In this document: in pieces, positions 1 through 64,000 of the stretch
Layout of the letters: every line of letters begins with the position of its first letter
How positions within the stretch are numbered: position 1 is the stretch's first letter
Source: Candidatus Omnitrophota bacterium
Lineage (GTDB): Bacteria; Omnitrophota; Omnitrophia; Omnitrophales; Aquincolibacteriaceae
DNA: 64,000 bases
Assembly (NCBI GenBank): GCA_041674705.1
Contig: JBAYVF010000005.1
Location: 36,645-100,644 of the forward strand
Direction: 5' to 3'
Program-made: the position numbers and the translations under genes
The notes under the pieces: model-generated
Database searches by the model: none
What the model was told of the DNA's origin: nothing
What the model saw: the letters and a program-made list of their open reading frames with translations, nothing else

Positions 1-10
1 TAAGGGGCCG

Positions 11-3000
11 GTGATGGACCGTATGAAAGACTCGGTTCTGGAGCATTTCAAGGGACGCTCGGATTTTGCGTATGCGCCGGATTGGGAAGCCGATTATGAG
101 GCGGGAATGAAGCCGTATACTCTGATCAACATTGAAGGGGTTTCCCACCTCCTGACCCCGATGGGCGAGATCTTCTGGGGACAGTCCAACACATCGCCGA
201 AGGTCGCTTTTGGGGCGCAGAGCACCTCAGCCGAAAATACCCGGAAACTGGCCGGTATCGTGGCCGCTCTGATGATCCATGCGCGCGAAGAAGTGGCGCC
301 GCAGGCTCCCAAGTTACATCCTTTGGAAACCTCGGAATTGTTCAAGGCATGGCTGCCCGAGACGCACAAACTTTCTTATGCGGATTTTTCAAAAACAACG
401 GAAGGCGCATCTGGAAAAACGTACGAGGCGTGGCAGAGCAATGGTCTGGAAGCCAATGTTCTTGCGGCTTATCCAACCGCGGAAGCCGCGCTTTCCGAAT
501 TCACGGCTCGTGCTGAGATCCGGGATTTAGATAACGAAGCTTCGGAATTTTTTATCGATGATAAGAAGCCCGCTCATGAAGACAAACAGCCTGCCACGAT
601 CTACTATCACACTCCTAAGGAAATGACTTCATCTCCGAGTTATGGCGTCATTACATTTCTCTCGGGTATTGCCGTCCTGTTTGTTGTGGTCGGTCTGATC
701 GCCGGATTGGTTGCTGTGGCCAAAGGAATGAATAACCCGATTTACGGGGCGGGTGATCCGATGGCCCGTATGATCCTGTGGACCGCGGGCGGAGTTTTAA
801 TTGTAGCGGCCGTGATTGCCGCCTGGATGTGGCATGGATTTTCGAAGCAAAAAAATTATGAAATGATGGGCCCGACGACGCTTAAAGGTCCGATTACCCC
901 GGAAAACCAGCCCTATTCATTCACCGAGCAGCCTTCCAAGGCTCCGGAAAAGGTCGGCTCTCCGGAGCGTTCGGAGGCACGCAGTAGCCTCCGCACTGAG
1001 AGGAGCCGCGAAGCAGCTCCCGTACGTGCTGAAATGCGGAATTTCGAATCCATGATAGAAAAACATCTGTCTTCCGATTTCGGGATGAAAGTTTTTTGGG
1101 ACGTCGTTTGGGCTGAAATGAATCGAAATGAAGGGATGAACCCTCTGGATCCTTCGCGGACTTTCCAGCAGTGGGTTTTGGAGGCGGACCATGCGGACGA
1201 GCTTGTTGATGTGGTGGAGGCGACAGGAGAGATTTCCTTGCGTCTGAAAAAGGCGCTGGATTCGCAAAAGAACTTGGCGGCTCAAGAAGAAAGCCGCCGT
1301 TTTAAGAACAAGATCCTTTTTGGCGGGGCGGCCGCAGCGGTGATCCTTGCGAATGTTGTTTTCCTGAAGATCATTTCACCGGGATTAGCTCTTCACTTCC
1401 TTTCGCCTGCCGTATCGTTGCTTTTACTTGCGCTGTTGATGCCAGAAAATATTTACATACGGAAAAGTTTAAGCCTTGAAGATGCAGTTCGTCGCCCCAA
1501 ATTGATCGAACATTACAGCCCCTTGATCCTGACCGCTTTTGAACAGGCAAGGAAGGAAATGTTCCGCATTGTTCGGGAAGAGAGCGACGAGAGGGAGAGG
1601 CATTCGCCCGTCCTGGAAGCTTGGGTGAGACAGACTCGTCCCGACGAAGTCAAGCGGGCGGAGATGAGGGATATCGAGGCGGATCTTGCGCAGATTCCCG
1701 AGCCGCTTCGAACGAATGTGCGGGAGTTTCTGACCTTGGGAGAAGCGGATGCAGAAGGTTGGCAGGGTTCTAAGTCTTTGCTCATGCGATGTGCGAAGGG
1801 TTCGCTTTTCCGGTTTGATCTAGGCGTTCGTACTATCGCCAATGGTTCCGAGCGCTGGGTCAAGATCGATGTGACCGATATAACGCCCGGGACGGATCAG
1901 AAAGAAGTCGGCTTTTACAAGTTCCGTATGGGGCTCCCGGTGGGCGGCAAAATCGTGGCTATCGGGGAATATGACATGGATGCCGAGCGTCAACAAGAGC
2001 ACGAACCCACGATGCGGGTCGGGCCCGATTATGAAGGTCGCTATATAGGGAGCGCTCTTCTTGTGCTGGGGTTGTATTTGGCGAAGAAATACGGGAACGA
2101 GAGCTTTATCGCCCGTGACATAGTGGCGAAAGGATTTTTTGATGCCAATCACATGGGTTTTAGTCCTAACGGGAATGGTTGGGAGAGTATTTTCGATCTT
2201 GTGGAAATGCCGCTTCCGAAGCTGCCTTCGCTCAAGCCCCAGGACCCGATTCGTGTAAAGTTAAACCGCGAAATCGCTCATTGGAAGAATCGTTACGCAA
2301 GCATTGCCGGGTCGAAGAACCGGGAGTACGGTTTTAATATCAGCGTCCGGAGGTTCGAAAAGATCGATCTGACCATGGAAAAAGTTTACGGGGATCCTCT
2401 CCTTAACGAGGAAGAGCGAGTGATCGTCGCCAAGGCGATCGCGTTCGGCAAAGGCGGGATCTTCCACTTCTGGAAAGAACTCGACAAGGCTGCGAAAAGG
2501 CGCTTGCTCGATCAGCTGAACGCCATAGACCGGATTGATATCCGTCTGAACATCCAGACCTCTCGCACAGGCATTGAGAGTTTACAGGAGCTTTTTCAAA
2601 AATTCATTATCAACGGAGAAGCGGGAGCGGATTTAAAGCCGGCTCCTGAGCAGATCCAAGCCCCTGGGATGTTTGACCTCGCGGATGAAAACAGTCCTCA
2701 GGCCATGGAGGCGATTATGCTGGGAGATGCAGCTAGGTCGCGTGGAGAAGTTGCTGTACTGGAACTTGCCGGGGGAAGCGGGTCTCGTCTTGGTTTTGAC
2801 AAGCCTAAAATAGAATATCCTGCGAGCCCTATCCGGCATAAGTCTCTGGGGAGACTCCGAGCCGAAAAGATCGCTGCCTACGCTCAGGACGCGCTTCGGC
2901 TGGGTGCTTTTCTGACAAAAGTACCCCACAGCGGGCAAGAAGCCGAAGAGATGGCTGCCGGTTTGAAAAAAGCTTCCGCAAAAACGGGGATACCGATCCC

Positions 3001-6000
3001 TTGGATCATCATGACAAGTGATGTAACTCATGCCCAGACGCTTGCGTATTTTAATGATCGAATGAGGGACGGAAAGTATTTCGGGCTTATTCCAAAGGAT
3101 TGGGTTCGCTTCAAGGAGCAGCGCGTTCTACCCGTCTTTACGGATCGCGGTGAATGGGTCCTGGAAGCAAAAGACAAAATCTCCGTAAGTGGCTTCGGGC
3201 ACGGGGACGCGCGCGAGTGGATCATGATGGATCCCGAGACCCAGGAATGGCTCCGCGGTGTTTTCGGGATCAAGTATGTTGCTGTGGCGAACGTGGACAA
3301 TGCAATGTTGCCGGCCCTTGGTTCTCGAGCCATTGGTTATCACATTCTGGCCACCCGGGATAATGCGCTCGGGGCAGAACCCCTGAGCAAGGTTGTGGTG
3401 GACAAACGAGGCCCCGGGGAAAAGGTCGGTGTTTCGGTCCTTCTTGACGGGAACGACGCCGTGATCGAGTACAACCAATTTACGAGAGACATTCTGACTT
3501 TCAAATATGCTTATGTTTTTGAAAACCGGCGAATCGTTTTCTATAAAGCGGATGACGGGACCTACCAGATCTACGGCTTATCGGAATTTAACGATTTTGT
3601 TAAAGGCACGCAGTCGCTTGCGGCCATGGATTTCAAACAGTTTGAAACGTGGGTCTCCGAGCATCTTGCAAACCTGAATGAGGTCCCGCAGGATGCCAAA
3701 ATTTATTGGAGCGGGGAACCCTATCTGAAGGAAAGATTAAAAGGCCTGAAGTTGTGGCTCAACCTAGGAAGTATTAACGGGCTTATTTGGACTTTGGATT
3801 CTTTCATGAATAAGGAGCACCCTTTGGCGCCTCTTCCGGTGGTCGTTGCCAAGGGAAAAAATGTTGATGGATTCCATCCTGAGAATTTTAAGCCTTACAC
3901 AAAAGACCAAGAGGTCATTAAAGTCAATAAATTCGAGACCATGGCGTTCCACGGATTTTTGAGGGGGCCTTCCCATGGTGCGCACATTCTGGCCCGCCGC
4001 GAAGATGCTTTTTCTCCTATCAAAGAGCCAGAAAAAGAGGGGCCGGATAACCCCGTGGAAGCCGCGCGGATCTATAGTGAAAGACATATCCGCTGGCTAA
4101 GGGGGCGTGTCGACGCTGAAGTCATGCCAGGTGCTGTGGTGGAATTGGCGGATCCTTTCGCGGGAGTCGATGGTAGGGAGCTCTTTCAGAGGATTGGAAA
4201 AGGTTTGTTTCTTTCTGAAAAATCGCAATTCAGCGTTAGCGGTCCGAATACACGTATCGGGCAAAACTTCCGGGTGGAAAATTCGTCTGCTTTTATCTTG
4301 CGTCATGACATCGAATCCCGTTCTCAATCGGAGGTCCAAATTGGTCCTGATGTGACGGTTAAGGCACATGTGTATTTCCGCTTGAAAGGCAATGCGACGG
4401 TCCTGGTGGATCCTGGCGTTGTTTTTAACTATCCCGTGGCCTTTGTGCTGGACGACGGAGAATATCTTCATATCCGGCAGGAGCTTCTGGACGAGGTGTA
4501 CAGGCTTTTGAGCAGCGGAAATGAGGCCGACATATCTCAGGTTTTTGAGATGTATCGGAAAAGCAAGGAAGCTTCCAAAGGAAAAACAGAAGAATCGCGA
4601 ACAGACGGGCAAAAGAAATACGATTCCTTTTTGGTCTATAAGCTGGTGGAGTCTATTTCCAAGCGATTTCCGGATTTTAGCCCTGCCAAGAAAAACGCAC
4701 AGAGGGTCCTCGCGCAGATCGTTGATTGGCAGCTCAAGCTTAAGCCGGAACAAAAAGAGGCTTTGGCACGGGCCCAAGATGTTTACCTTGAAAAATACAA
4801 GGAGCCGATGAGTCCCGCCTACGCGGCCTATGTGACCGCGATGATTCTTAGGGCCGACCGTGAAAAGTTGAAGATCGCGGTTCGTGGTTCTGACGGGAGT
4901 GTGATCGGGGAACAATCCAACTTCGTTCTCGCATCTCAATTGACCGATGAAGAGAAGGAGAGGCTCTTAGGGGCTTTTGACTATAAAACCATTGTCGCAG
5001 ATTCTGAAAACGAGCCGGAGGCCGCCAAAGCTTTTGTGACGATTCATTCCCTGGATGGCGGGTTGGGGGAGAAACTGGTCCGCTATGTTTATAAGCAGAT
5101 TCTTGTCGACGAAAATCTTGTGCCGCGCGAAGAAGTGGAATTTGACGAAAACGGGAAGGTCAAGAACGGAGCAAAGGGGACGGATACCGGCTTTGTGATC
5201 CATCATGAAGGGCAGCGTGTGTTTGTAAGTGTCGCCGAAGTCAAGATCTTGCAGATGATCGAACGGGTGCGGACCGGCAAGATAGGCGGTGTTGGGTTTA
5301 CGCCGCTTGTGAACAAGGATTCCAAGCCTTCTTATGAAAAACTTCTGGATCGCATTTGTCTCGAAGATCGTTTCAAAAGCACCGGGGATAAAAGGACTTA
5401 TCGTCAGCTGCTTCAGGAACTTGGAGCGGAGGTCAATCCTCTTTATCTTCAACAGGACTTACCGGGGATCGATGTGGAGACCAATCGTCCTGCCACAAAT
5501 CCGGACGGTCTTTGGCAACCTGGCGGGCACGGACAGTTGGGTTTCAGTTTCCTTTATAAACCGGAAGATTGGAAGCCCCGCCATGATGGGAAGTTCGACG
5601 TCCTTGCTTTTGTGAACGGGGACAATGTTAACGCGAGTCAGCTGGATCCTTCCATGATCGGGATGATGGCCCGGAAAAAAATGCCGGTTGTCAAACTGAC
5701 AACCATGGCGATGCCGATCGATAAAAAAGGCGGGAAAGATGGGCTCTTGCTTGAAAACGGCAGTTTGAGAATCCCCCAGCAGATGGAGATCGCGGATGCT
5801 CAGGCATGGGGGAAGACCGAAGAAAATCTTTTTATTAAAGCTGGCCAGGAAGAAGGCTCCAAAATCTTCGGTGCAACCTCTGTCGGGAACCAGCCTTTCA
5901 ACACCAATACGATCTATGTGGTGAAGGATTTTCTGTTTCCACTGCTGGCGGAAGTCAAAAAACTTTTGGGGGACGAACGCTATTATGCGGAAGTGATCGC

Positions 6001-9000
6001 GCCGACACTGATAAGCAAAGATACAAAAAAAGCCAAGGATGGGCGTAATTACAGGCCTCTGGATGCGGCGATCGGAACGGTTATCCACAACATGAACGAA
6101 TTTTTCCTGAGACGCTTAGCGGTTCCCACGGGATGGCGTTCTATTGAAGACAAAAAAATCGCTGAGGTCATGAAAAAATACAGGTATGACCGGGTTCTTT
6201 ACTTTTTTAACGTACCCCGGAGATTTTTTACGCCTCAAAAGAACCCGTTGGATGCCTATCTGCAGGCCTACGGCAATTATTTCAGTTTGGACCAAAAGGT
6301 CTGGATTTTGAGGGAAACATCTGAAGGGCTTGTTCCTCCCGAGTTTTCTGTTACCGCGCGGCAGAAGGCGAAGCCTGATGATGAGCGTGGTTTTTCATTC
6401 GATTCTGGGAAAGGTTATTGGAGCGAACTTCAGAACGTGATCGATTCGTTCGGAAAAAATTCGGATTGGTCATTTTTGAAAAAACTCGATATCGACGGGG
6501 ATGTTTTGATTCGGGATGCCGTTTTGGCTGGAGATATTCATATTCAATCGGCCTTTGACGGCGTCTTCGCTCTTGACCAAGCTCCCGAAATGCAGCCGTT
6601 GCGAGGTGCCGATGGCCGTATTCGATTGAAAAACATCAAGGTGAGCATCTCGAAGCAGGGAGGGGTCTCTGTCACTCCGCGTTCGGAAATGCGGACGGGG
6701 AATGAGCTTGAGAGAGCCATTGCCCTCAGCCAGTTAGCGCTTTCGGAGCTTAAGCGGGATCTCAAAGAGGCCAAGAAGGCGGGGACTCTGGCCTTAATCC
6801 CGGGTCTGGAGCAAACGATCCGGCAAAAGGTGAATGACATTGTTCGGTATCAATGGACATTGTCGGAAAACACAGTTGTTCAAGAGATCGTTCCGGAAAT
6901 GATGAAGAAAATTTCTGAAAGAGAAATGGCTGTTCAAAAGAAGGATCTGAATAAGGCCGCACGCCTTGAGGTGGAACGGGCCTACTATGCGATAGCTCCC
7001 GTGGCTATTTCCATGGGGGTTGATCCGATCGGCATGTTGCGATTCTTATATGGGATGGTACCTCTTAGCGAAGATCCGAATAAGAAGTTTATGGATATTT
7101 ACGCGGCGTTTTTAACCGGGGACCAGGACAAGATCAAAGCTTCGAACCTTCAGATCATTGGCCGGCCCATCAAGGATCTGGAAACGGCCCGTGAAATCTT
7201 TGCGGAAAAATTCGCTCCCTGGATCGCTGTTTTGCTCGAATTGCCCAAAGAAAAGAGTGCCGGGGTCAAGGTTTTCGCCCTCAAAAATTTTCTAGGGAAC
7301 ATGACAGGTTTTTATTTCGGGAATCGTGAAAAGGCCCTTCTCCCGGAGGCGGGGCGTCTCTTGACTGCGTGGGACAACTGGGTGAATCCCTCCAGAGTTC
7401 TCCCTGTGGCTCCTAGCATGCTTCAAGTGGGCGGGCTTAAGGTCGTAGTGCCGAACGTCTCGAAAACTATTCCGCCGCAGCAGCGCCAATCGTCGGCGCG
7501 TGCCGAGGCGAGAGATACTGAAGTCGATTATTCTGCCATCGAAGAATCCGTACAGCAGTTGAGGTTCGAAGGTGCCGAAGCCCGTCGAAGGACCCTCCTT
7601 GAAAAGCTTGTGGCTTTGTCCCTTGGCGCGCTTTACAAACCAACCCAGGTAGAATTGACGCCGGGAGCATTGAGAGAACTTGGAAAGATCTTCGGGAAAC
7701 TGCCGTCTGAGTTAACGCAAGAATGGTGTTTTGGCTTGATGCTGATGGTGGTGAGCCAGGGCATTCCTGCGAAAGGGGAAATATACGAACGTCCGGAAGT
7801 GCTTATCACGTTCGTTTCCGAAAAGTATCGGCTTGGTGCCGGTAAGGAGATCGCAACGGATGAGGCTTTGGCGAAGTTTATCCAAGCCGAGCAGGAAAGG
7901 ATCTCCAAAGAAGCAGCGAAGATCCGGGTACTTGAAAAACGTAAAAATTCCAGCCGCTCCGAAATCCGGGGTGGCGACAACGGTTATACAATTGAGTCGT
8001 TGACGCCCAGAGAACAGCTGGTTCGGGGGCAGATCAAGCGGGAAATGATAGAAAGAACGGCGTCGCCCAAGATCTTATGGTCCCAGGGAGAATTGAAGAA
8101 TTTAAAGACGCTGGAAATAGAGGCCTTGAAGATCTGGACGCCCCGGTTGTATGTTTCTGGGAAGCCGGATGTCCAAAGAGCCAAAGCCACTCGCGATCGG
8201 TTGCGTGAAAATTATTACAGCTATGACGTGCAGGTTGCGGCGCATATGCTGAAAAAAATGGCCCTTGAACTAAGCTATGAGGAAATCAATGAGCAGCTCA
8301 CCCGGGAGCAGCTAAAAGAAGTGACGGAGGTTTTGAGCGCGGCCGTCCACAATGGTGAGTACCTCCAGGATCACCGGGTGAGTTCTTGGGGGCATTATGA
8401 TCAGCTGAAGCTTATCGCAAGTTCGCCCGCCTACCTTAAAGATATTTTGAGGAAGTTAAAGGCTCTTTATGAACATGAAGCTAGGCTCGCGGCCTCAAAA
8501 ACAAGCCGAGCCGAGGTTCGTGCCGTTCCTGCGATCTCGCAGGCCACTGTCATGAATTCGATGAACAGGGAAGAACGGCCATTCGATCTCCGCAGCGTTA
8601 CGCAGTTATCCTTTTTGAATTACCTCAAACTGCGTTTCGGGATTCTGCCGCAAGCCATGGCGGAAGCGCTTTCAAAGAGCTTCACGAATGTTCGCGGAAT
8701 AGTGAATCGGTTGATGACCCATGCGGGCATTGCGGCGCCGGCTGTGGCCTCCAAGACAGCTGAGAGTGCCAATGCGGTGAAGATGAAATCAGCTCGTGCG
8801 GTCTTTGGTGAAACGACGCTCAACAAGACCTCCGATGCGTTCATTATTGGCGCGACGTTTGCATTCGATCGTTGGGCGATCGCGGCGATGCGCGCGGTTT
8901 TTGGCGATGCTTCGATGGTCGTACTGGTCCGAAATGACGAGGATCGGGCGAAGCTTGCAAAGATGAATGCCGAACTCGCAAAGGCGGGGCGGCCTGAGAT

Positions 9001-9262
9001 CCTGCAAGCAGAGGATTCCAATGGGGTGAAGGCGTTCATGGCTCAGGAGAAAGTTCGTCAGCGCGGTATCGGCCGCAACCTGAGATTTAAGGCGATCGTG
9101 GACGTAAACGATCCGATGGCGATCGCGCTTAAGGAAATGATCCCGGATTTTGTCTGGGTCAACGATGGGAACTTCGGAAGTTTCATGTTCCAGGCCGGCG
9201 AAGCGATCCGGATGTTGGTTGCCGACTTCCAGAAGAATTTCGCCCTCGCCAAATCCGCGTAA
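11..9262 (+). CDS. Giant (3,083 aa) membrane-anchored multidomain protein: 4 predicted TM helices, GNAT-like fold, two UDPGP-family (eukaryote-type UDP-sugar pyrophosphorylase) domains, long helical C-terminal modules
   Basis: Single uninterrupted ORF. LELAGGSGSRLG..IMTS..GHGD..NVDN..EKVGV (aa ~915-1140) and SLDGGLGEKL..PGGHGQ..NGDNVNA..KKGGKDG..FNTNT (aa ~1680-1960) match UDPGP-family signatures. VGPDYEGRYIGSALL (aa ~670) resembles GNAT motif A. Hydrophobic pairs lie at aa ~211-277 and ~434-480. An RBS-like AGGGG (3-7) precedes ATG 14, but the frame is also open to position 2, so the N-terminus could lie upstream. Confidence 0.85.
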   Translation: MMDRMKDSVLEHFKGRSDFAYAPDWEADYEAGMKPYTLINIEGVSHLLTPMGEIFWGQSNTSPKVAFGAQSTSAENTRKLAGIVAALMIHAREEVAPQAPKLHPLETSELFKAWLPETHKLSYADFSKTTEGASGKTYEAWQSNGLEANVLAAYPTAEAALSEFTARAEIRDLDNEASEFFIDDKKPAHEDKQPATIYYHTPKEMTSSPSYGVITFLSGIAVLFVVVGLIAGLVAVAKGMNNPIYGAGDPMARMILWTAGGVLIVAAVIAAWMWHGFSKQKNYEMMGPTTLKGPITPENQPYSFTEQPSKAPEKVGSPERSEARSSLRTERSREAAPVRAEMRNFESMIEKHLSSDFGMKVFWDVVWAEMNRNEGMNPLDPSRTFQQWVLEADHADELVDVVEATGEISLRLKKALDSQKNLAAQEESRRFKNKILFGGAAAAVILANVVFLKIISPGLALHFLSPAVSLLLLALLMPENIYIRKSLSLEDAVRRPKLIEHYSPLILTAFEQARKEMFRIVREESDERERHSPVLEAWVRQTRPDEVKRAEMRDIEADLAQIPEPLRTNVREFLTLGEADAEGWQGSKSLLMRCAKGSLFRFDLGVRTIANGSERWVKIDVTDITPGTDQKEVGFYKFRMGLPVGGKIVAIGEYDMDAERQQEHEPTMRVGPDYEGRYIGSALLVLGLYLAKKYGNESFIARDIVAKGFFDANHMGFSPNGNGWESIFDLVEMPLPKLPSLKPQDPIRVKLNREIAHWKNRYASIAGSKNREYGFNISVRRFEKIDLTMEKVYGDPLLNEEERVIVAKAIAFGKGGIFHFWKELDKAAKRRLLDQLNAIDRIDIRLNIQTSRTGIESLQELFQKFIINGEAGADLKPAPEQIQAPGMFDLADENSPQAMEAIMLGDAARSRGEVAVLELAGGSGSRLGFDKPKIEYPASPIRHKSLGRLRAEKIAAYAQDALRLGAFLTKVPHSGQEAEEMAAGLKKASAKTGIPIPWIIMTSDVTHAQTLAYFNDRMRDGKYFGLIPKDWVRFKEQRVLPVFTDRGEWVLEAKDKISVSGFGHGDAREWIMMDPETQEWLRGVFGIKYVAVANVDNAMLPALGSRAIGYHILATRDNALGAEPLSKVVVDKRGPGEKVGVSVLLDGNDAVIEYNQFTRDILTFKYAYVFENRRIVFYKADDGTYQIYGLSEFNDFVKGTQSLAAMDFKQFETWVSEHLANLNEVPQDAKIYWSGEPYLKERLKGLKLWLNLGSINGLIWTLDSFMNKEHPLAPLPVVVAKGKNVDGFHPENFKPYTKDQEVIKVNKFETMAFHGFLRGPSHGAHILARREDAFSPIKEPEKEGPDNPVEAARIYSERHIRWLRGRVDAEVMPGAVVELADPFAGVDGRELFQRIGKGLFLSEKSQFSVSGPNTRIGQNFRVENSSAFILRHDIESRSQSEVQIGPDVTVKAHVYFRLKGNATVLVDPGVVFNYPVAFVLDDGEYLHIRQELLDEVYRLLSSGNEADISQVFEMYRKSKEASKGKTEESRTDGQKKYDSFLVYKLVESISKRFPDFSPAKKNAQRVLAQIVDWQLKLKPEQKEALARAQDVYLEKYKEPMSPAYAAYVTAMILRADREKLKIAVRGSDGSVIGEQSNFVLASQLTDEEKERLLGAFDYKTIVADSENEPEAAKAFVTIHSLDGGLGEKLVRYVYKQILVDENLVPREEVEFDENGKVKNGAKGTDTGFVIHHEGQRVFVSVAEVKILQMIERVRTGKIGGVGFTPLVNKDSKPSYEKLLDRICLEDRFKSTGDKRTYRQLLQELGAEVNPLYLQQDLPGIDVETNRPATNPDGLWQPGGHGQLGFSFLYKPEDWKPRHDGKFDVLAFVNGDNVNASQLDPSMIGMMARKKMPVVKLTTMAMPIDKKGGKDGLLLENGSLRIPQQMEIADAQAWGKTEENLFIKAGQEEGSKIFGATSVGNQPFNTNTIYVVKDFLFPLLAEVKKLLGDERYYAEVIAPTLISKDTKKAKDGRNYRPLDAAIGTVIHNMNEFFLRRLAVPTGWRSIEDKKIAEVMKKYRYDRVLYFFNVPRRFFTPQKNPLDAYLQAYGNYFSLDQKVWILRETSEGLVPPEFSVTARQKAKPDDERGFSFDSGKGYWSELQNVIDSFGKNSDWSFLKKLDIDGDVLIRDAVLAGDIHIQSAFDGVFALDQAPEMQPLRGADGRIRLKNIKVSISKQGGVSVTPRSEMRTGNELERAIALSQLALSELKRDLKEAKKAGTLALIPGLEQTIRQKVNDIVRYQWTLSENTVVQEIVPEMMKKISEREMAVQKKDLNKAARLEVERAYYAIAPVAISMGVDPIGMLRFLYGMVPLSEDPNKKFMDIYAAFLTGDQDKIKASNLQIIGRPIKDLETAREIFAEKFAPWIAVLLELPKEKSAGVKVFALKNFLGNMTGFYFGNREKALLPEAGRLLTAWDNWVNPSRVLPVAPSMLQVGGLKVVVPNVSKTIPPQQRQSSARAEARDTEVDYSAIEESVQQLRFEGAEARRRTLLEKLVALSLGALYKPTQVELTPGALRELGKIFGKLPSELTQEWCFGLMLMVVSQGIPAKGEIYERPEVLITFVSEKYRLGAGKEIATDEALAKFIQAEQERISKEAAKIRVLEKRKNSSRSEIRGGDNGYTIESLTPREQLVRGQIKREMIERTASPKILWSQGELKNLKTLEIEALKIWTPRLYVSGKPDVQRAKATRDRLRENYYSYDVQVAAHMLKKMALELSYEEINEQLTREQLKEVTEVLSAAVHNGEYLQDHRVSSWGHYDQLKLIASSPAYLKDILRKLKALYEHEARLAASKTSRAEVRAVPAISQATVMNSMNREERPFDLRSVTQLSFLNYLKLRFGILPQAMAEALSKSFTNVRGIVNRLMTHAGIAAPAVASKTAESANAVKMKSARAVFGETTLNKTSDAFIIGATFAFDRWAIAAMRAVFGDASMVVLVRNDEDRAKLAKMNAELAKAGRPEILQAEDSNGVKAFMAQEKVRQRGIGRNLRFKAIVDVNDPMAIALKEMIPDFVWVNDGNFGSFMFQAGEAIRMLVADFQKNFALAKSA

Positions 9263-9267
9263 CGCAG

Positions 9268-9366
9268 GACATAGTACTTTGTACTTGGTACATAGTACTT
9301 GGCATATAGCAAAAAACTTCCCCCATTTTGTTTTGCTCCAAGTACCATGTGCTATGTACTATGTGC
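9268..9366. repeat. Heptamer-array hairpin, ACATAGT/ACTTGGT word family, copy 1
   Basis: Left arm 9268-9310 reads acatagt actttgt acttggt acatagt acttggc atatagc. Right arm 9335-9366 is the imperfect complement. Loop ~24 nt. Starts 6 nt after the giant-ORF stop. Confidence 0.75.
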
Positions 9367-9437
9367 TTTCATTTCAGTCCCTTCATTGCTAAAATACTCT
9401 CCAAGTTTGTAACCCGTTGAATCAAGGGGGGATAGCA

Positions 9438-10652
9438 GTGTTTCCATCCGTCAAAGAGCAGCTAGAGGTTTTTAAAGAAAATCTCGTCGAGCTTATCTCC
9501 GAGCGTGAGCTGACGATGAAGCTTGAAGCTTCCCTCAAGAATAAATGTCCTCTTCGTATCAAATACGGCGCCGATCCTTCGGCCCCCGATCTTCATTTGG
9601 GGCATACGGTCCCTCTTCGTAAACTTCGACAGCTTCAGGATTTAGGTCATCTCGTCGTTTTCATTATCGGCGATTTCACCGCGCGTATTGGGGATCCTTC
9701 CGGGAAATCGGAAACGCGGCCCATGCTTTCCGAAGAGCAGGTTCAGACGAACGCCAAAACCTATCAGGAGCAGGTGTTCCGCATCCTCGATAAAAAGAAG
9801 ACGGAGGTGCGCTACAACTCCGAATGGCTGGGTACCATGAGTTCCGCGGATTTTCTCAAACTCACGGCGCAGTACACGGTCGCCAGGATCCTTGAACGCG
9901 ATGATTTTTCAAAGCGCTATAAATCAGGGGAGCCCATTGCGGTCGTGGAGCTTCTTTATCCCCTCATGCAAGGCCATGATTCCGTGGAGATCGAATCCGA
10001 TATCGAGATCGGCGGAACGGATCAAAAATTCAATCTTCTGGTCGGACGGGAACTTCAAAAGACCGATGGCCAGGAGCCTCAGGTTGTGATGACGCTTCCT
10101 CTGATCGAAGGGTTGGATGGCGTTCAGAAGATGTCAAAAAGCCTCGGAAATCATATTGCGCTGAAAGACAGTCCCCGGGAAATGTTCGGCAAGGTGATGT
10201 CAATCCCGGATGCTCTGATGGAACGGTATTACCGGTACGCGGCCGCGCTTTCTCCCAAAGAAGTCGAAAAGATCCTCGCAAGTCTAAAAAACGGAGAACT
10301 CCATCCTCGCGACGCCAAGGCGCAACTCGCGGAGCGGATCGTGTCTCTTTTTCATTCGGAAGCGGAAGGAAAAAGCGCGCGCGAAGAATTCGATGAGATC
10401 TTCAAGAATAAAGGCATGCCGGATGAGATCCCCACCGTCAAGATCGGTCAAAAGACGATCGATATCGTGAGCCTCCTGGTCGAGGCGGGGCTTGTGACGA
10501 GCAAATCCGAAGCTCGTCGTCTTATGGAACAGGGCGGGGTGAAGATCGGACACGAAAAGATCACGGACCCGAAGGCGGTCATGACGATCGGAGCGCCGTT
10601 TGTTCTCCAGTGCGGTAAGCGGAAATTCGTAAAGATAGTAAGTAGTATGTAG
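9438..10652 (+). CDS. tyrS: Tyrosyl-tRNA synthetase
   Basis: HIGH-type motif (DLHLGH), KMSKS (KMSKSLGN) and a C-terminal S4-like domain. The ORF track starts at TTG 9417; GTG 9438 is preferred because AAGGGGGG sits at 9424-9431. Confidence 0.93.
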
Positions 10653-10722
10653 TAGGTAGTATGTGGGGAAGGGAACGGCGGAACAGATTTTTGGCTTTTA
10701 CCTATCACCTACTACCTACCCC
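10637..10722. repeat. Heptamer-array inverted repeat, AGTAAGT/AGTATGT/AGTAGGT word family
   Basis: Left array 10637-10668 overlaps the last tyrS codons. Right array 10696-10722 (acctatc acctact acctacc) is its imperfect complement. Only a 9-bp core (gtagtaggt) pairs perfectly. Confidence 0.6.
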
Positions 10723-10747
10723 AATATGATTTTTCATAGAAAGATCC

Positions 10748-11731
10748 ATGGATAAAACACACTCCGGTGCTTTAATACAGTTCCAAAGTGTCTCCAAGAA
10801 CTACGGGTCTTTCCATGCGCTTCGCGATGTCTCCTTTGACGTTAAGGAAGGGGAGATCGTCGGATTCCTGGGGCCGAATGGCGCGGGCAAGACCACGGCG
10901 ATGCGCATTCTTTCCGGATTTTTTCCTCCCTCAAGCGGCCGTGTTTTTGTCTGTGGCACGGACATGTCAAAACATCCCCACAAGGCGAAGCGTGCCATTG
11001 GCTATCTTCCGGAAACGGTGAGTCTCTATCCGGATATGAAGGTGATCGAATATTTAAAGTTCGTGGCAAAGCTTAAAGGCGTGCCGGCCCATGAACTGGA
11101 CGGGCATGTCCGGAGCAAAATGTCGTTTTGCGGGCTTCTCGAGAACGGGCACCGTTTGATCGGGAGACTTTCCAAGGGGTACCGGCAGCGTGTCGGGCTT
11201 GCCCAGGCGCTTATGGGTGATCCTCAGGTCCTGGTCTTGGATGAACCGACGACCGGGCTTGATCCGACGCAGATCAAGGAGATCCGGGAGCTGATCCGCG
11301 CGCTTGGGCAGAACCGCGCCGTGATCCTTTCAACGCATATCCTGCCTGAGGTTTCGATGCTTTGCAGCCGCGTCATGATGATCAATCAGGGCGAGATCCT
11401 GGCAAGCGGGACTGTTCCGGAGCTTGCCTCCTGTCTGAAAGACCGCGAGGCGATCCACATCAAGATCAAGGACAAAAAAGACCAGCACCGCGCGCTCGGG
11501 ATCCTGGGTTCGATGCCGGGGGTCGAGTCCCTGGAGGTCGCGGAGGAAGTCAGGGGAGAGACTTTTATTACTTTTGAAACTTCGCCGGACGAGGACTTGC
11601 GGCCCCGGATCATGAAAAAATTTTTGGAGCAGGGGATTTCACTCACCGAGATCCAACGCTTGCAGTTGTCGCTCGAGGATATTTTTCTGGGGCTTTTGAA
11701 AAACGGGAAAGTGGGGAGACGTTTTCCATGA
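10748..11731 (+). CDS. ABC transporter ATP-binding protein (GldA-like, ABC-2 type)
   Basis: Walker A GPNGAGKTT, signature LSKGYRQR, Walker B LVLDEPTTGLD. Confidence 0.9.
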   Translation: MDKTHSGALIQFQSVSKNYGSFHALRDVSFDVKEGEIVGFLGPNGAGKTTAMRILSGFFPPSSGRVFVCGTDMSKHPHKAKRAIGYLPETVSLYPDMKVIEYLKFVAKLKGVPAHELDGHVRSKMSFCGLLENGHRLIGRLSKGYRQRVGLAQALMGDPQVLVLDEPTTGLDPTQIKEIRELIRALGQNRAVILSTHILPEVSMLCSRVMMINQGEILASGTVPELASCLKDREAIHIKIKDKKDQHRALGILGSMPGVESLEVAEEVRGETFITFETSPDEDLRPRIMKKFLEQGISLTEIQRLQLSLEDIFLGLLKNGKVGRRFP

Positions 11732-12504
11732 GAAAAGTCCTAACGATCGCGCGTAGGGAGTTCAGTAGCTGTTTTCACTCCTGGCTGGGGGTGCTCGTCG
11801 CGTCGCTTTTTTTCCTGGCCGCAGGGATCTTTTTTGTGATCCTGGTGCTGAACTATTCGAAGATCTCCATGAACCCGGAGCAGTACGGGCTCTCGAATTT
11901 TTCGGGGATCAATCAAACACATTATATCTTCGGGTCCTTTTTTTCAAACCTGAGCATTATGCTTCTTTTTCTGGTGCCGATCCTCACGATGCGTTCCTTC
12001 GCGGAAGAAAAACGGCAAGAAACGCTGGAGCTTCTCTTTACCTATCCTTTGTCCGATCTTGAGATCGTGGCCGGAAAACAGTTGGGGATCCTATTGTTTT
12101 TTGGGGCGCTTCTCTTGCCCCTGGCGGGATATTTGGCGGTGTTCCATGGAATTGGCGGAGAATTCGATTGGGGGCCGGTGGGGCTTGGATTTCTCGGATT
12201 CTGGCTTTTGGGGGCAGCCTACTCGGCGGCCGGGGTCTTTATCTCGAGCCTGACAAAAAATCCGATTGTGAGCGCGTTCGGAACTTTCAGCGTTTTGCTC
12301 GTGTTCTGGATCTTTGATTGGGTGGATGAGGTCGTGACGGGGCCCTGGGGGCATATCTTTTCCGAGCTTTCGCCGCTTGCTCATTATAAAAATTTCGCGC
12401 TGGGGATCCTGGATGTCCAGGATGTGGTTTATTTTGGTTTCTTTTTCTTTTATTTTCTTTTTCTCACGCTCCGTTCGACCGAAACAAGAAATTGGAAAAG
12501 CTGA
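11728..12504 (+). CDS. ABC-2 type transporter permease (GldF-like)
   Basis: Multi-TM protein. ATGA start/stop overlap with the upstream ATPase gene. Confidence 0.8.
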   Translation: MRKVLTIARREFSSCFHSWLGVLVASLFFLAAGIFFVILVLNYSKISMNPEQYGLSNFSGINQTHYIFGSFFSNLSIMLLFLVPILTMRSFAEEKRQETLELLFTYPLSDLEIVAGKQLGILLFFGALLLPLAGYLAVFHGIGGEFDWGPVGLGFLGFWLLGAAYSAAGVFISSLTKNPIVSAFGTFSVLLVFWIFDWVDEVVTGPWGHIFSELSPLAHYKNFALGILDVQDVVYFGFFFFYFLFLTLRSTETRNWKS

Positions 12505-12511
12505 ACAATAA

Positions 12512-12933
12512 GTTCGGAGTCTGGAGCTGGGAGTTCGGAGATTGAAACATGGAAGATAAATTTTCATTCGAGAATCTGTTGGTCTATAGGAAAGCGTTGG
12601 ATTATGTGGATTGCGTCTATGAATGGACCCAGGTATTCCCAAAAGAAGAAAAGTTTGGACTGACAAGCCAATTTCAGAGGGCAGCGCAGTCCATAGCGTT
12701 AAATATCGGGGAGGGAAGCGGCGGCACCAAGGCCGAATTCCAGCATTTCGTAAAGATAGCCAGACGATCTGTAAGGGAATGTATTGTTTGTACAACGCTT
12801 GCAAGAAGAAGGAATTATCTATCTGAAAAGGATGAGGCGAAATCGCGAGAAAGAGCTTCGGAATTATCAAAAATGCTGAGTGGGCTGTTTAAGGCTATTT
12901 GATGCTCCGAACTCCAAACTCATGACTCAAAAC
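12512..12933 (+). repeat. GTTCGGA-word hairpin cassette enclosing the four-helix-bundle ORF
   Basis: The 29-nt arms 12512-12540 (gttcgga gtctgga gctggga gttcgga g) and 12905-12933 are complementary at 23/29 positions (hand count). They abut the ORF at 12549-12902. Confidence 0.8.
12549..12902 (+). CDS. Four-helix-bundle protein (23S rRNA intervening-sequence protein / Avd-like family)
   Basis: 117 aa. LVYRKALDY..LTSQFQRAAQSIALNIGEG..F..IARRSVRE pattern typical of the PF05635/TIGR02436 family. GGAG RBS lies in the flanking repeat arm. Confidence 0.8.
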   Translation: MEDKFSFENLLVYRKALDYVDCVYEWTQVFPKEEKFGLTSQFQRAAQSIALNIGEGSGGTKAEFQHFVKIARRSVRECIVCTTLARRRNYLSEKDEAKSRERASELSKMLSGLFKAI

Positions 12934-12938
12934 TAAAA

Positions 12939-14351
12939 ATGAGACAGTTTTTTTTAAAGTTCCAGATTTTGTTCGAGGCGGCGATCCTTTTGGCAACGCT
13001 GACGCTGGTTTATGTGGTGATCCAGCCCTTTCATGAGCGGTGGGACATGACCCGTGAAAAGATCTATTCGCTTCCTCGGGCGACCACCGGAGTTTTGCGC
13101 GATTTGAAAGATCATAGAGTCGATCTTCTTCTTTTCTTTCCACAGGATGATCCCACGCGAAAAGGGCTGGAAGTTTTTCTGAAAGAGTGTAGCCGGCATC
13201 ACCCGGATTTTCATTTCGATTTCTATGACCCGAACCGGAGGCCGCAACTTGCGCGTAAGTTCAATGTCTCGGTCGCCAAGACGGTGATCTTCCGCTCCGG
13301 TGATCGGGAAGAACGTCTGATAGGTCCGACCGAAGAAGGCTTTACGAATGCGTTCCTGCGGCTACTCCATCCCAAGGATCTGGATGTCTGCTTCGTGTCG
13401 GGTCATGGAGAGGTGGAGCTCGATGATGAAACGACCGGCGGGTACCTGCGTTTCAGAGACACACTTTTAGGATATAACGCCAAGGTCCACGGGATCGTGC
13501 TCGCGCGTGACCATGTGCCGGATGCCTGCCAGGTAGTGGTTGTGGGCGGTCCGCGTTGGGATTTGACGGCCGAAGAGTTTGCGGATCTGGACAAGGCCTT
13601 CCAAAAAGGGAAGGGTGTGCTGCTTTTGGTCGATCCGATGGACCCGGGTGCGGGAGGTGCATTCACGGAATTTGCGAAAAAATATGGTGTGGCGCTTGGG
13701 CAGAACGTGATCGTGGATAAGGTCAGCCGTATGGTGGGCGGAGATTTTTTGATGCCGCTCGTGAGTCAGTATCTCGTGACGAATTCCATCACGAAGACCA
13801 TGAAACAAGCGACTTTTTTTCCGTTGGTGCGTACGGTGCAACCGTCCGCGGATGTTATCCCGGGGCTTGAGGTGACGCCTCTGGCCATGACCAGCGAGGG
13901 GAGTTGGGGAGAAACGGATCTTTCAGCCCTTGAGAATGGGAATGCGGCGTTTGATATGAAAACAGATATCGCGGGGCCTTTGCCGGTGGCCGTGGCGATC
14001 GAGAAAACCAGCGATAAGCTGTCAGCGTTAAGCGGTAAGGAAAAAACCTCTAACGCTTATAACTTAGCGCTTTTCGCTGGAGGCCGGATGATCGTTGTGG
14101 GGGACGGGGATTTTTTGACGAATGGCTATCTGGATCTTTCCGGGAATAAGGAGCTGGGACTGAATATGATCCGCTGGCTCGCCCGCGATGATCGTTTTAT
14201 GGACGTGAAGCGTCCGGAGCTTCGTTTTAAGCCGCTCCTGCTTGACGTGCCGCATCGGACCCAGCTGATCATCCTTTTGCTCGGAGTCTATCCCTTGGCG
14301 CTCCTTGTGCTTGGTGGGACCTATCTTGTGATCCGTTCCAGGACGTCATGA
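12939..14351 (+). CDS. GldG-like ABC-transporter auxiliary protein
   Basis: N- and C-terminal TM anchors. Sequence and operon position resemble the GldG / ABC-type uncharacterized transport system family. Confidence 0.75.
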   Translation: MRQFFLKFQILFEAAILLATLTLVYVVIQPFHERWDMTREKIYSLPRATTGVLRDLKDHRVDLLLFFPQDDPTRKGLEVFLKECSRHHPDFHFDFYDPNRRPQLARKFNVSVAKTVIFRSGDREERLIGPTEEGFTNAFLRLLHPKDLDVCFVSGHGEVELDDETTGGYLRFRDTLLGYNAKVHGIVLARDHVPDACQVVVVGGPRWDLTAEEFADLDKAFQKGKGVLLLVDPMDPGAGGAFTEFAKKYGVALGQNVIVDKVSRMVGGDFLMPLVSQYLVTNSITKTMKQATFFPLVRTVQPSADVIPGLEVTPLAMTSEGSWGETDLSALENGNAAFDMKTDIAGPLPVAVAIEKTSDKLSALSGKEKTSNAYNLALFAGGRMIVVGDGDFLTNGYLDLSGNKELGLNMIRWLARDDRFMDVKRPELRFKPLLLDVPHRTQLIILLLGVYPLALLVLGGTYLVIRSRTS

Positions 14352-14428
14352 TTCTCCTCATTGAAAAAAATAAACGGGTAATCATGACAGCCCAAGTCAC
14401 CATCCAAGAAAAGAAAATAAAGACTTGG
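14347..14428 (+). repeat. Conserved ~80-nt intergenic element with short ORF start, copy 1
   Basis: Shares catgattctc and an identical 38-mer (14366-14403 = 52703-52740) with copy 2. Contains ATG 14384 opening MTAQVTIQE... Confidence 0.8.
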
Positions 14429-15489
14429 ACGTCATGAAGCTCGTCCGGACATTCGTTTTTATCCTTCTTTTTGCCGCCGTTGCGACGATCTATTTTTTTC
14501 AGGTGCGTCTCGCCAAACAAACTCTCGCGATCATTCCCGACGAAGTGAATCGAACGGTCGCCATCTCAAAAAACGATCCAATCGATCGCGTGGAATTGTG
14601 CGACAACGTCCAAAAGACAAAGATCAAGCTTCGAAAAGTAAATGGGGCCTGGGAGATCGAGCGGCCCGTTCACTACCCGGCGGAGAACCAGGTCGCGGAG
14701 GGATTTGTGGTCGCGGCCCGGATGGCATCCCAACAGCCGCGTTTGCGGGCTGAGAAAGAATGGGGAGAGTATGGGCTCGAAAAGCCTGAGCTCGAGATCC
14801 TGTTTGGACTTCCCGGGAAAAGAGCGGTAACCCTTCTGATCGGAGCCCAAGCGCCCGTCGGAAAGGCGATTTTTGCCCGGTGGGCGGAGGAGCGTGGATT
14901 TTTTCTCCTGCCTCCCGAAATGAAAGCGATGTTTCGTCAGACGGTTTACGGGTTACGTCAAAAGCGGTTGTTCCGTACTCCGGCCGACAGGATCCAGAAG
15001 ATCTCGGTGGAAATGGGGGAATACAGTTGTCAGTGGAAAAAGGACGGCGGGACATGGTATTGGCTTGAACCTGTTCAAAAATTAGGCCAGAAAGTCCCGG
15101 CCGGGCGCATCGATCTTGTCGTGGGAGGCCTGGAGAGCCTTCATGTAAGAGAATTTCTGGACAGCAATAAGAAGTCCAAAGCCGAGCTCGGATTTTTCAT
15201 GATCCATGACCTTATTCAGGTCGAAGCTGAAGATGGCCCGCCTGGAAAACGGGACGAGGCTCGCCCGTCTTCGCAGGGCGGCAAGAAGGAAACGTTTTAT
15301 TTCGGGAATGAGGTCCCGGAGAAGAATGCCTATTACGGATTTCGCGAAGGCGAGGATGTGGTTTTTCTTGTGGATCGCGTCAATGTGGTAGAGCTTTTTG
15401 ATTTTATACGCAAGATCCAGGCCGAAGATCTAAAACCCGAGACCAAGGATCTGAGCCCGAAGACCGGGACCGTGGAACCCAAGGTATGA
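14425..15489 (+). CDS. DUF4340-like membrane-anchored protein
   Basis: N-terminal TM helix. Follows the gldG-like gene, as DUF4340 proteins commonly do. Start is TTG 14425 or ATG 14434. Confidence 0.6.
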   Translation: MDVMKLVRTFVFILLFAAVATIYFFQVRLAKQTLAIIPDEVNRTVAISKNDPIDRVELCDNVQKTKIKLRKVNGAWEIERPVHYPAENQVAEGFVVAARMASQQPRLRAEKEWGEYGLEKPELEILFGLPGKRAVTLLIGAQAPVGKAIFARWAEERGFFLLPPEMKAMFRQTVYGLRQKRLFRTPADRIQKISVEMGEYSCQWKKDGGTWYWLEPVQKLGQKVPAGRIDLVVGGLESLHVREFLDSNKKSKAELGFFMIHDLIQVEAEDGPPGKRDEARPSSQGGKKETFYFGNEVPEKNAYYGFREGEDVVFLVDRVNVVELFDFIRKIQAEDLKPETKDLSPKTGTVEPKV

Positions 15490-16178
15490 GTATCCCGCAG
15501 GCCATTAAAGACCTTCGCAATTCCATGGACAAGACGGCTTTGCAAGCGGGACGTGATCCGGGAGATGTCCGGCTTGTTCTTGTGACGAAGACCGTCGAGC
15601 CCAAGCGCGTTCTGGAGGCCTATCAGGCGGGCGAAAGGGATTTCGGAGAGAATCGTGTCCAGGAGTGGCAGGAGAAGAAGGACGCGCTCCCGTCGGATGT
15701 CCGTTGGCATTTGATCGGGCATCTCCAAACGAACAAAGTAAAACATGTCATCGGCCAGGTCGCGCTCATTCATTCGCTGGACCGGTTCGAGCTCGCGGAC
15801 GCGATCGAGAAACAGGCAAAGGTTAAAGGAATCGCTGAAGTGCCGTGTCTCGTGCAAGTGAACATGTCCGGGGAAGAAAGTAAGTTTGGTCTTGATCCGG
15901 CCCAGGTCGAAGATTTCGTAAGGCAAATGTCTTCCCGGCCGTCAATCAAGCTCCTCGGGCTTATGAGCATCGGGCCGCTTACGGAAGATGAGGGGAAGAT
16001 CCGGGAATGTTTCCGAAAGACCCGGGAGCTTCGGGACGAGCTGAAGAAGAAATTCGCGCAATATGGCTGGGGCATCCTTTCCATGGGAATGTCGGCTGAT
16101 TACAGAATAGCTATTGAAGAAGGCGCAAATATGCTTAGAATTGGCTCTTTAGTCTTTCCGAGGGATATCAAAAAATGA
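15486..16178 (+). CDS. yggS: YggS-family pyridoxal-phosphate homeostasis protein
   Basis: KTVEPKRV..FGENRVQE..HLIGHLQTNK motifs of the YggS/PROSC barrel. Confidence 0.9.
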   Translation: MSIPQAIKDLRNSMDKTALQAGRDPGDVRLVLVTKTVEPKRVLEAYQAGERDFGENRVQEWQEKKDALPSDVRWHLIGHLQTNKVKHVIGQVALIHSLDRFELADAIEKQAKVKGIAEVPCLVQVNMSGEESKFGLDPAQVEDFVRQMSSRPSIKLLGLMSIGPLTEDEGKIRECFRKTRELRDELKKKFAQYGWGILSMGMSADYRIAIEEGANMLRIGSLVFPRDIKK

Positions 16179-16987
16179 AGACACTAGGCAATAAGAAGAT
16201 CGGCGTGATCGGCGTGGGGAACATGGGCGCTTCGATCCTGGAAGGTGTGCTCGCTAAGAGTCTTACAACCCCTTCCCGTGTATGGGTTTATGACAAGGCT
16301 TTGGCGAAGGCCAAGTCCTTTGCTCGCCGGAACCGCGTGAATCAGGCATCTTCGATCGTAGAATTGTTAAAGAAAACGGACGTGGTGCTTTTGGCCATGA
16401 AGCCGCAGGATTTTGTGACCTTCGCGCTAGAACATCGGTTGTCCTTTAGGCCCGGGCAAAACGTTATTTCGATCCTGGCCGGAATGACGACGGAAAAGAT
16501 CACAAAGGCTCTTGGCAAAAATGTCACGGTGGTTCGAGCCATGCCGAATCTGGGAGCGAAGGTGGGGCAATCGATGACCGTGATCTGCGGAAAAAACAGA
16601 ACAGCGCTTTCTTGGGCTGAAACGCTTTTTGCCGGCTGCGGGGAAGTGGTGACGCTCCCGGAAAAGAGATTGGACCTTGTGACCGCGATGAGCGGCAGCG
16701 GACCGGCCTATTTTTTTCATCTGATGGAACTTTTGACGGATTTTGGCGTGAAACAGGGGCTTCCTGCCAAGGTTGCCCAAGCGCTAGCCGTTCAGACGGG
16801 ATTAGGGGCCGCGCTTCTGGCAAAAGGCTCTGAGGAATCCTGTGGAGAGCTGCGGCAGCGGGTAACCTCCAAAAAAGGAACGACGGAGGCCGCTCTGAAA
16901 ACTTTACAGCGTGGAAAATTCGGGAAGATCTTTCAGCGAGCGCTTGGGGCCGCGGTGAAGAGGAGTCGGGAATTACGGAAAGGATGA
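16175..16987 (+). CDS. proC: Pyrroline-5-carboxylate reductase
   Basis: IGVIGVGNMG dinucleotide fold and a P5CR C-terminal region. Classic yggS-proC-yggT neighbourhood. Confidence 0.9.
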   Translation: MKTLGNKKIGVIGVGNMGASILEGVLAKSLTTPSRVWVYDKALAKAKSFARRNRVNQASSIVELLKKTDVVLLAMKPQDFVTFALEHRLSFRPGQNVISILAGMTTEKITKALGKNVTVVRAMPNLGAKVGQSMTVICGKNRTALSWAETLFAGCGEVVTLPEKRLDLVTAMSGSGPAYFFHLMELLTDFGVKQGLPAKVAQALAVQTGLGAALLAKGSEESCGELRQRVTSKKGTTEAALKTLQRGKFGKIFQRALGAAVKRSRELRKG

Positions 16988-16996
16988 GTTTTGGAT

Positions 16997-17056
16997 GTCA
17001 TCCCCGAATGTTTTAGTCGGGGATCCAGCCTGGATTCCCGCTTCCGCGGGAATGAC
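16997..17056 (+). repeat. Structured 60-nt repeat (twin-hairpin element), copy 1
   Basis: gtcat-CCCCGA-loop-TCGGGG-atcca..tggat-TCCCGC-loop-GCGGGA-atgac, 10 nt after the proC stop. Confidence 0.8.
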
Positions 17057-17091
17057 AATGTTAACAATAACCCGTAGGTAGGGAGAATAAA

Positions 17092-17394
17092 ATGTTCATT
17101 TTCGGGATCGTGTTCCAGGGATTGGCCATGCTCGTGAACGGGATCTGTACGATCCTCTATTGGCTGCTTTTCGCGAGGATCCTCGTCTCGTGGTTTCCCG
17201 TGGACCCTTTCTCGAGTCCGATGCGGTTTTTGATCCAGGTCACGGACCCGATCCTGGAACCGTTGCGCCGGCTTCCGATCCGGATCGGGATGATGGATTT
17301 TTCGCCGCTTCTCGCTTTTTTCATGCTTTATATTACGAACAAGATCCTTGTCACCATTCTTTTAAAGCTTGCTTACCAATTCGGCGGAGGCTGA
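17092..17394 (+). CDS. yggT: YggT family membrane protein
   Basis: 100 aa, two hydrophobic helices, YggT-like sequence and gene context. Confidence 0.8.
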   Translation: MFIFGIVFQGLAMLVNGICTILYWLLFARILVSWFPVDPFSSPMRFLIQVTDPILEPLRRLPIRIGMMDFSPLLAFFMLYITNKILVTILLKLAYQFGGG

Positions 17395-17497
17395 CCCCGT
17401 TAGAAATTCAACCAATGATCTTTTGAGAACATGCCGTGGCAGGTAATACGAAATGGAAGTTAGTGACAGGCGATCCAAAATTGTATTTCTAACGGGG
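17395..17497. repeat. 13-bp perfect inverted repeat pair CCCCGTTAGAAAT / ATTTCTAACGGGG enclosing 77 nt
   Basis: Arms 17395-17407 and 17485-17497. Begins right after the yggT TGA. A third partial copy cccgttaga lies at 17513-17521. Confidence 0.8.
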
Positions 17498-17602
17498 CAA
17501 GTGACCACCTGTCCCGTTAGACATTTGATGAGGCGAAAGAATCAAGCAGGTGTTCGAAGTTTATATAAAGAAAAGTTCTTGCGAATATAAAGGAGAAAAT
17601 TA

Positions 17603-18457
17603 ATGTCTAACGGGATGAAACGTACCCAGAAACCTTCGAACGAACTTCTTGAGAAGATCGATGCCTGCGTCGCGGCGATCCGTAAAGAAACGGATTTTAT
17701 TCCCGAGATCGCGCTGGTCCTTGGCACGGGGCTCGGGAATCTCGCGGGGCGCGTGAAGGCGGAAAAGGTTCTGACGTATGACAAGCTGCCGCATTTTTCG
17801 AAGTCGACCGTGGAATCCCATAAAGGGCAGCTCGTGCTCGGGGAACTTTCCGGAAAAAAGATCGCGGTGATGGAAGGACGATTCCATTTTTATGAAGGGT
17901 ACTCGCTTGAGGAGGTGACGTTCGGGGTGCGCGTGCTCCGCGAGCTGGGGGCAAAGATCCTGATCGTTTCAAACGCGGCCGGCGGATTGAATTTGAGCTA
18001 CAAAAAAGGAGAGATCGTGATCATCACCGACCAGATAAATTTTATGGGGGTGAATCCGCTGATCGGCCCTAATCTTAATAAGCTGGGGCCCCGCTTTCCG
18101 GATATGTATGAGCCTTATTCCAAGCGTTTGAACGACCTGACACTTGCCGCGGCGAAAGAAGTCAAAGTCCCGGTGAATCAGGGGGTTTATGTCGGAGTGA
18201 CGGGGCCGTGCCTTGAAACCCGCGCGGAGTACCGGATGATGCGTAATTTCGGCGCAGATCTTGTGGGGATGTCCACGGTGCCGGAGGTGATCGTGGGGGT
18301 GCACATGGGGATGGAGATCCTGGGCTTGAGCATTGTGACAGACACTTGTGATCCGGACCATCTCGAGCCATGCAATATCCAGGAGATCATCAAGACGGCG
18401 AACGAAGCCGGGCCGAAGTTAGACAAACTTATTACAGCCGCGATTTCCAAGTTCTAA
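17603..18457 (+). CDS. punA: Purine nucleoside phosphorylase (PunA/PNP-I type)
   Basis: STVESHKGQLVLG..GRFHFYEGY..SNAAGG..GMSTVPE closely parallel PunA-family sequences. Confidence 0.88.
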   Translation: MSNGMKRTQKPSNELLEKIDACVAAIRKETDFIPEIALVLGTGLGNLAGRVKAEKVLTYDKLPHFSKSTVESHKGQLVLGELSGKKIAVMEGRFHFYEGYSLEEVTFGVRVLRELGAKILIVSNAAGGLNLSYKKGEIVIITDQINFMGVNPLIGPNLNKLGPRFPDMYEPYSKRLNDLTLAAAKEVKVPVNQGVYVGVTGPCLETRAEYRMMRNFGADLVGMSTVPEVIVGVHMGMEILGLSIVTDTCDPDHLEPCNIQEIIKTANEAGPKLDKLITAAISKF

Positions 18458-18524
18458 GTGCCATGTACTATGTACCAAGTACGGAGGCATAACGAGTACT
18501 TAGCATATAGTACATAGTACTTAG
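18458..18524. repeat. Heptamer-array hairpin, ACATAGT/ACTTGGT word family, copy 2 (opposite orientation)
   Basis: Arms 18458-18482 and 18496-18524, ~17/20 complementary by hand. The 18-mer gtacttggtacatagtac at 9281-9298 recurs as its reverse complement at 18465-18482. Confidence 0.8.
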
Positions 18525-18535
18525 TGAAAGAAAAA

Positions 18536-21364
18536 ATGACCGAAGCGAAGAATTATAAAGATACACTCAATCTTCCGCAAACTTCCTTTCCCATGAAAGC
18601 GAATCTGGCCGAGCGTGAGCCGGAGATGCTTAAAAGTTGGGAAGCGGAAGGGGTGTATGCTGCGATCCGCGCGAAGTCTGCGGGGAAACCCAAGTATGTG
18701 CTTCACGACGGTCCTCCTTATGCGAATGGCCACATCCATATCGGTCACGCGCTCAATAAAGTCCTCAAAGATCTCATTGTGAAATATCAGACCATGCGCG
18801 GCCATGACGCGCTCTATGTGCCGGGCTGGGACTGCCACGGCCTGCCGATCGAACACGCCTGCCTTAAAGAAATGGGCAAGCGCAAGGAGGAAGTGGATCG
18901 GGTCGAGTTCCGCAAGCACGCGCGTCAATACGCGGAAAAATTTGTCGGGATCCAACGCGACGGGTTTAAAAGGCTCGGTATCTTCGGGGAATGGGACAAG
19001 CCTTATCTCACCATGAACTACGGGTATCAGGCGGCTATTGCAGATTCTTTCCTTCGGCTTTACGAGGATGGGTTCATCGAACAGCGCCTGAAACCTGTTC
19101 CGTGGTGCTATGACTGCGACACAGCGTTGGCTGAAGCGGAGCTTGAGTATGAAGACAAGATCTCCAAGTCCGTCTATGTGAAATTTCCCTTGGAGGATTC
19201 CAAGAATGTTTTGAAGCTTCCCGCCGGGACTTCAGCTTGTTTACTGGTATGGACCACGACGCCTTGGACGTTGCCGGCGAACGTTGGCGCGGCCGTGCAT
19301 CCGGAGCTCGAATACGGAATTTTCCAAAAAGGGAACGAGGTTTATGTTTTCGCCAAAGAACTTGAGGCGAAACTAAAAGACAAGATCGACCTCGGCGGTT
19401 TCAGCCGTATCAAGTCTCTGACGGGGCAAACGCTTCAAGGGATGGAATACCAACATCCGTTCCTTGATCGCAAAGGCAAAGTCATTACGGCGGATTATGT
19501 CTCCAGTGAAGATGGCACCGGGATCGTCCATATCGCACCGGGGCATGGGGAAGACGACTACAAACACGGACATCTGGAACACGGCCTGCCGATCCTTTCG
19601 CCCGTGGATTCACGGGGGAAATTCACCGAGGAATTTCCTTTTTGCAAAGGCGAGCATGTTTTTAAAGCCAATCCCAAGATCACAGCGCTTTTAAGCGAAA
19701 AAGGATTACTCCTTAAAGAAGAAGATTATCCGCACAGCTACCCGCATTGCTGGCGTTGCAAAAAACCGATCCTTTTTCGCGCGACCACGCAATGGTTCAT
19801 GAAGATCGATCACAAAGATCTCCGTAAGCGCATGCAGGGAGCCATCGAAAAAAACATCCAGTTCATTCCGGACTGGGGCAAGAATCGTATCGGAGCGATG
19901 GTGGAGTCGCGGCCGGAATGGTGTTTGTCCCGTCAGCGCCTCTGGGGCGTGCCGATCCCGGTGATCCGTTGTAAGCATTGCGCGGGGGTGCACTTCGTCA
20001 AGGAATCCAAGACGAAGATCCTGGAACTTTTTGAGAAGGAAGGCACGGATGCGTGGTTTTCGCATCCGGCGGAAGCGTTTCTCCCTGCGGGCCTCAAGTG
20101 TCCGAAATGCCACAAAAGCGAATTTGAAAAAGAAACCGATATCATTGATGTTTGGTTCGATTCGGGCGTGAGTCATCAGGCCGTGCTTCGCCGGCATCCG
20201 GGTCTTAAATATCCCGCGGACCTGTACCTTGAAGGCTCCGACCAGCATCGGGGTTGGTTTCAAAGCGCTCTTACCACTTCGATGGCGCTTGAAAATAAAA
20301 GCCCGTTCAAAAGTGTCCTGACGCACGGGTTCGTGATGGACGGGCAGGGGAAGAAGATGTCGAAATCCGCGGGGAATGTCGTTACCCCGCAGGATGTGAT
20401 GAAGGAGTTTGGCGCGGACGTCCTTCGCCTTTGGGTGACCTCCTGCGATTACCAGTTCGATGTCCGCCTTTCCAACGAGATTCTGAAACAACTTGTGGAT
20501 ACTTATCGCAAGATCCGTAATACGTTCCGTTATTTTCTCTCCAATCTTTTTGATTTTGATCCCGCGAAGCATTCCGTGCCGTATGAGAAATTGCATCCTC
20601 TGGATCGCTGGGCGATGGCCAAGGCGGATCTCCTGGTCGCGTCGGTGACGGGCCTCTACGAGCGTTTTGAATTCCATGAGATCTACCGCGAGGTCTACGA
20701 TTTTTGCGTGGTGGATTTGAGCGCCTATTATCTGGACGCGCTGAAGGACACGCTTTACACCGCGGCGCCGGATTCCTGGCTTCGCCGCTCCGCCCAAACA
20801 GCGTTTTTTTATATCCTGTCGCGTCTCGTGAAGATCGTGGCGCCTATTCTTCCCTTTACAGCCGACGAGGTGTGGAAATCGTATAAGCTCGAAGAAGGAG
20901 TCGCGACGGTGCATGCAAGCGCCTGGCCCGTGGCACCGGTCATAAAGACGGGGAATGAATTCCGGGATTGGGAGCATCTCCGGGAGGTCCGTAACGCGAT
21001 CACCCCTTTCCTTGAAAAAAAGCGTGAGGCCAAGGAGATCGGCGCGGGGCTCGAGGCGAAGGTGATCTTCACTGCAGAAGATCCGGAATCAGCCGAAATA
21101 CTACATAGATATGAAAAAGAACTCACTCGCGTTTTTGTCGTGTCCCAGGTCACCCTGGAGACAAAGGCCGTGGAGGGTATGGAGGCCGCAGAAGGTGTTT
21201 CCGCGGTGCTCCAGAAGAAATTCGGATTGAAGGTCCTTGTGACCAAAGCGGACGGTGCCAAATGCGTCCGTTGCTGGAATTACTCCTCCGCTGTCGGCCG
21301 GGATCCCGAGCATGGGTCTCTTTGCCCCAAATGTGTTGAAGCGATCCGGGGAGCAAAATCATAA
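18536..21364 (+). CDS. ileS: Isoleucyl-tRNA synthetase
   Basis: [11 protein letters not shown] (HIGH), KMSKSAGN (KMSKS), C-terminal CxxC..CxxC zinc ribbon. ATG 18536 preferred over GTG 18524. Confidence 0.95.
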
Positions 21365-21397
21365 AACCAAAGGGATGGTCCCATTTTTAAAAGAGAT

Positions 21398-22993
21398 ATG
21401 TCGTTCCATGTAAGAACCCCAAAGACCTTCCTGAAAAAAGTGCTGGTCGGTCTCGTCCTTTTCTCGCTCGGAGCTTTCGCCGCCTACCTGCTTCCTTTCC
21501 TGATACCCTCTTCCGGGATTTCGGATCCTTGGGTCCATCATCCGCTGCTTCCGATCCTTGTGATGACCGTGATCTTTGTAGCGGCCTATAAATCCACCGA
21601 ACGGTGGGTGAAGAAATTCCTCGAGAAATATTTTTTTCATAAGAAAACATTCGCCCAGATGACTCTGATGGATCTGGCGGGCGACCTGGCGGTCAATCTG
21701 GACCTCCAGGAGATCGCAAACCTGGTGGTGAACACGTTCGGAGAGGTGCTGCAATTAAAGACCGTGGCCTTGCTCGTTCCGGACTTGCTTCAGAATAATT
21801 TTGAGGTCGCATCAGCTTATGGATGGACGATCTCGGCTTCCAAGCGGGTCCGTCTCGCGGCTGAGACGCCGCTTTTGAGAATGATCCATCAAACGGGGCC
21901 GCATGTCTTGATGCGCGGGCCGGTCCTTCAGAGCCTTACATGGCAGGAAGCGAATGCGCTGGCGCGTGATCTTGATTCTTTGCAGGCCGCCTGGATCATT
22001 CCGCTGTTCGTTAAAGGAGAATTGGCGGGGCTTCTCGCGTTCGGGGCGCTTGTGCCGGATACGGTATTTGACCAGGGCGACTTCCATTTTTTCAGGGAAT
22101 TTGCGGCGGCGATCGCGCCTTGTGTTCATAATGCCATGGTCGTGAAGCGGTTGAGGCAGTTTAATTTTGAGCTCCAGGATACCCAGTCCCAGTGGGTCCA
22201 GAAGACCAAGTTGAACGCGATCGAAAAACTAGCCGCCGGGATCGCCCATGAGATCCATAATCCTCTGGCAATTATTTCCGGAAAAGCCCAAGTCCTGCTC
22301 ATGCAGAAGGGCCCCAAGCAACTGGAGCCCAATGTTCAGGACGCGCTCAATACGATAGTGAAGCAAACGCGACGGGCGGCCGATATAACAAGGAAGCTTT
22401 TGATGTATTCTCAAGGTTCCCGGGGACCGCAAGAGTGGATCTCGCTGGAAAGAGTCCTGGATGAGACGCTTTCACTTCTCGCGTATCAGGCTTCGATCGA
22501 TAAGATCGAGATCGTAAGGAACCTGGATCCGGAGTTGCCGGCGTTTTTTGCAAATATGCAGGAGATCCGGGAGATTTTCCTCAATCTGCTTCTGAATGCC
22601 GTGGAGGCCGTGGGGTCGGAAGGGAAGATCGTGGTGGAATTGAAGTATCACCGCGATGAAGAGTTGATCGAGATCGTGTGTTCGGATACGGGGAAGGGGA
22701 TCCCGGCCGAGCATCTTGATAAGGTGTTTAATCCTTTTTATACCACGCGCCATGAAGCGGTGGGACTCGGGCTTTTCGTGACCAAGCAGATCGCGCATCG
22801 TTACGGCGGTTCGATTCGCGTTGAAAGCCAGGTGGGGATCGGCAGCATGTTCATTCTTCAGCTGCCCTATGTCGCGGAAACGGTTCGCCTTCAGCGGGCC
22901 TCGTCTTCGCCACAACAAGGAAAAGAAGCGGCGCGAAATTCGGAAGCAAAAAGGACCGGTGCGACGGTTGCGGGTGCTCATACAGAGCCATGA
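21398..22993 (+). CDS. Sensor histidine kinase (TM + GAF-like + HisKA + HATPase)
   Basis: H-box AAGIAHEIHNPL, N box LLLNAVEA, G boxes DTGKGIP / GLGL. N-terminal hydrophobic helices. Confidence 0.88.
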   Translation: MSFHVRTPKTFLKKVLVGLVLFSLGAFAAYLLPFLIPSSGISDPWVHHPLLPILVMTVIFVAAYKSTERWVKKFLEKYFFHKKTFAQMTLMDLAGDLAVNLDLQEIANLVVNTFGEVLQLKTVALLVPDLLQNNFEVASAYGWTISASKRVRLAAETPLLRMIHQTGPHVLMRGPVLQSLTWQEANALARDLDSLQAAWIIPLFVKGELAGLLAFGALVPDTVFDQGDFHFFREFAAAIAPCVHNAMVVKRLRQFNFELQDTQSQWVQKTKLNAIEKLAAGIAHEIHNPLAIISGKAQVLLMQKGPKQLEPNVQDALNTIVKQTRRAADITRKLLMYSQGSRGPQEWISLERVLDETLSLLAYQASIDKIEIVRNLDPELPAFFANMQEIREIFLNLLLNAVEAVGSEGKIVVELKYHRDEELIEIVCSDTGKGIPAEHLDKVFNPFYTTRHEAVGLGLFVTKQIAHRYGGSIRVESQVGIGSMFILQLPYVAETVRLQRASSSPQQGKEAARNSEAKRTGATVAGAHTEP

Positions 22994-23055
22994 ACAGGAT
23001 CTTGGAATTTTTAAATCAATGCCGTATCAAACTTATACAGGGAGGGAATGCAACC

Positions 23056-23430
23056 ATGAATAAATTATTGATCGTGGATGATGAAATCGAGATCTGTGAA
23101 TTCTTAAAATCCTTTTTTGAAGACCGCGATTTCAAGGTCGCCGTTGCGCATGACGGGACCAAAGCCCTGGAGCAAATGGGCCTTTTCAATCCCGAAGTCG
23201 TTCTTTTGGATATTCAGATGCCGGGCATGGACGGTCTTCAGACCCTGAAGAAGATCAAAGAAGCTTATCCCAAAGCGAAAGTCATCATGGTAACCGCCGT
23301 GGAGACCCAGGAGAAGATCGAAGAAGCCATGCGGTTGGGTGCCGATAATTACATCACCAAACCCTTGAGCCTTGAATATCTCGAAAAAGACGTTCAGGAT
23401 AAGATCGATATTCTTGCCAAAGGCTCCTAA
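23056..23430 (+). CDS. Response regulator, receiver domain only
   Basis: LIVDDE..LLDIQMPGMDG..ITKP receiver pattern. GGAGGGA RBS at 23041-23047. The ORF-track start 22990 is rejected. Confidence 0.88.
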   Translation: MNKLLIVDDEIEICEFLKSFFEDRDFKVAVAHDGTKALEQMGLFNPEVVLLDIQMPGMDGLQTLKKIKEAYPKAKVIMVTAVETQEKIEEAMRLGADNYITKPLSLEYLEKDVQDKIDILAKGS

Positions 23431-23574
23431 TACCACGGTCTTATAGATTTTGGAAACAGGCTCTCGGAGCTGTTTCTCTGGTCAAGGCCTTTGTTGCCGA
23501 GATCATCAAGCCGGAGTCCTCGACGTGACACGGTGAGGACTCAGAAAGCGGTCCCGCGAAACGGGAAGATTTTT

Positions 23575-24849
23575 ATGCCAACAAAATCAGATTCTCCAAA
23601 CTCTCAAAAATTTGACTATCAAGAAGTCTTGCGGGATGTGGCCCGCAGTATGGTCCGCCTTAAAAGGCCGGACCGGCTTCTCCAGCTCATCACTCGTTTC
23701 ATCGACCGCCGGTTCGGCCTCGCCCATGCCTCGCTCCTGATCCTTGATCCCAAAAAGGAGCATTATGTCTTCGTCAATTCAAAAGGAGCCAAACGTCTTC
23801 CGATGGGGCTTGTGAAATTCGACGCAGATCATCCGCTTGTCCAGTGGTTTTCGGGATCCAAAAAAAAGCTGCCATTCCAAAAGGATTTTCTTTTTTTCTC
23901 CGATGTGAAAAAAATGCTCTCGCGCGCTGAATTCCGGCTGGCCTCGAATTCCAAGGCGGACCATCTCGCAGGGATCCAGAAAACGATGCAGAATCTGAAA
24001 GTGGAGCTCCTGGTGCCCGGTTATTTCAAGGATACGCTCGTGGGCCTTTTGATGCTCGGGCGGCGCGTGAATGGCCGCTGTTTTACCACACAGGAGGTCA
24101 CTTTTTTTCAGACGCTGGCCAACGATTGCTCGATGGCGGTCAAGACCGCGGAATACAACCAGAATCTTGTTGAGCAGAACCAGGAACTTGCGAAGAGGCT
24201 TGAAGAGATCGAAAGAATGCGCAACAAGGAACAGCGGACCTATTATGAGATCATGCGTTCCTTGGCTGAAGAAGTTCACGCCAAGGAGCCCTATATTTTT
24301 GGGCATGTTTCGGAAGTGGAACGCCTGGGTATGATGACCGCCCGCGAAATGGGGATGGATCTTTCCGGAAAAACCAAGGACCTGCTTTCTGCAGCGCTTA
24401 TTCTTCATGACGTCGGAAAGATCGGGATCCCGGACAACATTCTCTGCAAACCGGGACAATTGACCCAGGAAGAATGGAAAGTCATGAAAACCCATGTGGA
24501 AAAAGGTGCCCGGATCCTGGAGCCCCTGACGGATTTTAAAAAGGTACGTGAGATCATCATGGCGCATCACGAGCGTTTCGACGGAACCGGCTACCCGCGG
24601 GGTCTCAAGGGGGATGAAATCTCGATCGAAGCACGTATCATCTGCGTGGTGGACAGTTTCCACGCTATTGTTTCGTCCCGGTGCTACCGGGAAGGGCGCT
24701 CCATTGACTTTGCCATCCATGAGGTCCGGAATTGCGCGGGGACCCAGTTCGATCCGGTTGTGGTCGATGCGTTCCTGAAGGCTTTGAAGAAGGAACTTCA
24801 GAAAAAAGGCGAGATTCCCAGCTCTTTGGCGGAATACGCTACGGACTGA
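23575..24849 (+). CDS. HD-GYP domain c-di-GMP phosphodiesterase-like protein with N-terminal GAF-like region
   Basis: LHDVGKIGIP and HHERFDGTGYPRG signatures. ATG 23575 preferred over the ORF-track start 23491. Confidence 0.85.
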   Translation: MPTKSDSPNSQKFDYQEVLRDVARSMVRLKRPDRLLQLITRFIDRRFGLAHASLLILDPKKEHYVFVNSKGAKRLPMGLVKFDADHPLVQWFSGSKKKLPFQKDFLFFSDVKKMLSRAEFRLASNSKADHLAGIQKTMQNLKVELLVPGYFKDTLVGLLMLGRRVNGRCFTTQEVTFFQTLANDCSMAVKTAEYNQNLVEQNQELAKRLEEIERMRNKEQRTYYEIMRSLAEEVHAKEPYIFGHVSEVERLGMMTAREMGMDLSGKTKDLLSAALILHDVGKIGIPDNILCKPGQLTQEEWKVMKTHVEKGARILEPLTDFKKVREIIMAHHERFDGTGYPRGLKGDEISIEARIICVVDSFHAIVSSRCYREGRSIDFAIHEVRNCAGTQFDPVVVDAFLKALKKELQKKGEIPSSLAEYATD

Positions 24850-24877
24850 GTTTGTTTCATTTTTATGGACTTATCGC

Positions 24878-24906
24878 TTGCGTCGCCAGGGGGGCATCAG
24901 TATAAT
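24878..24906 (+). promoter_or_regulatory. Sigma-70-type promoter upstream of the dksA-like gene (TTGCGT-N17-TATAAT)
   Basis: TTGCGT 24878-24883, TATAAT 24901-24906. Confidence 0.55.
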
Positions 24907-24979
24907 GCCGCCTCAATTATACAAGGGCGAAGGCGAGCTTCGCGTTGTCTCAATTCCAAGGAAAGTGAGTTAAAATTTT

Positions 24980-25456
24980 ATGGCAAAATCTAAGAGAACT
25001 TCTAAAAAATCCTCAAAAAAGTCTTCCAAGAAATCTGTGAGAAAGTCTGCTAAAAAACCGGCCAAGGCGCTGAAGATTAAAAAGCTTCCTAAAAAGGAGC
25101 TGGATATTTATAAGAAGATGCTTCTTCAGCTGCGCGGAAAGATCGCCGGAGATCTCCAGCAGATCGAAGGGGATTCCCTGAGCGGGAATCAGCCCAGCAG
25201 TTCCGGGGAACTCTCGGATGTGGCGGATATGGCGACCGATAATTATGACCGGGAACTGAATATCGGTTTGGCGACCAACGAGCAGCAGCTTTTAAACGAC
25301 ATTGACGTTGCCCTCAAGAGGATCGAGGATGGGACTTACGGCACTTGCGAGATCTATGGAACACCGATCCCCAAGAAACGTCTTATGGCCATGCCCTATA
25401 CGCGTCTTTCGATGAAAGCCCAGGAAGAAGAGGAGAAGAACCAACGTCCTCAGTAA
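24980..25456 (+). CDS. DksA/TraR-family protein lacking the Cys4 zinc finger, with Lys/Ser-rich N-terminal tail
   Basis: The C-terminus YGTCEIYGTPIPKKRLMAMPYTRLSMKAQ aligns to the DksA CxxC..CxxC region but keeps only one Cys. The N-terminus is KKSSKKSSKKSVRKSAKKPAK. Confidence 0.7.
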   Translation: MAKSKRTSKKSSKKSSKKSVRKSAKKPAKALKIKKLPKKELDIYKKMLLQLRGKIAGDLQQIEGDSLSGNQPSSSGELSDVADMATDNYDRELNIGLATNEQQLLNDIDVALKRIEDGTYGTCEIYGTPIPKKRLMAMPYTRLSMKAQEEEEKNQRPQ

Positions 25457-25896
25457 TGTTCTTTTACGTTCTTGTAGGGTCCGTGGTTCTCACGGACCAA
25501 CTTTCAAAATTTCTTGCCCTTCACTATCTTTCTTCCCAAGCGTCGGTTTCTCTCATTCCGCAAGTTCTGGATCTGACGCTCGTCAAGAATCCGGGGGTTG
25601 CTTTCGGGCTTTTCAGCGATTATACGCCCATCCTTTTTGCCGTGATCACGATCAGCCTTGTGTTCCTCTTCCTGATCGCCAACCGTTCTCATGGAACCTC
25701 GGTCACGGACCGTTGGGCGCTTAGCCTGATCCTGGGGGGTGCGATCGGAAACTGGATCGACCGGCTGCGTTTCGGAGCGGTGATCGATTTTCTGGATTTC
25801 AGGATCTGGCCGGTCTTCAACCTTGCAGATACTGCGATCACGATCGGTGTCGGGCTCTATTTTATCCGCGTGTTTACGTCTAAAGGAAAAACATGA
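25456..25896 (+). CDS. lspA: Lipoprotein signal peptidase II
   Basis: DQLSK, NPGVAFG, GGAIGNWIDR, FNLAD motifs. The ATG overlaps the upstream TAA by 1 nt. The ORF-track start 25345 is rejected. Confidence 0.9.
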   Translation: MFFYVLVGSVVLTDQLSKFLALHYLSSQASVSLIPQVLDLTLVKNPGVAFGLFSDYTPILFAVITISLVFLFLIANRSHGTSVTDRWALSLILGGAIGNWIDRLRFGAVIDFLDFRIWPVFNLADTAITIGVGLYFIRVFTSKGKT

Positions 25897-26630
25897 AACC
25901 CGTGCTGTTTTCTCTCGGATCGATCCACCTCTACTCGTATGGCTTCTGCATTGCCCTCGGCGTTCTTCTCTCTCTTCTTCTGATGAAACGACGCGCGCTT
26001 AAAGAAGGATTCCCCAAACCTGATGAAGTGTTCGACATAGCTTTTGTTGTCCTGGTGTGGGGATTTCTCGGGGCTCGTCTTTTTTATGTGATCCAGAATT
26101 TTTCCTATTACAGTGCCGAACCGCTCAAGATCTTTGCCGTTTGGGAAGGCGGGCTGATTTTCTACGGGGGCGCGATCTCAGGCTTTTTGGGGTTGAGGCT
26201 GATGGTTTGGAAGAAAAAGTGGTCTTTTTGGAAGATCCTGGATTTTATCGTCCCCTACACCGCTTTGACCCATGCCTTTGGGCGGGTCGGATGTTTTTTG
26301 AACGGATGCTGTTTCGGTAAAGTTTGTGATCTTCCCTGGGCCGTCCGGTTTCCCGGGCTTCCGTACGCCGTGCACCCTGCCCAGCTTTATGAAGCGTTTT
26401 ATGACCTCGTGCTTTTTGCATTTCTCATCCAACGCCGGAAGCGGATCCGTTTTGAGGGGGAGATCGCTCTTCTTTATTTTCTTCTGTACGCAATAGGCCG
26501 CTACACGATCGAGTTTCTGCGAGAGCCGGGTTGGATGTGGATGGGGTTCACCTCGAACCAGTGGTTGAGCATCACGATCATCGTGGCGTCCTTTCTGGTC
26601 TTTCAATCCCGCCGGCGCAAAGCTTCCTGA
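25893..26630 (+). CDS. lgt: Prolipoprotein diacylglyceryl transferase
   Basis: GRVGCFLNGCCFG and HPAQLYE motifs. Multi-TM. Confidence 0.92.
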   Translation: MKPVLFSLGSIHLYSYGFCIALGVLLSLLLMKRRALKEGFPKPDEVFDIAFVVLVWGFLGARLFYVIQNFSYYSAEPLKIFAVWEGGLIFYGGAISGFLGLRLMVWKKKWSFWKILDFIVPYTALTHAFGRVGCFLNGCCFGKVCDLPWAVRFPGLPYAVHPAQLYEAFYDLVLFAFLIQRRKRIRFEGEIALLYFLLYAIGRYTIEFLREPGWMWMGFTSNQWLSITIIVASFLVFQSRRRKAS

Positions 26631-26631
26631 T

Positions 26632-27555
26632 ATGCCCAAAAACCGTTTTACGGAATTTGTGGTGGAGGCCATGGAGGCTGAACAGCGTCTCGACGTTTTC
26701 CTTGCTGAAAAGATGTCCCACCAACATTCCCGGGCGCACCTTCAAAAGATGATCAAAAACGGCGCGGTGATCGTGGATGGGAAACATGTAACGCCTCATT
26801 ATCCGGTTAAAGCCGGGGAACGGATCCGCGTCGAAAAACTTGATATGCCGGTGGAGGAACTTCCCGCGGAGGCGATCCCGCTCGATATCGTTTATGAAGA
26901 TGACGATTGTTTGGTAGTGAACAAGAAGGCAGGTATGGTTGTCCATCCGGCGCACGGCAATCCCAACCACACGCTTGTGAACGCGCTTCTTTTTCATGTG
27001 CAACAGCTTGGGAAAGCCGAGGATAAGGTGAGGCCCGGGATCGTGCATCGCCTTGATAAGGACACCTCGGGTCTTCTGGTGGTCGCCAAGAATGACTACG
27101 CGCACGACAAACTCGCGCGTCAGTTCAAGGACCACACGATCGATCGCGTCTATAACGCGATTGTTCGCGGAGTGGTCCAACACGACGAAGGAGTCTGCGA
27201 AGAGCCCGTGGGTCGCGCTTTTCTCAACCGTAAAAAAGTGGTGATCCGTCCCTCGGGAGGCAAGGATGCCGTCACTTTTTTTCGCGTGCTGAAGCGGTTC
27301 CCCAACGCGACTTTTGTGGAGATCCGTCCGAAGACCGGCCGTACCCATCAGATCCGTGTGCATTTCGCGCACATGGGGCATCCGGTGCTGGGGGACGCCC
27401 TCTACGGCGTTCAGTTCCCGCCGATCAAACGGCAGGCGCTTCATGCCTTGACGCTCGGGTTCGAGCATCCCCGTACGAAGAAGTGGATCCACCTGACAAG
27501 CGAGTTACCTGAGGATATGCAGGGCCTCCTGCGCTTCCTTGAAACACACCCCTAA
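26632..27555 (+). CDS. rluD: RluA/RluD-family 23S rRNA pseudouridine synthase
   Basis: N-terminal S4 domain and the catalytic HRLDKDTSGLLVVAK motif. Confidence 0.9.
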   Translation: MPKNRFTEFVVEAMEAEQRLDVFLAEKMSHQHSRAHLQKMIKNGAVIVDGKHVTPHYPVKAGERIRVEKLDMPVEELPAEAIPLDIVYEDDDCLVVNKKAGMVVHPAHGNPNHTLVNALLFHVQQLGKAEDKVRPGIVHRLDKDTSGLLVVAKNDYAHDKLARQFKDHTIDRVYNAIVRGVVQHDEGVCEEPVGRAFLNRKKVVIRPSGGKDAVTFFRVLKRFPNATFVEIRPKTGRTHQIRVHFAHMGHPVLGDALYGVQFPPIKRQALHALTLGFEHPRTKKWIHLTSELPEDMQGLLRFLETHP

Positions 27556-27662
27556 TGGTTCGACTCTCCGCCAAGTTTTTGGGCGGATTCGCTCACCATG
27601 GCACTGAGCTTCCTCTATAAAATAATAGAGTCGAAGTGCTAATTCGCTTATAATCGAAAACC

Positions 27663-28340
27663 GTGAATCCTGTCCATTGGCTTTTCTTCATCGGGACCGT
27701 CGTTGTCTCTCTGGGTTTTGCGCTCTACGGGCAGTGGGTGCTCTGGAAGTATAAAGCGCCCTCTTACAGGACGATCGTGACCGGTTGCGAGATGGCGCGT
27801 TTTGTTCTGGATAAAGCGGGCCTCTTCCAGGTTCCGGTGACTCCGATCGAGCCCTCCGGGGACTATCCTTCCGTAGAAGGTCTTTTCCTGGAACCCAAGG
27901 TCTATGAAGGGCGCGATTTCCTTTCCATCCTTCAGGCGGCACGTCAGGCGTTCCTCAAAAGCCAACTCTCCAACATGACCTTTTGGGTGCGTCTCAAAAA
28001 GCGCATGACTTTTGTGATCCGCTTCACTGTTTTGGCTGGATGGATCCTGTTGGTGCTGGGGAGTTTTATTCCCGGCTTGCGGTTTCTGGTTAATCTCGGC
28101 CTCGGGTCTTTTACCGTCGTCATGGCCCTCGTGATCTTTGACCTGCCCTTCGAGCTGGAGGTTGAAGAAAAAGCGTCCAAGCTTCTAAAAACTTCCGGAC
28201 ATTTTCAACCGAATGAAATGGTTCACTTGAAAAAACTCGGCCAGGCGATCGCGCTTATGGGGCTTGCGGCTATCGTCTACGCGCCTTTTAATAAATGTCT
28301 TTGTCTCCTGGGAAGGAAGGGGAGCGATTATGGGCTTTAA
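27663..28340 (+). CDS. YugP-like membrane protein (putative zinc-metallopeptidase family) with degenerate active site
   Basis: N-terminal TM, then ..TGCEMARFVLDKAGLFQVPV.., and C-terminal DLPFELEVEEKASKLL, parallel to YugP-type proteins as I remember them. The position of HExxH reads ARQAF. Confidence 0.5.
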   Translation: MNPVHWLFFIGTVVVSLGFALYGQWVLWKYKAPSYRTIVTGCEMARFVLDKAGLFQVPVTPIEPSGDYPSVEGLFLEPKVYEGRDFLSILQAARQAFLKSQLSNMTFWVRLKKRMTFVIRFTVLAGWILLVLGSFIPGLRFLVNLGLGSFTVVMALVIFDLPFELEVEEKASKLLKTSGHFQPNEMVHLKKLGQAIALMGLAAIVYAPFNKCLCLLGRKGSDYGL

Positions 28341-29799
28341 GAATCTCGGGGAATTTTTGAAGGCGCTTCGTGAAGCGGACGAACTTGTCGAAGTGAAAGC
28401 GCCGGTCGATCCGGTGCTCGAGGTGACCGAGATCTATGACCGTGTGGTGAAAAAGGACGGACCCGCGCTCCTTTTCACGAATGTCCGCGGTTCTTCAATG
28501 CCGCTGGTGATCAATCTTTTCGGCTCTTCCAAGCGCATGAGTATGGCCCTGGGCGTAAAAAACATTTCGGAGATCGCCGAACGCATCCATTCCTTTCTGG
28601 ACCTTAAGCCGCCCCAGGGTCTTTTTGAAAAACTCGCGATGATTCCCAAGCTTTCTGAACTTCATGCCGTCCTCCCGAAATTCGTCAAACACGCGCCTTG
28701 CCAGGAGAAAGTTATCCTCGCAGGCGAAGCAAGGATGCTCGAACAGCTTCCTCTTATCCAGTGCTGGCCCAAGGATGGCGGAAAATTTATTACGTTCCCG
28801 CTCGTGATCACCAAGGATCCGGAGACGAACCAGCGTAATGTCGGGCTTTACCGGATGCATGTTTATGATGACCGGACGACCGGTATGCATTGGCAGATCC
28901 ACAAGGACGGAGCCGGACATTTTCGGAAGCTTGGCAAGGGAAGTAAGAGGCGTTTGCCTGTCGCGTGCGTCATTGGTGCGGATCCCGCGACCATGTTTGC
29001 GGCCGCGTGCCCGCTCCCAAGCGGTATGGATGAACTGATGCTTGCGGGATTCCTGCGGAAAAAGTCTGTGGAGCTTGTGAAATGTAAAACGATCGATCTG
29101 GAAGTGCCGGCCGAGGCTGAGATCGTGCTGGAAGGTTATGTGGACGAAGGGGAGATGCGTCTCGAAGGTCCTTTTGGCGACCACACTGGTTTTTATTCCC
29201 GCGCGAAGGACTTTCCCGTGTTCCATGTTACCTGCATGACGCATCGCAAGAACCCGGTGTATGTCACGACCGTTGTGGGCCGTGCGCCCATGGAAGATTG
29301 TTACATGGGAAAGGCGATCGAACGGATCTTCCTGCCCATGATCCAGAAACAGTTTCCCGAGATTGTGGATATTTGTCTGCCGTGGGAAGGTGCGTTCCAT
29401 AATTGTCTGATCGTTTCGATTAAGAAAAGTTATCCCGAACAGGGGAAAAAGATCATCCACGGCATTTGGGGGCTCGGACAGATGATGTTCTCAAAAATGA
29501 TCGTGGTGCTGGACCATGATACGAATATCCAGGACTTGAAAGAAGTCTCATGGCGCGTCTTGAACAATATGGATCCCAAACGCGACATGGTGTTCGGGGA
29601 AGGGCCCTTGGATGAGCTGGATCACGCGGCGCCCAAAGATTTCGGAGGCTCCAAGATCGGGATCGATGCCACGCGTAAGGGCGCGGCCGAAGGCATGGAA
29701 CGCCCCTGGCCCGAAGACATCATCATGACGGATGAAATTAAACGCCGTGTCGAAACGCGCTGGCGCGAGTATGGGCTGGATGAAAAATATCTTCGCTAA
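28330..29799 (+). CDS. ubiD: UbiD-family decarboxylase (menaquinone/ubiquinone biosynthesis type)
   Basis: Full-length UbiD-like sequence including LEGPFGDHTGFYS. ATG 28330 preferred over the ORF-track start 28264. Confidence 0.88.
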   Translation: MGFKNLGEFLKALREADELVEVKAPVDPVLEVTEIYDRVVKKDGPALLFTNVRGSSMPLVINLFGSSKRMSMALGVKNISEIAERIHSFLDLKPPQGLFEKLAMIPKLSELHAVLPKFVKHAPCQEKVILAGEARMLEQLPLIQCWPKDGGKFITFPLVITKDPETNQRNVGLYRMHVYDDRTTGMHWQIHKDGAGHFRKLGKGSKRRLPVACVIGADPATMFAAACPLPSGMDELMLAGFLRKKSVELVKCKTIDLEVPAEAEIVLEGYVDEGEMRLEGPFGDHTGFYSRAKDFPVFHVTCMTHRKNPVYVTTVVGRAPMEDCYMGKAIERIFLPMIQKQFPEIVDICLPWEGAFHNCLIVSIKKSYPEQGKKIIHGIWGLGQMMFSKMIVVLDHDTNIQDLKEVSWRVLNNMDPKRDMVFGEGPLDELDHAAPKDFGGSKIGIDATRKGAAEGMERPWPEDIIMTDEIKRRVETRWREYGLDEKYLR

Positions 29800-30640
29800 G
29801 TTCTGGTTGTTCCTTGAGATGATCAAGTTCGAGCATTCGATCTTCGCGCTTCCTTTTGCCTATCTCGGTCTTTTCTTTGCCGAGAAAAAAGTTCCGAGCC
29901 TTTTTCTTTTCTTCTGGATCACCATCGCGATGGTAAGCTTCAGAACCCTGGCAATGGCGCTGAACCGCTTGCTGGATCGAAAGATCGATGCGGAAAATCC
30001 GAGGACTTCAGGACGTGCATTGCCGCAAAAAAAGATACGAACAAGCTTCGTTTGGTTGGCGGCGCTTGTCTCGCTTCTTATTTTTGAAGTGAGCGCCTAC
30101 AAGCTTGGATCTTTATGCTTTTGGCTTTCACCGGTTCCCGTGGCGTTGGCGTGGATCTATCCTTTGACCAAGCGTTTCACTTGGGCTTCGCATTTTGTGC
30201 TGGGACTGGTTCTCGGTATCGCGCCTTACGGCGCCTGGATCGCGGTTACCGGGCAATTCGCGTGGGCGCCGGCATTCCTGACCGCGGGAGTGATCTGCTG
30301 GGTCGCGGGTTTCGATATGATCTATGCGCTTCAGGATGTGGATTTTGACCGGAGGCGCGGACTTTATTCCGTTCCGGCCAAGTTTGGCGAGGTTCGGACG
30401 CTTCAGCTTACCCGGGGGCTTCACGCGTTGGCGGTTCTTTGCTGGGCTGCGGCAGGTTTCTTGAACGGGGCAGGACGGGTCTATGGTCTGGGGCTGATTC
30501 TAGTGGTGTATTTCCTGATCCGTGAGCATCAACTGATTCGCTCCTTCGGCATCGCAAAGATGAACGAAGCTTTTTTTGTGATGAATGCGGTGGTCAGTCT
30601 CGCACTCTTTTTGGCCGTTGTCCTGGACGTTGTTTTATAA
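29771..30640 (+). CDS. ubiA: UbiA-family aromatic prenyltransferase
   Basis: NRLLDRKIDAENPRT and DVDFDRRRG Asp-rich motifs. Multi-TM. Start is ATG 29771 or 29780. Confidence 0.88.
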   Translation: MGWMKNIFAKFWLFLEMIKFEHSIFALPFAYLGLFFAEKKVPSLFLFFWITIAMVSFRTLAMALNRLLDRKIDAENPRTSGRALPQKKIRTSFVWLAALVSLLIFEVSAYKLGSLCFWLSPVPVALAWIYPLTKRFTWASHFVLGLVLGIAPYGAWIAVTGQFAWAPAFLTAGVICWVAGFDMIYALQDVDFDRRRGLYSVPAKFGEVRTLQLTRGLHALAVLCWAAAGFLNGAGRVYGLGLILVVYFLIREHQLIRSFGIAKMNEAFFVMNAVVSLALFLAVVLDVVL

Positions 30641-30654
30641 AAAGGAGTTTTATT

Positions 30655-31251
30655 TTGAAACCTTGGATTCTTGCCATAACAGGAGCGAGCGGAGTCGTTT
30701 ACGGGATGCGTCTGCTCGAGATGCTGGGAGAGCAGAGAATCCCTGTGGAGTTTGTGATCTCGGACACAGCAAAGATCGTGATGAAGGAAGAGCTGGGGAG
30801 TGAGGCAAGGTTTCCGGAGGCTTCTCATTTGTTCCGTATTCACGATTTCCACGATTTTACCGCGTCGATCGCGAGCGGATCTTACCCGACGGAAGGTATG
30901 GTGATCGTGCCGTGCAGTATGGGAACGCTCGGGGCGATCGCCTCAGGCCTCAGCCAGAATCTTATCCACCGCGCTGCGGATTGTACGATCAAGGAAGGAC
31001 GCAAACTTATCCTCGTGCCGCGCGAAACGCCGCTTTCCGCGATCCATCTTGAAAATATGCTGAAGCTTTCTCGCCTCGGAGTGAAGATCGTTCCGCCGAT
31101 GCCGGCTTTTTATTCCGAACAAAAGAGTATTCAAGACCTCGTGGATTTCGTGGTGGGGAAGGTGCTCGATCAGATGGGTGTTTCGCACATGCTCTACCCG
31201 CGGTGGGTGGGGAAAATAGACTACAGACCGCAGACTACAGACAATAGCTAG
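30655..31251 (+). CDS. ubiX: UbiX-family flavin prenyltransferase
   Basis: ITGASG..VPCSMGTLGAIA..PAFY pattern of the UbiX/Pad1 family. TTG start. Confidence 0.88.
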   Translation: MKPWILAITGASGVVYGMRLLEMLGEQRIPVEFVISDTAKIVMKEELGSEARFPEASHLFRIHDFHDFTASIASGSYPTEGMVIVPCSMGTLGAIASGLSQNLIHRAADCTIKEGRKLILVPRETPLSAIHLENMLKLSRLGVKIVPPMPAFYSEQKSIQDLVDFVVGKVLDQMGVSHMLYPRWVGKIDYRPQTTDNS

Positions 31252-31277
31252 AAGCGAAAAGCTCTACGAAAGATTTC

Positions 31278-32126
31278 ATGAAAGATCAAACGAAACTTCG
31301 TATCGGAAAAATAAAGTATCTCAACTGCCTTCCGTTCTATTTTGGTCTCGTGGAAATGCTTCGCGCAAAAGGGCTTGAACCGGAGATGAGTTTTTTTGAA
31401 TCCCATCCGGCCGAGATCAGCCAGGCTATGGACCGTGGAGAGATCGACGCGGCGCCGATGTCTTCTTTAGAATATCTCCAGCATCAGGACAAGTACCTTC
31501 TTCTTCCGGACCTTGCGATCGGGACGCGGCTTTTTGCTCGCAGCGTGCTGCTCCTTTCCAAGAAAAAAATCGAACAGCTCAATGGCGCAGTGATCGCGCT
31601 TTCCCGAGAAAGTTTAAGCTCCGCGGGTCTGGTGCGTATCCTCCTCGCGAAAAAATACAATCACCAGAACACGTTCGAGCTAGTCGATCAGGACCCGGAG
31701 GCCATGCTCCAAAAATATCCGGCCGCGCTCGTGATCGGGGATCAGGCGCTTTTCTGCCAGCCCAAGGAACTGATCTATAAATATGATCTTGGCGAGCTAT
31801 GGCAGTCCTGGACGGGAAAGCCCTTCGTGTTTGCGCTTTGGGCCGTGCGTAAGGATTTTGCGGCCCGTCATCCGGAAACGCTCAAGGCTTTTCTTGAAAC
31901 GCTGAAAGAAAACCTTCAAAAAAAATTGGCGGATCCGGAAGGTCTTCTGAAACAGTCGCTTGGCATTGCCCCCTCGGACAAGCGGTTCTGTCAGTTGCTT
32001 GGTTATCTTGTGAATCTTCAATACACGCTGGACCAGGACATGCAAGAAGGCGTGATGCGTTTTTTTGAACTCGCCCATGAGCAAAATCTTGCGCCCGCGC
32101 CAAAACCGCTTCACTTTTTTGAATAA
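31278..32126 (+). CDS. mqnA: Chorismate dehydratase MqnA (futalosine pathway)
   Basis: RIGKIKYLNCLPF N-terminus and overall MqnA-like sequence. Adjacent to a radical-SAM mqn gene. Confidence 0.82.
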   Translation: MKDQTKLRIGKIKYLNCLPFYFGLVEMLRAKGLEPEMSFFESHPAEISQAMDRGEIDAAPMSSLEYLQHQDKYLLLPDLAIGTRLFARSVLLLSKKKIEQLNGAVIALSRESLSSAGLVRILLAKKYNHQNTFELVDQDPEAMLQKYPAALVIGDQALFCQPKELIYKYDLGELWQSWTGKPFVFALWAVRKDFAARHPETLKAFLETLKENLQKKLADPEGLLKQSLGIAPSDKRFCQLLGYLVNLQYTLDQDMQEGVMRFFELAHEQNLAPAPKPLHFFE

Positions 32127-33238
32127 TGGATATTCACGACACAATCCTCGAAAAACGTCTGAGCGGTGGACGGCTCACGTTTGAAGACGGCGTTCAGCTC
32201 TACACCTGCGATCTTTTGAGGTTGGGCGAGGCTGCCCGAAAACTGACGCCGCGGCTCCTGACCAATGCCGTGACGTTTATTGTGGATCGCAATATCAGTT
32301 ACACAAATGTTTGCACGATTGGCTGTGACTTCTGTGCGTTCCATTGCGCCCCAGGAGCCCCAGAAGCGTATGTGCTTTCCAGAGAAAAGATCCTAGCCAA
32401 GGTTCTTGAGCTCGTGGGCTTAGGAGGAACACAGGTCTTGATTCAGGGGGGCATTCATCCGGACCTAAAACTTGATTACTACCTGGACATAGTCCGAGCC
32501 ATTCATGAGAAATTTCCGCAGGTTGCGATCCACTCTTTTTCCGCGATTGAGATGGATGTGTTGTCACAAAAGTCGGGGGTCGCTTTGTCCAAATTGTTCA
32601 GGAGGTTCAAAGAAGCCGGACTGAACTCGCTTCCGGGGGGCGGGGCGGAGATCCTTGTGGAGCGCGTGCGCAAACTGATCAGCCCGAAAAAGATCTCATC
32701 CGATCGGTGGCTTGAAGTGATGCGAACGGCCCACGAGGCGGGGCTTAAGACCACCGCGACCATGGTTTTCGGACACGTTGAAACGATCGAGGAAAGGATC
32801 TTTCATTTGATCAAACTGAGGGATCTTCAGGATCAGACCCAAGGCTTTCGGTCCTTCATCCCCTGGAGTTTTGTTCCATTCGCAAATAAGGGGACAGTCC
32901 CTTTAAATGCGTTAGAGGGACTGTCCCCATCAGGCGGGGACGACTATCTCAAGACGGTTGCGATATCGCGGCTTATGCTCGATAATTTCGAGCATATTCA
33001 AAGCGGCTGGCTTACCGAAGGGCTCAAGCTCGGCCAGATCGCTCTCGCATTCGGTTGCGACGACTTGGGCGGCACTTTGATCGAGGACAAGATCCTGGAG
33101 CCCACAGGGATCAAGGTGAATACTCGCAGGGATGATCTTATTCGTCTTATCAGAGACGCCGGGTTCATTCCCGTTCAGCGCGACACAAATTACAAAATTC
33201 TAAAAATTTTTAAGGAGGTGACCGATGCCGGCGCCTGA
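32126..33238 (+). CDS. Radical SAM enzyme of the CofH/MqnC/MqnE family (futalosine pathway)
   Basis: CTIGCDFCAF CxxxCxxC cluster motif. Family-typical GGIHP and FIPWSF segments. MqnC versus MqnE cannot be resolved by eye. Confidence 0.85.
   Translation: MDIHDTILEKRLSGGRLTFEDGVQLYTCDLLRLGEAARKLTPRLLTNAVTFIVDRNISYTNVCTIGCDFCAFHCAPGAPEAYVLSREKILAKVLELVGLGGTQVLIQGGIHPDLKLDYYLDIVRAIHEKFPQVAIHSFSAIEMDVLSQKSGVALSKLFRRFKEAGLNSLPGGGAEILVERVRKLISPKKISSDRWLEVMRTAHEAGLKTTATMVFGHVETIEERIFHLIKLRDLQDQTQGFRSFIPWSFVPFANKGTVPLNALEGLSPSGGDDYLKTVAISRLMLDNFEHIQSGWLTEGLKLGQIALAFGCDDLGGTLIEDKILEPTGIKVNTRRDDLIRLIRDAGFIPVQRDTNYKILKIFKEVTDAGA
32890..32928. repeat. Perfect 13-bp palindromic hairpin inside the mqnC/E-like CDS
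   Basis: ggggacagtccct (32890-32902) / agggactgtcccc (32916-32928) with a 13-nt loop. In frame, it encodes GTVPLNALEGLSP. Confidence 0.85.
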
Positions 33239-33920
33239 TAAAAAATTTATTCGTGAAGCTTTTAATTCGATCACGCCGCGCTACGATCTGCTGAATCAGG
33301 TCCTGAGTTTCGGAATGGCGGAAGCTTGGCGCAAGCGGTCAGCGGAAATCCTTCTGAGCGATCCTCGTTTTTCTCCCAAAACCATTTTAGACCTCGGCTG
33401 CGGGACGGGAAAGTTCCTCGAATGTTTCCTCTTGAAAAAATCCTGGGAAAGCGCGACGGGAGTGGATTTTTCGGTCGCTATGCTCGAAAAGGCACGCGCG
33501 ACGGTTCCGGGGAATGTGATGTGGCTCAAAGAGGATTTTGATGCCTTGCCGTTCCTGGAAGCCAGCTTTGATCTCGTGATCTCGGGGTTCACGCTGAGGA
33601 GCGTTCAAAAACTTCCGGAGTTCCTGAGTCGCGTAAATCGCATCCTGACGCCGGGCGGGAAAGCGGCATTTCTCGATCTGACGCGACCGCGGAATTTTTG
33701 GGCGAGGCTTCTCTTTTATCCGTACTTGAAATTCATCCTGCCCCTTTTGGGCTGGCTTATTTCAGGTCATTTAAAGGCCTATGGTTTCCTCTCCGGTTCG
33801 GTGCGGAGGTTCCAGGCCCCCGAGGAAACGATCCGTTTGATGCAAACCGCCGGGTACCGCGAGTGCACGAGTAAAAGCTTTGCTTTTGGCGCCGCTACGC
33901 TTATCATAGGGAAAAAATAA
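33225..33920 (+). CDS. ubiE: Demethylmenaquinone/ubiquinone methyltransferase
   Basis: FNSITPRYDLLN N-terminus and SAM motif I LDLGCGTG. Confidence 0.88.
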   Translation: MPAPDKKFIREAFNSITPRYDLLNQVLSFGMAEAWRKRSAEILLSDPRFSPKTILDLGCGTGKFLECFLLKKSWESATGVDFSVAMLEKARATVPGNVMWLKEDFDALPFLEASFDLVISGFTLRSVQKLPEFLSRVNRILTPGGKAAFLDLTRPRNFWARLLFYPYLKFILPLLGWLISGHLKAYGFLSGSVRRFQAPEETIRLMQTAGYRECTSKSFAFGAATLIIGKK

Positions 33921-33927
33921 CCCCAAA

Positions 33928-34386
33928 ATGATGACTCCAGAAGAAAAAATCACGCAATTAGGCCTGTTTTTGCCGCCCGCGCCCAAGCCTGTGGGGCTTT
34001 ATCAGCCCTTCGTGGTGGCGGGGAAGCTGGCCTTTTTAAGCGGCCAGCTTTCGAAGGACGCCCAAGGCAAGCTTTTGACGGGGAAGGTCGGCAAAGACCT
34101 TTCTCTGGCCGAGGGACAGGCGGCGGCGCGTCTTGCGGCGCTGAACGTCCTGAGCATTATGAAGCACCTGATCGGTTTTAAAAAGATCCGGCGCGTGGTG
34201 AAAATGACCGGTTTTGTTCAGGCCGCGCCTGATTTTTATGAAATTCCGGCGGTCGTGAACGGGGCCTCGGAACTTTTTGCCGAAGTAATGGGAGAACAAG
34301 GAGCGCACGCGCGTTCTGCCGTAGGGATGGCGAGCCTTCCCATGAATGCCGCAGTCGAGATCGAACTCGTCTTGGAATTAAAATGA
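33928..34386 (+). CDS. RidA/YjgF-family protein
   Basis: 152 aa with an overall YjgF/RidA-like sequence (..SGQLS.., ..ARSAVGMASLP..VEIE). Confidence 0.8.
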   Translation: MMTPEEKITQLGLFLPPAPKPVGLYQPFVVAGKLAFLSGQLSKDAQGKLLTGKVGKDLSLAEGQAAARLAALNVLSIMKHLIGFKKIRRVVKMTGFVQAAPDFYEIPAVVNGASELFAEVMGEQGAHARSAVGMASLPMNAAVEIELVLELK

Positions 34387-34398
34387 CGTGATTTTTGC

Positions 34399-34460
34399 GT
34401 CATCCCCGAACGTTTTAATCGGGGATCCATGGATTCCCGCTAAAAACATGCGGGAATGAC
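34399..34460 (+). repeat. Structured 62-nt repeat (twin-hairpin element), copy 2
   Basis: Same stems as 16997-17056. All differences fall in loops. Lies 13 nt after the ridA-like stop. Confidence 0.8.
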
Positions 34461-34490
34461 AGAGCTATTAAATATTCTGAAAGGAACACC

Positions 34491-35363
34491 GTGAAAGGTT
34501 TTCTTAAATTCATCCTTGTTTTTGCAAGCATCCTTCTTCTGAGCGCGGTCCTCGCGCCCGTACTTCATTCTTTCTTACCTTACAGTTTTTCGCGTATCTT
34601 CAACCGGGTTGTCATGGTCACCGCGTTGCTTGCGGTTGTGATTTTTGTAAGATTCCGGAAAGAAATATTCGTGCGGTTCGGGATGGACTGGAGAAAGGAC
34701 AGCCGGCGGCTTTTTTGGGCCGGATTTTTGACTGTGTCGGCCGTGCTGGTGCTTTTTACGGTCATCCAGCTTCTCATGGGGAATGCCCACGTTTCGTTGC
34801 GGGACTATACAGGGCAAAAGTGGGCGTACAAAATTTTCAGCTGCATCGGCGGAGCGCTTCTGATCGGGACCATGGAAGAGTTTTTCTTCCGGGGGTTCAT
34901 TTTCACCTCGTTGCGTGACAAAACGTTCCGGGGGAGCGTTCCGCTGGCGATGGTCGTGACGAGTCTTTTTTATTCGGCCCTTCATTTTGTCAGTATCCGT
35001 AAGCCCGTGATCAGCCAGGATCCGGGATTCCTGGACAGCCTGAAAATGATCGCAGCTCCGATCCAGTCGTTCGCGGACTGGCAGGCCGTATGGCCCGCGG
35101 CGATCGGGCTTTTCCTCTTCGGGATGGTCCTGAATTATTGCGTCGTACGTGCACGATCGCTTTATGCTTCGATCGGGTTGCATGCGGGGGCGGTTCTTTT
35201 TGTACGGACGGTCGGACTCTTTATCGCGTTTTCCGAAAAAAATGTTCTTCTTTGGAGTACAAAAAAAGTCTACGACGGCGCGTTGGGCTGGCTCTGCCTG
35301 CTTTTGACCGGTTGGATCCTGAGCAAGCTTCTCAAAAAAGCTGATGCCCCAGTAACCCCCTAG
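34491..35363 (+). CDS. CPBP-family intramembrane metalloprotease (CAAX protease-like)
   Basis: EEFFFRGFIF and SALHF motifs. Multi-TM. Confidence 0.82.
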   Translation: MKGFLKFILVFASILLLSAVLAPVLHSFLPYSFSRIFNRVVMVTALLAVVIFVRFRKEIFVRFGMDWRKDSRRLFWAGFLTVSAVLVLFTVIQLLMGNAHVSLRDYTGQKWAYKIFSCIGGALLIGTMEEFFFRGFIFTSLRDKTFRGSVPLAMVVTSLFYSALHFVSIRKPVISQDPGFLDSLKMIAAPIQSFADWQAVWPAAIGLFLFGMVLNYCVVRARSLYASIGLHAGAVLFVRTVGLFIAFSEKNVLLWSTKKVYDGALGWLCLLLTGWILSKLLKKADAPVTP

Positions 35364-35380
35364 CGGAAACAATTTTCTTT

Positions 35381-36403
35381 ATGACCACATTCAATAAGAT
35401 CACTCGCGAGAAAGTCCTCGAATGCCTCAAACAGGTCCAGGAGCCTGTCCTGAACGAGGACGTTGTTTCCCTCGGGCTTGTCCGCGAGATCGAGATCGAC
35501 AAGAACCATGCTTTCGTTCATCTGGAATCTTCAGTCGAGGATCCTTCCTTGCAGGAAAAATTGCGCGGGGCGATCGCTCAGGCGGTGCTCAAGGCGGGCG
35601 CGAGCGGCTGTGATGTTCACTTTTCCGGGAAACCGAAATGCGGGATGAACGCTTCGGCGATTCAACCCATTTCCGGCGTGAAGCATGTGATCGCCGTGGC
35701 AAGCGGGAAGGGCGGCGTCGGGAAATCGACTGTGGCTGTGAATCTGGCGCTTGCTTTAAAACAACTTGGCGCCAAAGTGGGATTGATGGATGCGGATATT
35801 TACGGCCCGAATATTCCGATCATGTTGGGCATCTCGCCTGAAAAACGTCCCGAGGGAAATGCGGAAGCCAAAATAATTCCTCTTGCCGCCCATGGCGTGA
35901 AAGCGATCTCGATCGGATTTTTTGCAAATCCCGAGCAACCGGTGATCTGGCGCGGGCCGCTTCTCCATAAAACTATGGAGCAGTTCCTGCACCGGGTGGA
36001 TTGGGGGGAGTTGGATTATTTGGTGGTGGACCTGCCGCCCGGAACGGGGGACGTGCAACTTTCCTTATCCCAATGGGTAAGCCTGTCGGGCGCGGTGGTA
36101 GTGACGACGCCCCAGGAAGTGGCTTTGAGCGATGTCCGGAAAGCGGTGAATATGTTCCGTCAGCTCGAGGTGCGGATCCTGGGAGTAGTCGAAAATATGA
36201 CAGGACCGATCTTTGGCAAGGGGGGCGGCGAAAAAATGGCCGATGTGTTTCAAATCCCTTTTCTTGGAAGTATTCCGCTCGAGGCTCAAGTGCGGGAATG
36301 CGGGGATTTGGGGCTTCCGGTCGTGATCGGACATCCCAAAAGCCCCATCAGCGAACGATTCGTGAAGATCGCGGAAGCGGTGCGGAAAACATTAAAAGCT
36401 TAA
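35381..36403 (+). CDS. Mrp/NBP35/ApbC-family Fe-S cluster carrier ATPase
   Basis: N-terminal DUF59-like region and a deviant Walker A SGKGGVGKST. Confidence 0.9.
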   Translation: MTTFNKITREKVLECLKQVQEPVLNEDVVSLGLVREIEIDKNHAFVHLESSVEDPSLQEKLRGAIAQAVLKAGASGCDVHFSGKPKCGMNASAIQPISGVKHVIAVASGKGGVGKSTVAVNLALALKQLGAKVGLMDADIYGPNIPIMLGISPEKRPEGNAEAKIIPLAAHGVKAISIGFFANPEQPVIWRGPLLHKTMEQFLHRVDWGELDYLVVDLPPGTGDVQLSLSQWVSLSGAVVVTTPQEVALSDVRKAVNMFRQLEVRILGVVENMTGPIFGKGGGEKMADVFQIPFLGSIPLEAQVRECGDLGLPVVIGHPKSPISERFVKIAEAVRKTLKA

Positions 36404-36405
36404 AT

Positions 36406-36508
36406 GGCTGAAAAGGCTAAAAGGGCTAAAAACGCTTTAAAACTTCCGGGTTGATTTTTTAAAGCATCTTAAGCCTGTTTAGCTTTTTTTGCTTGTTTAG
36501 CCTTGGCC
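36406..36508. repeat. GGCTAAAA-word array hairpin (mrp-folE spacer)
   Basis: Left array is ggctgaaaa ggctaaaa gggctaaaa acgctttaaaa. The right arm 36455-36508 carries the complementary tttagc/ttaagcc words. Loop cttccgggttga. Confidence 0.6.
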
Positions 36509-36529
36509 TACAATTAAGGAGATGAATTC

Positions 36530-37120
36530 ATGAAAAAGAAGACGGTAGCGAAGGACGAAGATAGATTCGAAGGACTGGTCAAAGAGATGCTCACGCTTCT
36601 TGGCGAAAACCCCAAGCGCGAAGGCCTTGAAAGGACGCCAGTGCGTGTGGCGAAATCCCTCCGGTATCTGACGCAAGGATACCAGATGGATCCGAAGGAG
36701 ATCCTCGCTCACGCGGTCTTCAAAGAGCCCTACGATGAAATGGTGATCGTCAAGGACATCGAGATCTTCTCGCTTTGTGAGCACCACATGCTTCCGTTCT
36801 ACGGGAAAGCCCACATTGCTTACATTCCGAACGGAAAGATCATCGGCCTTTCCAAGATTCCGCGTCTTGTGGAAGTATTTTCCAAGCGGCTGCAGGTCCA
36901 GGAGCGCCTTACGACCCAGATTGCCGAATGTCTTATGGAAGCCCTAAAACCAAAAGGGGTTGCGGTTGTGATCGAGGCGCTTCACCTCTGTATGTCCATG
37001 CGCGGCGTCAAGAAAGCCGATGCCTACACCATCACCAGCTCCATGCTCGGGGCCTTCCGTAAAGACGCCCGTTCCCGTAGCGAATTCCTCAGTCTGATAC
37101 GGCTGAAGAGAGAAGAATAG
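36530..37120 (+). CDS. folE: GTP cyclohydrolase I
   Basis: [20 protein letters not shown] and RLQVQERLT motifs. Confidence 0.93.
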
Positions 37121-37122
37121 TT

Positions 37123-37187
37123 GGCGGAAGGTGTACGGCGAAGCTAGGAAGTTTGCGCCGTACGCCTTACTCCGTACGTCGTTTTTT
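37123..37187. terminator. GTACGGCG-word hairpin followed by T-run between convergent folE and lpxD
   Basis: Arms 37123-37140 and 37155-37179 (~13/15 pairing in the core), then gttttttg. Sits between the stop codons of convergent genes. Confidence 0.7.
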
Positions 37188-37190
37188 GAA

Positions 37191-38240
37191 TTACTTTTCG
37201 GAAGGGATGCCTAGCTTTGCTTCAAGCGCCGCGACTTTCTTTCTGAGAGCGCGGACATCGTCGAGGGTTTCTGCGGCGCGAAGCTGGGCGCCAAACTGTT
37301 TTCTCATTTCCGCGTAGGGCCTGGCGGGCTGGCCGAAATAGATCTGTTTTCCGGGGACTTTCTTGTTGGAAGGAAATCCCGCGCCGGCGCCGATCATGGC
37401 CCAATCGCCGATCTCCACGTGATCTCCAAGACCAACACTTCCGCCCATTGTCACGTGAGAACCTACCTTGCAGCTTCCGGAGATCCCGGTTTGCGCGGAA
37501 ATGACCGTATGCTGGCCGAGCACGACATTGTGGGCGATCTGGACGAGATTATCGATCTTGCAGCCTTTGCCGATGCGTGTGGAACCGATGGCTGCGCGGT
37601 CGATCGTGGAACAAGCGCCGATTTCCACGTCATCCTCGATCACGACATTCCCGATCTGGGGGAGCTTTTCGTGGGCGCCGGGGGTCGCGACATAGCCGAA
37701 GCCATCCGCGCCGATCACCGTGCCTGCATGGATCACAACGTTCATTCCTAATTCGCAATTCTCATAAAGGGTGACATTCGGATGAATCACGGAGTTCGCG
37801 CCGATCTTCGCGTTCTCGCCCACAAAAACATGCGAGCAAAGAACCGCACCGTCTCCGATCACGACATTCTCGCCGATCGTCACGAAGGATTCGACCGTGA
37901 CATTCTTGCCGAGTTTCGCGGTCTTGGCGATCGAGGCGTGCGGCGAGATTGTCCCAGGGAATTTCCGGGCAGGGAAGAGCTCCCGGAGGATCTGGGCCCA
38001 CGCCCGTTTGGGATATTCAACCTGGATCAGGACTTTGGAGGATTGAGCGATCTGTTTCGGGACGATCATGCAACTGATCTCGGAAGCTTCAAGGGCTTTA
38101 AAGCCTTTTTCATCCTGTACAAATGAGATATGACCCTTGAGGGGATTCTCGAAATTCGTGATTCCCTCGATCACAACTTTTCCGTCACCGATCAAAACGC
38201 CGCCCACCATTTTTGCGAAATCTTCAGCTGTTCTTTTCAT
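37191..38240 (-). CDS. lpxD: UDP-3-O-acylglucosamine N-acyltransferase
   Basis: LpxD N-terminal domain plus a long hexapeptide-repeat left-handed beta-helix region. Confidence 0.9.
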
Positions 38241-38247
38241 AAGGCCT

Positions 38248-38928
38248 TTATTTTTTTGCCGCAGGAGATTCGGTTTGAGGAGGTTCTACTTCTTCAGGCA
38301 GGGGTTCTTCCTGCCGAGCTCCTTGAAGAGCAAGATAGTCTTTTAAGGCAGCGCGTTTATTGACATCGTTGGTCCAGGCTATGAACGCCATTTTTTGTTT
38401 CGTCGCGGCTTCTTCCTTCGCCTTCGGATCCGTCAGCTTATCGGCCCCGGCTGGTACGAAACTTGCGATCTGGAGGCGCAAAAGTTTTTGAATACGTATG
38501 AACTCCCTTAGTCCTTCCTCGAATTCACGAGGGGAGAGGTGAAGGGTGCGGGTGAGCCAGAGTTTGTATTGTTCGGTCGTTGGGCTAACCAGGCCTTGCT
38601 GTTTGAGGAGATTCGCTATCTCGCCACGGACTTCTTCATCCGCGATCTTGATGCCACGGCGTTTCGCCTCGCGGGCATAAATAATATTTTGCCAGGTGTA
38701 ATCACGCAGAAGCTGCGGTTCATCGATCGGTTTTTCAGCCGGCATGAAAAGCTGCGTGGCGCGGTAGAATTGATTGTATTCCTGGAAGGTGACAGCTTGA
38801 CCGAAGGCTTCGCCCGCGAACCGCCCTTCTTTCTTGAGAGCGCTCACCGAATAGCCGCCCCACAGGATGAAGGAACCCACGACGATCCAGATAATGACTT
38901 TAGTGTATTGCCGAAAAATCTTTAGCAT
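38248..38928 (-). CDS. SurA-N/PpiD-like periplasmic chaperone, membrane anchored
   Basis: [18 protein letters not shown].. N-terminal anchor typical of PpiD-like proteins. No parvulin domain seen. ATG 38928 preferred over 38955. Confidence 0.65.
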
Positions 38929-39164
38929 AATGGGGCATAATGTAGCACAGAGCAAAAAATAGGGAAAGGGGAAAAGCCCTTTTAAGCCGGAGAGGCGGAG
39001 GGAGGCTGGTGGATGACGCCCGCCCCGTTTTTTTCACCATCCGCCTTCCGCCATTCTTCTTGAATTGCCGTCTCTTGGCATTCAGACGAAAAGTGAGTTC
39101 AAGATACGTTGCAGAGTGTGATTTATTTCTTGATGCTCCTATTCAAAGGAGATATCATTGCCGC

Positions 39165-39635
39165 ATGAGCGAAAAAGGAGTGGGTCTGATTGAGATCGTG
39201 GTGAGCATGATCCTCCTGGCGGTTTGTGTCCTGGCGGCGACGGCAACGATTTCCATGGTGAGCGGCAAAGAGCATAGAAGTGCCGGTGGCAGCAGTCTGG
39301 ATCTTCAAGCCCTGAGCTTTGCGAGAGAAACGGTCGAGCAATTGAAAAATGCTGTGAGTACGAACTCGACGACCGCGTTAAAATTAAGTGATAATAGTTA
39401 TACAGCTCCATGCGCCACGGCGATAGGGGTTCCCTGCGGAGCTGGACAGGTACACTCCACCGAAGGGCTCCCCTTGACAGGACTTCCTGCGGGGAGTGAT
39501 CTTCTGACCAAAGTGAGCGGTACCAGCACCCGCACTTATAAGGTCTGGGACATTTCCAGTGGGACCAACACTGTGGGAACTGATGTGGCCTACAAAAAAG
39601 TGACTGTGACTGTGGCATGGACCGATCCCGCTTGA
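39165..39635 (+). CDS. Prepilin-type N-terminal domain protein (minor pilin, PilV-like position)
   Basis: MSEKG|VGLIEIVVSMILLAV: short leader, Gly -1, Glu +5, hydrophobic helix. The ORF-track start 39009 is rejected. Confidence 0.75.
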   Translation: MSEKGVGLIEIVVSMILLAVCVLAATATISMVSGKEHRSAGGSSLDLQALSFARETVEQLKNAVSTNSTTALKLSDNSYTAPCATAIGVPCGAGQVHSTEGLPLTGLPAGSDLLTKVSGTSTRTYKVWDISSGTNTVGTDVAYKKVTVTVAWTDPA

Positions 39636-39640
39636 AAAAC

Positions 39641-40216
39641 ATGGAAAGAGGGTTTACCCTTCTCGAACTTATTATTGCTGTAGCTCTCGCTGTCATTATC
39701 CTGCTTTCCGCTTCCACTCTTTTGATCCATTTCGGGAAATTTTCAGTGAATGTCGTCAAGAACGAAGCCTCTCTTATGGGGACGGCACTCGGTGCTTTCG
39801 AAGAAATAACCGGTAAGATCACGGAAGCCAATGAGGTAGCCATCAATAAAGCCAGCCCCGATGTTATACTCAATTCCATTGCCTATCCTGCGGGTTGCTT
39901 AGCCAATGGTAGTTGTATTCAAATAAGAGTCAGTCCCACGGGCTCAGGAGCTTCTTCCGATCATTCACTCGATACGGTCTACACTTATTGGCAGTCCGCA
40001 ACTCGATTATTTAAATCCGTAGGTGCGGCGGCGGGGACCGCGATCGCGGAAAATCTTCTTGCCAATTCTTTGTCCTTTGTCAGGGATGCGACCAACAGGA
40101 ATCACATCAAAGTTACTTTGAAGGCTGAGACGACGGGGGGGCACATTGCCGGCGTGACAAAGGAGCATTTGGAAACTACAGCCATCATGCGGTCAAGGAG
40201 CGCAAATTTAACATGA
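39641..40216 (+). CDS. Prepilin-type N-terminal domain protein (minor pilin, PilW-like position)
   Basis: MERG|FTLLELIIAVALAVIIL is a canonical class III signal. Confidence 0.8.
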   Translation: MERGFTLLELIIAVALAVIILLSASTLLIHFGKFSVNVVKNEASLMGTALGAFEEITGKITEANEVAINKASPDVILNSIAYPAGCLANGSCIQIRVSPTGSGASSDHSLDTVYTYWQSATRLFKSVGAAAGTAIAENLLANSLSFVRDATNRNHIKVTLKAETTGGHIAGVTKEHLETTAIMRSRSANLT

Positions 40217-40542
40217 AAAGAGGATTCGCATTGATCACGGTTTTGGCGGTTTTGATGCTGATCGCGTTGGGCACTGCGACCATCCTTCAATCGGTGGGAA
40301 CTCACACTAGCCTGAAGGCAAAAAACGTCCAGGAGGTCAAGGCCCAGGACCTTGCCGAAGCCGGCATGCAACATGCCTTGCAGATATGCAGAAAAAACAA
40401 CGGGGACTGTTCTTTAGCGAACATCACTCTCCTGAAAGCGGACACGCTCCTGGAACAAGACATTAAAATCACAACGGTTCCGGCAACTTCCGGGGCAGCA
40501 TCCTACACGATCAAAGTAGAAGTCAACTATCCTGATGTTTGA
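40213..40542 (+). CDS. PilX/GspK-like pseudopilin (no Glu +5)
   Basis: MKRG|FALITVLAVLMLIALG N-terminus. Start overlaps the upstream stop. Confidence 0.7.
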   Translation: MKRGFALITVLAVLMLIALGTATILQSVGTHTSLKAKNVQEVKAQDLAEAGMQHALQICRKNNGDCSLANITLLKADTLLEQDIKITTVPATSGAASYTIKVEVNYPDV

Positions 40543-40589
40543 AATGGCAGAGTCCCGCAAGGGAATGCCCTAAGGAGGGGAATGTGATC

Positions 40590-41000
40590 ATGAAAAAAGG
40601 GTTCACGCTGGCTGAGCTTTTAGTAACGATCGTGATCTTGTCCGTTCTTGCGGCGATCGCGATTCCCGGATTTTCCAAGTCAAGGGACAAAGCCGCGGCA
40701 GCTCAGGCGGTTGCCTATCTCCGGACCCTCAGAGTCGGCGAAAAAATGTATTATGCCAAGAATGCGATTTATGTGGGTTGCGCCAATGCCACAGCCGTCA
40801 AGACCAATCTCGGGGTTGAGGTGACAGAAGAGAATTACAAATTTAATGTGTTGGCCCCCACCAATTCAACTTTTTTTGCAAGAGCACGCAAGGGCACGGC
40901 TCCTACCGATTGCACTTCCACCGATGTGATTTGCGTCGATCAGACTGGAAATTGGTCCGGGACTTCGACTTACGTGAATTTCACAAAGCTCAACAGCTGA
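40590..41000 (+). CDS. Type IV pilin-like protein (PilA/PilE-like)
   Basis: MKKG|FTLAELLVTIVILSVLAAIAIPGF. AAGGAGGGG RBS at 40572-40580. The ORF-track start 40539 is rejected. Confidence 0.82.
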   Translation: MKKGFTLAELLVTIVILSVLAAIAIPGFSKSRDKAAAAQAVAYLRTLRVGEKMYYAKNAIYVGCANATAVKTNLGVEVTEENYKFNVLAPTNSTFFARARKGTAPTDCTSTDVICVDQTGNWSGTSTYVNFTKLNS

Positions 41001-41044
41001 TCGTGCGTGTTTTTTAAATCACAAACCATATCCTGAGGTGAAAC

Positions 41045-42343
41045 ATGGTTTACAAAAATATTTTAGGGATTGTTTCCATTTCAATTTTCATGGTTGCCTC
41101 CATCGCGTATGCCGGCAAAGTGGAACTCACCACTTACTATCCCGCGCCGTATGGGGAGTATAAGGAACTAAGAACCACAGAAAATGCTTATTTTGGGACG
41201 GACGCCCCGACCGCTAAAAGACCTAGCCAAAATACAGACTGGACGATGGCTAGATTTGTCGGTATTGGAACGACGACCCCGAATGAAGCCCACTACAAAG
41301 GGAACGGCCTGACCGTCCAAACGATTGGTAACCCTTCTTACCTGGAACTCTATCGAGACGATAGCTTTGTTGCTTCGGGTGCTGGCGATGGGGGCGTGGG
41401 GTGGGACTCTCTCGTTGGCGCGTGGCGGGCCGGGCATCGTACTAACTCTGCTATCGCCGGGATCGACTTTCTGACCGGCGCGACAGAGAAGTCTGGCGCG
41501 ATCGTATTCAGAGTCTATAAAAGAACATCCGCCACTACTTCGTATCTTAGCGATTCTGTAAATGAAGCCATGCGTATCGATGACTATGGGAACGTCGGCA
41601 TCGGGACGGATGATCCAATTGCCATGCTTAATGTCGCTGGAGTTACGGCATTACAATCAGGAGACTCAAACGGCGCTTTGCAAATTGGCGCCGATGTGCT
41701 GGCGACAACGCTTACGGCTAATGTCAGAAAATTGGGGAGAGTTACCTCTCCCTCCTATAGCAAGAATTATTACTATTCATTGTTGTCCGCGGATAGTGAT
41801 GTCGGTGGCGACGGGGTTGAATTTGGAGGCCGGGCAGGAGCGCTTAACCCGTCTCCCACTTATATTACTTTTGCCACTACATCTGTAAGAGGAGATCAAA
41901 CTAAAAATGCAGAACGTATGAGAATTGATACTAATGGCAATGTCGGCATCGGGGTGGCTCCGTCGTCGACGTATAAGTTAGATGTTGCCGGAACGCTACA
42001 CAGCACTACGGTTCCCTGGACTTCTTCGGATAGTCGCTTCAAAAAGGAAGTGACTCCGCTTACGGGGGCACTGGCAACGGTTGAGCGTTTGCAGGGCGTC
42101 AATTTTGAGTGGAGAGTTGAGGATTTTCCAAGTCGCGGGTTTGAGAAGGGAAAGCAAATCGGGTTAATTGCCCAAGATGTTGAAAAAGTCGTGCCGGAAA
42201 TGGTTAGCACGGACAAGAGCCCCGAAGGGTATAAATCTTTGGCTTATGAGAAAGCTATTCCCATCTTGATTGAAGCCGTTAAGGAACAGCAGCAGCAAAT
42301 CGATTTATTGAAAAAGGAAATTGCGGAACTGAAAAAGGGTTAG
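41045..42343 (+). CDS. Secreted tail-fibre-like protein with C-terminal intramolecular-chaperone (Peptidase S74) domain
   Basis: Signal peptide ..MVASIAYA|GK. The C-terminal 106 aa (nt 42023-42340) carry SSDSRFKKEV, LQGVNFEW, GLIAQDVEKVVPEMV and a terminal coiled coil, all hallmarks of the endosialidase/tail-spike chaperone domain. Confidence 0.8.
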   Translation: MVYKNILGIVSISIFMVASIAYAGKVELTTYYPAPYGEYKELRTTENAYFGTDAPTAKRPSQNTDWTMARFVGIGTTTPNEAHYKGNGLTVQTIGNPSYLELYRDDSFVASGAGDGGVGWDSLVGAWRAGHRTNSAIAGIDFLTGATEKSGAIVFRVYKRTSATTSYLSDSVNEAMRIDDYGNVGIGTDDPIAMLNVAGVTALQSGDSNGALQIGADVLATTLTANVRKLGRVTSPSYSKNYYYSLLSADSDVGGDGVEFGGRAGALNPSPTYITFATTSVRGDQTKNAERMRIDTNGNVGIGVAPSSTYKLDVAGTLHSTTVPWTSSDSRFKKEVTPLTGALATVERLQGVNFEWRVEDFPSRGFEKGKQIGLIAQDVEKVVPEMVSTDKSPEGYKSLAYEKAIPILIEAVKEQQQQIDLLKKEIAELKKG

Positions 42344-42383
42344 GGCGATTCGGAGTTTCTCTGAGACCCGGAGTTGCCCGTAA

Positions 42384-42421
42384 CGGGGAAGGCACCTCAT
42401 GGAAGCCTTCCCCGTTTTTTT
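42384..42421 (+). terminator. Rho-independent terminator after the tail-fibre-like gene
   Basis: 10-bp stem cggggaaggc / gccttccccg, 11-nt loop, then ttttttt. Confidence 0.8.
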
Positions 42422-42436
42422 GTTCTTTTGAGTTTA

Positions 42437-42465
42437 TTGACATTCCCGAAATGCTTTTGTATGAT
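42437..42465 (+). promoter_or_regulatory. Sigma-70-type promoter (TTGACA-N17-TATGAT)
   Basis: TTGACA 42437-42442, 17-nt spacer, TATGAT 42460-42465. Confidence 0.6.
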
Positions 42466-42471
42466 ACCGCA

Positions 42472-42553
42472 AATGGGACACCTATCAGTTCAACTTACCC
42501 GTATTTTTAAGGCACAAAACGACGCGAAGCGCGTTCGTCTTTGTGCTTTTTTT
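42472..42553 (+). ncRNA. Candidate ~80-nt small RNA or terminator-type leader upstream of guaB3
   Basis: Lies between the near-consensus promoter and a strong hairpin (gcacaaaacgacgcg / cgcgttcgtctttgtgc, 42512-42546) plus a T-run (42547-42553). The guaB3 RBS TAAGGAG follows. Confidence 0.4.
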
Positions 42554-42586
42554 ATTTTCAACACCTTCCAGTAAGGAGAAATCACT

Positions 42587-43747
42587 ATGTCAGTTTTCAT
42601 TGGAAAAGATCGCAAGGCACGCAGGGCCTATGGTTTTGACGAGATCGCTTTGGTGCCCGGCGATGTGACCATCAACCCGGATGAAGTGGATATCAAGATG
42701 CCCTTGGGGGACATGACCCTCGATATTCCTTTTCTGGCCTCTGCCATGGACGGCGTCGTGGACCCGAAGTTCGCCATCGCCATGGGAAAGCTCGGCGGCC
42801 TTGCCGTGCTAAATCTCGAAGGGATCTATACCCGCTACGACGACTATGAATCGATCCTCGAGGAGATCGCCAAAGCGACGCCGGAAAAGGCGACCCAACT
42901 CGTTCAAAAACTTTATGTCAAACCGATCAACGAAAAGCTGATCGTCAAACGTATCCGGGAGATCAAAAAGGCGAAGGTCCTTTGCGCCGTGAGCGCGATC
43001 CCTCAGCGTGCCGAACGGTTCGGGAAGATCGCCGAAGAAGCCGGCGCGGATATTTTTGTGGTTCAGTCGACGGTCACTTCGGTGAAGCACATCTCGAAAG
43101 CTTATCAAGTGGTTGATTTTTCCAAGTTTTGTAAAAAAATGAAGATCCCGGTCATCTTGGGGAACTGCGTGACTTACAAAGTCGCTCTGGAGCTCGCGGA
43201 AACCGGTTGCGCGGGGCTTCTGATCGGCATCGGGCCCGGGTCGGCCTGCACGAGCCGAGGTGTTTTGGGGATCGGAGTTCCGCAGGTGACCGCGATCGCG
43301 GATTGTGCTGCTGCACGGGAGTTCTACCGAAAGAAAACCGGTAAATACGTTTCGATCATCGCGGACGGCGGCATGTCTACCGGCGGCGATATTTGCAAAT
43401 CCATCGCCTCCGGCGCGGATGGCGTGATGGTTGGTTCCGCGTTCGCGCGGACCAAAGAAGCGCCCGGCCGCGGGTTCCATTGGGGCATGGCCACGCCGCA
43501 CGCGAACCTGCCGCGAGGCACGAGAATTCATGTCGGGACGACCGGGACTTTGGAAGAGATCCTTCTGGGTCCCGCGCATCTGGATGACGGAACGCAGAAT
43601 CTGGTCGGCGCCCTTCGCACTTCCATGGGGAATCTCGGTGCCGCCAACATCCGTGAGATGCAGATGACCGAGATCGTGATCGCTCCAGCCATCAAGACGG
43701 AAGGCAAACTATTTCAAACCGCGCAAAAACTGGGAATGTGCAAATAG
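42587..43747 (+). CDS. GuaB3-type IMP dehydrogenase-related protein (no CBS pair)
   Basis: IMPDH/GMPR TIM-barrel sequence (YGFDEIALVPG.., ..GIGPGSACTSR..) of ~386 aa without a CBS insertion. Confidence 0.8.
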   Translation: MSVFIGKDRKARRAYGFDEIALVPGDVTINPDEVDIKMPLGDMTLDIPFLASAMDGVVDPKFAIAMGKLGGLAVLNLEGIYTRYDDYESILEEIAKATPEKATQLVQKLYVKPINEKLIVKRIREIKKAKVLCAVSAIPQRAERFGKIAEEAGADIFVVQSTVTSVKHISKAYQVVDFSKFCKKMKIPVILGNCVTYKVALELAETGCAGLLIGIGPGSACTSRGVLGIGVPQVTAIADCAAAREFYRKKTGKYVSIIADGGMSTGGDICKSIASGADGVMVGSAFARTKEAPGRGFHWGMATPHANLPRGTRIHVGTTGTLEEILLGPAHLDDGTQNLVGALRTSMGNLGAANIREMQMTEIVIAPAIKTEGKLFQTAQKLGMCK

Positions 43748-43753
43748 CGTAAC

Positions 43754-43809
43754 GAGTACGGCGCAAGGCGTACGGCGTTTTATTTCGCCGTACTCCGTAC
43801 GCCGTACAC
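43754..43809. repeat. GTACGGCG-word hairpin, copy 2 (guaB3-guaA spacer)
   Basis: Arms 43754-43777 / 43786-43809 are complementary at 20/24 positions. 8-nt loop ttttattt. Confidence 0.8.
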
Positions 43810-43822
43810 AGGACTCAAAAGC

Positions 43823-45364
43823 ATGGAAGAAAACATCGTCGTTCTGGATTTTGGATCGCAGTACACGCAGCTAATTGCTCGCCGTGTCCGTGAGAATAAG
43901 GTCTTCTCAAAAGTCCTTCCGTTCAATGCGCCGCTTGAAAAGGTGCTTGCTGAAAAGCCCACAGGCATCATCCTTTCCGGGTCGCCCGCCAATGTGTACG
44001 CCAAGGGTTCTCCGATCCCGGATGAACGGCTTTTGCTTTGCGGGGTCCCCATTCTCGGCATTTGTTACGGGATGCAGGTGACGGCGCACCTCTTTGGCGG
44101 TCGCGTTCACAAATCCAATAAACGCGAATATGGATTCTCCGAACTCCAAATCGACAAACTCCAAAGCCCTCTTTTTAAGGGACTCCCGAAACGACTGACC
44201 TGTTGGATGAGCCATGGGGATAAACTCGAGCGTCTTCCCAAAGGATTTGAACGCCTTGCGCATACGGAAAACGCCCCGTTTGCGGCGATGGGCGATGCCA
44301 AGCGAAAGATCTATTGCATCCAGTTCCATGCCGAAGTCGCGCACACCCCGCTTGGTTCCAAGATCCTCAAGAATTTCCTTTCCCGCATTTGCGGTTGCCG
44401 GATGACCTGGACGCCGGAATCCTTTATTACCGAAAGTATCCGGCATATCCGCCGGCAGGTGGGCAAAGACCGCGTGGTGCTTGGACTTTCCGGAGGCGTC
44501 GATTCCTCGGTCGCGGCAGTACTCCTTCACAAGGCAATCGGTAAAAAACTCAACTGCATTTTTGTGGATAACGGACTCCTCAGGCTTGGCGAAGCGGAGA
44601 AAGTCGAAAAGACTTTTCGCGGCCATTTCAAAATGAATCTCAAGGTCGTCGATGCCGAAAAAATTTTTCTGGACCGGTTGAAAGAAGTGATCGATCCTGA
44701 AAAAAAACGCAAGATCATCGGCAAGGCTTTTATCGATGTATTCACCACTGAGGCAAAAAAACTCGGGAAAGTTCCGTTCCTCGCGCAGGGGACGCTTTAT
44801 CCGGACGTGATCGAATCGGTCTCTTATCACGGCGGACCCACGAGTGTTATCAAGAGCCATCATAATGTCGGCGGTCTTCCGAAGGATATGAAATTCAAGT
44901 TGGTTGAACCCCTGAAGGAACTTTTTAAAGACGAGGTCCGTGCGGTCGGGCGTGCGCTCGGGATCGATAAGGATATTGTCGGGCGTCAGCCTTTTCCGGG
45001 GCCGGGACTTGCGGTGCGTATTCTGGGCGAGGTCCGCAAGGATCGCTGCGAGCTTCTTCGGAAAGCCGACTGGATCGTGATCGATGAAATTAAAAAGGCC
45101 GGTTATTATGACAAGGTGTGGCAATCTTTTGCCGTGCTGCTTCCGATCCAGAGCGTCGGGGTGATGGGGGATGAACGCACGTATGAGAACGCCGTGGCAG
45201 TGCGCGCCGTGACCTCCCAGGATGGTATGACCGCAGACTGGGCGAAACTCCCTCCGGAACTTTTGGGCCGGATCTCCAACCGTATTATCAACGAAGTGCG
45301 CGGCATCAACCGCGTTTGTTACGATATTTCCTCGAAGCCTCCGGCCACGATCGAGTGGGAATAA
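43823..45364 (+). CDS. guaA: GMP synthase (glutamine-hydrolysing)
   Basis: GATase-1 domain, [10 protein letters not shown]-loop, conserved C-terminal ..ATIEWE. Confidence 0.95.
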
Positions 45365-45371
45365 CACCAGT

Positions 45372-45457
45372 GCGGCGTACGGAGTATCGCGTACGGCGTA
45401 AAAGCACAAAATGATTTTAAAGTTCAACGCGAGACGCCGTACTCCGTACGCCGTACG
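45372..45457. repeat. GTACGGCG-word hairpin, copy 3 (guaA-dnaE spacer)
   Basis: Arms 45372-45398 / 45435-45457 are ~19/23 complementary. 36-nt loop. The 22-mer cgccgtactccgtacgccgtac is identical at 43786-43807 and 45435-45456. Confidence 0.8.
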
Positions 45458-45460
45458 AAA

Positions 45461-48400
45461 ATGAGCCACAGCGACTTCGTCCATCTTCATTGTCATACCG
45501 AATACAGTCTTCTTGACGCGACCTGCAAGATCGATGAGCTCATGACGCGCGCCAAGGAGCTTCGTTTTCCGGCGCTTGCCATGACCGACAACGGCAATCT
45601 CTTCGGTGCTATCCAGTTCTACTCCAAGGCCATGAAAGAAGGGATCAAACCCATTATCGGTTTGAGCACGTACGTGGCCCCCGGATCCCGGCTTGAGAAA
45701 CAAGCGCATGGCATCAAGGAAGCTTCCTTCCATCTCACCCTTTTGGCTACGAACGAGAAGGGGTACCGGAATCTTATGAAGCTCGCAAGCATTGGATACA
45801 CCGAAGGTTTTTATTACCGGCCGCGCGTGGATAAGGAAATCCTTAAGGAATATTCGGAAGGTCTGATCGCGCTCTCGGGCGGGCTCAAGGGCGAGGTTCC
45901 GTATTATCTTTATCATGATCAGATGCATGATGCGCGAAAGGTCACGGAGGAATACGCGGGGATCTTTGGCCAGGACCGGTTCTTTCTTGAGATCATGGAT
46001 CATGGGCTGGAACCGCAGAAAAAGGTCACCCTGGGCTCCCAGAAGCTTGCCAAGGATCTCAAGGTCGGCATTGTGGCGACCAATGACGTGCATTACATTC
46101 ATCAGAACCAGGCGATGGCGCATGACGCGTTGATCTGCATCGGGACCGGCGCGAAGCTCGATGAGCCGAATCGCATGCGCTATCAGGGCGATCAATATTA
46201 TCTTCGGTCCGCGGAAGAGATGAAAAGCCTCTTCAAGGATATTCCACAGGCGATCCGGTCCACGATCGAGATCGCCGAGCGATGCAATCTGGAACTCGAT
46301 TTTCACAAGATCTTTTTGCCCCAATTCGCGCCGCCCGACGGAAAGACGCAAGTTCAGTACATGGAAGAGCTTTGCTTCAGGTTCCTGCGTGAGCGTTTTG
46401 CCGGAGAGATCCCTCCCGAATATGAAACCCGTCTTCGTACCGAGATCACGCTGATCAATAAAATGGGTTATATCAGTTATTTCCTGATCGTTTGGGATTT
46501 CATCCGGTTTGCCCGGGAAAAGGGGATCCCTGTGGGGCCGGGGCGTGGATCGGCGGCGGGGAGCCTTGTCGCTTACGCGCTTTACATTACGGACATCGAT
46601 CCCATCAAGTACCATCTTTATTTCGAGCGATTCCTCAACCCCGAACGCGTGAGCATGCCGGATATTGATATCGACTTCTGTTATGAGCGCCGCGACGAGG
46701 TGATCGATTATGTGAAACGCAAGTATGGCACGGCGAACGTGGCACAGATCATCACGTTCGGGACCATGGCGGCCAAGGCCGCGGTGCGTGACGTGGGACG
46801 GGTGATGGGGATTCCCTACGGTGAGGTGGATCGCATCGCGAAGCTGATCCCTCTGGAGCTCAAGATCACGCTCAAGCAAGCCCTGGAGCGTGAGCCTCAG
46901 CTTAAGGAAATGGTGGCCACCGACGTGCGGATGGCGCAACTGATTGAGACTGCCCAGGCCCTTGAGGGGCTCTCGCGCCACGCATCGATCCACGCGGCCG
47001 GTGTGGTGATTTCGGATGTACCGCTCACGGATCATGTGCCGCTTTACAAGACCGAGGACCAGATCTGCACACAATACACCATGAAAGATCTCGAGAAGAT
47101 CGGGCTCCTTAAAATGGATTTTCTGGGTCTCAAGACGCTTACCGTGATCGATGAAGCGGTCAAGATCGTTCAGAAGATGCACGGCGTGAAAGTCGATATC
47201 GCGAGGCTTCCGGAAGACGATCCCCAGACTTATGAGATGCTCGCCAAGGGCGATGCCTTGGGCGTGTTCCAGCTTGAAAGTTCGGGGATGCGCGATCTTC
47301 TCAAGAAAATGAAGCCGAATAAATTCGAGCATCTTGTGGCGCTCCTCGCCCTTTATCGCCCGGGACCTCTCGGCAGCGGCATGGTGGATGATTTCATCAA
47401 GCGTATGAGGGACCCCAAGCTCATCAAGTACGATCATCCGGCGCTAGAACCCAGTCTGAAAGAAACTTACGGCGTTATTCTTTACCAGGAACAAGTCATG
47501 CGTATTGTGAGCGATCTCGCAGGCTTCACGCTCGCTCAGGCCGATTCACTCCGTCGCGCCATCGGGAAAAAGATCCCCGAGGTCATGGCGAAAGAGAAAA
47601 AGGCGTTCATGGATGGCGCGATGAAACGTGGCGCCAAGGAGAAAGTCGCAGAGAAGATCTGGGAGCTCATTGATTTCTTCTCGGGTTATGGCTTTAACAA
47701 ATCCCATTCCACGGCGTACGCAGCGGTGTCTTATCAGACCGCCTATCTCAAGGCGCATTATCCGGTAGAATTCATGACGGCTCTTCTGACCTCGGAAATG
47801 AACAACACCGATAAAGTGGTGCAATATATCGAGGCCTCCAAAAAGATGGGGATCGATGTCCTGCCGCCCGCGGTCAATGAAAGTTTTTCGGATTTCACTT
47901 GTGTGGGAAATCACATCCGGTTCGGGCTCGCGGCCATCAAAAACGTCGGTTCGACCGCCATTGAGTCGATTATCGCGACCCGGCTAAAGGATGGCCCGTT
48001 TAAATCGCTTTTTGATTTTGTTCAGCGTGTGGAGCTTCGGACCTGCAATCACAAGGTGATGGAAAGCCTTATTAAATGCGGCGCTTTTGATGAATGGAAG
48101 CTTCACCGTTCTCAGCTCATGGCGATGCTCGATGGCGTGTTGGATATGGGAGCGAATGTTCAGAAGGACCGAAGCCGCGGGCAGCTTTCTTTTTTTGAGA
48201 ATAGCGGAGGGGAAAGTTTTCATGACCAGCAAGCTTCTGTGCCGGATATTCCGGAATGGCCGGAGAACCAAAGATTGGCTTATGAGCGCGAGCTGATCGG
48301 TTTTTATGTTTCCTCGCATCCGCTTTCCAAATACGCCAAGATCCTGAAAAGTTATGCGACGGCGACCACGGCCAACCTTTCGGAATTCAATCACCAGGCC

Positions 48401-48898
48401 GAGGTGACGATTGGCGGGATCATTGACACGATGAAAGAGATCCTGACGAAAAAAGGGGACAAGATGGCGTTCCTGAGCCTCCAGGATCTGAACGGCTCCT
48501 GTGAGACTGTGGTGTTTCCGAGCGTGTACAAAGCGGCGGGGACTCTGATCCAGAAGGATGCGCTGGTCTTCATCAAAGGCAAGGTCGATGCGCGCGATGA
48601 TGTGGCGAAACTCTTGGCTGATGAGATCATTCCTTTGGAAGAAGTGCCAAAACGGTACACCCGTATGATCGCGGTTAACCTCAAAACCGCAGGGCTGGGC
48701 GCCGAGGTTTTGAAGGAAGTGCGCAGGATCCTTATGGCGCACAAGGGAAGCACACCTGTTTATCTTACTCTTCAGGATCCCAAAGGGCGCATGACCGTTC
48801 TGGATTCCGGCGACAACCTTAAAGTAGAAACCTCCGATGTTCTCTTCGAGGAACTCGAGCGTCTCCTCGGCGAAAATTCTGTCAAAATACGTTCGTAG
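45461..48898 (+). CDS. dnaE: DNA polymerase III alpha subunit
   Basis: PHP domain FVHLHCHTEYS, pol III alpha core and a C-terminal OB fold. 1,145 aa. Confidence 0.95.
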   Translation: MSHSDFVHLHCHTEYSLLDATCKIDELMTRAKELRFPALAMTDNGNLFGAIQFYSKAMKEGIKPIIGLSTYVAPGSRLEKQAHGIKEASFHLTLLATNEKGYRNLMKLASIGYTEGFYYRPRVDKEILKEYSEGLIALSGGLKGEVPYYLYHDQMHDARKVTEEYAGIFGQDRFFLEIMDHGLEPQKKVTLGSQKLAKDLKVGIVATNDVHYIHQNQAMAHDALICIGTGAKLDEPNRMRYQGDQYYLRSAEEMKSLFKDIPQAIRSTIEIAERCNLELDFHKIFLPQFAPPDGKTQVQYMEELCFRFLRERFAGEIPPEYETRLRTEITLINKMGYISYFLIVWDFIRFAREKGIPVGPGRGSAAGSLVAYALYITDIDPIKYHLYFERFLNPERVSMPDIDIDFCYERRDEVIDYVKRKYGTANVAQIITFGTMAAKAAVRDVGRVMGIPYGEVDRIAKLIPLELKITLKQALEREPQLKEMVATDVRMAQLIETAQALEGLSRHASIHAAGVVISDVPLTDHVPLYKTEDQICTQYTMKDLEKIGLLKMDFLGLKTLTVIDEAVKIVQKMHGVKVDIARLPEDDPQTYEMLAKGDALGVFQLESSGMRDLLKKMKPNKFEHLVALLALYRPGPLGSGMVDDFIKRMRDPKLIKYDHPALEPSLKETYGVILYQEQVMRIVSDLAGFTLAQADSLRRAIGKKIPEVMAKEKKAFMDGAMKRGAKEKVAEKIWELIDFFSGYGFNKSHSTAYAAVSYQTAYLKAHYPVEFMTALLTSEMNNTDKVVQYIEASKKMGIDVLPPAVNESFSDFTCVGNHIRFGLAAIKNVGSTAIESIIATRLKDGPFKSLFDFVQRVELRTCNHKVMESLIKCGAFDEWKLHRSQLMAMLDGVLDMGANVQKDRSRGQLSFFENSGGESFHDQQASVPDIPEWPENQRLAYERELIGFYVSSHPLSKYAKILKSYATATTANLSEFNHQAEVTIGGIIDTMKEILTKKGDKMAFLSLQDLNGSCETVVFPSVYKAAGTLIQKDALVFIKGKVDARDDVAKLLADEIIPLEEVPKRYTRMIAVNLKTAGLGAEVLKEVRRILMAHKGSTPVYLTLQDPKGRMTVLDSGDNLKVETSDVLFEELERLLGENSVKIRS

Positions 48899-48951
48899 AG
48901 ATAATTCTTTCGTTAAACCTTGATATGGCTTGAGGTTACATCTTAAATCGC

Positions 48952-48980
48952 TTGACAAGGCCTCCGAGATTTGCTATTTT
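48952..48980 (+). promoter_or_regulatory. Candidate promoter upstream of hup (TTGACA-N17-TATTTT)
   Basis: TTGACA 48952-48957, TATTTT 48975-48980. Confidence 0.45.
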
Positions 48981-49049
48981 TTTGCATCTTCAAACAGGAC
49001 AAGCAGTTGGGTAAAAACTCCCTTGCTTCTTCGTTACAGGAGGTGACAC

Positions 49050-49322
49050 TTGACTAAAAAAGATATTGTGATGAAAGTTTCGAATGAAACGAATCTCACC
49101 CAGATCGATGTCAAGAAGATCGTCCAGAAAACCCTCGATGTCATTTCCGATAGCCTCCAGCGCGGCGAAACTGTGGAGCTCAGGAATTTCGGTGTGTTCA
49201 AAGTGAAAAACCGGCGCGGTCGTTTGGGACGCAATCCCCGGACTGGCGAAGAAGTGACGGTCCCCGAAAAAAAAGTCGTGGTGTTCAAACCCGGACTTAT
49301 CTTAAAGATCAAGGTGAAGTAG
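49050..49322 (+). CDS. hup: HU/IHF-family DNA-binding protein
   Basis: ..LRNFGVFKVKNRRGRLGRNPRTGEEV.. arm motif. 90 aa, TTG start. Confidence 0.88.
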   Translation: MTKKDIVMKVSNETNLTQIDVKKIVQKTLDVISDSLQRGETVELRNFGVFKVKNRRGRLGRNPRTGEEVTVPEKKVVVFKPGLILKIKVK

Positions 49323-49391
49323 AGAAGTGCTGGACGCGCCCGGATATTCTGCGGCGCGAAAGTGATTTTCAAAGATTTTAAGGAGGCGGGT

Positions 49392-49682
49392 ATGGCAGAA
49401 AAAGGCAAAGTGAAATGGTTCTCCAACGTCAAGGGTTTTGGATTCCTTCGTAAAGAAGGGGAAGAGAAGGATATCTTCGTCCATTATTCCGTGATCCAGG
49501 GGGATGGCTATAAGCGCCTCAATCCCGACGAAGAAGTCGAGTTCGAGATCATTCAGGGAGACAAGGGACCTCTTGCCCAGAACGTTGTCCGCCATAAAAA
49601 GCCGAAAGAAGAAGGTTCTGCGGAAGCCGCTTCGGAGACCAAGAAGGAAGGCAAGAAGAAGGAAGCCCCGGCCAAGAAATAA
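49392..49682 (+). CDS. Cold-shock domain protein with Lys/Glu-rich C-terminal tail
   Basis: KGKVKWFSNVKGFGFL (RNP1) and IFVHYS (RNP2). AAGGAGG RBS. The ORF-track start 49362 is rejected. Confidence 0.9.
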   Translation: MAEKGKVKWFSNVKGFGFLRKEGEEKDIFVHYSVIQGDGYKRLNPDEEVEFEIIQGDKGPLAQNVVRHKKPKEEGSAEAASETKKEGKKKEAPAKK

Positions 49683-49716
49683 GCCCGCTTTTCAGCGTCA
49701 TTTTAAATGTGAATTA

Positions 49717-49747
49717 ACCCGCGGGAGCTTTCCCGCGGGTTTTTTTC
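49717..49747 (+). terminator. Rho-independent terminator after the csp gene
   Basis: acccgcggga-gctt-tcccgcgggt followed by ttttttt. Confidence 0.85.
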
Positions 49748-49774
49748 TATCCCAGAACGAATACAGGAGGCGCG

Positions 49775-50578
49775 ATGTCCGAAAGACAGAAATCGAAAAA
49801 GTTGCGCCGGTTCTTTACTTCCCAGACCCTCCAGAATGCTCCCCATGATCTCTGGCTCGAGCCTGCCGAGACCCACCATCTTCGGGACAGTATTCGCCTT
49901 AAGCAAGGGGATGCTTGCCTTGTGACGGACGGCCGGGGCGGTGAAGCTGAAGCGGTGGTGGGTGAATTCGCTTCGGACGGCCGGGTGTGTCTTCACATTC
50001 AGGAAGTTTTTGTCAAACCTGGCTCGTTTAACGAGGGGCTTTCTCTCCGGGTCTTTCCGGTGATGTTGCGAAAAGGAAAGACGGACCTTCTTGTCGAAAA
50101 AGCGCAGGAACTCGGAGTCCACGAGTTTTGTCCGATTGTTTCAGAACGCGGTGAAGTCCAGATCGCGAAAGAAAAAACCGGTAAAATCCTTGAGCGATGG
50201 AACCGCATTGCGCGTGAAGCCAGTAAACAGTCTGGGAATCTTAAGATCCTCAGGATCGAAGCCCCTCGAAATTTCAAGGAAGCTCTCGGAAGTATTTCTC
50301 CTGATGAGCCCGTCATCATCTTTCATCCGGGTCCGGAGGTCATCTCTTTCTCGAACTGGCTTGTTGAGGCGCAGAGATTTAAAGGAGCGATCGAAGCGCT
50401 GAATGTCTTTATCGGTCCGGAAGGCGGCTTTTCCCAAGATGAAATTCTTTGGGCGAAATGGCATCGCAAAGAGAAAAACATTTACCTCGTTGGGCTGGGG
50501 GAAGTGATTCTAAAGGCGGATACCGCCTTCATCGGCGTTGTGGCATCCCTCAGGTTTTCCGGCATTCTTTCCGCGTGA
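49775..50578 (+). CDS. rsmE: 16S rRNA (uracil1498-N3)-methyltransferase
   Basis: RRFF.. N-terminus, HHLRDSIRLKQGD and C-terminal GPEGGFS motifs of RsmE. Confidence 0.85.
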   Translation: MSERQKSKKLRRFFTSQTLQNAPHDLWLEPAETHHLRDSIRLKQGDACLVTDGRGGEAEAVVGEFASDGRVCLHIQEVFVKPGSFNEGLSLRVFPVMLRKGKTDLLVEKAQELGVHEFCPIVSERGEVQIAKEKTGKILERWNRIAREASKQSGNLKILRIEAPRNFKEALGSISPDEPVIIFHPGPEVISFSNWLVEAQRFKGAIEALNVFIGPEGGFSQDEILWAKWHRKEKNIYLVGLGEVILKADTAFIGVVASLRFSGILSA

Positions 50579-50580
50579 TC

Positions 50581-51924
50581 ATGGCTTCTCATTCTTCTTC
50601 CAAGAAAAACGTTCGTTTTTACACGCTCGGGTGCAAGGTGAATCAGTACGAGACCCAGGCGATGCGTGAAGCCTTGGAACGAAACGGTTATCAGGATATC
50701 GAAGGGCAAAAAGGAGCTTCTTGCGATCTTGTGGTCGTGAATACTTGCACCGTGACCCAGGACTCGGACCGGACGAACCGGTACTGGATACGGCGTCTCC
50801 GGCGAGAACACCCCCAGGCGCGACTTGCGGTGATCGGTTGTTATGTTGAGAAAAATCGTGCCGAGCTTGAGGGAATGCCCGAAGTAGATCTTATTTTTTC
50901 GAATGACGAGAAGCCATTCCTTGCGGAAAAGCTCCTGGCTCCGGCCGGTATCTGCGGAGCCGCGCGGACGGACAAAGTCCCAACGTTTATGCCGCTTTCG
51001 ATCTCGCGGTCCGAAGGGAAGACCCGTGCTTATGTGAAGATCCAGGACGGATGCAATCATGCCTGCAGTTTCTGCAAAGTGTCGATCGTGCGCGGGCCGT
51101 CGCGCAGTCGCGCATTGGCGGAGATCCTGAAAGAAGTGACCCGGCTCCGGGAGGGTGGTTACCGGGAGATCATCCTGACCGGTATTCAACTCGGGGCTTA
51201 TGGACTTGATCTTGAGCCTCGTTCCGATTCCAAAGAACGCCAATATCTTTTGAGAGATGTAATCGAGGCCAGTGCCCGGGTCGAGGGAATCGAGCGTATT
51301 CGTCTCAGTTCAATCGAGCTTACGGATCTTGGCAAACTCATTCGCGAAGCCTTTGGAGCCATTCCGAAACTTTGTCCGCACATTCATCTTCCCATGCAGA
51401 GCGGGGATAATGAAGTCCTTGCGAGGATGAACCGGCGTTACACGCGAGAGAAATATCGAGATGTTGTTTTGGAATTGAAGGAACGGATCCCGGATTTTGA
51501 ATTTAGTGTGGACGTGATGGCGGGATTCCCCGGTGAAACCGAGGCTCAATTCGAAAACACTTTGGAGCTTCTTGAGATCCTTAAACCGCTCAAGACGCAT
51601 GTTTTTCCGTATAGCTTTCGAGAAGGAACGCGTGCGGCAGAATGGGGAACCCTGCCCGCACAACTAGTTCGTGACCGGGTTCGCCGGCTGATGCAATCGG
51701 CCGAACGGATTTCCGGGGAAGTTCGGAGCCGGTATCTGGGGCGATCGATGGAGATTCTGGCCGAACACAAACATGCGATTACCGGAGTGTCCGAAGGATT
51801 CACGCCGAATTATCTCAAGATCTTTTTTGAGTACCCACAGGACGTGCAAGGGTGTATCATACCGTTCAAATTGACCGAACTTTTTCAGGATGGTTTCCGG
51901 GGAATCCCGGGCTTGCCCCGTTAG
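50581..51924 (+). CDS. mtaB: MiaB/MtaB-family radical SAM methylthiotransferase
   Basis: UPF0004 N-domain (FYTLGCKVNQYE), radical SAM CNHACSFC, C-terminal TRAM-like region. ATG 50581 preferred over the ORF-track start 50449. Confidence 0.85.
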   Translation: MASHSSSKKNVRFYTLGCKVNQYETQAMREALERNGYQDIEGQKGASCDLVVVNTCTVTQDSDRTNRYWIRRLRREHPQARLAVIGCYVEKNRAELEGMPEVDLIFSNDEKPFLAEKLLAPAGICGAARTDKVPTFMPLSISRSEGKTRAYVKIQDGCNHACSFCKVSIVRGPSRSRALAEILKEVTRLREGGYREIILTGIQLGAYGLDLEPRSDSKERQYLLRDVIEASARVEGIERIRLSSIELTDLGKLIREAFGAIPKLCPHIHLPMQSGDNEVLARMNRRYTREKYRDVVLELKERIPDFEFSVDVMAGFPGETEAQFENTLELLEILKPLKTHVFPYSFREGTRAAEWGTLPAQLVRDRVRRLMQSAERISGEVRSRYLGRSMEILAEHKHAITGVSEGFTPNYLKIFFEYPQDVQGCIIPFKLTELFQDGFRGIPGLPR

Positions 51925-52040
51925 AGATTACGGGGAGAGTTGTTGGATCATCGATTAGGAAAGGTAGGGAGACGCTTGAGTTTATCTTCTAAACAATACA
52001 CGGAAGCGCTTTCAAGGAGCGCTTCCTATCTCTAACGGGG
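51916..52040. repeat. 13-bp perfect inverted repeat pair CCCCGTTAGAGAT / ATCTCTAACGGGG enclosing 99 nt
   Basis: Arms 51916-51928 and 52028-52040. The left arm contains the mtaB stop TAG (51922-51924). Confidence 0.8.
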
Positions 52041-52048
52041 TGAACTAG

Positions 52049-52648
52049 ATGGAATGGTTCTGGAAGATGTACGATCATCTCCAAAAAAGCGTTGCGGGCT
52101 CGGCCCTTCAAAACTTTGCACCGACCGACTGGATTTTTTTATGCCTGATCTTTTGGGGCCTGGTGCAGGGAAGCCGTAAGGGTTTTAGCGACATGTTCGG
52201 GAAGTTGTTGGGGATATTCCTTGTGAGCATGCTGACCCTGAGTTTTTACTTAAAGGCGGGCGCCTTTCTCAACGCAAATCTTCCCGTTTTTCCCTTGAAA
52301 GTCGCTGAATCGATTTCTTTTTTTCTGCTGACCCTCTTTCTCTGGCTTTCCGTCTCATGGAGTCTCAATATCGTCGGCAAATTTCTCAGGGTGGAGGCGC
52401 AAGGGATCCTGAAGACCTTGGGCGGAATGATCTTCGGTGTTTTGCGCATGATGCTTTTACTCAGCTTTCTCGCGCAGATGCTTTTGTTCCTTCCGATCGA
52501 ACCCCTGCAGCAGATCTTCAAACAGGGACGTACCTTCACAGGTTATGCGATCGCGCAATTCGTGCCTCATCTTCACACGCTGGTTGTAAGCCCCTTCCGT
52601 AAGCCGGCCCTTAAAAAAGCCGTAGCCTCATACAAGGTCGGCGGGTAG
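52049..52648 (+). CDS. cvpA: CvpA-family membrane protein
   Basis: ..DWIFLCLIFWGLVQGSRKGFSDMFGKLLG.. matches the CvpA N-terminal pattern. 4 TM. Confidence 0.7.
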   Translation: MEWFWKMYDHLQKSVAGSALQNFAPTDWIFLCLIFWGLVQGSRKGFSDMFGKLLGIFLVSMLTLSFYLKAGAFLNANLPVFPLKVAESISFFLLTLFLWLSVSWSLNIVGKFLRVEAQGILKTLGGMIFGVLRMMLLLSFLAQMLLFLPIEPLQQIFKQGRTFTGYAIAQFVPHLHTLVVSPFRKPALKKAVASYKVGG

Positions 52649-52687
52649 CATCGTGTCGATTTTATTTTTGCGGGTGCACAGTACAGC

Positions 52688-52765
52688 CATGATTCTCAAA
52701 TTAAAAATAAACGGGTAATCATGACAGCCCAAGTCACCATTCAGGAAATAAAAATAGAGACTCGG
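52688..52765 (+). repeat. Conserved ~80-nt intergenic element with short ORF start, copy 2
   Basis: See copy 1. ATG 52721 opens a 28-codon ORF ending at TAG 52805-52807, 14 nt before the dnaG ATG. Confidence 0.8.
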
Positions 52766-52821
52766 GCAGTACTGCGAACCATAAAATCAATATTAACGCA
52801 GTACTAGGAAACAGACGCGTT

Positions 52822-54624
52822 ATGGAACAAAAAAACTCCGGGACGCGTTACGAAGAACATGTCGTTGAGCAAGTCAGCGCCGCCAACGATATCGTCGAGA
52901 TCATCTCCCAATATGTGCCTCTGAAGCGCGCCGGCCGTCATCTCAAGGCCTGCTGTCCCTTTCATCAGGAAAAATCCCCTTCGTTCATGGTTCAACCCGA
53001 AAAACAGATGTTCCATTGTTTTGGATGCGGGGCCGGGGGCGATGTGTTCAGTTTTCTTATGCGTCATGAAAATATGACATTTCCAGAGGCGTTAAAGTCG
53101 CTGGCGGAGCGCGCGCATATCACGCTTCCAGAGCGGCGTTCCCATCAGGACGACGGCGGACAGAAAGAAAAACTCTACGAGGTTTGCCAGGTCGCCGCCG
53201 ACATTTATCATGAGCTTCTTTTCAAAGAGACCGGGGCTGAGGCTCGCGCGTATCTGGCCAAGCGGCAGATCACGGAAGAAATTATCCGGGAGTTCAAGCT
53301 CGGCTGGGCGCCGATGGAATGGCGTACTCTTTTTGATCGCATGGTCGCTAAAAAATATCCGGAAGCGCTCCTCAAACAGGCGGCTTTGATCCAGCAGTCC
53401 CCGAAAGGGAATTATTACGACACCTTTCGCGGCCGTCTCATATTCCCGATTTTGAATCTCCAGAACAAGGTGATCGCGTTCGGCGGCCGGCTGATCGCTG
53501 ATCAGGAAGGTCCGAAATATCTCAATTCGCCGGAGACGCCGGTCTTTTTCAAGAGGCGCGAACTTTTTGGTTTGAATCTCGCCAAAAAGCATATCGATCG
53601 CGAATGGCCGACGCTGATCCTGGTGGAAGGCTACATGGATTTTCTCGCTCTTTATCAACACGGCTTCAAAAATGCTGTCGCAACGCTTGGTACCGCGCTC
53701 GGAGAAGATCATGTGCGTCTTATGCGGCGTTTTGTGGAGGAAGTGATCGTGGTCTATGACGGCGACAAAGCAGGAGAAGCCGCGGCCCTCCGCGGACTCG
53801 AGATCCTTCTGGAAGGCGGGATGCAGGTGAAGCTCGTGAGCTTGCCGAAGGGGGAGGACCCGGATGATTTTCTGAATAAGCGCGGGAACGATGCTTTTGC
53901 GGCGCTCTTGAAGAACGCCAAGGATTTTTTTGACTATAAGTTGCAAGCGCTTCTTGCGCGCTATCCGCGTCAAGACGCGCTGGGTGTTTCCAAGATCTGT
54001 CGCGAGATGTTCGAAACCTTTCTTAAGGTGAAAAATACGGTCATGCTTTCGGAATATTTCAAGAGACTCGCCCGCGCGTTACAAGTGGATGAAAACTCTT
54101 TGCGTACGGAGTTCTCTCACCTGAATAAAAAAGATACCGTCTCCCGAGAGAGGTCTCAAGCGGCTCCAGCTATGCCCGCACCGATCAAGCCTGCCCCCGA
54201 AGAATTGTTGCTTTTGGTGCTGATGGCGGAGGTGCCGCCTTTTTGTGATCGGGCCTGCGAAGAACTCAAGGATCTGGATCTCAAAACGCCGGCCTCGCGT
54301 GAGCTTTTTGAATATCTCCGGCAGATGAATGAGCAGGGGAAAAAATGCACGCTTTCGGGGCTTTTGATCCGGATCCAGGATGCTCTCTATCGCGAACAGC
54401 TTGTGGCGGTCATGGCCTCCTTGGATGAGACGGCGGAGCGGGAAAAGATCCTTGAGGACTGCATTGCCAAGATCAAACAAGGTCGTGCCACCGGGAGACT
54501 CGAGGAGTTGCGTCGTCTGATCCTCGCGGCCGAGAACGGACGAGATGAAACCAAAGTTCGAGCGGCTACCCAGGAATACCAGGAGCTTTTGAAGCGGTCC
54601 CGGGAAGCTAAAAAGGGCGAATAA
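52822..54624 (+). CDS. dnaG: DNA primase
   Basis: Zinc finger CPFHQEKSPSF..CFGCG, TOPRIM EGYMD..DGDKAG. Confidence 0.95.
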   Translation: MEQKNSGTRYEEHVVEQVSAANDIVEIISQYVPLKRAGRHLKACCPFHQEKSPSFMVQPEKQMFHCFGCGAGGDVFSFLMRHENMTFPEALKSLAERAHITLPERRSHQDDGGQKEKLYEVCQVAADIYHELLFKETGAEARAYLAKRQITEEIIREFKLGWAPMEWRTLFDRMVAKKYPEALLKQAALIQQSPKGNYYDTFRGRLIFPILNLQNKVIAFGGRLIADQEGPKYLNSPETPVFFKRRELFGLNLAKKHIDREWPTLILVEGYMDFLALYQHGFKNAVATLGTALGEDHVRLMRRFVEEVIVVYDGDKAGEAAALRGLEILLEGGMQVKLVSLPKGEDPDDFLNKRGNDAFAALLKNAKDFFDYKLQALLARYPRQDALGVSKICREMFETFLKVKNTVMLSEYFKRLARALQVDENSLRTEFSHLNKKDTVSRERSQAAPAMPAPIKPAPEELLLLVLMAEVPPFCDRACEELKDLDLKTPASRELFEYLRQMNEQGKKCTLSGLLIRIQDALYREQLVAVMASLDETAEREKILEDCIAKIKQGRATGRLEELRRLILAAENGRDETKVRAATQEYQELLKRSREAKKGE

Positions 54625-54629
54625 ATCGC

Positions 54630-54658
54630 TTGGTTTCAAGAGGCGAGATAACTATAAT
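54630..54658 (+). promoter_or_regulatory. Candidate promoter upstream of rpoD (TTGGTT-N17-TATAAT)
   Basis: TTGGTT 54630-54635, TATAAT 54653-54658. Confidence 0.45.
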
Positions 54659-54830
54659 ACCCAGCTCTATCCTTGTCTAAGATTTGATTTTAAAATGGTT
54701 GACAAGGATTGCCCTAATTTCCGTCCAAGTCTTTTTTCTTTAGATGGCGACTTGGACGGCCCCAATCACAGCGTTGCTGTGATTGATCGGGATTGGGACC
54801 GCTTCGCAAAAATTAAAAGGTTTTAGGACT

Positions 54831-56528
54831 ATGAAAAAAGCACACAAGAAGCCCACGCCCGTATCATCCAAAAAGCCCTCTTCGGCTCACGCCAAGGGGA
54901 AGTCCCTGCCTGTGCCGCCCGCCAAGGCAAAATCGGGTAAAAAGGGGGGCGTCTCGATGAAACTCCAGGGAGAGATGATTCATAAGCTCCTGACCCTCGG
55001 CAAGAAGCAGGGTTTTGTCACGATTGAGCAGATGAAAAAGCAGCTACCCGCGGACATGAACAATCCCGAAAAAGTCGAAGAGATCATTGTGGCTTTGAAT
55101 GAAAAAGGGATCGAAGTGACAAGCGGCGCCCCGGGAGATCCGACCAAGTCCGGTTCCGAAGTGATCCAGGACGTCGAAGTCAAAAAAGGGAAAGACTCCG
55201 AGCTTGAGGAAGATGCGGCCGTTGAAGAATATGAACGCGGGCGCATCGATGATCCGGTCCGCACTTATCTCCGCCAGATGGGACAGATTTCGCTTCTGAC
55301 CCGTGAACAAGAGATCGAGATCTCCAAGAAGATCGAAGCTTGTGAGCATGAGCTGAAGAAAGTGGTCTATCAGACCAAGGCGGCGCGGTTTGAAGTCCTT
55401 GAGCTCGCGAAAAAAATGCTCGAAGGCCAGGTCCAGATCGAGGCGATCATTGAAAGCGAAGAGCAGGCCCAGATCCAGACGCTCAAGAAAAAACTCAAGT
55501 TGTTGATCCGCAAGTTCCGCGCCTCCCGGAAAAAATCAAATGTCGTTGAACTTCTTTTGCAGTTTAATCTCAGTATCGCGATCGTCGAGCAGATCGTTGT
55601 CAGCTTAAGAGCTAAGCTGAAAGAGCTGAAACGGAACCGCGATGATATCAAGAAACTTCGTCGGAGCGGCGTGCGCGGCAAGATCGGCCAGATCGAGGAG
55701 CGGAACCGTCAGATCCTTCACGAGCTCGGCGAGCCGGAAGAAAAACTTCATGAGCATTTTAAAGCGATTATTCGCAAGGAATGGGAACTCACCAAGGCAA
55801 AGAAGGCGCTCGTGGCCGCCAACCTTCGCTTGGTAGTGAGTATTGCCAAAAAATATACGAACCGCGGGCTTTCTTTTCTGGACCTGATCCAGGAAGGGAA
55901 CATCGGCCTGATGAAAGCGGTGGATAAATTCGAATACAAGCGCGGCTATAAGTTTTCAACTTACGCGACCTGGTGGATCCGCCAGGCGATCACGCGCTCG
56001 ATCGCAGATCAGGCCCGTACGATCCGTATCCCGGTCCATATGATCGAAACAATCAACAAGTTTTTCCGAGCGTCGCGTCATCTGGTTCAGGAGACCGGGC
56101 GTGAACCGACCCCGGAAGAAGTTGCGCAGGTCATGAAGATGCCCGTTGAAAAGGTGAAGGGGATCTTGAAGATCGCCCAGGAGCCGATCAGCCTTCAGAC
56201 ACCGATCGGGGATGAGGGAGACACGAGTTTTGGGGATTTTATCGAAGATAAGTCTGCAGTCTCTCCGGCCAATGCGACGGCTTACAGTATGCTTAAGGAA
56301 CAAATGGATGACGTGCTTCTGACGCTTACCGAGCGTGAAGAAAAAGTCCTGCGTTTGCGATTCGGGATCGGCGACGGTTATCCCCGGACCCTGGAAGAGG
56401 TCGGGCATATTTTCAGCGTAACCCGTGAGCGGGTTCGTCAGATCGAGGCCAAGGCGCTTCGTAAGCTGCGTCACCCTACGCGGTCGAGAAAACTTAAGAA
56501 TTTTCTGGATATTAAGCTAAGCGAGTAA
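54831..56528 (+). CDS. rpoD: RNA polymerase sigma factor RpoD (sigma-70)
   Basis: [11 protein letters not shown] (1.2), [12 protein letters not shown] (2.x) and region 4 ..[17 protein letters not shown]. Lys-rich N-terminal tail. ATG 54831 preferred over 54783. Confidence 0.95.
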
Positions 56529-56609
56529 TAGAATCTTTTCGAGTTTGTACGGTCCGCGGGGACCCTTACCAAGCGCGGCGGCGGCGGTTAAATTATTTTT
56601 GAGGCCAAA

Positions 56610-57014
56610 ATGTCAGAGAATAAAAAATGCCTGCTTGTGATCGATGATGAGGATGATGTCGGCCAAATCATCAAGGAGAAGTTCGAGGCTCTTGGTTATA
56701 AGGTTTTGACCGCGCTTGACGGAGCCGAAGGTTTTCAGAAGACTGAAGAAGGTAAGCCCGACGTAGTGCTTCTGGATATCCGCATCCCGAAAGGCGAAGA
56801 CGGATTGACCTATCTTCGCAAACTTCGCTCGTACCGTCACGATGATCTTCAGGAACAGACTCGTATCCGGAAAACTCCCGTCATCATGCTGACCGGCGCC
56901 GGGGCGACGATGCAGTCGCTTTTTGAGCTTGAGGGGATCAGTGGTTTTATTGAAAAACCTTTTGATCTCGCTAATCTTCAGGGCAAAGTCGAGAACATCC
57001 TCCGGACACGTTAG
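56610..57014 (+). CDS. Response regulator, receiver domain only
   Basis: LVIDDEDD..LLDIRIP..MLTG..EKP receiver pattern. Confidence 0.85.
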   Translation: MSENKKCLLVIDDEDDVGQIIKEKFEALGYKVLTALDGAEGFQKTEEGKPDVVLLDIRIPKGEDGLTYLRKLRSYRHDDLQEQTRIRKTPVIMLTGAGATMQSLFELEGISGFIEKPFDLANLQGKVENILRTR

Positions 57015-57084
57015 TTTTCTTTCCCGCCTTATTGTTGATTGCAATTCCTCTTTATCTTCGATATCCTACTTTCGCTTTGCTCTA

Positions 57085-57154
57085 GTTCGGAGTATGGAGT
57101 TTGGAGTTCGGAGTAACATCCTTAGATTTTTTCTCCGAACTCAGGACTCATAAC
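57085..57154. repeat. GTTCGGA-word hairpin without ORF (19-nt loop)
   Basis: Left arm 57085-57113 is 26/29 identical to 12512-12540. Right arm 57133-57154 begins with the same ctccgaactc as 12905-12914. Confidence 0.8.
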
Positions 57155-57252
57155 TTCTAGCTTAATACAAGGGCCTATCCAATTCTCTGTAAGAGATTAA
57201 AAGGTTAATTGGATTGGTCCTGTCGACCATTAAAGAAATAAATAAAAGACAA

Positions 57253-57326
57253 GGGCCTATAGCTCAATCGGTTAGAGCAGAGGACTCATAATCCTTTGGT
57301 TGGAGGTTCGATTCCTCCTGGGCCCA
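57253..57326 (+). tRNA. tRNA with CAU anticodon (elongator Met or lysidine-modified Ile2; not initiator-like)
   Basis: Hand-folded cloverleaf: acceptor GGGCCTA/TGGGCCC, D arm GCTC..GAGC, anticodon arm GAGGA-CTCATAA-TCCTT, T arm GGAGG-TTCGATT-CCTCC. No encoded CCA. No 3 G-C pairs in the anticodon stem. Confidence 0.9.
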
Positions 57327-57340
57327 ATCTTTTTTAGGAA

Positions 57341-57460
57341 GGCCGAGTCCTGGTTCTCCGCCAAAAATCGTGGCGAGACCCGTCCACAAAGCTTCGAAAC
57401 ATCCGTACGATTTTTGAGACGAACCTCGCCAAGCTTTGTGGCGGGGAGTCCAGGTGGGCC
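57341..57460 (+). ncRNA. Candidate structured RNA / long imperfect hairpin downstream of tRNA(CAU)
   Basis: ccacaaagctt (57384-57394) pairs with aagctttgtgg (57431-57441). ggcgag/ctcgcc, cctgg/ccagg and ggcc/ggcc blocks also pair. No convincing coding potential. Confidence 0.3.
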
Positions 57461-57470
57461 AAGTTCTTTC

Positions 57471-57500
57471 TTGACAGTTCTCGCAGGTGAAAAGTAGACT
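57471..57500 (+). promoter_or_regulatory. Candidate promoter upstream of the TPR lipoprotein gene (TTGACA-N18-TAGACT)
   Basis: TTGACA 57471-57476, TAGACT 57495-57500. Confidence 0.4.
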
Positions 57501-57542
57501 TGGGCGTACATTGCTATTCGCCAGATAATGAAGGGGCCTTTT

Positions 57543-57896
57543 ATGAAAAAGATGAAACTTTGGGCGGTGGGGGCACTCTTAAGCGTACTGTTTGCTTCGT
57601 GCGCGTTCCATTCTTCGAAGCATTCTTTCGGACCTTATTCCGCTGCCGAAACTTTTTACAGCAAGGGGAATTATCCCAAAGCGATCGAAAAGTATCAAGA
57701 ATATCTGGCCGAAAATCCCAAGGGAAATCTGGCTGCGACGGCCGAGTACTATGTTGCGAAAAGCTACGCCGCATCCGGAAATCCGGACAGAGCTCGCGAG
57801 AGTTTTGAACGGGTCCTGAAGACATTCCCCGGGACGAGTTGGGCTGCGTTTTCAAAGGAACAACTGGAAGCTTTGGATGGTGTCACGAAAGTTTAA
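57543..57896 (+). CDS. TPR-like lipoprotein (YbgF/BamD-like repeat)
   Basis: Lipobox LFASC after the signal peptide. TPR-like FYSKGNYPKAIEKYQEYL.. repeat. Confidence 0.7.
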   Translation: MKKMKLWAVGALLSVLFASCAFHSSKHSFGPYSAAETFYSKGNYPKAIEKYQEYLAENPKGNLAATAEYYVAKSYAASGNPDRARESFERVLKTFPGTSWAAFSKEQLEALDGVTKV

Positions 57897-57937
57897 CGGT
57901 TTCATTTTTTTGTTCTTTGATTGGAAAATGGGTTTTT

Positions 57938-58426
57938 GAGAAGGTCTTCTCGGATGACCGCGCACAGATGACGAGAGACGGGAAACGTCCTGTCCAACCG
58001 CTGTGGGAGGAAAGTCCGAGCTTCACAGGGCATCGTAGTGGGTAACGCCCACCCCCCCGTCGCTTTGCTTCGCAAAGCGAAGCAGCGGGGGCGGATTAGA
58101 GCCACAGAGACGAGTTCTGCTTCGCCTTGTCCGTAAGGGCAAGGCTACGCAGGAATGAATCCCTCTAGCAATAGGGGGCTAGTTCCTGCGAAACGCCGCC
58201 GTTAAGGACGGCGTGGAGCAGAAGTGAAACGCGGCAATCTCTACGTGAAGAAAGGCTAAACAGGGTGAGGAGCGAAAGCGGGAACTGCCCGTTCCTAGAT
58301 CGCCGCAAGGCGGGAACCTTACCGGGTCAGCCGACCGAGGCCGTCAGTAATGACGGCCCTAGATAGATGGTCATCCATTACCCGCAAGGGTGAGGACAGA
58401 ACTCGGCTTACAGGGAAGACCTTCTC
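57938..58426 (+). ncRNA. rnpB: RNase P RNA, bacterial type A
   Basis: GGAGGAAAGTCCGAGC (P4 5' strand), ACAGAACTCGGCTTACAG (P4 3' strand), GGTAACGCCCACC and CCTAGATAGATGGTCATCC blocks. P1 pairing is GAGAAGGTCTTCTC / GGAAGACCTTCTC. A T-run follows. Confidence 0.9.
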
Positions 58427-58442
58427 ATTTTTTTTACCGGAC

Positions 58443-58595
58443 TTGACAAAAAGCGAACAAACGAGTAGCTTTTGCACAAGCAGATACGATTCGAACTCCT
58501 TTTAAGACGGCGCGGGACGCCGACAAAGGTGGAAAAAATGGAATACAGGACGGAACTCAATAATGACCCTGCACAGACGTGCGGGGTATTTTTTT
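58443..58595 (+). promoter_or_regulatory. pyr operon leader: candidate promoter (TTGACA-N17-TAGCTT) plus attenuator-type terminator
   Basis: TTGACA 58443-58448, TAGCTT 58466-58471. Hairpin ccctgcac-agac-gtgcgggg (58567-58586) is followed by tattttttt, 68 nt before the pyrR ATG. Confidence 0.5.
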
Positions 58596-58662
58596 GCCTG
58601 CCCGCCACTCAAACACTGGCGGGCCTACCTGCCGACGCTTTCGTGTCAGGCCCGGAGTTTTT

Positions 58663-59211
58663 ATGACCCCCTCGGAAAAACAGGTCCTTGATGAGGGAGG
58701 GATCGAACGGGCGCTTGCTCGTATCGCCCATGAGATCGTCGAACGCAATCAGGGAATGGCGAATCTTACCCTGGTCGGTATTCGCAGCCGCGGTGTTTTC
58801 CTCGCTGAGCGGCTCCAAAAAAAACTTTTTGAGATCGAAAAGAAAGAGATCCCCATCGGTATCCTCGATATCACCCTTTATCGTGATGATCTTGGGGAAA
58901 TCGGTCCCAAAGCCGAGCTTCATGAAACGAATATTCCGTTCGATCTCAGCACCAAGATTGTGATCTTGGTCGATGATGTGCTTTTCACGGGACGAACGAT
59001 CCGGGCCGCCCTGGACGGGCTGATCGATTTCGGACGACCCAAGGCCATTCAGCTGGCGGTGCTCGTGGATCGCGGGCATCGGGAATTGCCTATCAAAGCC
59101 GACTACGTGGGCAAGAACGTTCCGACCGCATTCCAGGACAAGGTTATTATCCGATTGAAAGAAACGGAAGGGAAAGACGAAGCCGTGATCTCCGGAGGGG
59201 GCAAACCATGA
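58663..59211 (+). CDS. pyrR: Bifunctional pyr operon regulator / uracil phosphoribosyltransferase PyrR
   Basis: ..[16 protein letters not shown].. and PRPP-binding [16 protein letters not shown] 58663 with a GGAG RBS. The ORF-track start 58579 lies inside a terminator hairpin. Confidence 0.9.
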
Positions 59212-60158
59212 CACAGAACGGCAAACTCAAGTGGAACCGGAAGGATCTTCTCGGACTGCGCGATCTTTCCGCCGAGGAGATCACGTTGATCCTGGATACC
59301 GCAAAATCCTTCAGCGAAGTATCCCAGCGGGAGGTCAAGAAAGTTCCGGTCATGCGCGGCAAAACCGTGGTGAACCTTTTCCTGGAACCCAGCACCCGGA
59401 CGCGGGTGTCTTTCGAACTTGCGGAAAAACGTTTGAGCGCCGACACCATCAGCATGCAAAGCGCCGGCTCTAGCATGACCAAAGGCGAATCCTTGTGGGA
59501 CACGATCGCCAATATTGAAGCTCTCAAAGTCGATATTATCGTGATGCGGCACGGTTCCTCGGGGGCACCGCATCGCGTCTCAAATTACACGAAGTGCGGG
59601 ATCGTAAATGCGGGGGATGGTATTAACGAGCATCCCACGCAAGGCCTTCTGGATATGTTCACGCTTCGCGAGATCAAGGGGAAGATCAAGGGCCTCAAGG
59701 TGGTTTTTGTCGGGGATATTCTGCACTCCCGGGTGGCACGGTCGAATATCTGGGGGCTGACAAAACTTGGGGCGGAAGTGGTTCTGTGCGGTCCCAAGAC
59801 GCTCATTCCTTGGGGGTTTGAGGAACTCGGCGTAAAAGTCATTCATGATGTGAAGAAAGCGATCGATGGCGCGGACGCGGTGACACTTCTCCGGATCCAG
59901 ATGGAGCGGCAGAACGAGACACTGTTCCCGAGTATCCGCGAATATGCGAGCACCTTCGGGATGAATACCGAGCTCTTTAAATGCGCCAAGCCCGACGCGA
60001 TCCTGATGCACCCGGGGCCGGTGAATCGCGGCGTCGAAATTGAAAGCGCGCTTGCCGATAGCCCGCAGTCTTATATCCTCAAACAGGTCACCAACGGGAT
60101 CGCGGTCCGCATGGCGGTCCTTTATCTCTTGAGCGGAGCCATGAAAAATGAAAAATAA
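59208..60158 (+). CDS. pyrB: Aspartate carbamoyltransferase catalytic subunit
   Basis: STRTR and HPTQ motifs. ATCase-length protein. Confidence 0.95.
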
Positions 60159-61449
60159 ACTGAACGGACAATCCGTCAAGAATCTGATCATCCGGAATGC
60201 TCACATCGTGGATCCTGCCAACAAGATCGATGAAGTGATGGATCTTCACATCAAAAGTCACCGGATCGTAAAATGGGGCAAGGATCTCGCGGCGGAAGAG
60301 GCGGAGATCCTGGATGCCAAAAAGCTCCATCTCTTGCCGGGCCTCGTGGATCTGCATGTTCACTTCCGCGAGCCGGGTTACGAGCACAAAGAAACGATCG
60401 AAACAGGAGCCCAAGCGGCCATCGCGGGCGGTTTTGTGGCCTGTGTGACCATGCCGAATACGAAGCCCGCCTGCGATAATGCGCAGGTTGTGAAGTATCA
60501 AATGGAACGCGCGAACGTTCTCAACTTTAATATTTTCCCCTCCGGAACGCTGACGCAGGGACGGGAAGGCAAGAAGATCTCGGAGATGGCCGAGATGAAG
60601 GCCGCGGGAGCTGTGGCTGTGACCGATGACGGTGGATGGGTGGTGGATTCCGGGGTGGCGCGCCGGGCTTATGAATATGCCGCGACGTACGGACTCCCGA
60701 TCATGTCGCATGCCGAGGATCATTCGATCAGCGTCAATGGCGTGATGAACGAAGGGATTGTTTCCTCGAAGCTGGGACTTCGGGGTGCTCCGAATGCGGC
60801 GGAAGACATTGCCACGGCGCGCGACATTGAACTGGTCCGGCTCATCAAGTGCCAGCTTCACTTCCAGCACGTTTCAACCCGCGGGGCTGTGGATATGATC
60901 CGGCGCGCGAAAGCGGAAGGGTTGCCGATCACTGCGGAAGCGACGCCGCATCACATCGCGCTCACCGACGAAGAATTCGTGAAGTACGATACCTTTTATA
61001 AAATGAATCCGCCGCTCCGGACCGAGAAGGACCGGGAGGCGATCCTCCGGGGTCTTGAAGATGGCACGATCGATGCGATCGCGACGGACCACGCGCCCCA
61101 CGCCCTCGAAGAGAAGGACCGGGATATCGAAGTGGCCCCGTTCGGTGCGATCGGACTGGAATCGGCCTTCGGGGTGATCATGACCGAACTTTTTCATGGC
61201 CGGAAATGGAAGCTGGAAGATATTGTGAAGAAGATGAGCCTGACGCCCGCGGAGATCCTGAAAAAATCGAATTTCGGGCGGCTCAAGACCGGAGAACAGG
61301 CGAATTTTATCCTGGTGGATGTGGAGAAGGACTGGGTTTTTTCGGAAGAGGATGTTCATTCGAAATCCCTGAATTCCTGCTTCTACGGCAAGAAGCTCAA
61401 AGGCAAGGTCCTGCATACTTTCGTGAAAGGTTATCAATACGCTCTCTAA
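60148..61449 (+). CDS. pyrC: Dihydroorotase
   Basis: DLHVHFREPG metal-binding motif and ..TDHAPH.. motif. Confidence 0.93.
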   Translation: MKNKLNGQSVKNLIIRNAHIVDPANKIDEVMDLHIKSHRIVKWGKDLAAEEAEILDAKKLHLLPGLVDLHVHFREPGYEHKETIETGAQAAIAGGFVACVTMPNTKPACDNAQVVKYQMERANVLNFNIFPSGTLTQGREGKKISEMAEMKAAGAVAVTDDGGWVVDSGVARRAYEYAATYGLPIMSHAEDHSISVNGVMNEGIVSSKLGLRGAPNAAEDIATARDIELVRLIKCQLHFQHVSTRGAVDMIRRAKAEGLPITAEATPHHIALTDEEFVKYDTFYKMNPPLRTEKDREAILRGLEDGTIDAIATDHAPHALEEKDRDIEVAPFGAIGLESAFGVIMTELFHGRKWKLEDIVKKMSLTPAEILKKSNFGRLKTGEQANFILVDVEKDWVFSEEDVHSKSLNSCFYGKKLKGKVLHTFVKGYQYAL

Positions 61450-61464
61450 AGCGCTTGAGGAAAA

Positions 61465-62235
61465 ATGAAAACAAAAAAGTACGACGAAGAGGCTCTTCTT
61501 CTCGAGAATAAAAAGGTTAATGGTAAATATTTCAAGCTGGCCTTTCGTTCTCAGAATCTTTGTAAGAAGATCAAGCCCGGGCAGTTCCTCCACGTTCGCG
61601 TCAATCAGGGGCAGGATCCCTACCTGAGACGCCCGTTCAGCTACTTCCGGGTTTCGCCCGGCAGGGTGGAGATCCTCTATGAAGTTCTGGGACGCGGCAC
61701 CTCGATTCTTTCCGGCAAGAAAAAAGGAGATGCTCTGAAAGTGATGGGGCCGCTCGGAAATGCTTTTACCGAAAAACTCGGCAAAAAGAAGCGGATCCTG
61801 GTCGCGGGCGGAGTGGGTGTCCCGCCACTTGTTTTTCTTGCCGAACAATATCCCACGGAATATCTTCTGATCGGCACAAAGTCCAAGGCTGAGCTTCTGC
61901 CGAAGTCCGAATTGAAGAAAGTCCGCGCCAAGGTCCTTTGCACTACGGAGGATGGCTCGTACGGCACAAAAGGTCGCGTAACCTTGCTGCTTGAAAAGAT
62001 CCTGAAAGACCAGCACCCCGAAGAATTTTTTATCCAGACCTGCGGGCCCAAGCCCATGATGGAAGCTGTGATCACGCTTGCCCGAAAATACGGCGTCGAT
62101 GGCGAAGCCTCCTGGGATGAGAGTATGGCCTGCGGCGTCGGGGCGTGTTTGGGGTGTATGGTCAAAACAAAAGACGGCTTGAAACGGGCCTGCGCGGATG
62201 GGCCGGTATTTCAATTTAAGGATCTCAAACTGTGA
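61465..62235 (+). CDS. pyrK: Dihydroorotate dehydrogenase B electron-transfer subunit
   Basis: FAD/NAD-binding fold (RPFS) and C-terminal 2Fe-2S cysteines MACGVGACLGC..C. Confidence 0.9.
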   Translation: MKTKKYDEEALLLENKKVNGKYFKLAFRSQNLCKKIKPGQFLHVRVNQGQDPYLRRPFSYFRVSPGRVEILYEVLGRGTSILSGKKKGDALKVMGPLGNAFTEKLGKKKRILVAGGVGVPPLVFLAEQYPTEYLLIGTKSKAELLPKSELKKVRAKVLCTTEDGSYGTKGRVTLLLEKILKDQHPEEFFIQTCGPKPMMEAVITLARKYGVDGEASWDESMACGVGACLGCMVKTKDGLKRACADGPVFQFKDLKL

Positions 62236-63179
62236 AAGTCGATCTGACGACCCGGATCAAAAGCCTGACGCTCAAAAATCCTATCACGGTGGCTTCCGGG
62301 ACTTTCGGCACCACGGATGAATATGCCGGGTATGTGGATGCGAGGAAGCTTGGGGCGATCATCACGAAAACCATTACCGTGAAAGCGCGTGCCGGCAATC
62401 CCATGCCGCGGATCTGTGAAACCTCATCGGGGATGCTCAACGCGATCGGGCTTCAGAATAAAGGCCTTGAGGATTTCATCGAGCACAAGATCCCTTATTT
62501 CAAGAAACTTGGCGTGCCCCTCATCGTCAGCATCGCGGGAGAATCCGCGGAGGAATTTGGGAAGCTTGCCAAGACATTTGACGGGATGAAAGATGTCGTG
62601 AAAGCGCTTGAGGTGAATCTTTCTTGTCCGAACGTGGAGGCCGCCGGAGTGGGCGGCATGAAAAAGCAGGAACGCATTGCGGACGCGGTTAAAGCGGTCC
62701 GGGGTCAGACGAACCTTCTTGCTTTCGCGAAGATCTCTCCCGAACTCGGGGATGTGCTTGAGATCGCCGGAAAAGTTCTGGCGCAGGGAATGGACGGGAT
62801 CAGTTTGATCAATACGTTGCGCGGGATGGCGGTGGATCTCCGGACGCGGAGTTCCAGGATCGCGAAGGATTTCGGGGGGCTGAGCGGCCCAGCGATCAAA
62901 CCGGTCGCGCTTCGCTATGTCTATCAGGTCAAAAAGGAATTTCAAGTGCCGGTCATTGCCTCCGGCGGCATCTCGAACGCCCAGGACGCCCTGGAATTCC
63001 TGATCGTAGGAGCGGATCTCTTGGCGATCGGCACGGCAAATTTCGTGGAGCCGCAAGCGACACTTCAAATTCTGAAAGGGATCGAAGATTTCTGCAAAAA
63101 AGAAAAGATCCGGGGGCTCGACGATCTTCGGGGTAGTTACGAACCTGCCGGAGAAAAAGGGGAAGGATGCAACCGATGA
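62232..63179 (+). CDS. pyrD: Dihydroorotate dehydrogenase B catalytic subunit
   Basis: Class 1B DHOD sequence (..NPITVASGTFG.., ..LSCPNV.., ..GGISN..). GTG start overlapping the pyrK stop. Confidence 0.93.
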   Translation: MKVDLTTRIKSLTLKNPITVASGTFGTTDEYAGYVDARKLGAIITKTITVKARAGNPMPRICETSSGMLNAIGLQNKGLEDFIEHKIPYFKKLGVPLIVSIAGESAEEFGKLAKTFDGMKDVVKALEVNLSCPNVEAAGVGGMKKQERIADAVKAVRGQTNLLAFAKISPELGDVLEIAGKVLAQGMDGISLINTLRGMAVDLRTRSSRIAKDFGGLSGPAIKPVALRYVYQVKKEFQVPVIASGGISNAQDALEFLIVGADLLAIGTANFVEPQATLQILKGIEDFCKKEKIRGLDDLRGSYEPAGEKGEGCNR

Positions 63180-63901
63180 GCACTGTTGATCCAAAAGATC
63201 GTTTGATCGTGGCGCTTGATGCGCCGACGCTTGAAGTGGCCGAGCAGTGGCTGATCGAACTTAAGGGCGTGGTTCATTATTACAAAGTCGGCCTGGAACT
63301 TTTTACGGCGCATAGCTGGAAGGCCGTGAATCTGGTGAAAAATTACGGCGGCAAGGTTTTTCTCGATCTTAAGCTCCATGATATCCCGAACACCGTGAGC
63401 CGGACGCTGGCGTCTGTGTGCGAGCATGAAGTGGACCTCGTGAATGTCCATGCCTTGGGCGGATTTGAAATGATGAAAGCTGCCCGCGAAGCGGTGGACA
63501 AATATTCTTCGGGGCGCGTAATCAAACCGAAACTGATCGCTGTCACGATCCTCACGAGCCATAGCCAGGAGACCTTGAAGAAAGATCTTTGTATCAAGAA
63601 GAACGTCAAAGATGAAGTGATCCATTTGGCAGGTCTCGCCCAAAAAGCCGGGCTCGATGGCGTGGTCTGTTCTCCCCAGGAGACTGCTTGGGTCCGGAAA
63701 AAATGTGGCAAGGATTTTGTGATCGTGACCCCGGGCGTCCGTCCCGTTGGCGCAGCCCTAGGGGACCAGAAAAGAATTGAGACCCCCGAAAAGGCCATCA
63801 AGAGCGGCGCCAGTTATATTGTCGTCGGCCGCCCCATCACCCAAGCCGAAAATCCAAAAAAAACCGCACTTGAGATACTCAGCTCCATAGCTTCTTCCTG
63901 A
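63167..63901 (+). CDS. pyrF: Orotidine 5'-phosphate decarboxylase
   Basis: LIVALD.. and FLDLKLHDIPNT motifs. Start ATG 63167 or 63176. Confidence 0.92.
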   Translation: MQPMSTVDPKDRLIVALDAPTLEVAEQWLIELKGVVHYYKVGLELFTAHSWKAVNLVKNYGGKVFLDLKLHDIPNTVSRTLASVCEHEVDLVNVHALGGFEMMKAAREAVDKYSSGRVIKPKLIAVTILTSHSQETLKKDLCIKKNVKDEVIHLAGLAQKAGLDGVVCSPQETAWVRKKCGKDFVIVTPGVRPVGAALGDQKRIETPEKAIKSGASYIVVGRPITQAENPKKTALEILSSIASS

Positions 63902-63962
63902 CCCTATAAAACATAACCTGTTATAAATAAAGAGCTTATAGAAACAGCCGCCACGGTTTCCC

Positions 63963-63990
63963 TTGACAGCAGAACGGAAACTTTTATAAT
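63963..63990 (+). promoter_or_regulatory. Sigma-70-type promoter at window end (TTGACA-N16-TATAAT)
   Basis: TTGACA 63963-63968, TATAAT 63985-63990. The gene it would drive lies beyond the window. Confidence 0.5.
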
Positions 63991-64000
63991 ACGCGCTCCA

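Follow-up and report, generated by a model that had tools for sequence, protein, structure and literature searches.

An Omnitrophota pilin operon ending in an S74 fibre gene: a proposed surface adhesin, probably docked to a type IV pilus tip

Why should a run of pilin genes in the MAG of an uncultured Candidatus Omnitrophota bacterium end in a gene for a protein built like a phage tail fibre? Omnitrophota cells are tiny and possibly predatory. In the window analysed here, a stretch of 64,000 nucleotides, a preliminary description had noted such an arrangement and proposed a trimeric tail-fibre-like adhesin delivered or presented by a pilus. Our analysis confirms the observation and partly supports the interpretation: the fibre is probably a surface adhesin of the kind known as Bdellovibrio MAT fibres, and it is probably docked to a type IV pilus tip by a short N-terminal tag.

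The pilin-fibre cassette and its transcription signals

Positions 39165-42343 hold five ORFs, all on the forward strand: four consecutive prepilin-type genes, exactly where they had been described, and one fibre gene. These ORFs, and the signals that follow them, are as follows.

39165..39635, forward strand: pilin 1, a PilV/GspH-like minor pilin of 156 aa; leader MSEKG, then VGLIE with Glu5
39641..40216, forward strand: pilin 2, a minor pilin of PilW/GspJ size, 191 aa; leader MERG, then FTLLE
40213..40542, forward strand: pilin 3, a Glu5-less candidate tip-capping subunit of GspK/PilX type, 109 aa; leader MKRG, then FALIT
40590..41000, forward strand: pilin 4, a major-pilin-like subunit of 136 aa; leader MKKG, then FTLAE
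41045..42343, forward strand: fibre ORF, 432 aa; signal peptide, tag, variable shaft/tip and S74 domain
42382..42423, forward strand: intrinsic terminator closing the pilin-fibre unit; hairpin 42382-42416 with ~14 paired bases, then U7
42437..42465, forward strand: separate sigma-70-type promoter of the downstream IMPDH-like gene; TTGACA-17-TATGAT, 11/12 consensus positions

Pilins 1, 2 and 4 have class III signal peptides: in each, the leader is short and basic with Gly as its last residue, the alpha1-N helix is hydrophobic, and position +5 is Glu. The Pfam N_methyl profile scores pilin 2 (23.5 bits) and pilin 4 (30.7 bits) above its cut-off of 21.2 bits and pilin 1 (18.4 bits) below it. The TIGR02532 search that had been proposed as a check likewise recovered pilins 2 (23.9 bits) and 4 (33.3 bits), while pilin 1 gave a weak, sub-threshold match to TIGR02523 PilV (23.3 bits) and pilin 3 gave no match to the N_methyl profile. 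Orthologues of pilin 1 are found at L087 (69% identity), L110, L141, L164, L171 and L175. Pilin 2 has an alternative ATG at 39617, and its end overlaps the start of pilin 3 by 4 nt.

The third pilin reads Thr at +5 and has a weak, sub-threshold match to the N-terminal part of GspK (26.7 bits). Glu5 is missing too from its counterparts at the orthologous island loci L087, L091, L110, L117 and L172 and at L164 and L179, the last of which matches PilX_N; the subunit that caps tip complexes lacks Glu5 (PMC10191384). In H-I-J-K minor-pilin typing the best profile scores, PilV for pilin 1 and GspK for pilin 3, are all sub-threshold. The closest PDB sequences to pilin 4 are major pilins (Geobacter PilA-N, Thermus PilA4 and Myxococcus PilA). 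It also matches the GspG profile and, weakly and below the cut-off, ComP_DUS (22.3 bits), a model whose match is recorded for the L172 orthologue as well. Orthologous cassettes hold one to three copies of pilin 4, with two in L087, L172 and L175 and three in L141. We provisionally class pilins 1-3 as minor-type (PilV-like, PilW-like and Glu5-less cap-type) and pilin 4 as major-type. The pilV-pilW-pilX-pilE-like order first suggested for these genes stands as a minor-pilin-like order with a Glu5-less third member, but its last gene resembles those of major pilins and is not clearly of PilE type.

The ORFs of the cassette overlap or stand at most 47 nt apart. The 44 nt that separate pilin 4 from the fibre gene are unstructured (MFE -2.1 kcal/mol), and neither a terminator nor a consensus promoter was found there. 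The shared terminator reported after the fibre gene was recovered, an 87-nt stretch of this region folding at -41.9 kcal/mol (z = -5.3), and the 3' limit of the cassette is set by the promoter of the IMPDH-like gene, a stretch whose sequence L095 and L175 also conserve. Given the small gaps and overlaps, the unstructured 44-nt gap, the one terminator and the next gene's own promoter, the cassette is a predicted single transcription unit of three minor-type pilins, a major-type pilin and a Sec-exported fibre. Against a joint unit counts a strong hairpin between pilin 4 and the fibre gene in L095.

Around the cassette lie genes for LpxD, a SurA-like protein, an IMPDH-like protein, GuaA, DnaE and similar proteins, and the window is housekeeping throughout from 9.4 to 64 kb; its first 9.3 kb are one giant ORF with UDPGP as sole match. 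GC content is flat along the window and the composition shows no shift. The 64-kb window contains no pilin-like ORF other than the four of the cassette. In agreement with the preliminary description, neither pilus-machinery genes (PilB/C/D/M-Q/T) nor phage genes (structural, lysis, integration) were found between 9.4 and 64 kb; gspD/E/F were not found near the cassette. Since this part of the window is otherwise housekeeping, the fibre gene is not in a prophage, and the cassette is chromosomal.

An S74 fibre with an invariant N-terminal tag

The product of the last gene, named 'tail fiber domain-containing protein' by NCBI, had been described as a signal-peptide protein with an S74 end, and its layout bears this out.

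41045..41113, forward strand: fibre aa 1-23, Sec-type signal peptide ending AYA/G; n-h-c layout read from the sequence
41114..41170, forward strand: fibre aa 24-42, GKVELTTYYPAPYGEYKEL, N-terminal 'TTYYPAP' tag, the proposed anchor/docking peptide
41171..42022, forward strand: fibre aa 43-326, hypervariable shaft and tip; capping-loop-like motif GNVGIGTxxPxxxL present three times
42023..42343, forward strand: fibre aa 327-432 and stop, Peptidase_S74 intramolecular-chaperone domain with terminal helix; Ser328/Lys333

The C-terminal part is a genuine Peptidase_S74 intramolecular-chaperone domain. An HMM search placed PF13884 at aa 328-387 (E 3.4e-15, 56.5 bits versus a cut-off of 22), and the hallmark strings previously listed are all present (SSDSRFKKEV, LQGVNFEW and GLIAQDVEKVVPEMV), as is the terminal helix. 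The S-D-x-x-x-K dyad motif corresponds to S328-D329-S-R-F-K333, of which S328, D329 and K333 do not vary in alignment A1 (10 sequences) and reach at least 90% conservation in alignment A3 (50 sequences). The AF2 model has pLDDT >90 over aa 330-432, with the terminal helix at aa 401-431, and Foldseek matched the domain to MyRF ICA 7DC3 (TMt 0.74) and to T5 pb1 4UW8 and endosialidase IMC 3GW6 (probability at least 0.95). Beyond Peptidase_S74, the Pfam scan of the fibre yielded just a weak SlyX match and no PilY1/PilC propeller domain. In phmmer searches the fibre matched the Bdellovibrio MAT fibre Bd2133 (8OND) at E 5.4e-6, and the MAT fibres Bd2133, Bd3182, Bd1334 and Bd2439 are its best PDB matches by sequence and fold. 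PHROG tail-fibre C-termini match as well (e.g. phrog_5668, E 1.5e-30), with the phage-family similarity limited to aa ~195-431. In its construction the protein follows the pattern of phage tail fibres and of Bdellovibrio MAT fibres.

Compared with the nearest relative, L087, the neighbouring IMPDH-like gene is 92% identical, the pilins 45-69% and the fibre 51%, with 10-30% in the shaft and tip; these values suggest fast co-evolution of pilins and fibre. The fibre's N-terminus behaves differently. Directly after the signal peptide, whose AxA site is conserved in homologues and which AF2 models as a helix over aa 3-18, stands the invariant tag GKVELTTYYPAPYGEY, and alignments of homologues show residues T30, Y31, Y32, P33, P35 and Y39 to be invariant. 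The tag is carried by 5,371 cluster representatives (~5,400 protein clusters), with named sources nearly all Omnitrophota, and it lies at the protein N-terminus in all 150 matches listed. A metagenome scan with the tag returned 417 relatives and a viral scan returned none among 2.9 million viral contigs; no Pfam or NCBIfam model matched it. The cargo behind the tag is varied and includes S74 fibres, dockerin proteins and minimal forms of 71-89 aa. The mature part of one minimal tag protein is predicted to be an extended coil, compatible with a peptide that acquires its fold on contact with a partner. The tag defines a large, previously undescribed protein family.

Linkage with pilin genes and what it may mean

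The 68 distinct tag loci contain 23 pilin-like ORFs, every one of them upstream of the tag gene and on its strand; the downstream side and the opposite strand have none. Pilin-like ORFs reach a density of 7.8 per 100 kb at tag loci versus 0.42 per 100 kb at control S74 loci, and pilin neighbours are lacking from most S74 relatives in other phyla, where 941 kb yielded 4 pilin-like ORFs. A pilin gene lies within 1.5 kb upstream at 9 of the 48 evaluable tag loci, about one in five, and the gap between pilin and tag gene is often <130 nt. An island bounded by LpxD/SurA and IMPDH combines a tag protein with a pilin cassette in the window and also in L087, L095, L110, L141 and L175-178, with cargo that differs from relative to relative; at L101, L130, L135, L164 and L179, pilin clusters of other composition are followed by tag proteins. 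Since a number of the linked loci are orthologous copies of a single island, only about six locus types are independent. The co-occurrence of S74 and pilin genes that the preliminary description proposed to look for in relatives is thus kept in L087, but the conserved partner of the pilin cassettes is the fibre's TTYYPAP tag, not the S74 domain. In L172 the orthologous island has the pilin cassette and no tag/fibre gene, which makes the fibre an exchangeable accessory. Direct pilin-S74 fusions occur in two other lineages: P0102 joins pilin, fibre and S74 (N_methyl 27.1 bits, S74 62.6 bits), and an Oligoflexia ORF at L062 combines YadA-head repeats and S74 with an N-terminus that is pilin-like by motif match only.

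The reading that we favour, at a probability of about one half, is a surface-attachment cassette in which an S74 trimer is docked via the tag to the minor-pilin tip complex and displayed on a type IV pilus. By analogy with characterised S74 proteins, the S74 domain would drive homotrimerisation in the periplasm and would then cleave itself off at Ser328, leaving a mature trimer with chains of ~300 residues; its variable distal part may bind a ligand on another cell. The tag would be the proximal anchor, and since tag genes repeatedly stand just downstream of pilin cassettes, its partner would most likely be the minor-pilin tip complex. From the same gene order we infer pilus presentation, in which the fibre would be carried through the secretin and shown at the pilus tip, in the role taken by PilY1 on type IVa pili and by TcpF/CofJ on type IVb pili. 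As the tag is common and the cargo differs, the pilus would serve as a common mount for exchangeable adhesins; if so, cells that are tiny and perhaps predatory may carry interchangeable adhesins on a pilus. Elsewhere, TcpF, a homotrimer, attaches to the TcpB minor-pilin trimer by its flexible N-terminus (PMC9565799) and PilY1 caps the minor-pilin tip complex (PMC10191384), while the surface anchor of MAT fibres was left open, with type IV pili mentioned (PMC10769870).

It is possible, if rather doubtful, that the fibre is instead an autonomous, MAT-like outer-surface adhesin whose tag is held by another envelope component and whose gene adjoins the pilins through co-regulation or residence in a hypervariable island. 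About 80% of evaluable tag loci have no adjacent pilin gene, tag genes are often single or in tandem arrays (L001, L002, L055, L137, L157 and L168), several tag-bearing S74 homologues stand alone, L172 has the pilins without the fibre, and the anchor of a MAT fibre need not be a pilus (PMC10769870). However, island clustering alone poorly explains the strict polarity and short gaps of the linked loci, the fusions show that such fibres can be pilin-borne, and a short, apparently unstructured tag resembles a docking peptide more than a membrane or LPS anchor. We consider it improbable that the pilins build a short T2SS-like pseudopilus or a secreting type IV pilus, with tag proteins as released substrates and the tag as secretion signal. 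TcpF and CofJ are secreted in this way, their N-terminal signal binding to the minor pilin at the tip (PMC9565799, PMC6048534), the T2SS HIJK tip complex contacts substrates (PMC10191384), and the GspK and GspG matches of pilins 3 and 4, like the diversity of tag cargo, would suit such a system. Yet a trimeric fibre with an adhesive tip would be of little use once released, the minimal tag proteins have no obvious secreted function, and gspD/E/F are absent nearby.

A DNA-uptake (competence) pilus, or another pilus not used for adhesion, with a fibre gene next to it by coincidence, is very unlikely: the ComP_DUS matches of pilin 4 and its L172 orthologue point that way, but the score of pilin 4 is under threshold, and the adjacency recurs with fixed polarity in several differently composed locus types. 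The idea that the fibre gene is a prophage remnant or a recently captured phage tail-fibre gene, functionally unlinked to the pilins, is largely refuted. The many phage tail-fibre families matched by the C-terminal third and the NCBI name would fit it; a surrounding sequence of constant composition with no phage gene from 9.4 to 64 kb, the Sec signal peptide, a tag absent from viral contigs and confined almost entirely to Omnitrophota-labelled sequences, and an orthologous position kept in relatives all argue against it.

Relation to known systems

Phage S74 fibres and tailspikes (K1F endosialidase, T5 pb1, S16 long tail fibre) share the C-terminal chaperone fold and catalytic motif; unlike them, the Omnitrophota fibre has a signal peptide and a cellular tag and is without a virion-attachment N-terminus or phage context. 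Modular type IV pilins such as PilB and PilC of Streptococcus sanguinis (PMC8179133) follow the same concept of an adhesive module grafted onto a pilus, and the two fusions, P0102 and the L062 ORF, belong to this type of modular pilin. The fibre itself has a Sec rather than a class III signal peptide, and any attachment to a pilus would be non-covalent.

Two effectors of type IVb pili, TcpF of Vibrio cholerae and CofJ of ETEC, use an N-terminal 'T4bP secretion signal' for docking (PMC9565799, PMC6048534). Like the fibre, they are exported by Sec, their genes lie in the pilus operon, and a short, flexible peptide at the N-terminus is proposed to recognise the tip minor pilin; on the pilus tip TcpF forms a homotrimer, the state suggested for the fibre. 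The systems differ in that the pilins here are T4a/T2SS-like, the cassette has no large minor pilin of TcpB/CofB type, the effectors have no sequence similarity to the fibre, and they are released whereas the fibre would probably stay attached. PilY1/PilC is a non-pilin protein proposed as an adhesin that caps the type IVa minor-pilin tip complex (PMC10191384). It too is a signal-peptide protein encoded with core minor pilins (fimU-pilVWXY1E), but it shares no sequence or domain similarity with the fibre, and the gene order differs, the fibre gene coming after the major-like pilin. PilY1 is not known to be a homotrimer.

The MAT (mosaic adhesive trimeric) fibres of Bdellovibrio bacteriovorus, which attacks other cells, are S74 fibres on a bacterial surface, with an S74 subgroup that includes Bd3182 (Caulton et al. 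2024, PMC10769870). They and the Omnitrophota fibre, itself a predicted trimer, are chromosomally encoded, phage-like proteins with a Sec signal, a C-terminal SDxxxK chaperone-protease, repeated VG..P...L capping loops, a variable tip and a constant N-terminal module. The class is marked by a signal peptide, a trimeric beta-helical shaft with VG(G/N)..P...L capping loops and a variable tip, and the fibre fits this pattern, with three motifs of GNVGIG..P...L type and fold matches to four MAT structures. MAT fibres begin with a conserved ~130-aa beta-rich domain (LTYQGRI...), in place of which the Omnitrophota fibre has the ~20-aa TTYYPAP peptide: the N-terminal domains of the Bdellovibrio ORFs at L054, L077 and L082 align with one another (E 1e-15 to 1e-66) but not with fibre aa 1-60, and the TTYYPAP motif is absent from them. 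These ORFs are also much longer, at 1,236-1,556 aa versus 432 aa. The fibre gene is the last of a pilin operon; for MAT genes no linkage to pilins is reported. The 'unusual device' of the preliminary description is in this respect narrowed: S74 fibres on bacterial surfaces are already known (PMC10769870), and the unusual element here is their possible coupling to a pilus.

Four pilin-like genes and a fibre gene in one operon-like unit

The preliminary description grouped four prepilin-type genes with the gene of a 432-aa fibre protein carrying a C-terminal Peptidase_S74 (S74) intramolecular-chaperone domain, and five co-oriented + strand ORFs are indeed present between positions 39165 and 42343.

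Features of the gene cluster and its 3′ flank
39165-39635, + strand: pilin 1, N-terminus MSEKG↓VGLIE
39641-40216, + strand: pilin 2, N-terminus MERG↓FTLLE
40213-40542, + strand: pilin 3, N-terminus MKRG↓FALIT
40590-41000, + strand: pilin 4, N-terminus MKKG↓FTLAE
41045-42343, + strand: fibre, 432 aa, Sec-type signal peptide ending AYA↓G
Fibre aa 24-42: N-terminal tag peptide GKVELTTYYPAPYGEYKEL
42437-42465, + strand: near-consensus promoter of the next (IMPDH-like) gene, TTGACA-17-TATGAT

The junctions between the five genes are overlaps or gaps of at most 47 nt. The fibre gene starts 44 nt 3′ of the end of pilin 4 and is preceded by a GAGGTG ribosome-binding site; the 44-nt gap is unstructured (MFE −2.1 kcal/mol), and a consensus scan detected neither a promoter nor a terminator on the + strand separating the pilin genes from the fibre gene. 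The terminator proposed 3′ of the fibre stop codon is also present and strong (hairpin 42382-42416 plus U-run), with the 87-nt stretch that contains the hairpin folding at −41.9 kcal/mol (z = −5.3). Upstream of pilin 1 the best promoter is a 9/12 consensus match at 39130-39158, too near the start codon to convince. The promoter of the IMPDH-like gene, together with about 60 nt of flanking DNA, is kept across related loci though the preceding cassette differs (alignment A5); this conserved DNA 3′ of the terminator was considered as an RNA element and ruled out, since it is the promoter, and an Rfam scan of 38-43 kb returned no RNA family. At an orthologous locus (L095, 469-653), 185 nt separate pilin 4 from the S74 fibre gene and contain a strong perfect hairpin, GTAGGTCACATTTAAATGTGACCTAC, which has no counterpart in the 44-nt gap of the window and could be an attenuator or terminator.

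Pilin 2 (23.5 bits) and pilin 4 (30.7 bits) exceed the cut-off of 21.2 bits for the Pfam N-terminal methylation motif, pilin 1 lies slightly under it (18.4 bits) and pilin 3 has no match to this motif. NCBIfam matches, all sub-threshold, relate pilin 1 to PilV, pilin 3 to the GspK N-terminus and pilin 4 to PilA/GspG types. When the PDB was searched by sequence, pilin 4 resembled the N-terminal halves of major pilins (Geobacter, Thermus and Myxococcus PilA), its matches being confined to major-pilin N-termini, and pilin 3 had no match. Pilin 3 carries Thr in place of Glu5; in minor-pilin tip complexes the cap is the subunit without Glu5 (PMC10191384).

The fibre belongs to the S74 family, as had been proposed: aa 328-387 score 56.5 bits against a Pfam cut-off of 22, and all the fibre strings quoted earlier are present. 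Residues S328, D329 and K333 do not vary across ten full-length homologues and reach 90% conservation or more in a set of fifty; SDxxxK is the motif of characterised S74 proteins (PMC10769870). An AF2 monomer model of the whole fibre is of moderate confidence (pLDDT 69.5), with the tag and mid-shaft poorly defined and pLDDT above 90 at aa 330-432, which end in a 30-residue helix. Foldseek against the PDB returned the MyRF ICA domain (TMt 0.74), the T5 L-shaped fibre with its chaperone, the endosialidase chaperone and four mosaic adhesive trimeric (MAT) fibres of Bdellovibrio (Bd2133, Bd1334, Bd3182 and Bd2439). Bd2133 is also the best PDB sequence match, across repeated 'ERMRID..GNVGIG...KL.V.G' capping-loop units, and PHROG matches are limited to fibre aa ~195-431, always to the C-terminal ends of tail-fibre families. 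PilY1 homology was considered and dropped, there being no Pfam match. We take the protein to be an S74-matured trimeric fibre of the kind found on the Bdellovibrio surface, its trimerisation and self-cleavage being predicted from homologues.

An identical protein is on record from a Candidatus Omnitrophota MAG (151-kb contig) under the NCBI name 'tail fiber domain-containing protein'. Precomputed Pfam calls and two direct scans found neither phage genes nor pilus machinery in 9.4-64 kb of the window, in agreement with the preliminary description, and outside the cassette this region holds housekeeping genes only: TyrRS, ABC transporter, IleRS, Lgt, menaquinone, Mrp, FolE, LpxD, SurA-like, IMPDH-like, GuaA, DnaE, DnaG, RpoD and pyrimidine genes. 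As these neighbours are all housekeeping genes, GC content is flat with no shift, and the tag has no relatives in the viral-contig scan, the prophage explanation was rejected. The first 9.3 kb are filled by a 3,083-aa giant ORF (11-9262, + strand) that may reach past the window start; its single domain match is a UDPGP-type nucleotidyltransferase region (aa 911-1159), besides a faint membrane-protein match. Giant, poorly annotated ORFs are an Omnitrophota trait (PMC10066038). A 1,176-aa ORF antisense to guaA and dnaE (43907-47437, − strand) is most probably a non-coding shadow ORF.

The TTYYPAP tag and its linkage to pilin genes

All full-length relatives of the fibre share the arrangement signal peptide-AxA↓G-K-V-E-L-T-T-Y-Y-P-A-P-Y-G-E-Y, in which T30, Y31, Y32, P33, P35 and Y39 are invariant. 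No Pfam or NCBIfam model covers this tag; PF26696, precomputed for some relatives, had no match in our Pfam scan. A motif scan brought up 417 relatives from metagenome contigs and zero from 2.9 million viral contigs; the tag is cellular rather than viral in nature. A profile search of 1.84 billion cluster representatives returned 5,371 proteins at E ≤1e-3 and 356 at E ≤1e-10. Among the 150 matches listed, the tag was at or near the N-terminus in every one (start within the first 54 residues) and the proteins measured 56-451 aa; named sources are almost always Omnitrophota or Omnitrophica.

The part behind the tag, here called cargo, varies. About one-sixth of tag ORFs in the fetched loci have an S74 C-terminus, some have a dockerin directly after the tag, and most have no known domain. 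A minimal form of 71-89 aa is very common (consensus ...YGEYKDL.A...LKVPVKT...GEIWVE), and AF2 predicted the mature part of one such protein as coil with no globular fold. At L157 (4190-8440), L168 (1807-7322) and L137 (6998-11117), three or four TTYYPAP proteins measuring 418-515 aa, all lacking S74, are arrayed in tandem; both array members scanned (L157, L168) have a type I dockerin directly after the tag, at aa ~71-122. Two loci encode minimal TTYYPAP proteins of 75-84 aa ending GEIWV(E/Q) (L175, 7001-7228; L164, 6986-7240), each with a large signal-peptide protein directly 3′ (L175, 7236-9926, 896 aa; L164, 7186-9006, 606 aa) across an 8-nt gap in L175 and a 55-nt overlap in L164. The 606-aa protein has a Pfam Glug match, and the 896-aa protein has similar GGLVG repeats and a Cys-rich C-terminus. 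A minimal tag with a large neighbour might represent the fused fibre split into an adaptor and an adhesin.

Linkage of S74 proteins to pilin genes in relatives, raised in the preliminary description, holds for tag-bearing proteins and fails for S74 itself: a control set of 80 genome loci of S74 relatives, mostly Bacteroidota, contained four pilin-like ORFs in 941 kb, which rules out general S74-pilin co-occurrence. Across 68 distinct tag loci, a strict pattern for class III signal peptides called 23 pilin-like ORFs, every one of them upstream of the tag gene and in its orientation, with 0 downstream and 0 in opposite orientation; the binomial P is nominally 1e-13, and a more realistic value is ~1e-6 because the 23 ORFs form only about ten clusters. 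A pilin gene ends within 1.5 kb upstream of the tag gene at 9 of 48 evaluable loci, and both minimal tag proteins picked for long contigs are located behind pilin clusters. The pilin linkage belongs to the N-terminal tag, not to S74.

A variable island and covalent pilin-S74 proteins

In one clade the cassette occupies an island between LpxD/SurA-like and IMPDH-like genes, whose frame is well conserved between related genomes (IMPDH-like proteins 87-93% identical, LpxD 81-93%). The cassette runs pilin 1, pilin 2, Glu5-less pilin 3 and one to three pilin 4 copies, and the cargo behind it differs from genome to genome.

Cargo behind the pilin cassette in the window and related loci (L-numbers)
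Window: 432-aa S74 fibre
L087: 380-aa S74 fibre
L095: 270-aa S74 fibre
L110: lipoprotein-like gene followed by a tag protein that the contig end cuts off (227 aa or more)
L141: two minimal tag proteins
L175-L178: 75-aa tag protein; a ~900-aa GLUG-repeat protein is next in L175/L178 and two DNA-less contigs, absent from L176/L177
L172: none

L172 (1-1900) encodes pilin 2, pilin 3 and two pilin 4 copies, and the IMPDH-like gene follows with neither tag nor fibre gene in between; close relatives thus differ in whether they have the fibre gene. A word-indexed search for pilin 3 homologues gave only six matches, two of them with informative contexts: L171, where the sequence stops past pilin 3, and L172. 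Between the window and L087, the pilins are 45-69% identical and the adjacent IMPDH-like protein 92%; the fibres are 51% identical overall (N-terminus 60%, middle 10-30%, S74 83%). The cassette diverges faster than its frame, a pattern characteristic of an exposed, rapidly evolving cassette whose tips are swapped. Pilin clusters of other composition precede tag proteins at L101, L124/L130, L135, L163/L164 and L179. At L135 (158-4455), whose source may be a candidate-phyla-radiation bacterium, the order is a pilin, an ORF resembling prepilin peptidases (by eye only), three further pilin-like ORFs, a fibre-like protein containing GNVGIG repeats and, last, a TTYYPAP protein.

Two proteins of other lineages join pilin-like and S74 parts covalently. 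P0102 (650 aa; L003, 6244-8196; unclassified MAG) starts with a class III signal peptide and a pilin module resembling ComGF/GspJ (N_methyl 27.1 bits), followed by a GNVGIG-repeat shaft and S74 (62.6 bits). A 634-aa ORF of an Oligoflexia MAG (L062, 6831-8735) has a pilin-like N-terminus, SG↓ISLIE... (a motif match only, with no Pfam match), YadA-head repeats (Pfam, 40 bits) and a C-terminal S74 (58 bits). Both are modular pilins in the sense of PMC8179133 and show that pilin subunits can carry S74-matured trimeric modules. The Oligoflexia ORF has trimeric-autotransporter head repeats with no autotransporter anchor. Downstream of P0102 lies a second S74 protein (8264-9493), whose N-terminus consists of a transmembrane-like segment and SWNPPTASPPNPAGQ, a motif other than the tag; the L135 motif AWSEPTQSPPGGNVPTPLNTG resembles it. 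In a Bdellovibrio MAG (L056, 5414-9333), two pilin-like ORFs lie ~4 kb downstream of an S74 fibre gene, one of them a 1,010-aa putative modular pilin (N_methyl 20.3 bits).

Proposed pilus-tip display and comparison with known systems

From family knowledge, the fibre would be exported by Sec, its S74 domain would drive trimerisation in the periplasm, and autocleavage at Ser328 would expose the mature distal end as the ligand-binding tip. Gene order and precedent suggest that the tag peptide would then dock on the minor-pilin tip complex and that the fibre would be carried out via the secretin and displayed at the pilus tip. PilY1 provides a precedent, capping the HIJK complex (PMC10191384), and a closer one is TcpF, a homotrimer that hooks onto the TcpB minor-pilin trimer by its flexible N-termini (PMC9565799). 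We give the full chain, from Sec export to pilus-tip display, a probability of about 0.5. The main alternative is that the fibre acts autonomously on the surface, is anchored elsewhere and only shares its location with the pilins; the large number of tag genes that stand alone and the L172 cassette, with its pilins and no fibre gene, speak for it, and we regard it as rather unlikely. That the fibre is instead secreted, exported in a pilus-dependent manner, seems improbable.

A broader and quite tentative extension of tip display is that TTYYPAP might be a general docking or secretion signal for a type IVa-like pilus tip, the counterpart of the TcpF/CofJ type IVb signal. If so, one Omnitrophota pilus could exchange its cargo between phage-like fibres matured by S74, dockerin proteins, and minimal caps that pair with giant GLUG-repeat proteins; the retractile pilus would serve as an organ of host recognition in the manner of a phage tail, and the pilin-S74 fusions of the Oligoflexia and unclassified MAGs would be a covalent version of the same device.

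Omnitrophota are abundant, uncultured and ultra-small, and are thought to be predators or parasites. A survey of the phylum proposed, from genomic evidence only, that type IVa pili and giant adhesins mediate attachment to hosts (PMC10066038). The locus is a concrete, testable candidate for such attachment, combining a short invariant tag on thousands of secreted proteins, a fixed place behind pilin cassettes, self-maturing phage-like fibres among the cargo and a cassette whose evolution greatly outpaces that of the housekeeping genes around it. Should docking of the tag on the pilus tip hold true, a new, modular form would be added to the 'non-pilin tip effector' principle known from PilY1 and TcpF, and phage receptor-binding hardware would have been put to convergent use on a retractile filament of bacteria; otherwise the tag, as a large N-terminal module so far undescribed, still merits definition as a family.

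The ingredients are already known, namely bacterial S74 fibres, non-pilin tip effectors and modular pilins. New are their combination, the TTYYPAP N-terminal module as a family of thousands of clusters with no database model, and the fixed position of the tag behind pilin cassettes in a hypervariable island. Unlike the window fibre, the MAT fibres of Bdellovibrio have their own ~130-aa N-terminal domain, and this difference rules out membership of the MAT family proper; the window fibre would work like a MAT fibre outside that family as defined. The MAT paper leaves the surface anchor of those fibres unidentified and mentions a possible interplay with type IV pili (PMC10769870); docking of the tag, if confirmed, would hint at where to seek that anchor.

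Follow-up and report, generated by a model that had tools for sequence, protein, structure and literature searches.

The closest known kind of element to the hairpin described here is the intervening sequence (IVS) of 23S rRNA, which in Salmonella, Leptospira, Coxiella and other bacteria is inserted in helix 25 or 45, with or without an S23p/IVP ORF. Two other kinds of sequence are relevant for comparison, the cyanobacterial STRR sequences, which are intergenic tandem heptamer repeats, and the REP/REPIN elements, which are high-copy palindromes of 20–40 nt mobilised by RAYT, a Y1 transposase. In CPR bacteria, IVP ORFs occur at several rRNA insertion sites. The function of IVP/S23p and the origin of the rRNA IVSs have been open since the early 1990s, and the wording in the literature that we searched is “functionally uncharacterized”. 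The IVS of Coxiella has a 28-bp terminal inverted-repeat stem that is cut by RNase III, and upstream of its S23p ORF there are two to three tandem GACAGAT units of variable copy number (PMC4990558). The TAACTGA repeats of Beggiatoaceae, Cyanobacteria and Bacteroidetes are intergenic heptamers of unknown function, and in the Beggiatoa genome they form direct arrays, with only one inverted set among 170 (PMC4679880). The IVP family, PF05635, has been described as Avd-like (PMC10053308).

The hairpin studied here (the target hairpin) is located between a response-regulator gene and tRNA-Met(CAT) in a Candidatus Omnitrophota MAG (ENA contig k141_2076480). The whole stretch of DNA that was analyzed, 64 kb of this 151-kb contig, is referred to as the window. 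The features of the site are as follows:

56610-57014: CheY-like response-regulator gene, upstream of the hairpin
57039-57067, + strand: promoter-like block TTGCAA-N17-TATCCT, upstream of the hairpin, its function judged from conservation
57084-57113, + strand: left (5') arm of the hairpin, heptamers GTTCGGA, GTATGGA, GTTTGGA and GTTCGGA, then G (AGTTCGGAGTATGGAGTTTGGAGTTCGGAG), paired in the minimum-energy fold
57114-57132, + strand: loop of 19 nt, taacatccttagatttttt / TAACATCCTTAGATTTTTT, without an ORF and without a detectable IVP remnant
57133-57162, + strand: right (3') arm, heptamers CTCCGAA, CTCAGGA, CTCATAA and CTTCTAG, then C(T); 57133-57161 is CTCCGAACTCAGGACTCATAACTTCTAGC
57253-57326, + strand: tRNA-Met (CAT), called by ARAGORN and by Rfam (RF00005, 74.9 bits)

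An imperfect hairpin, its stem approximately 29 bp long, spans positions 57084-57162. In the minimum-energy fold (-32.5 kcal/mol, z = -4.3), 57084-57113 paired with 57133-57162, and none of 200 shuffled sequences folded as well. The loop of 19 nt was as reported in the first-pass annotation, which had ended the hairpin at 57154; the arm and the stem run 7–8 nt further, to 57161/57162. Both arms consist of four tandem degenerate heptamers, GTNNGGA and its complement. The pairing of GGAGT with ACTCC is the conserved core of these arms, and the two variable positions of each heptamer are often unpaired, which results in periodic internal loops.

The block TTGCAA-N17-TATCCT was nearly invariant across nine species, with the surrounding non-coding DNA having diverged. 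A promoter consensus scan scored the block at 8/12, which is below the cut-off, and made no call. From its conservation we infer that the block is the promoter of tRNA-Met. In that case the hairpin would belong to the pre-tRNA leader, and we consider that it probably does. An intrinsic terminator was rejected, as the stem has no U-tract directly after it (the following sequence is TAATACAAGG) and a scan of 56500-57700 made no terminator call at the hairpin. The hairpin also matched no Rfam family, either at an E-value threshold around the site or at the gathering threshold over the whole window, where the only matches were tRNA-Met and RNase P RNA, with no rRNA. The right-arm heptamer CTCATAA is identical to the anticodon-loop sequence, and there is an 11-nt match to the adjacent tRNA. 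We treated tRNA mimicry by this heptamer as a curiosity, since its chance is approximately 1 in 16 given the CTCNNAA frame.

The window contains a second GTTCGGA-type hairpin, the twin cassette, in which the loop is occupied by an ORF:

12511-12540, + strand: left arm, heptamers GTTCGGA, GTCTGGA, GCTGGGA and GTTCGGA
12549-12902, + strand: gene for a 117-aa IVP, a four-helix bundle (PF05635), in the loop
12905-12934, + strand: right arm, heptamers CTCCGAA, CTCCAAA, CTCATGA and CTCAAAA, then CT

The duplex of the two twin arms, which encloses the ORF, was calculated at -40.6 kcal/mol, and the last GGAG of the left arm lies 9 nt ahead of the ATG. The 117-aa ORF matched PF05635 (23S_rRNA_IVP) with an E-value of 2e-30 and PDB 2gsc_A with an E-value of 3e-15. 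The dN/dS of the IVP gene was 0.05-0.07 at a dS of 0.8-1.0, similar to tyrS and the ABC-transporter genes, and such strong purifying selection indicates that the ORF is an old, vertically inherited and functional gene. Synteny of the cassette extends to four or more related genomes (L003-L006, L007-L009, L010 and one further contig). The orthologous cassettes of L003, L007 and L010 have kept the heptamer anatomy and differ at the variable positions and in the number and sequence of the units.

Comparison of the arms of the two hairpins bore out the likeness that had drawn attention to this site. The left arms, 57084-57113 and 12511-12540, have three mismatches in 30 positions (27/30, or 26/29 over the span used by the first-pass annotation, which had given that figure), and none of 100 dinucleotide shuffles had two or more matches. 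The right arms of both hairpins start with CTCCGAACTC, also as had been reported, and were judged by eye to be approximately 22/30 identical overall. The core word GAGTTCGGAG occurs five times in the window versus 0.26 expected; four of these copies are the inner ends of the target hairpin and of the cassette at 12.5 kb, and the fifth (44137) is inside a coding region. Most of the 26/29 identity is due to the heptamer consensus that the arms share, with 22 fixed positions and five of the eight variable ones. Since 22 of the 30 left-arm positions are set by the heptamer consensus, this identity is by itself no proof of a recent copy. Across the arms compared, a more specific shared character than overall identity is the penultimate right-arm heptamer, CTCATAA or CTCATGA, which is situated opposite an internal loop of 2–3 nt in the target, in its orthologue in L022 and in all four window-clade cassettes. 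This heptamer accounts for only about six of approximately 145 heptamers across 43 GTTCGGA-type right arms, a count that includes those four cassettes. At the level of sequence comparison, homology was shown between the target hairpin and the arms of the 12511-12934 IVP cassette.

These elements share several properties with the 23S rRNA IVSs. A terminal inverted repeat encloses the element as a long stem, a PF05635 ORF is optional in the loop (as in the twin) so that there are ORF-bearing and ORF-less forms, and the site would be in an RNA that is processed anyway. In contrast to the rRNA IVSs, neither element is in an rRNA gene, the hairpin being in a presumed tRNA leader and the twin between translationally coupled ABC-transporter genes, and both arms are entirely complementary heptamer arrays. 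The 7-nt period, the intergenic location (often just upstream of starts), the lineage-specific units and the variable copy number are as in STRR and TAACTGA repeats, and the STRR-type arrangement of head-to-tail, non-coding 7-nt units is present as a four-unit array in each arm. Unlike those repeats, for which no IVP link is mentioned, the arrays described here are paired with a complementary array to make a hairpin, in which an IVP gene may be present or absent. A literature search for IVP/four-helix-bundle genes with flanking heptamer arrays found only the IVS of Coxiella, and in the literature searched heptamer repeats are described neither as complementary pairs nor with IVP genes.

There are also likenesses to REP/REPIN elements and MITEs, in that these are short imperfect intergenic palindromes that are present or absent in relatives, with a possible pairing of autonomous and non-autonomous forms. 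However, the number of copies per type is low (2 in 64 kb), the arms are internally periodic, and the sole protein associated with the cassette is the IVP, a four-helix bundle that is not known to catalyse any reaction. Precomputed Pfam hits, inspected for the genes up to 10 kb from the cassette, contained no RAYT or other transposase family. Unlike MITEs, the inverted repeats are not accompanied by a target-site duplication: none was consistent at two filled/empty junctions or at approximately ten metagenome cassettes, where the flanks were A/T-rich but different. The cargo of the twin belongs to the same superfamily as the Avd accessory proteins of DGRs, with a weak bAvd match in Pfam. For the called genes up to 10 kb either side of the cassette, the precomputed Pfam hits included no reverse-transcriptase family, and the target hairpin has no protein at all.

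To define what is gained and lost at these sites, we compared filled and empty sites in related genomes. The tRNA-Met leader was compared in four metagenome relatives and in representatives of approximately 20 species of Omnitrophota. An ORF-less hairpin was present at this leader in four species: that of the window, L021 (decayed arms, loop of ~18 nt), L022 (loop of 19 nt, and identical to the independent assemblies L013/L014) and L036 (loop of ~31–32 nt). In the latter three, the hairpin is situated ~14 nt past the -10-like hexamer and 7–8 nt ahead of the tRNA. The hairpin was absent from the leaders of L011, L025, L028, L030, L031, L034, L037 and L057. An ORF was not found at the orthologous site in any of the ~20 species representatives and four metagenome relatives. 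The contig of one other relative (L020) stops exactly at the expected start of the hairpin. The leader of L011 is that of its sister, L036, minus the whole hairpin, i.e., a clean empty site. On a neighbour-joining tree from 2 kb comprising rpoD and the response-regulator gene, the hairpin was patchily distributed, as the window and L021 form one clade, L036 has the hairpin and its sister L011 does not, and L022 is more distant. Such a pattern would require that the hairpin was inserted more than once at a single spot, or that it was cleanly lost more than once.

The twin cassette is located at the junction of an ABC2-permease gene and an ABC_transp_aux gene, and in the window, L003, L007 and L010 the arms and the ORF are exactly between the stop and the start codons. 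No hairpin was found at this junction in any of four outgroup genomes (L178-L181), and no hairpin-only state was seen there. The flanking genes overlap stop-to-start in L178, L179 and L181 (TAATG, TGATG or ATGA); in L180 the called genes are 44 nt apart, and an in-frame ATGAGACAA start that overlaps the stop is also readable. The lack of a hairpin in these outgroups indicates that the cassette, including its arms, is an insertion exactly between a stop and a start codon. In the alignments of both sites, the target hairpin and the IVP cassette were each shown to be whole-unit insertions relative to clean empty sites. Since a hairpin is lacking at these empty sites, gain or loss involves the entire hairpin, arms included, and there is no pre-existing scaffold; these filled-versus-empty comparisons support the suggestion of the first-pass annotation that the hairpin is the unit. 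The short hairpin is present in genomes L013/L178 and L036/L179, from which the cassette at the ABC-transporter junction is absent, and this makes the cassette at 12.5 kb no obvious parent for the short form.

The explanation that we prefer, with a probability of roughly 0.6, is that the target belongs to an IVS-like family of palindromes made of heptamer repeats, of which it is a member without an ORF, and that it was inserted as a unit in the tRNA-Met leader, where it is transcribed, folded and discarded with the leader. The element would have entered the 5' leader downstream of the conserved promoter and would be co-transcribed, folding into the imperfect stem with its periodic internal loops. 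The cut made by RNase P at the 5' end of the tRNA would then discard the element with the leader. By analogy with the IVP-bearing IVSs in 23S rRNA, it is likely that the stem is also cut by RNase III. The hairpin would encode nothing and most likely be a tolerated passenger, and it may have originated either as a non-autonomous copy or from a cassette that lost its IVP ORF through an internal deletion. We infer that the element has a means of mobility.

The first-pass annotation had allowed that these two hairpins might be the only copies. Four further period-7 hairpins, made of other heptamer units, were identified in the window:

9262-9370: short hairpin of TAGTACT/TTGTACT units in the spacer between a giant ORF and tyrS (period-7 palindrome scan; -40 kcal/mol)
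10631-10722: short hairpin of GTAGTAN units at the junction of tyrS and an ABC ATPase gene (period-7 palindrome scan)
18454-18528: short hairpin of GTACTNN units, in the opposite orientation to the 9262 hairpin, in the spacer between a PNP_UDP_1 gene and ileS
45373-45461: short hairpin of CGTACGG units in the spacer between guaA-like and dnaE-like genes (period-7 scan; -46.6 kcal/mol)

All four are in short spacers between co-directional genes. With the two GTTCGGA-type hairpins, there are six period-7 hairpins of all types in the 64 kb. Heptamer hairpins turn over fast between relatives: the 9262 hairpin is reduced in L010 and absent in L003, the 10631 hairpin has an orthologue in L010 that is built of GTAGTAN units, and in L178 and L179 the hairpins in the PNP_UDP_1–ileS spacer are made of different heptamers. 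The window had 15 period-7 arrays versus 0–3 arrays for periods of 5, 6, 8, 9 and 10, and 10 shuffled windows had none. The period-7 detector is conservative and misses both GTTCGGA hairpins. All sequences were from metagenome assemblies, and one genome was scanned over 64 kb.

Scanning metagenomes with an IVP alignment yielded 80 loci, and the scan loci together with the window-clade cassettes gave 78 non-redundant IVP loci with enough flank for analysis. Period-7 arrays flanked the IVP gene on both sides at 65 of these loci and on one side at 11 more (76/78 in total), the left array being complementary to the right. The heptamer unit was lineage-specific, being GTTCGGA in 40 loci and, among others, GTTCATA, TAGTCTT, GGTAGAG, CGGCGTT or TAGCGNN elsewhere. 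The identity of the IVP proteins was 0.60-0.65 within a shared unit type versus 0.41-0.51 across types, a difference that is confounded by host phylogeny except at L113, where two unit types are present on one contig and the IVP proteins are 36% identical. In 1.16 Mb there were 59 paired complementary period-7 arrays, and the lengths of the gaps between them were bimodal, a property for which the first-pass annotation had suggested that the loops be tested: approximately 22 pairs had gaps of 0–150 nt and no IVP, and approximately 31 had an IVP gene, most with gaps of 350–520 nt. Arms therefore do occur with and without cargo, as had been claimed from the two copies, and short ORF-less heptamer hairpins are common. 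Short heptamer hairpins were also met incidentally in loci of Planctomycetota, Verrucomicrobiia and Desulfobacteraceae. Only one IVP relative was found among 2.9 million viral contigs, and on that count a viral origin was rejected; heptamer arms were present at this relative too.

The alternative that best withstands these data is an origin in situ, although we regard it as unlikely. Local heptamer microsatellites of the STRR type would have been made palindromic by template switching, and the likeness between the two GTTCGGA hairpins would reflect a shared constraint, for example binding of the same IVP. Such an origin is consistent with each intergenic region having its own heptamer unit, and it is no worse than insertion at explaining why one intergenic region has different heptamers in different species. 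The length of the arrays varies between orthologues and also between Coxiella strains, and most of the 26/29 identity is driven by the consensus. The complementarity of the arms is also strand-symmetric. Stems that are selected as one RNA strand are expected to have more G.U than A.C mismatches on that strand. On the sense strand, however, there were 27 G.U and 40 A.C mismatches in 46 cassettes, and the five window hairpins retained by the stem filter had 5 and 8, respectively. The lack of a G.U excess, together with the unit that the 9262 and 18454 hairpins share in opposite orientations, indicates that complementarity looks to be maintained at the level of DNA, as would be so for the terminal inverted repeats of an element or for palindrome correction. 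If so, the folding of the transcript and its cleavage by RNase III would be a consequence, not the selected function. Three observations are difficult to reconcile with an in situ origin. In both comparisons, the empty and filled sites differ by the whole palindrome at once, and the non-consensus CTCATAA heptamer with its internal loop is common to the short hairpin and the cassettes. In addition, the placement of 76 of 78 IVP genes between complementary arrays would be hard to achieve by independent expansion on both sides.

We consider it decidedly unlikely that the hairpin is a cis-regulatory RNA of the host, such as an element for processing, attenuation or stability of the tRNA-Met leader, or a terminator of the response-regulator gene. 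The position of the hairpin between a conserved promoter-like block and a tRNA would be in keeping with such a role, as would the better folding of the sense than of the antisense strand (-32.5 versus -25.3 kcal/mol for the + and - strands, by RNA folding) and the retention of the hairpin in four species with its stem preserved. The orthologous leader stems fold at -29 to -35 kcal/mol. Across the four orthologues 77% of stem cells were paired versus at most 50% in slid registers, and four stem pairs have changed on both sides with the internal loop kept. Covariation in these stems was modest, the observed score being reached by 42 of 500 shuffles. However, the close relatives L011 and L025 have kept the same promoter block and tRNA and have no hairpin. 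Similar hairpins surround IVP genes and are found in numerous intergenic regions unrelated to this one, and the absence of a U-tract, a terminator call, an Rfam match and a G.U bias also argues against a regulatory RNA.

The first-pass annotation had proposed that the target might be an empty site, in which a host hairpin takes IVP ORFs into its loop and this copy is unoccupied. The nested or tandem sets of arms around the cassettes L116 and L119 could mean that there has been insertion into hairpins that were already there. Nevertheless, the true empty sites have no hairpin: the permease–aux junctions without a cassette lack one, with the genes overlapping in three of four, and at the tRNA site it is the hairpin that has been gained or lost, with no relative having an ORF inside it. 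We consider this proposal to be largely refuted and its probability to be very low.

The related proposal, that the target is a decayed site, fared differently in its parts. ORF loss does take place in this family. At L106, an unrelated locus, an intact cassette is followed 400 nt downstream by a short hairpin, the 46-nt loop of which consists of the start codon fused to the last ~12 codons of IVP (score 59, reached by 0 of 1000 shuffles; nhmmer E = 0.004), and at L164 a frameshifted IVP is still inside its hairpin, i.e., a pseudogene stage. On the basis of the L106 loop sequence, deletion of the ORF is a demonstrated route to ORF-less hairpins. The search for ORF remnants in short loops that had been suggested was thus positive at L106, and it gave a weak hint at L036, where the loop (~32 nt) could be aligned over its full length with the final 33 nt of the ORF (p = 0.046-0.076). 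It was negative for the target: local alignment of its 19-nt loop with the heads, tails and interiors of cassettes gave p = 0.2-0.96, and when a DNA profile of approximately 75 IVP genes was used in nhmmer against 32 short hairpins, only L106 matched and the target did not. There is no remnant in the target loop and no relative with an ORF at that site, and an origin of the target hairpin by deletion of an ORF is no more than possible.

Chance resemblance of low-complexity, purine-rich sequence, which the first-pass annotation had raised and which the repetitive arms and consensus-inflated identity might suggest, has almost no probability and is refuted by the shuffles (0/100 with two matches, and no period-7 arrays in 10 shuffled windows), the fold z of -4.3 and the orthologous hairpins in independent assemblies.

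The picture suggested by the preferred reading, of an ORF-less IVS-like unit inserted in a tRNA leader, is of a palindrome of complementary heptamers that occurs far outside rRNA, with or without an IVP gene, and that is gained or lost whole at defined junctions. We tentatively speculate, as a possibility that we hold to be less probable than not, that IVP-hairpin cassettes are a class of insertion element that spans phyla and has so far gone unrecognised, the rRNA IVSs being only its most visible case. In such a class, a pentameric, Avd-like IVP would recognise its cognate heptamer arrays, and ORF-less hairpins would be derivatives, either non-autonomous or produced by deletion, and would persist or be mobilised in trans. 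The sites would be in RNA that is tolerated or excisable, namely rRNA helices, tRNA leaders, operon stop/start junctions, prepilin leader peptides and sensor-kinase linkers. The ORF-less copy in the tRNA-Met leader is by itself probably a small neutral passenger. The natural filled and empty sites allow insertion to be reconstructed, and the cognate (GTTCGGA)4 array is a specific candidate ligand for binding by IVP. If IVP is a sequence-specific binder of repeats, this would bear on how Avd works in diversity-generating retroelements.

Directly 3' of the ORF-less heptamer-repeat hairpin (window 57084-57162) lies a second hairpin, at window 57170-57221, which was identified in the window genome only. 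Its 5' arm, GGGCCTATCCAATTCTCTGTAAGAG, is similar to the start (~25 nt) of the neighbouring tRNA-Met, and in a MAFFT alignment this arm was placed against the tRNA 5' end of the other species; the hairpin may have been left behind by a duplication of part of the tRNA. In addition, AGGACTCATAAC in the right arm of the ORF-less hairpin (57144-57155) matched the anticodon stem-loop of the same neighbouring tRNA-Met (57281-57293) at 11 of 12 positions, the anticodon loop sequence being the family-wide heptamer CTCATAA. Given the CTCNNAA frame, this identity is probably a coincidence.

Comparison of the tRNA-Met region in related contigs revealed two further features. In one relative (L015, L016 and L026; ~10740-10790, L015 coordinates) the tRNA-Met gene was truncated after the anticodon stem and followed by unrelated DNA, and ARAGORN identified no tRNA. 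This truncation may represent an integration event. The contig of the closest species representative to the window (L020, 3403-3473) ended exactly at the expected start of the leader hairpin, which is compatible with the assembly having broken at a repeat or palindrome.

Beyond the ORF-less hairpin, the window contained four further short palindromes composed of period-7 arrays, with units that differ from those of that hairpin:

Window 9262-9370, short period-7 palindrome, unit TAGTACT
Window 10631-10722, short period-7 palindrome, unit GTAGTAN
Window 18454-18528, short period-7 palindrome, unit GTACTNN, inverted
Window 45373-45461, short period-7 palindrome, unit CGTACGG

All four were located in short spacers between co-directional genes, and their fold energies were -30 to -47 kcal/mol. 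Two other features of the window were recorded:

Window 11-9262 (continuing upstream) and L001 1-6714, part of a giant ORF
Window 57942-58426, RNase P RNA, bacterial class A, 174.6 bits

The giant ORF was 10,569 aa as called on the full contig, and relatives carried giant genes of 2,500-7,800 aa with differing Pfam content at this position. The RNase P RNA spans 485 nt versus the 367 positions of the model, indicating that its helices are greatly expanded. Heptamer arrays were not observed in this RNA.

In the IVP cassettes, a gene for a 23S-rRNA-IVS protein (PF05635) lies between complementary heptamer arms. At the following loci, prepilin-like genes have a leader peptide, MLRATNSELKTVNNKGFTLIE, that is the translated right arm of the cassette (ATGCTCCGAACTACGAACTCC...):

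L106 511-560 and 1029-1100, right arm as prepilin-like leader; also in L109, L116, L126, L128, L133 and others

At the left terminus, the cassette abutted the stop codon of the upstream gene (TAA TAG TT...) in several loci (e.g., L106, L111, L128, and L129).

In L102 (1875-2366) and L134 (~4830-5330), a histidine-kinase gene contained a whole IVP cassette within the part that encodes HATPase_c, at an identical position in the two diverged contigs. Both arms were checked in L134 and were readable in frame with the kinase halves, while in L102 the reading was limited to the flanks. This arrangement suggests a split or otherwise tolerated gene. On Planctomycetota contig CAWATZ010000003.1 (L082, 2955-3010), a 524-aa ORF for a hybrid histidine kinase/response regulator carried a short heptamer hairpin (GGAGACA GGAGTCA ... 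TGACTCC TGACTCC) in its linker, and the hairpin was in frame.

Contig L113, which carries a GTTCGGA-type cassette, had a second IVP cassette (7927-8493) with TAGCGNN heptamer arms between cheA-like and cheY-like genes, whose IVP is 36% identical to that of the first cassette and belongs to another protein subfamily. In L164 (6374-6858), an IVP-like minus-strand pseudogene with a frameshift was enclosed by a heptamer hairpin whose gap is ~400 nt; this looks like an intermediate stage in cassette decay.

Heptamer hairpins also occupied one intergenic region in different species:

Window 18440-18545, L178 15840-15955 and L179 15807-15940, PNP_UDP_1/ileS intergenic region, heptamer hairpins

The units of these hairpins were entirely different between species (GTACTNN, GGGACTN, and ACGGGAA), which implies either that the region is a hot spot where elements have inserted repeatedly or that the units turn over in place, in concert and very rapidly.
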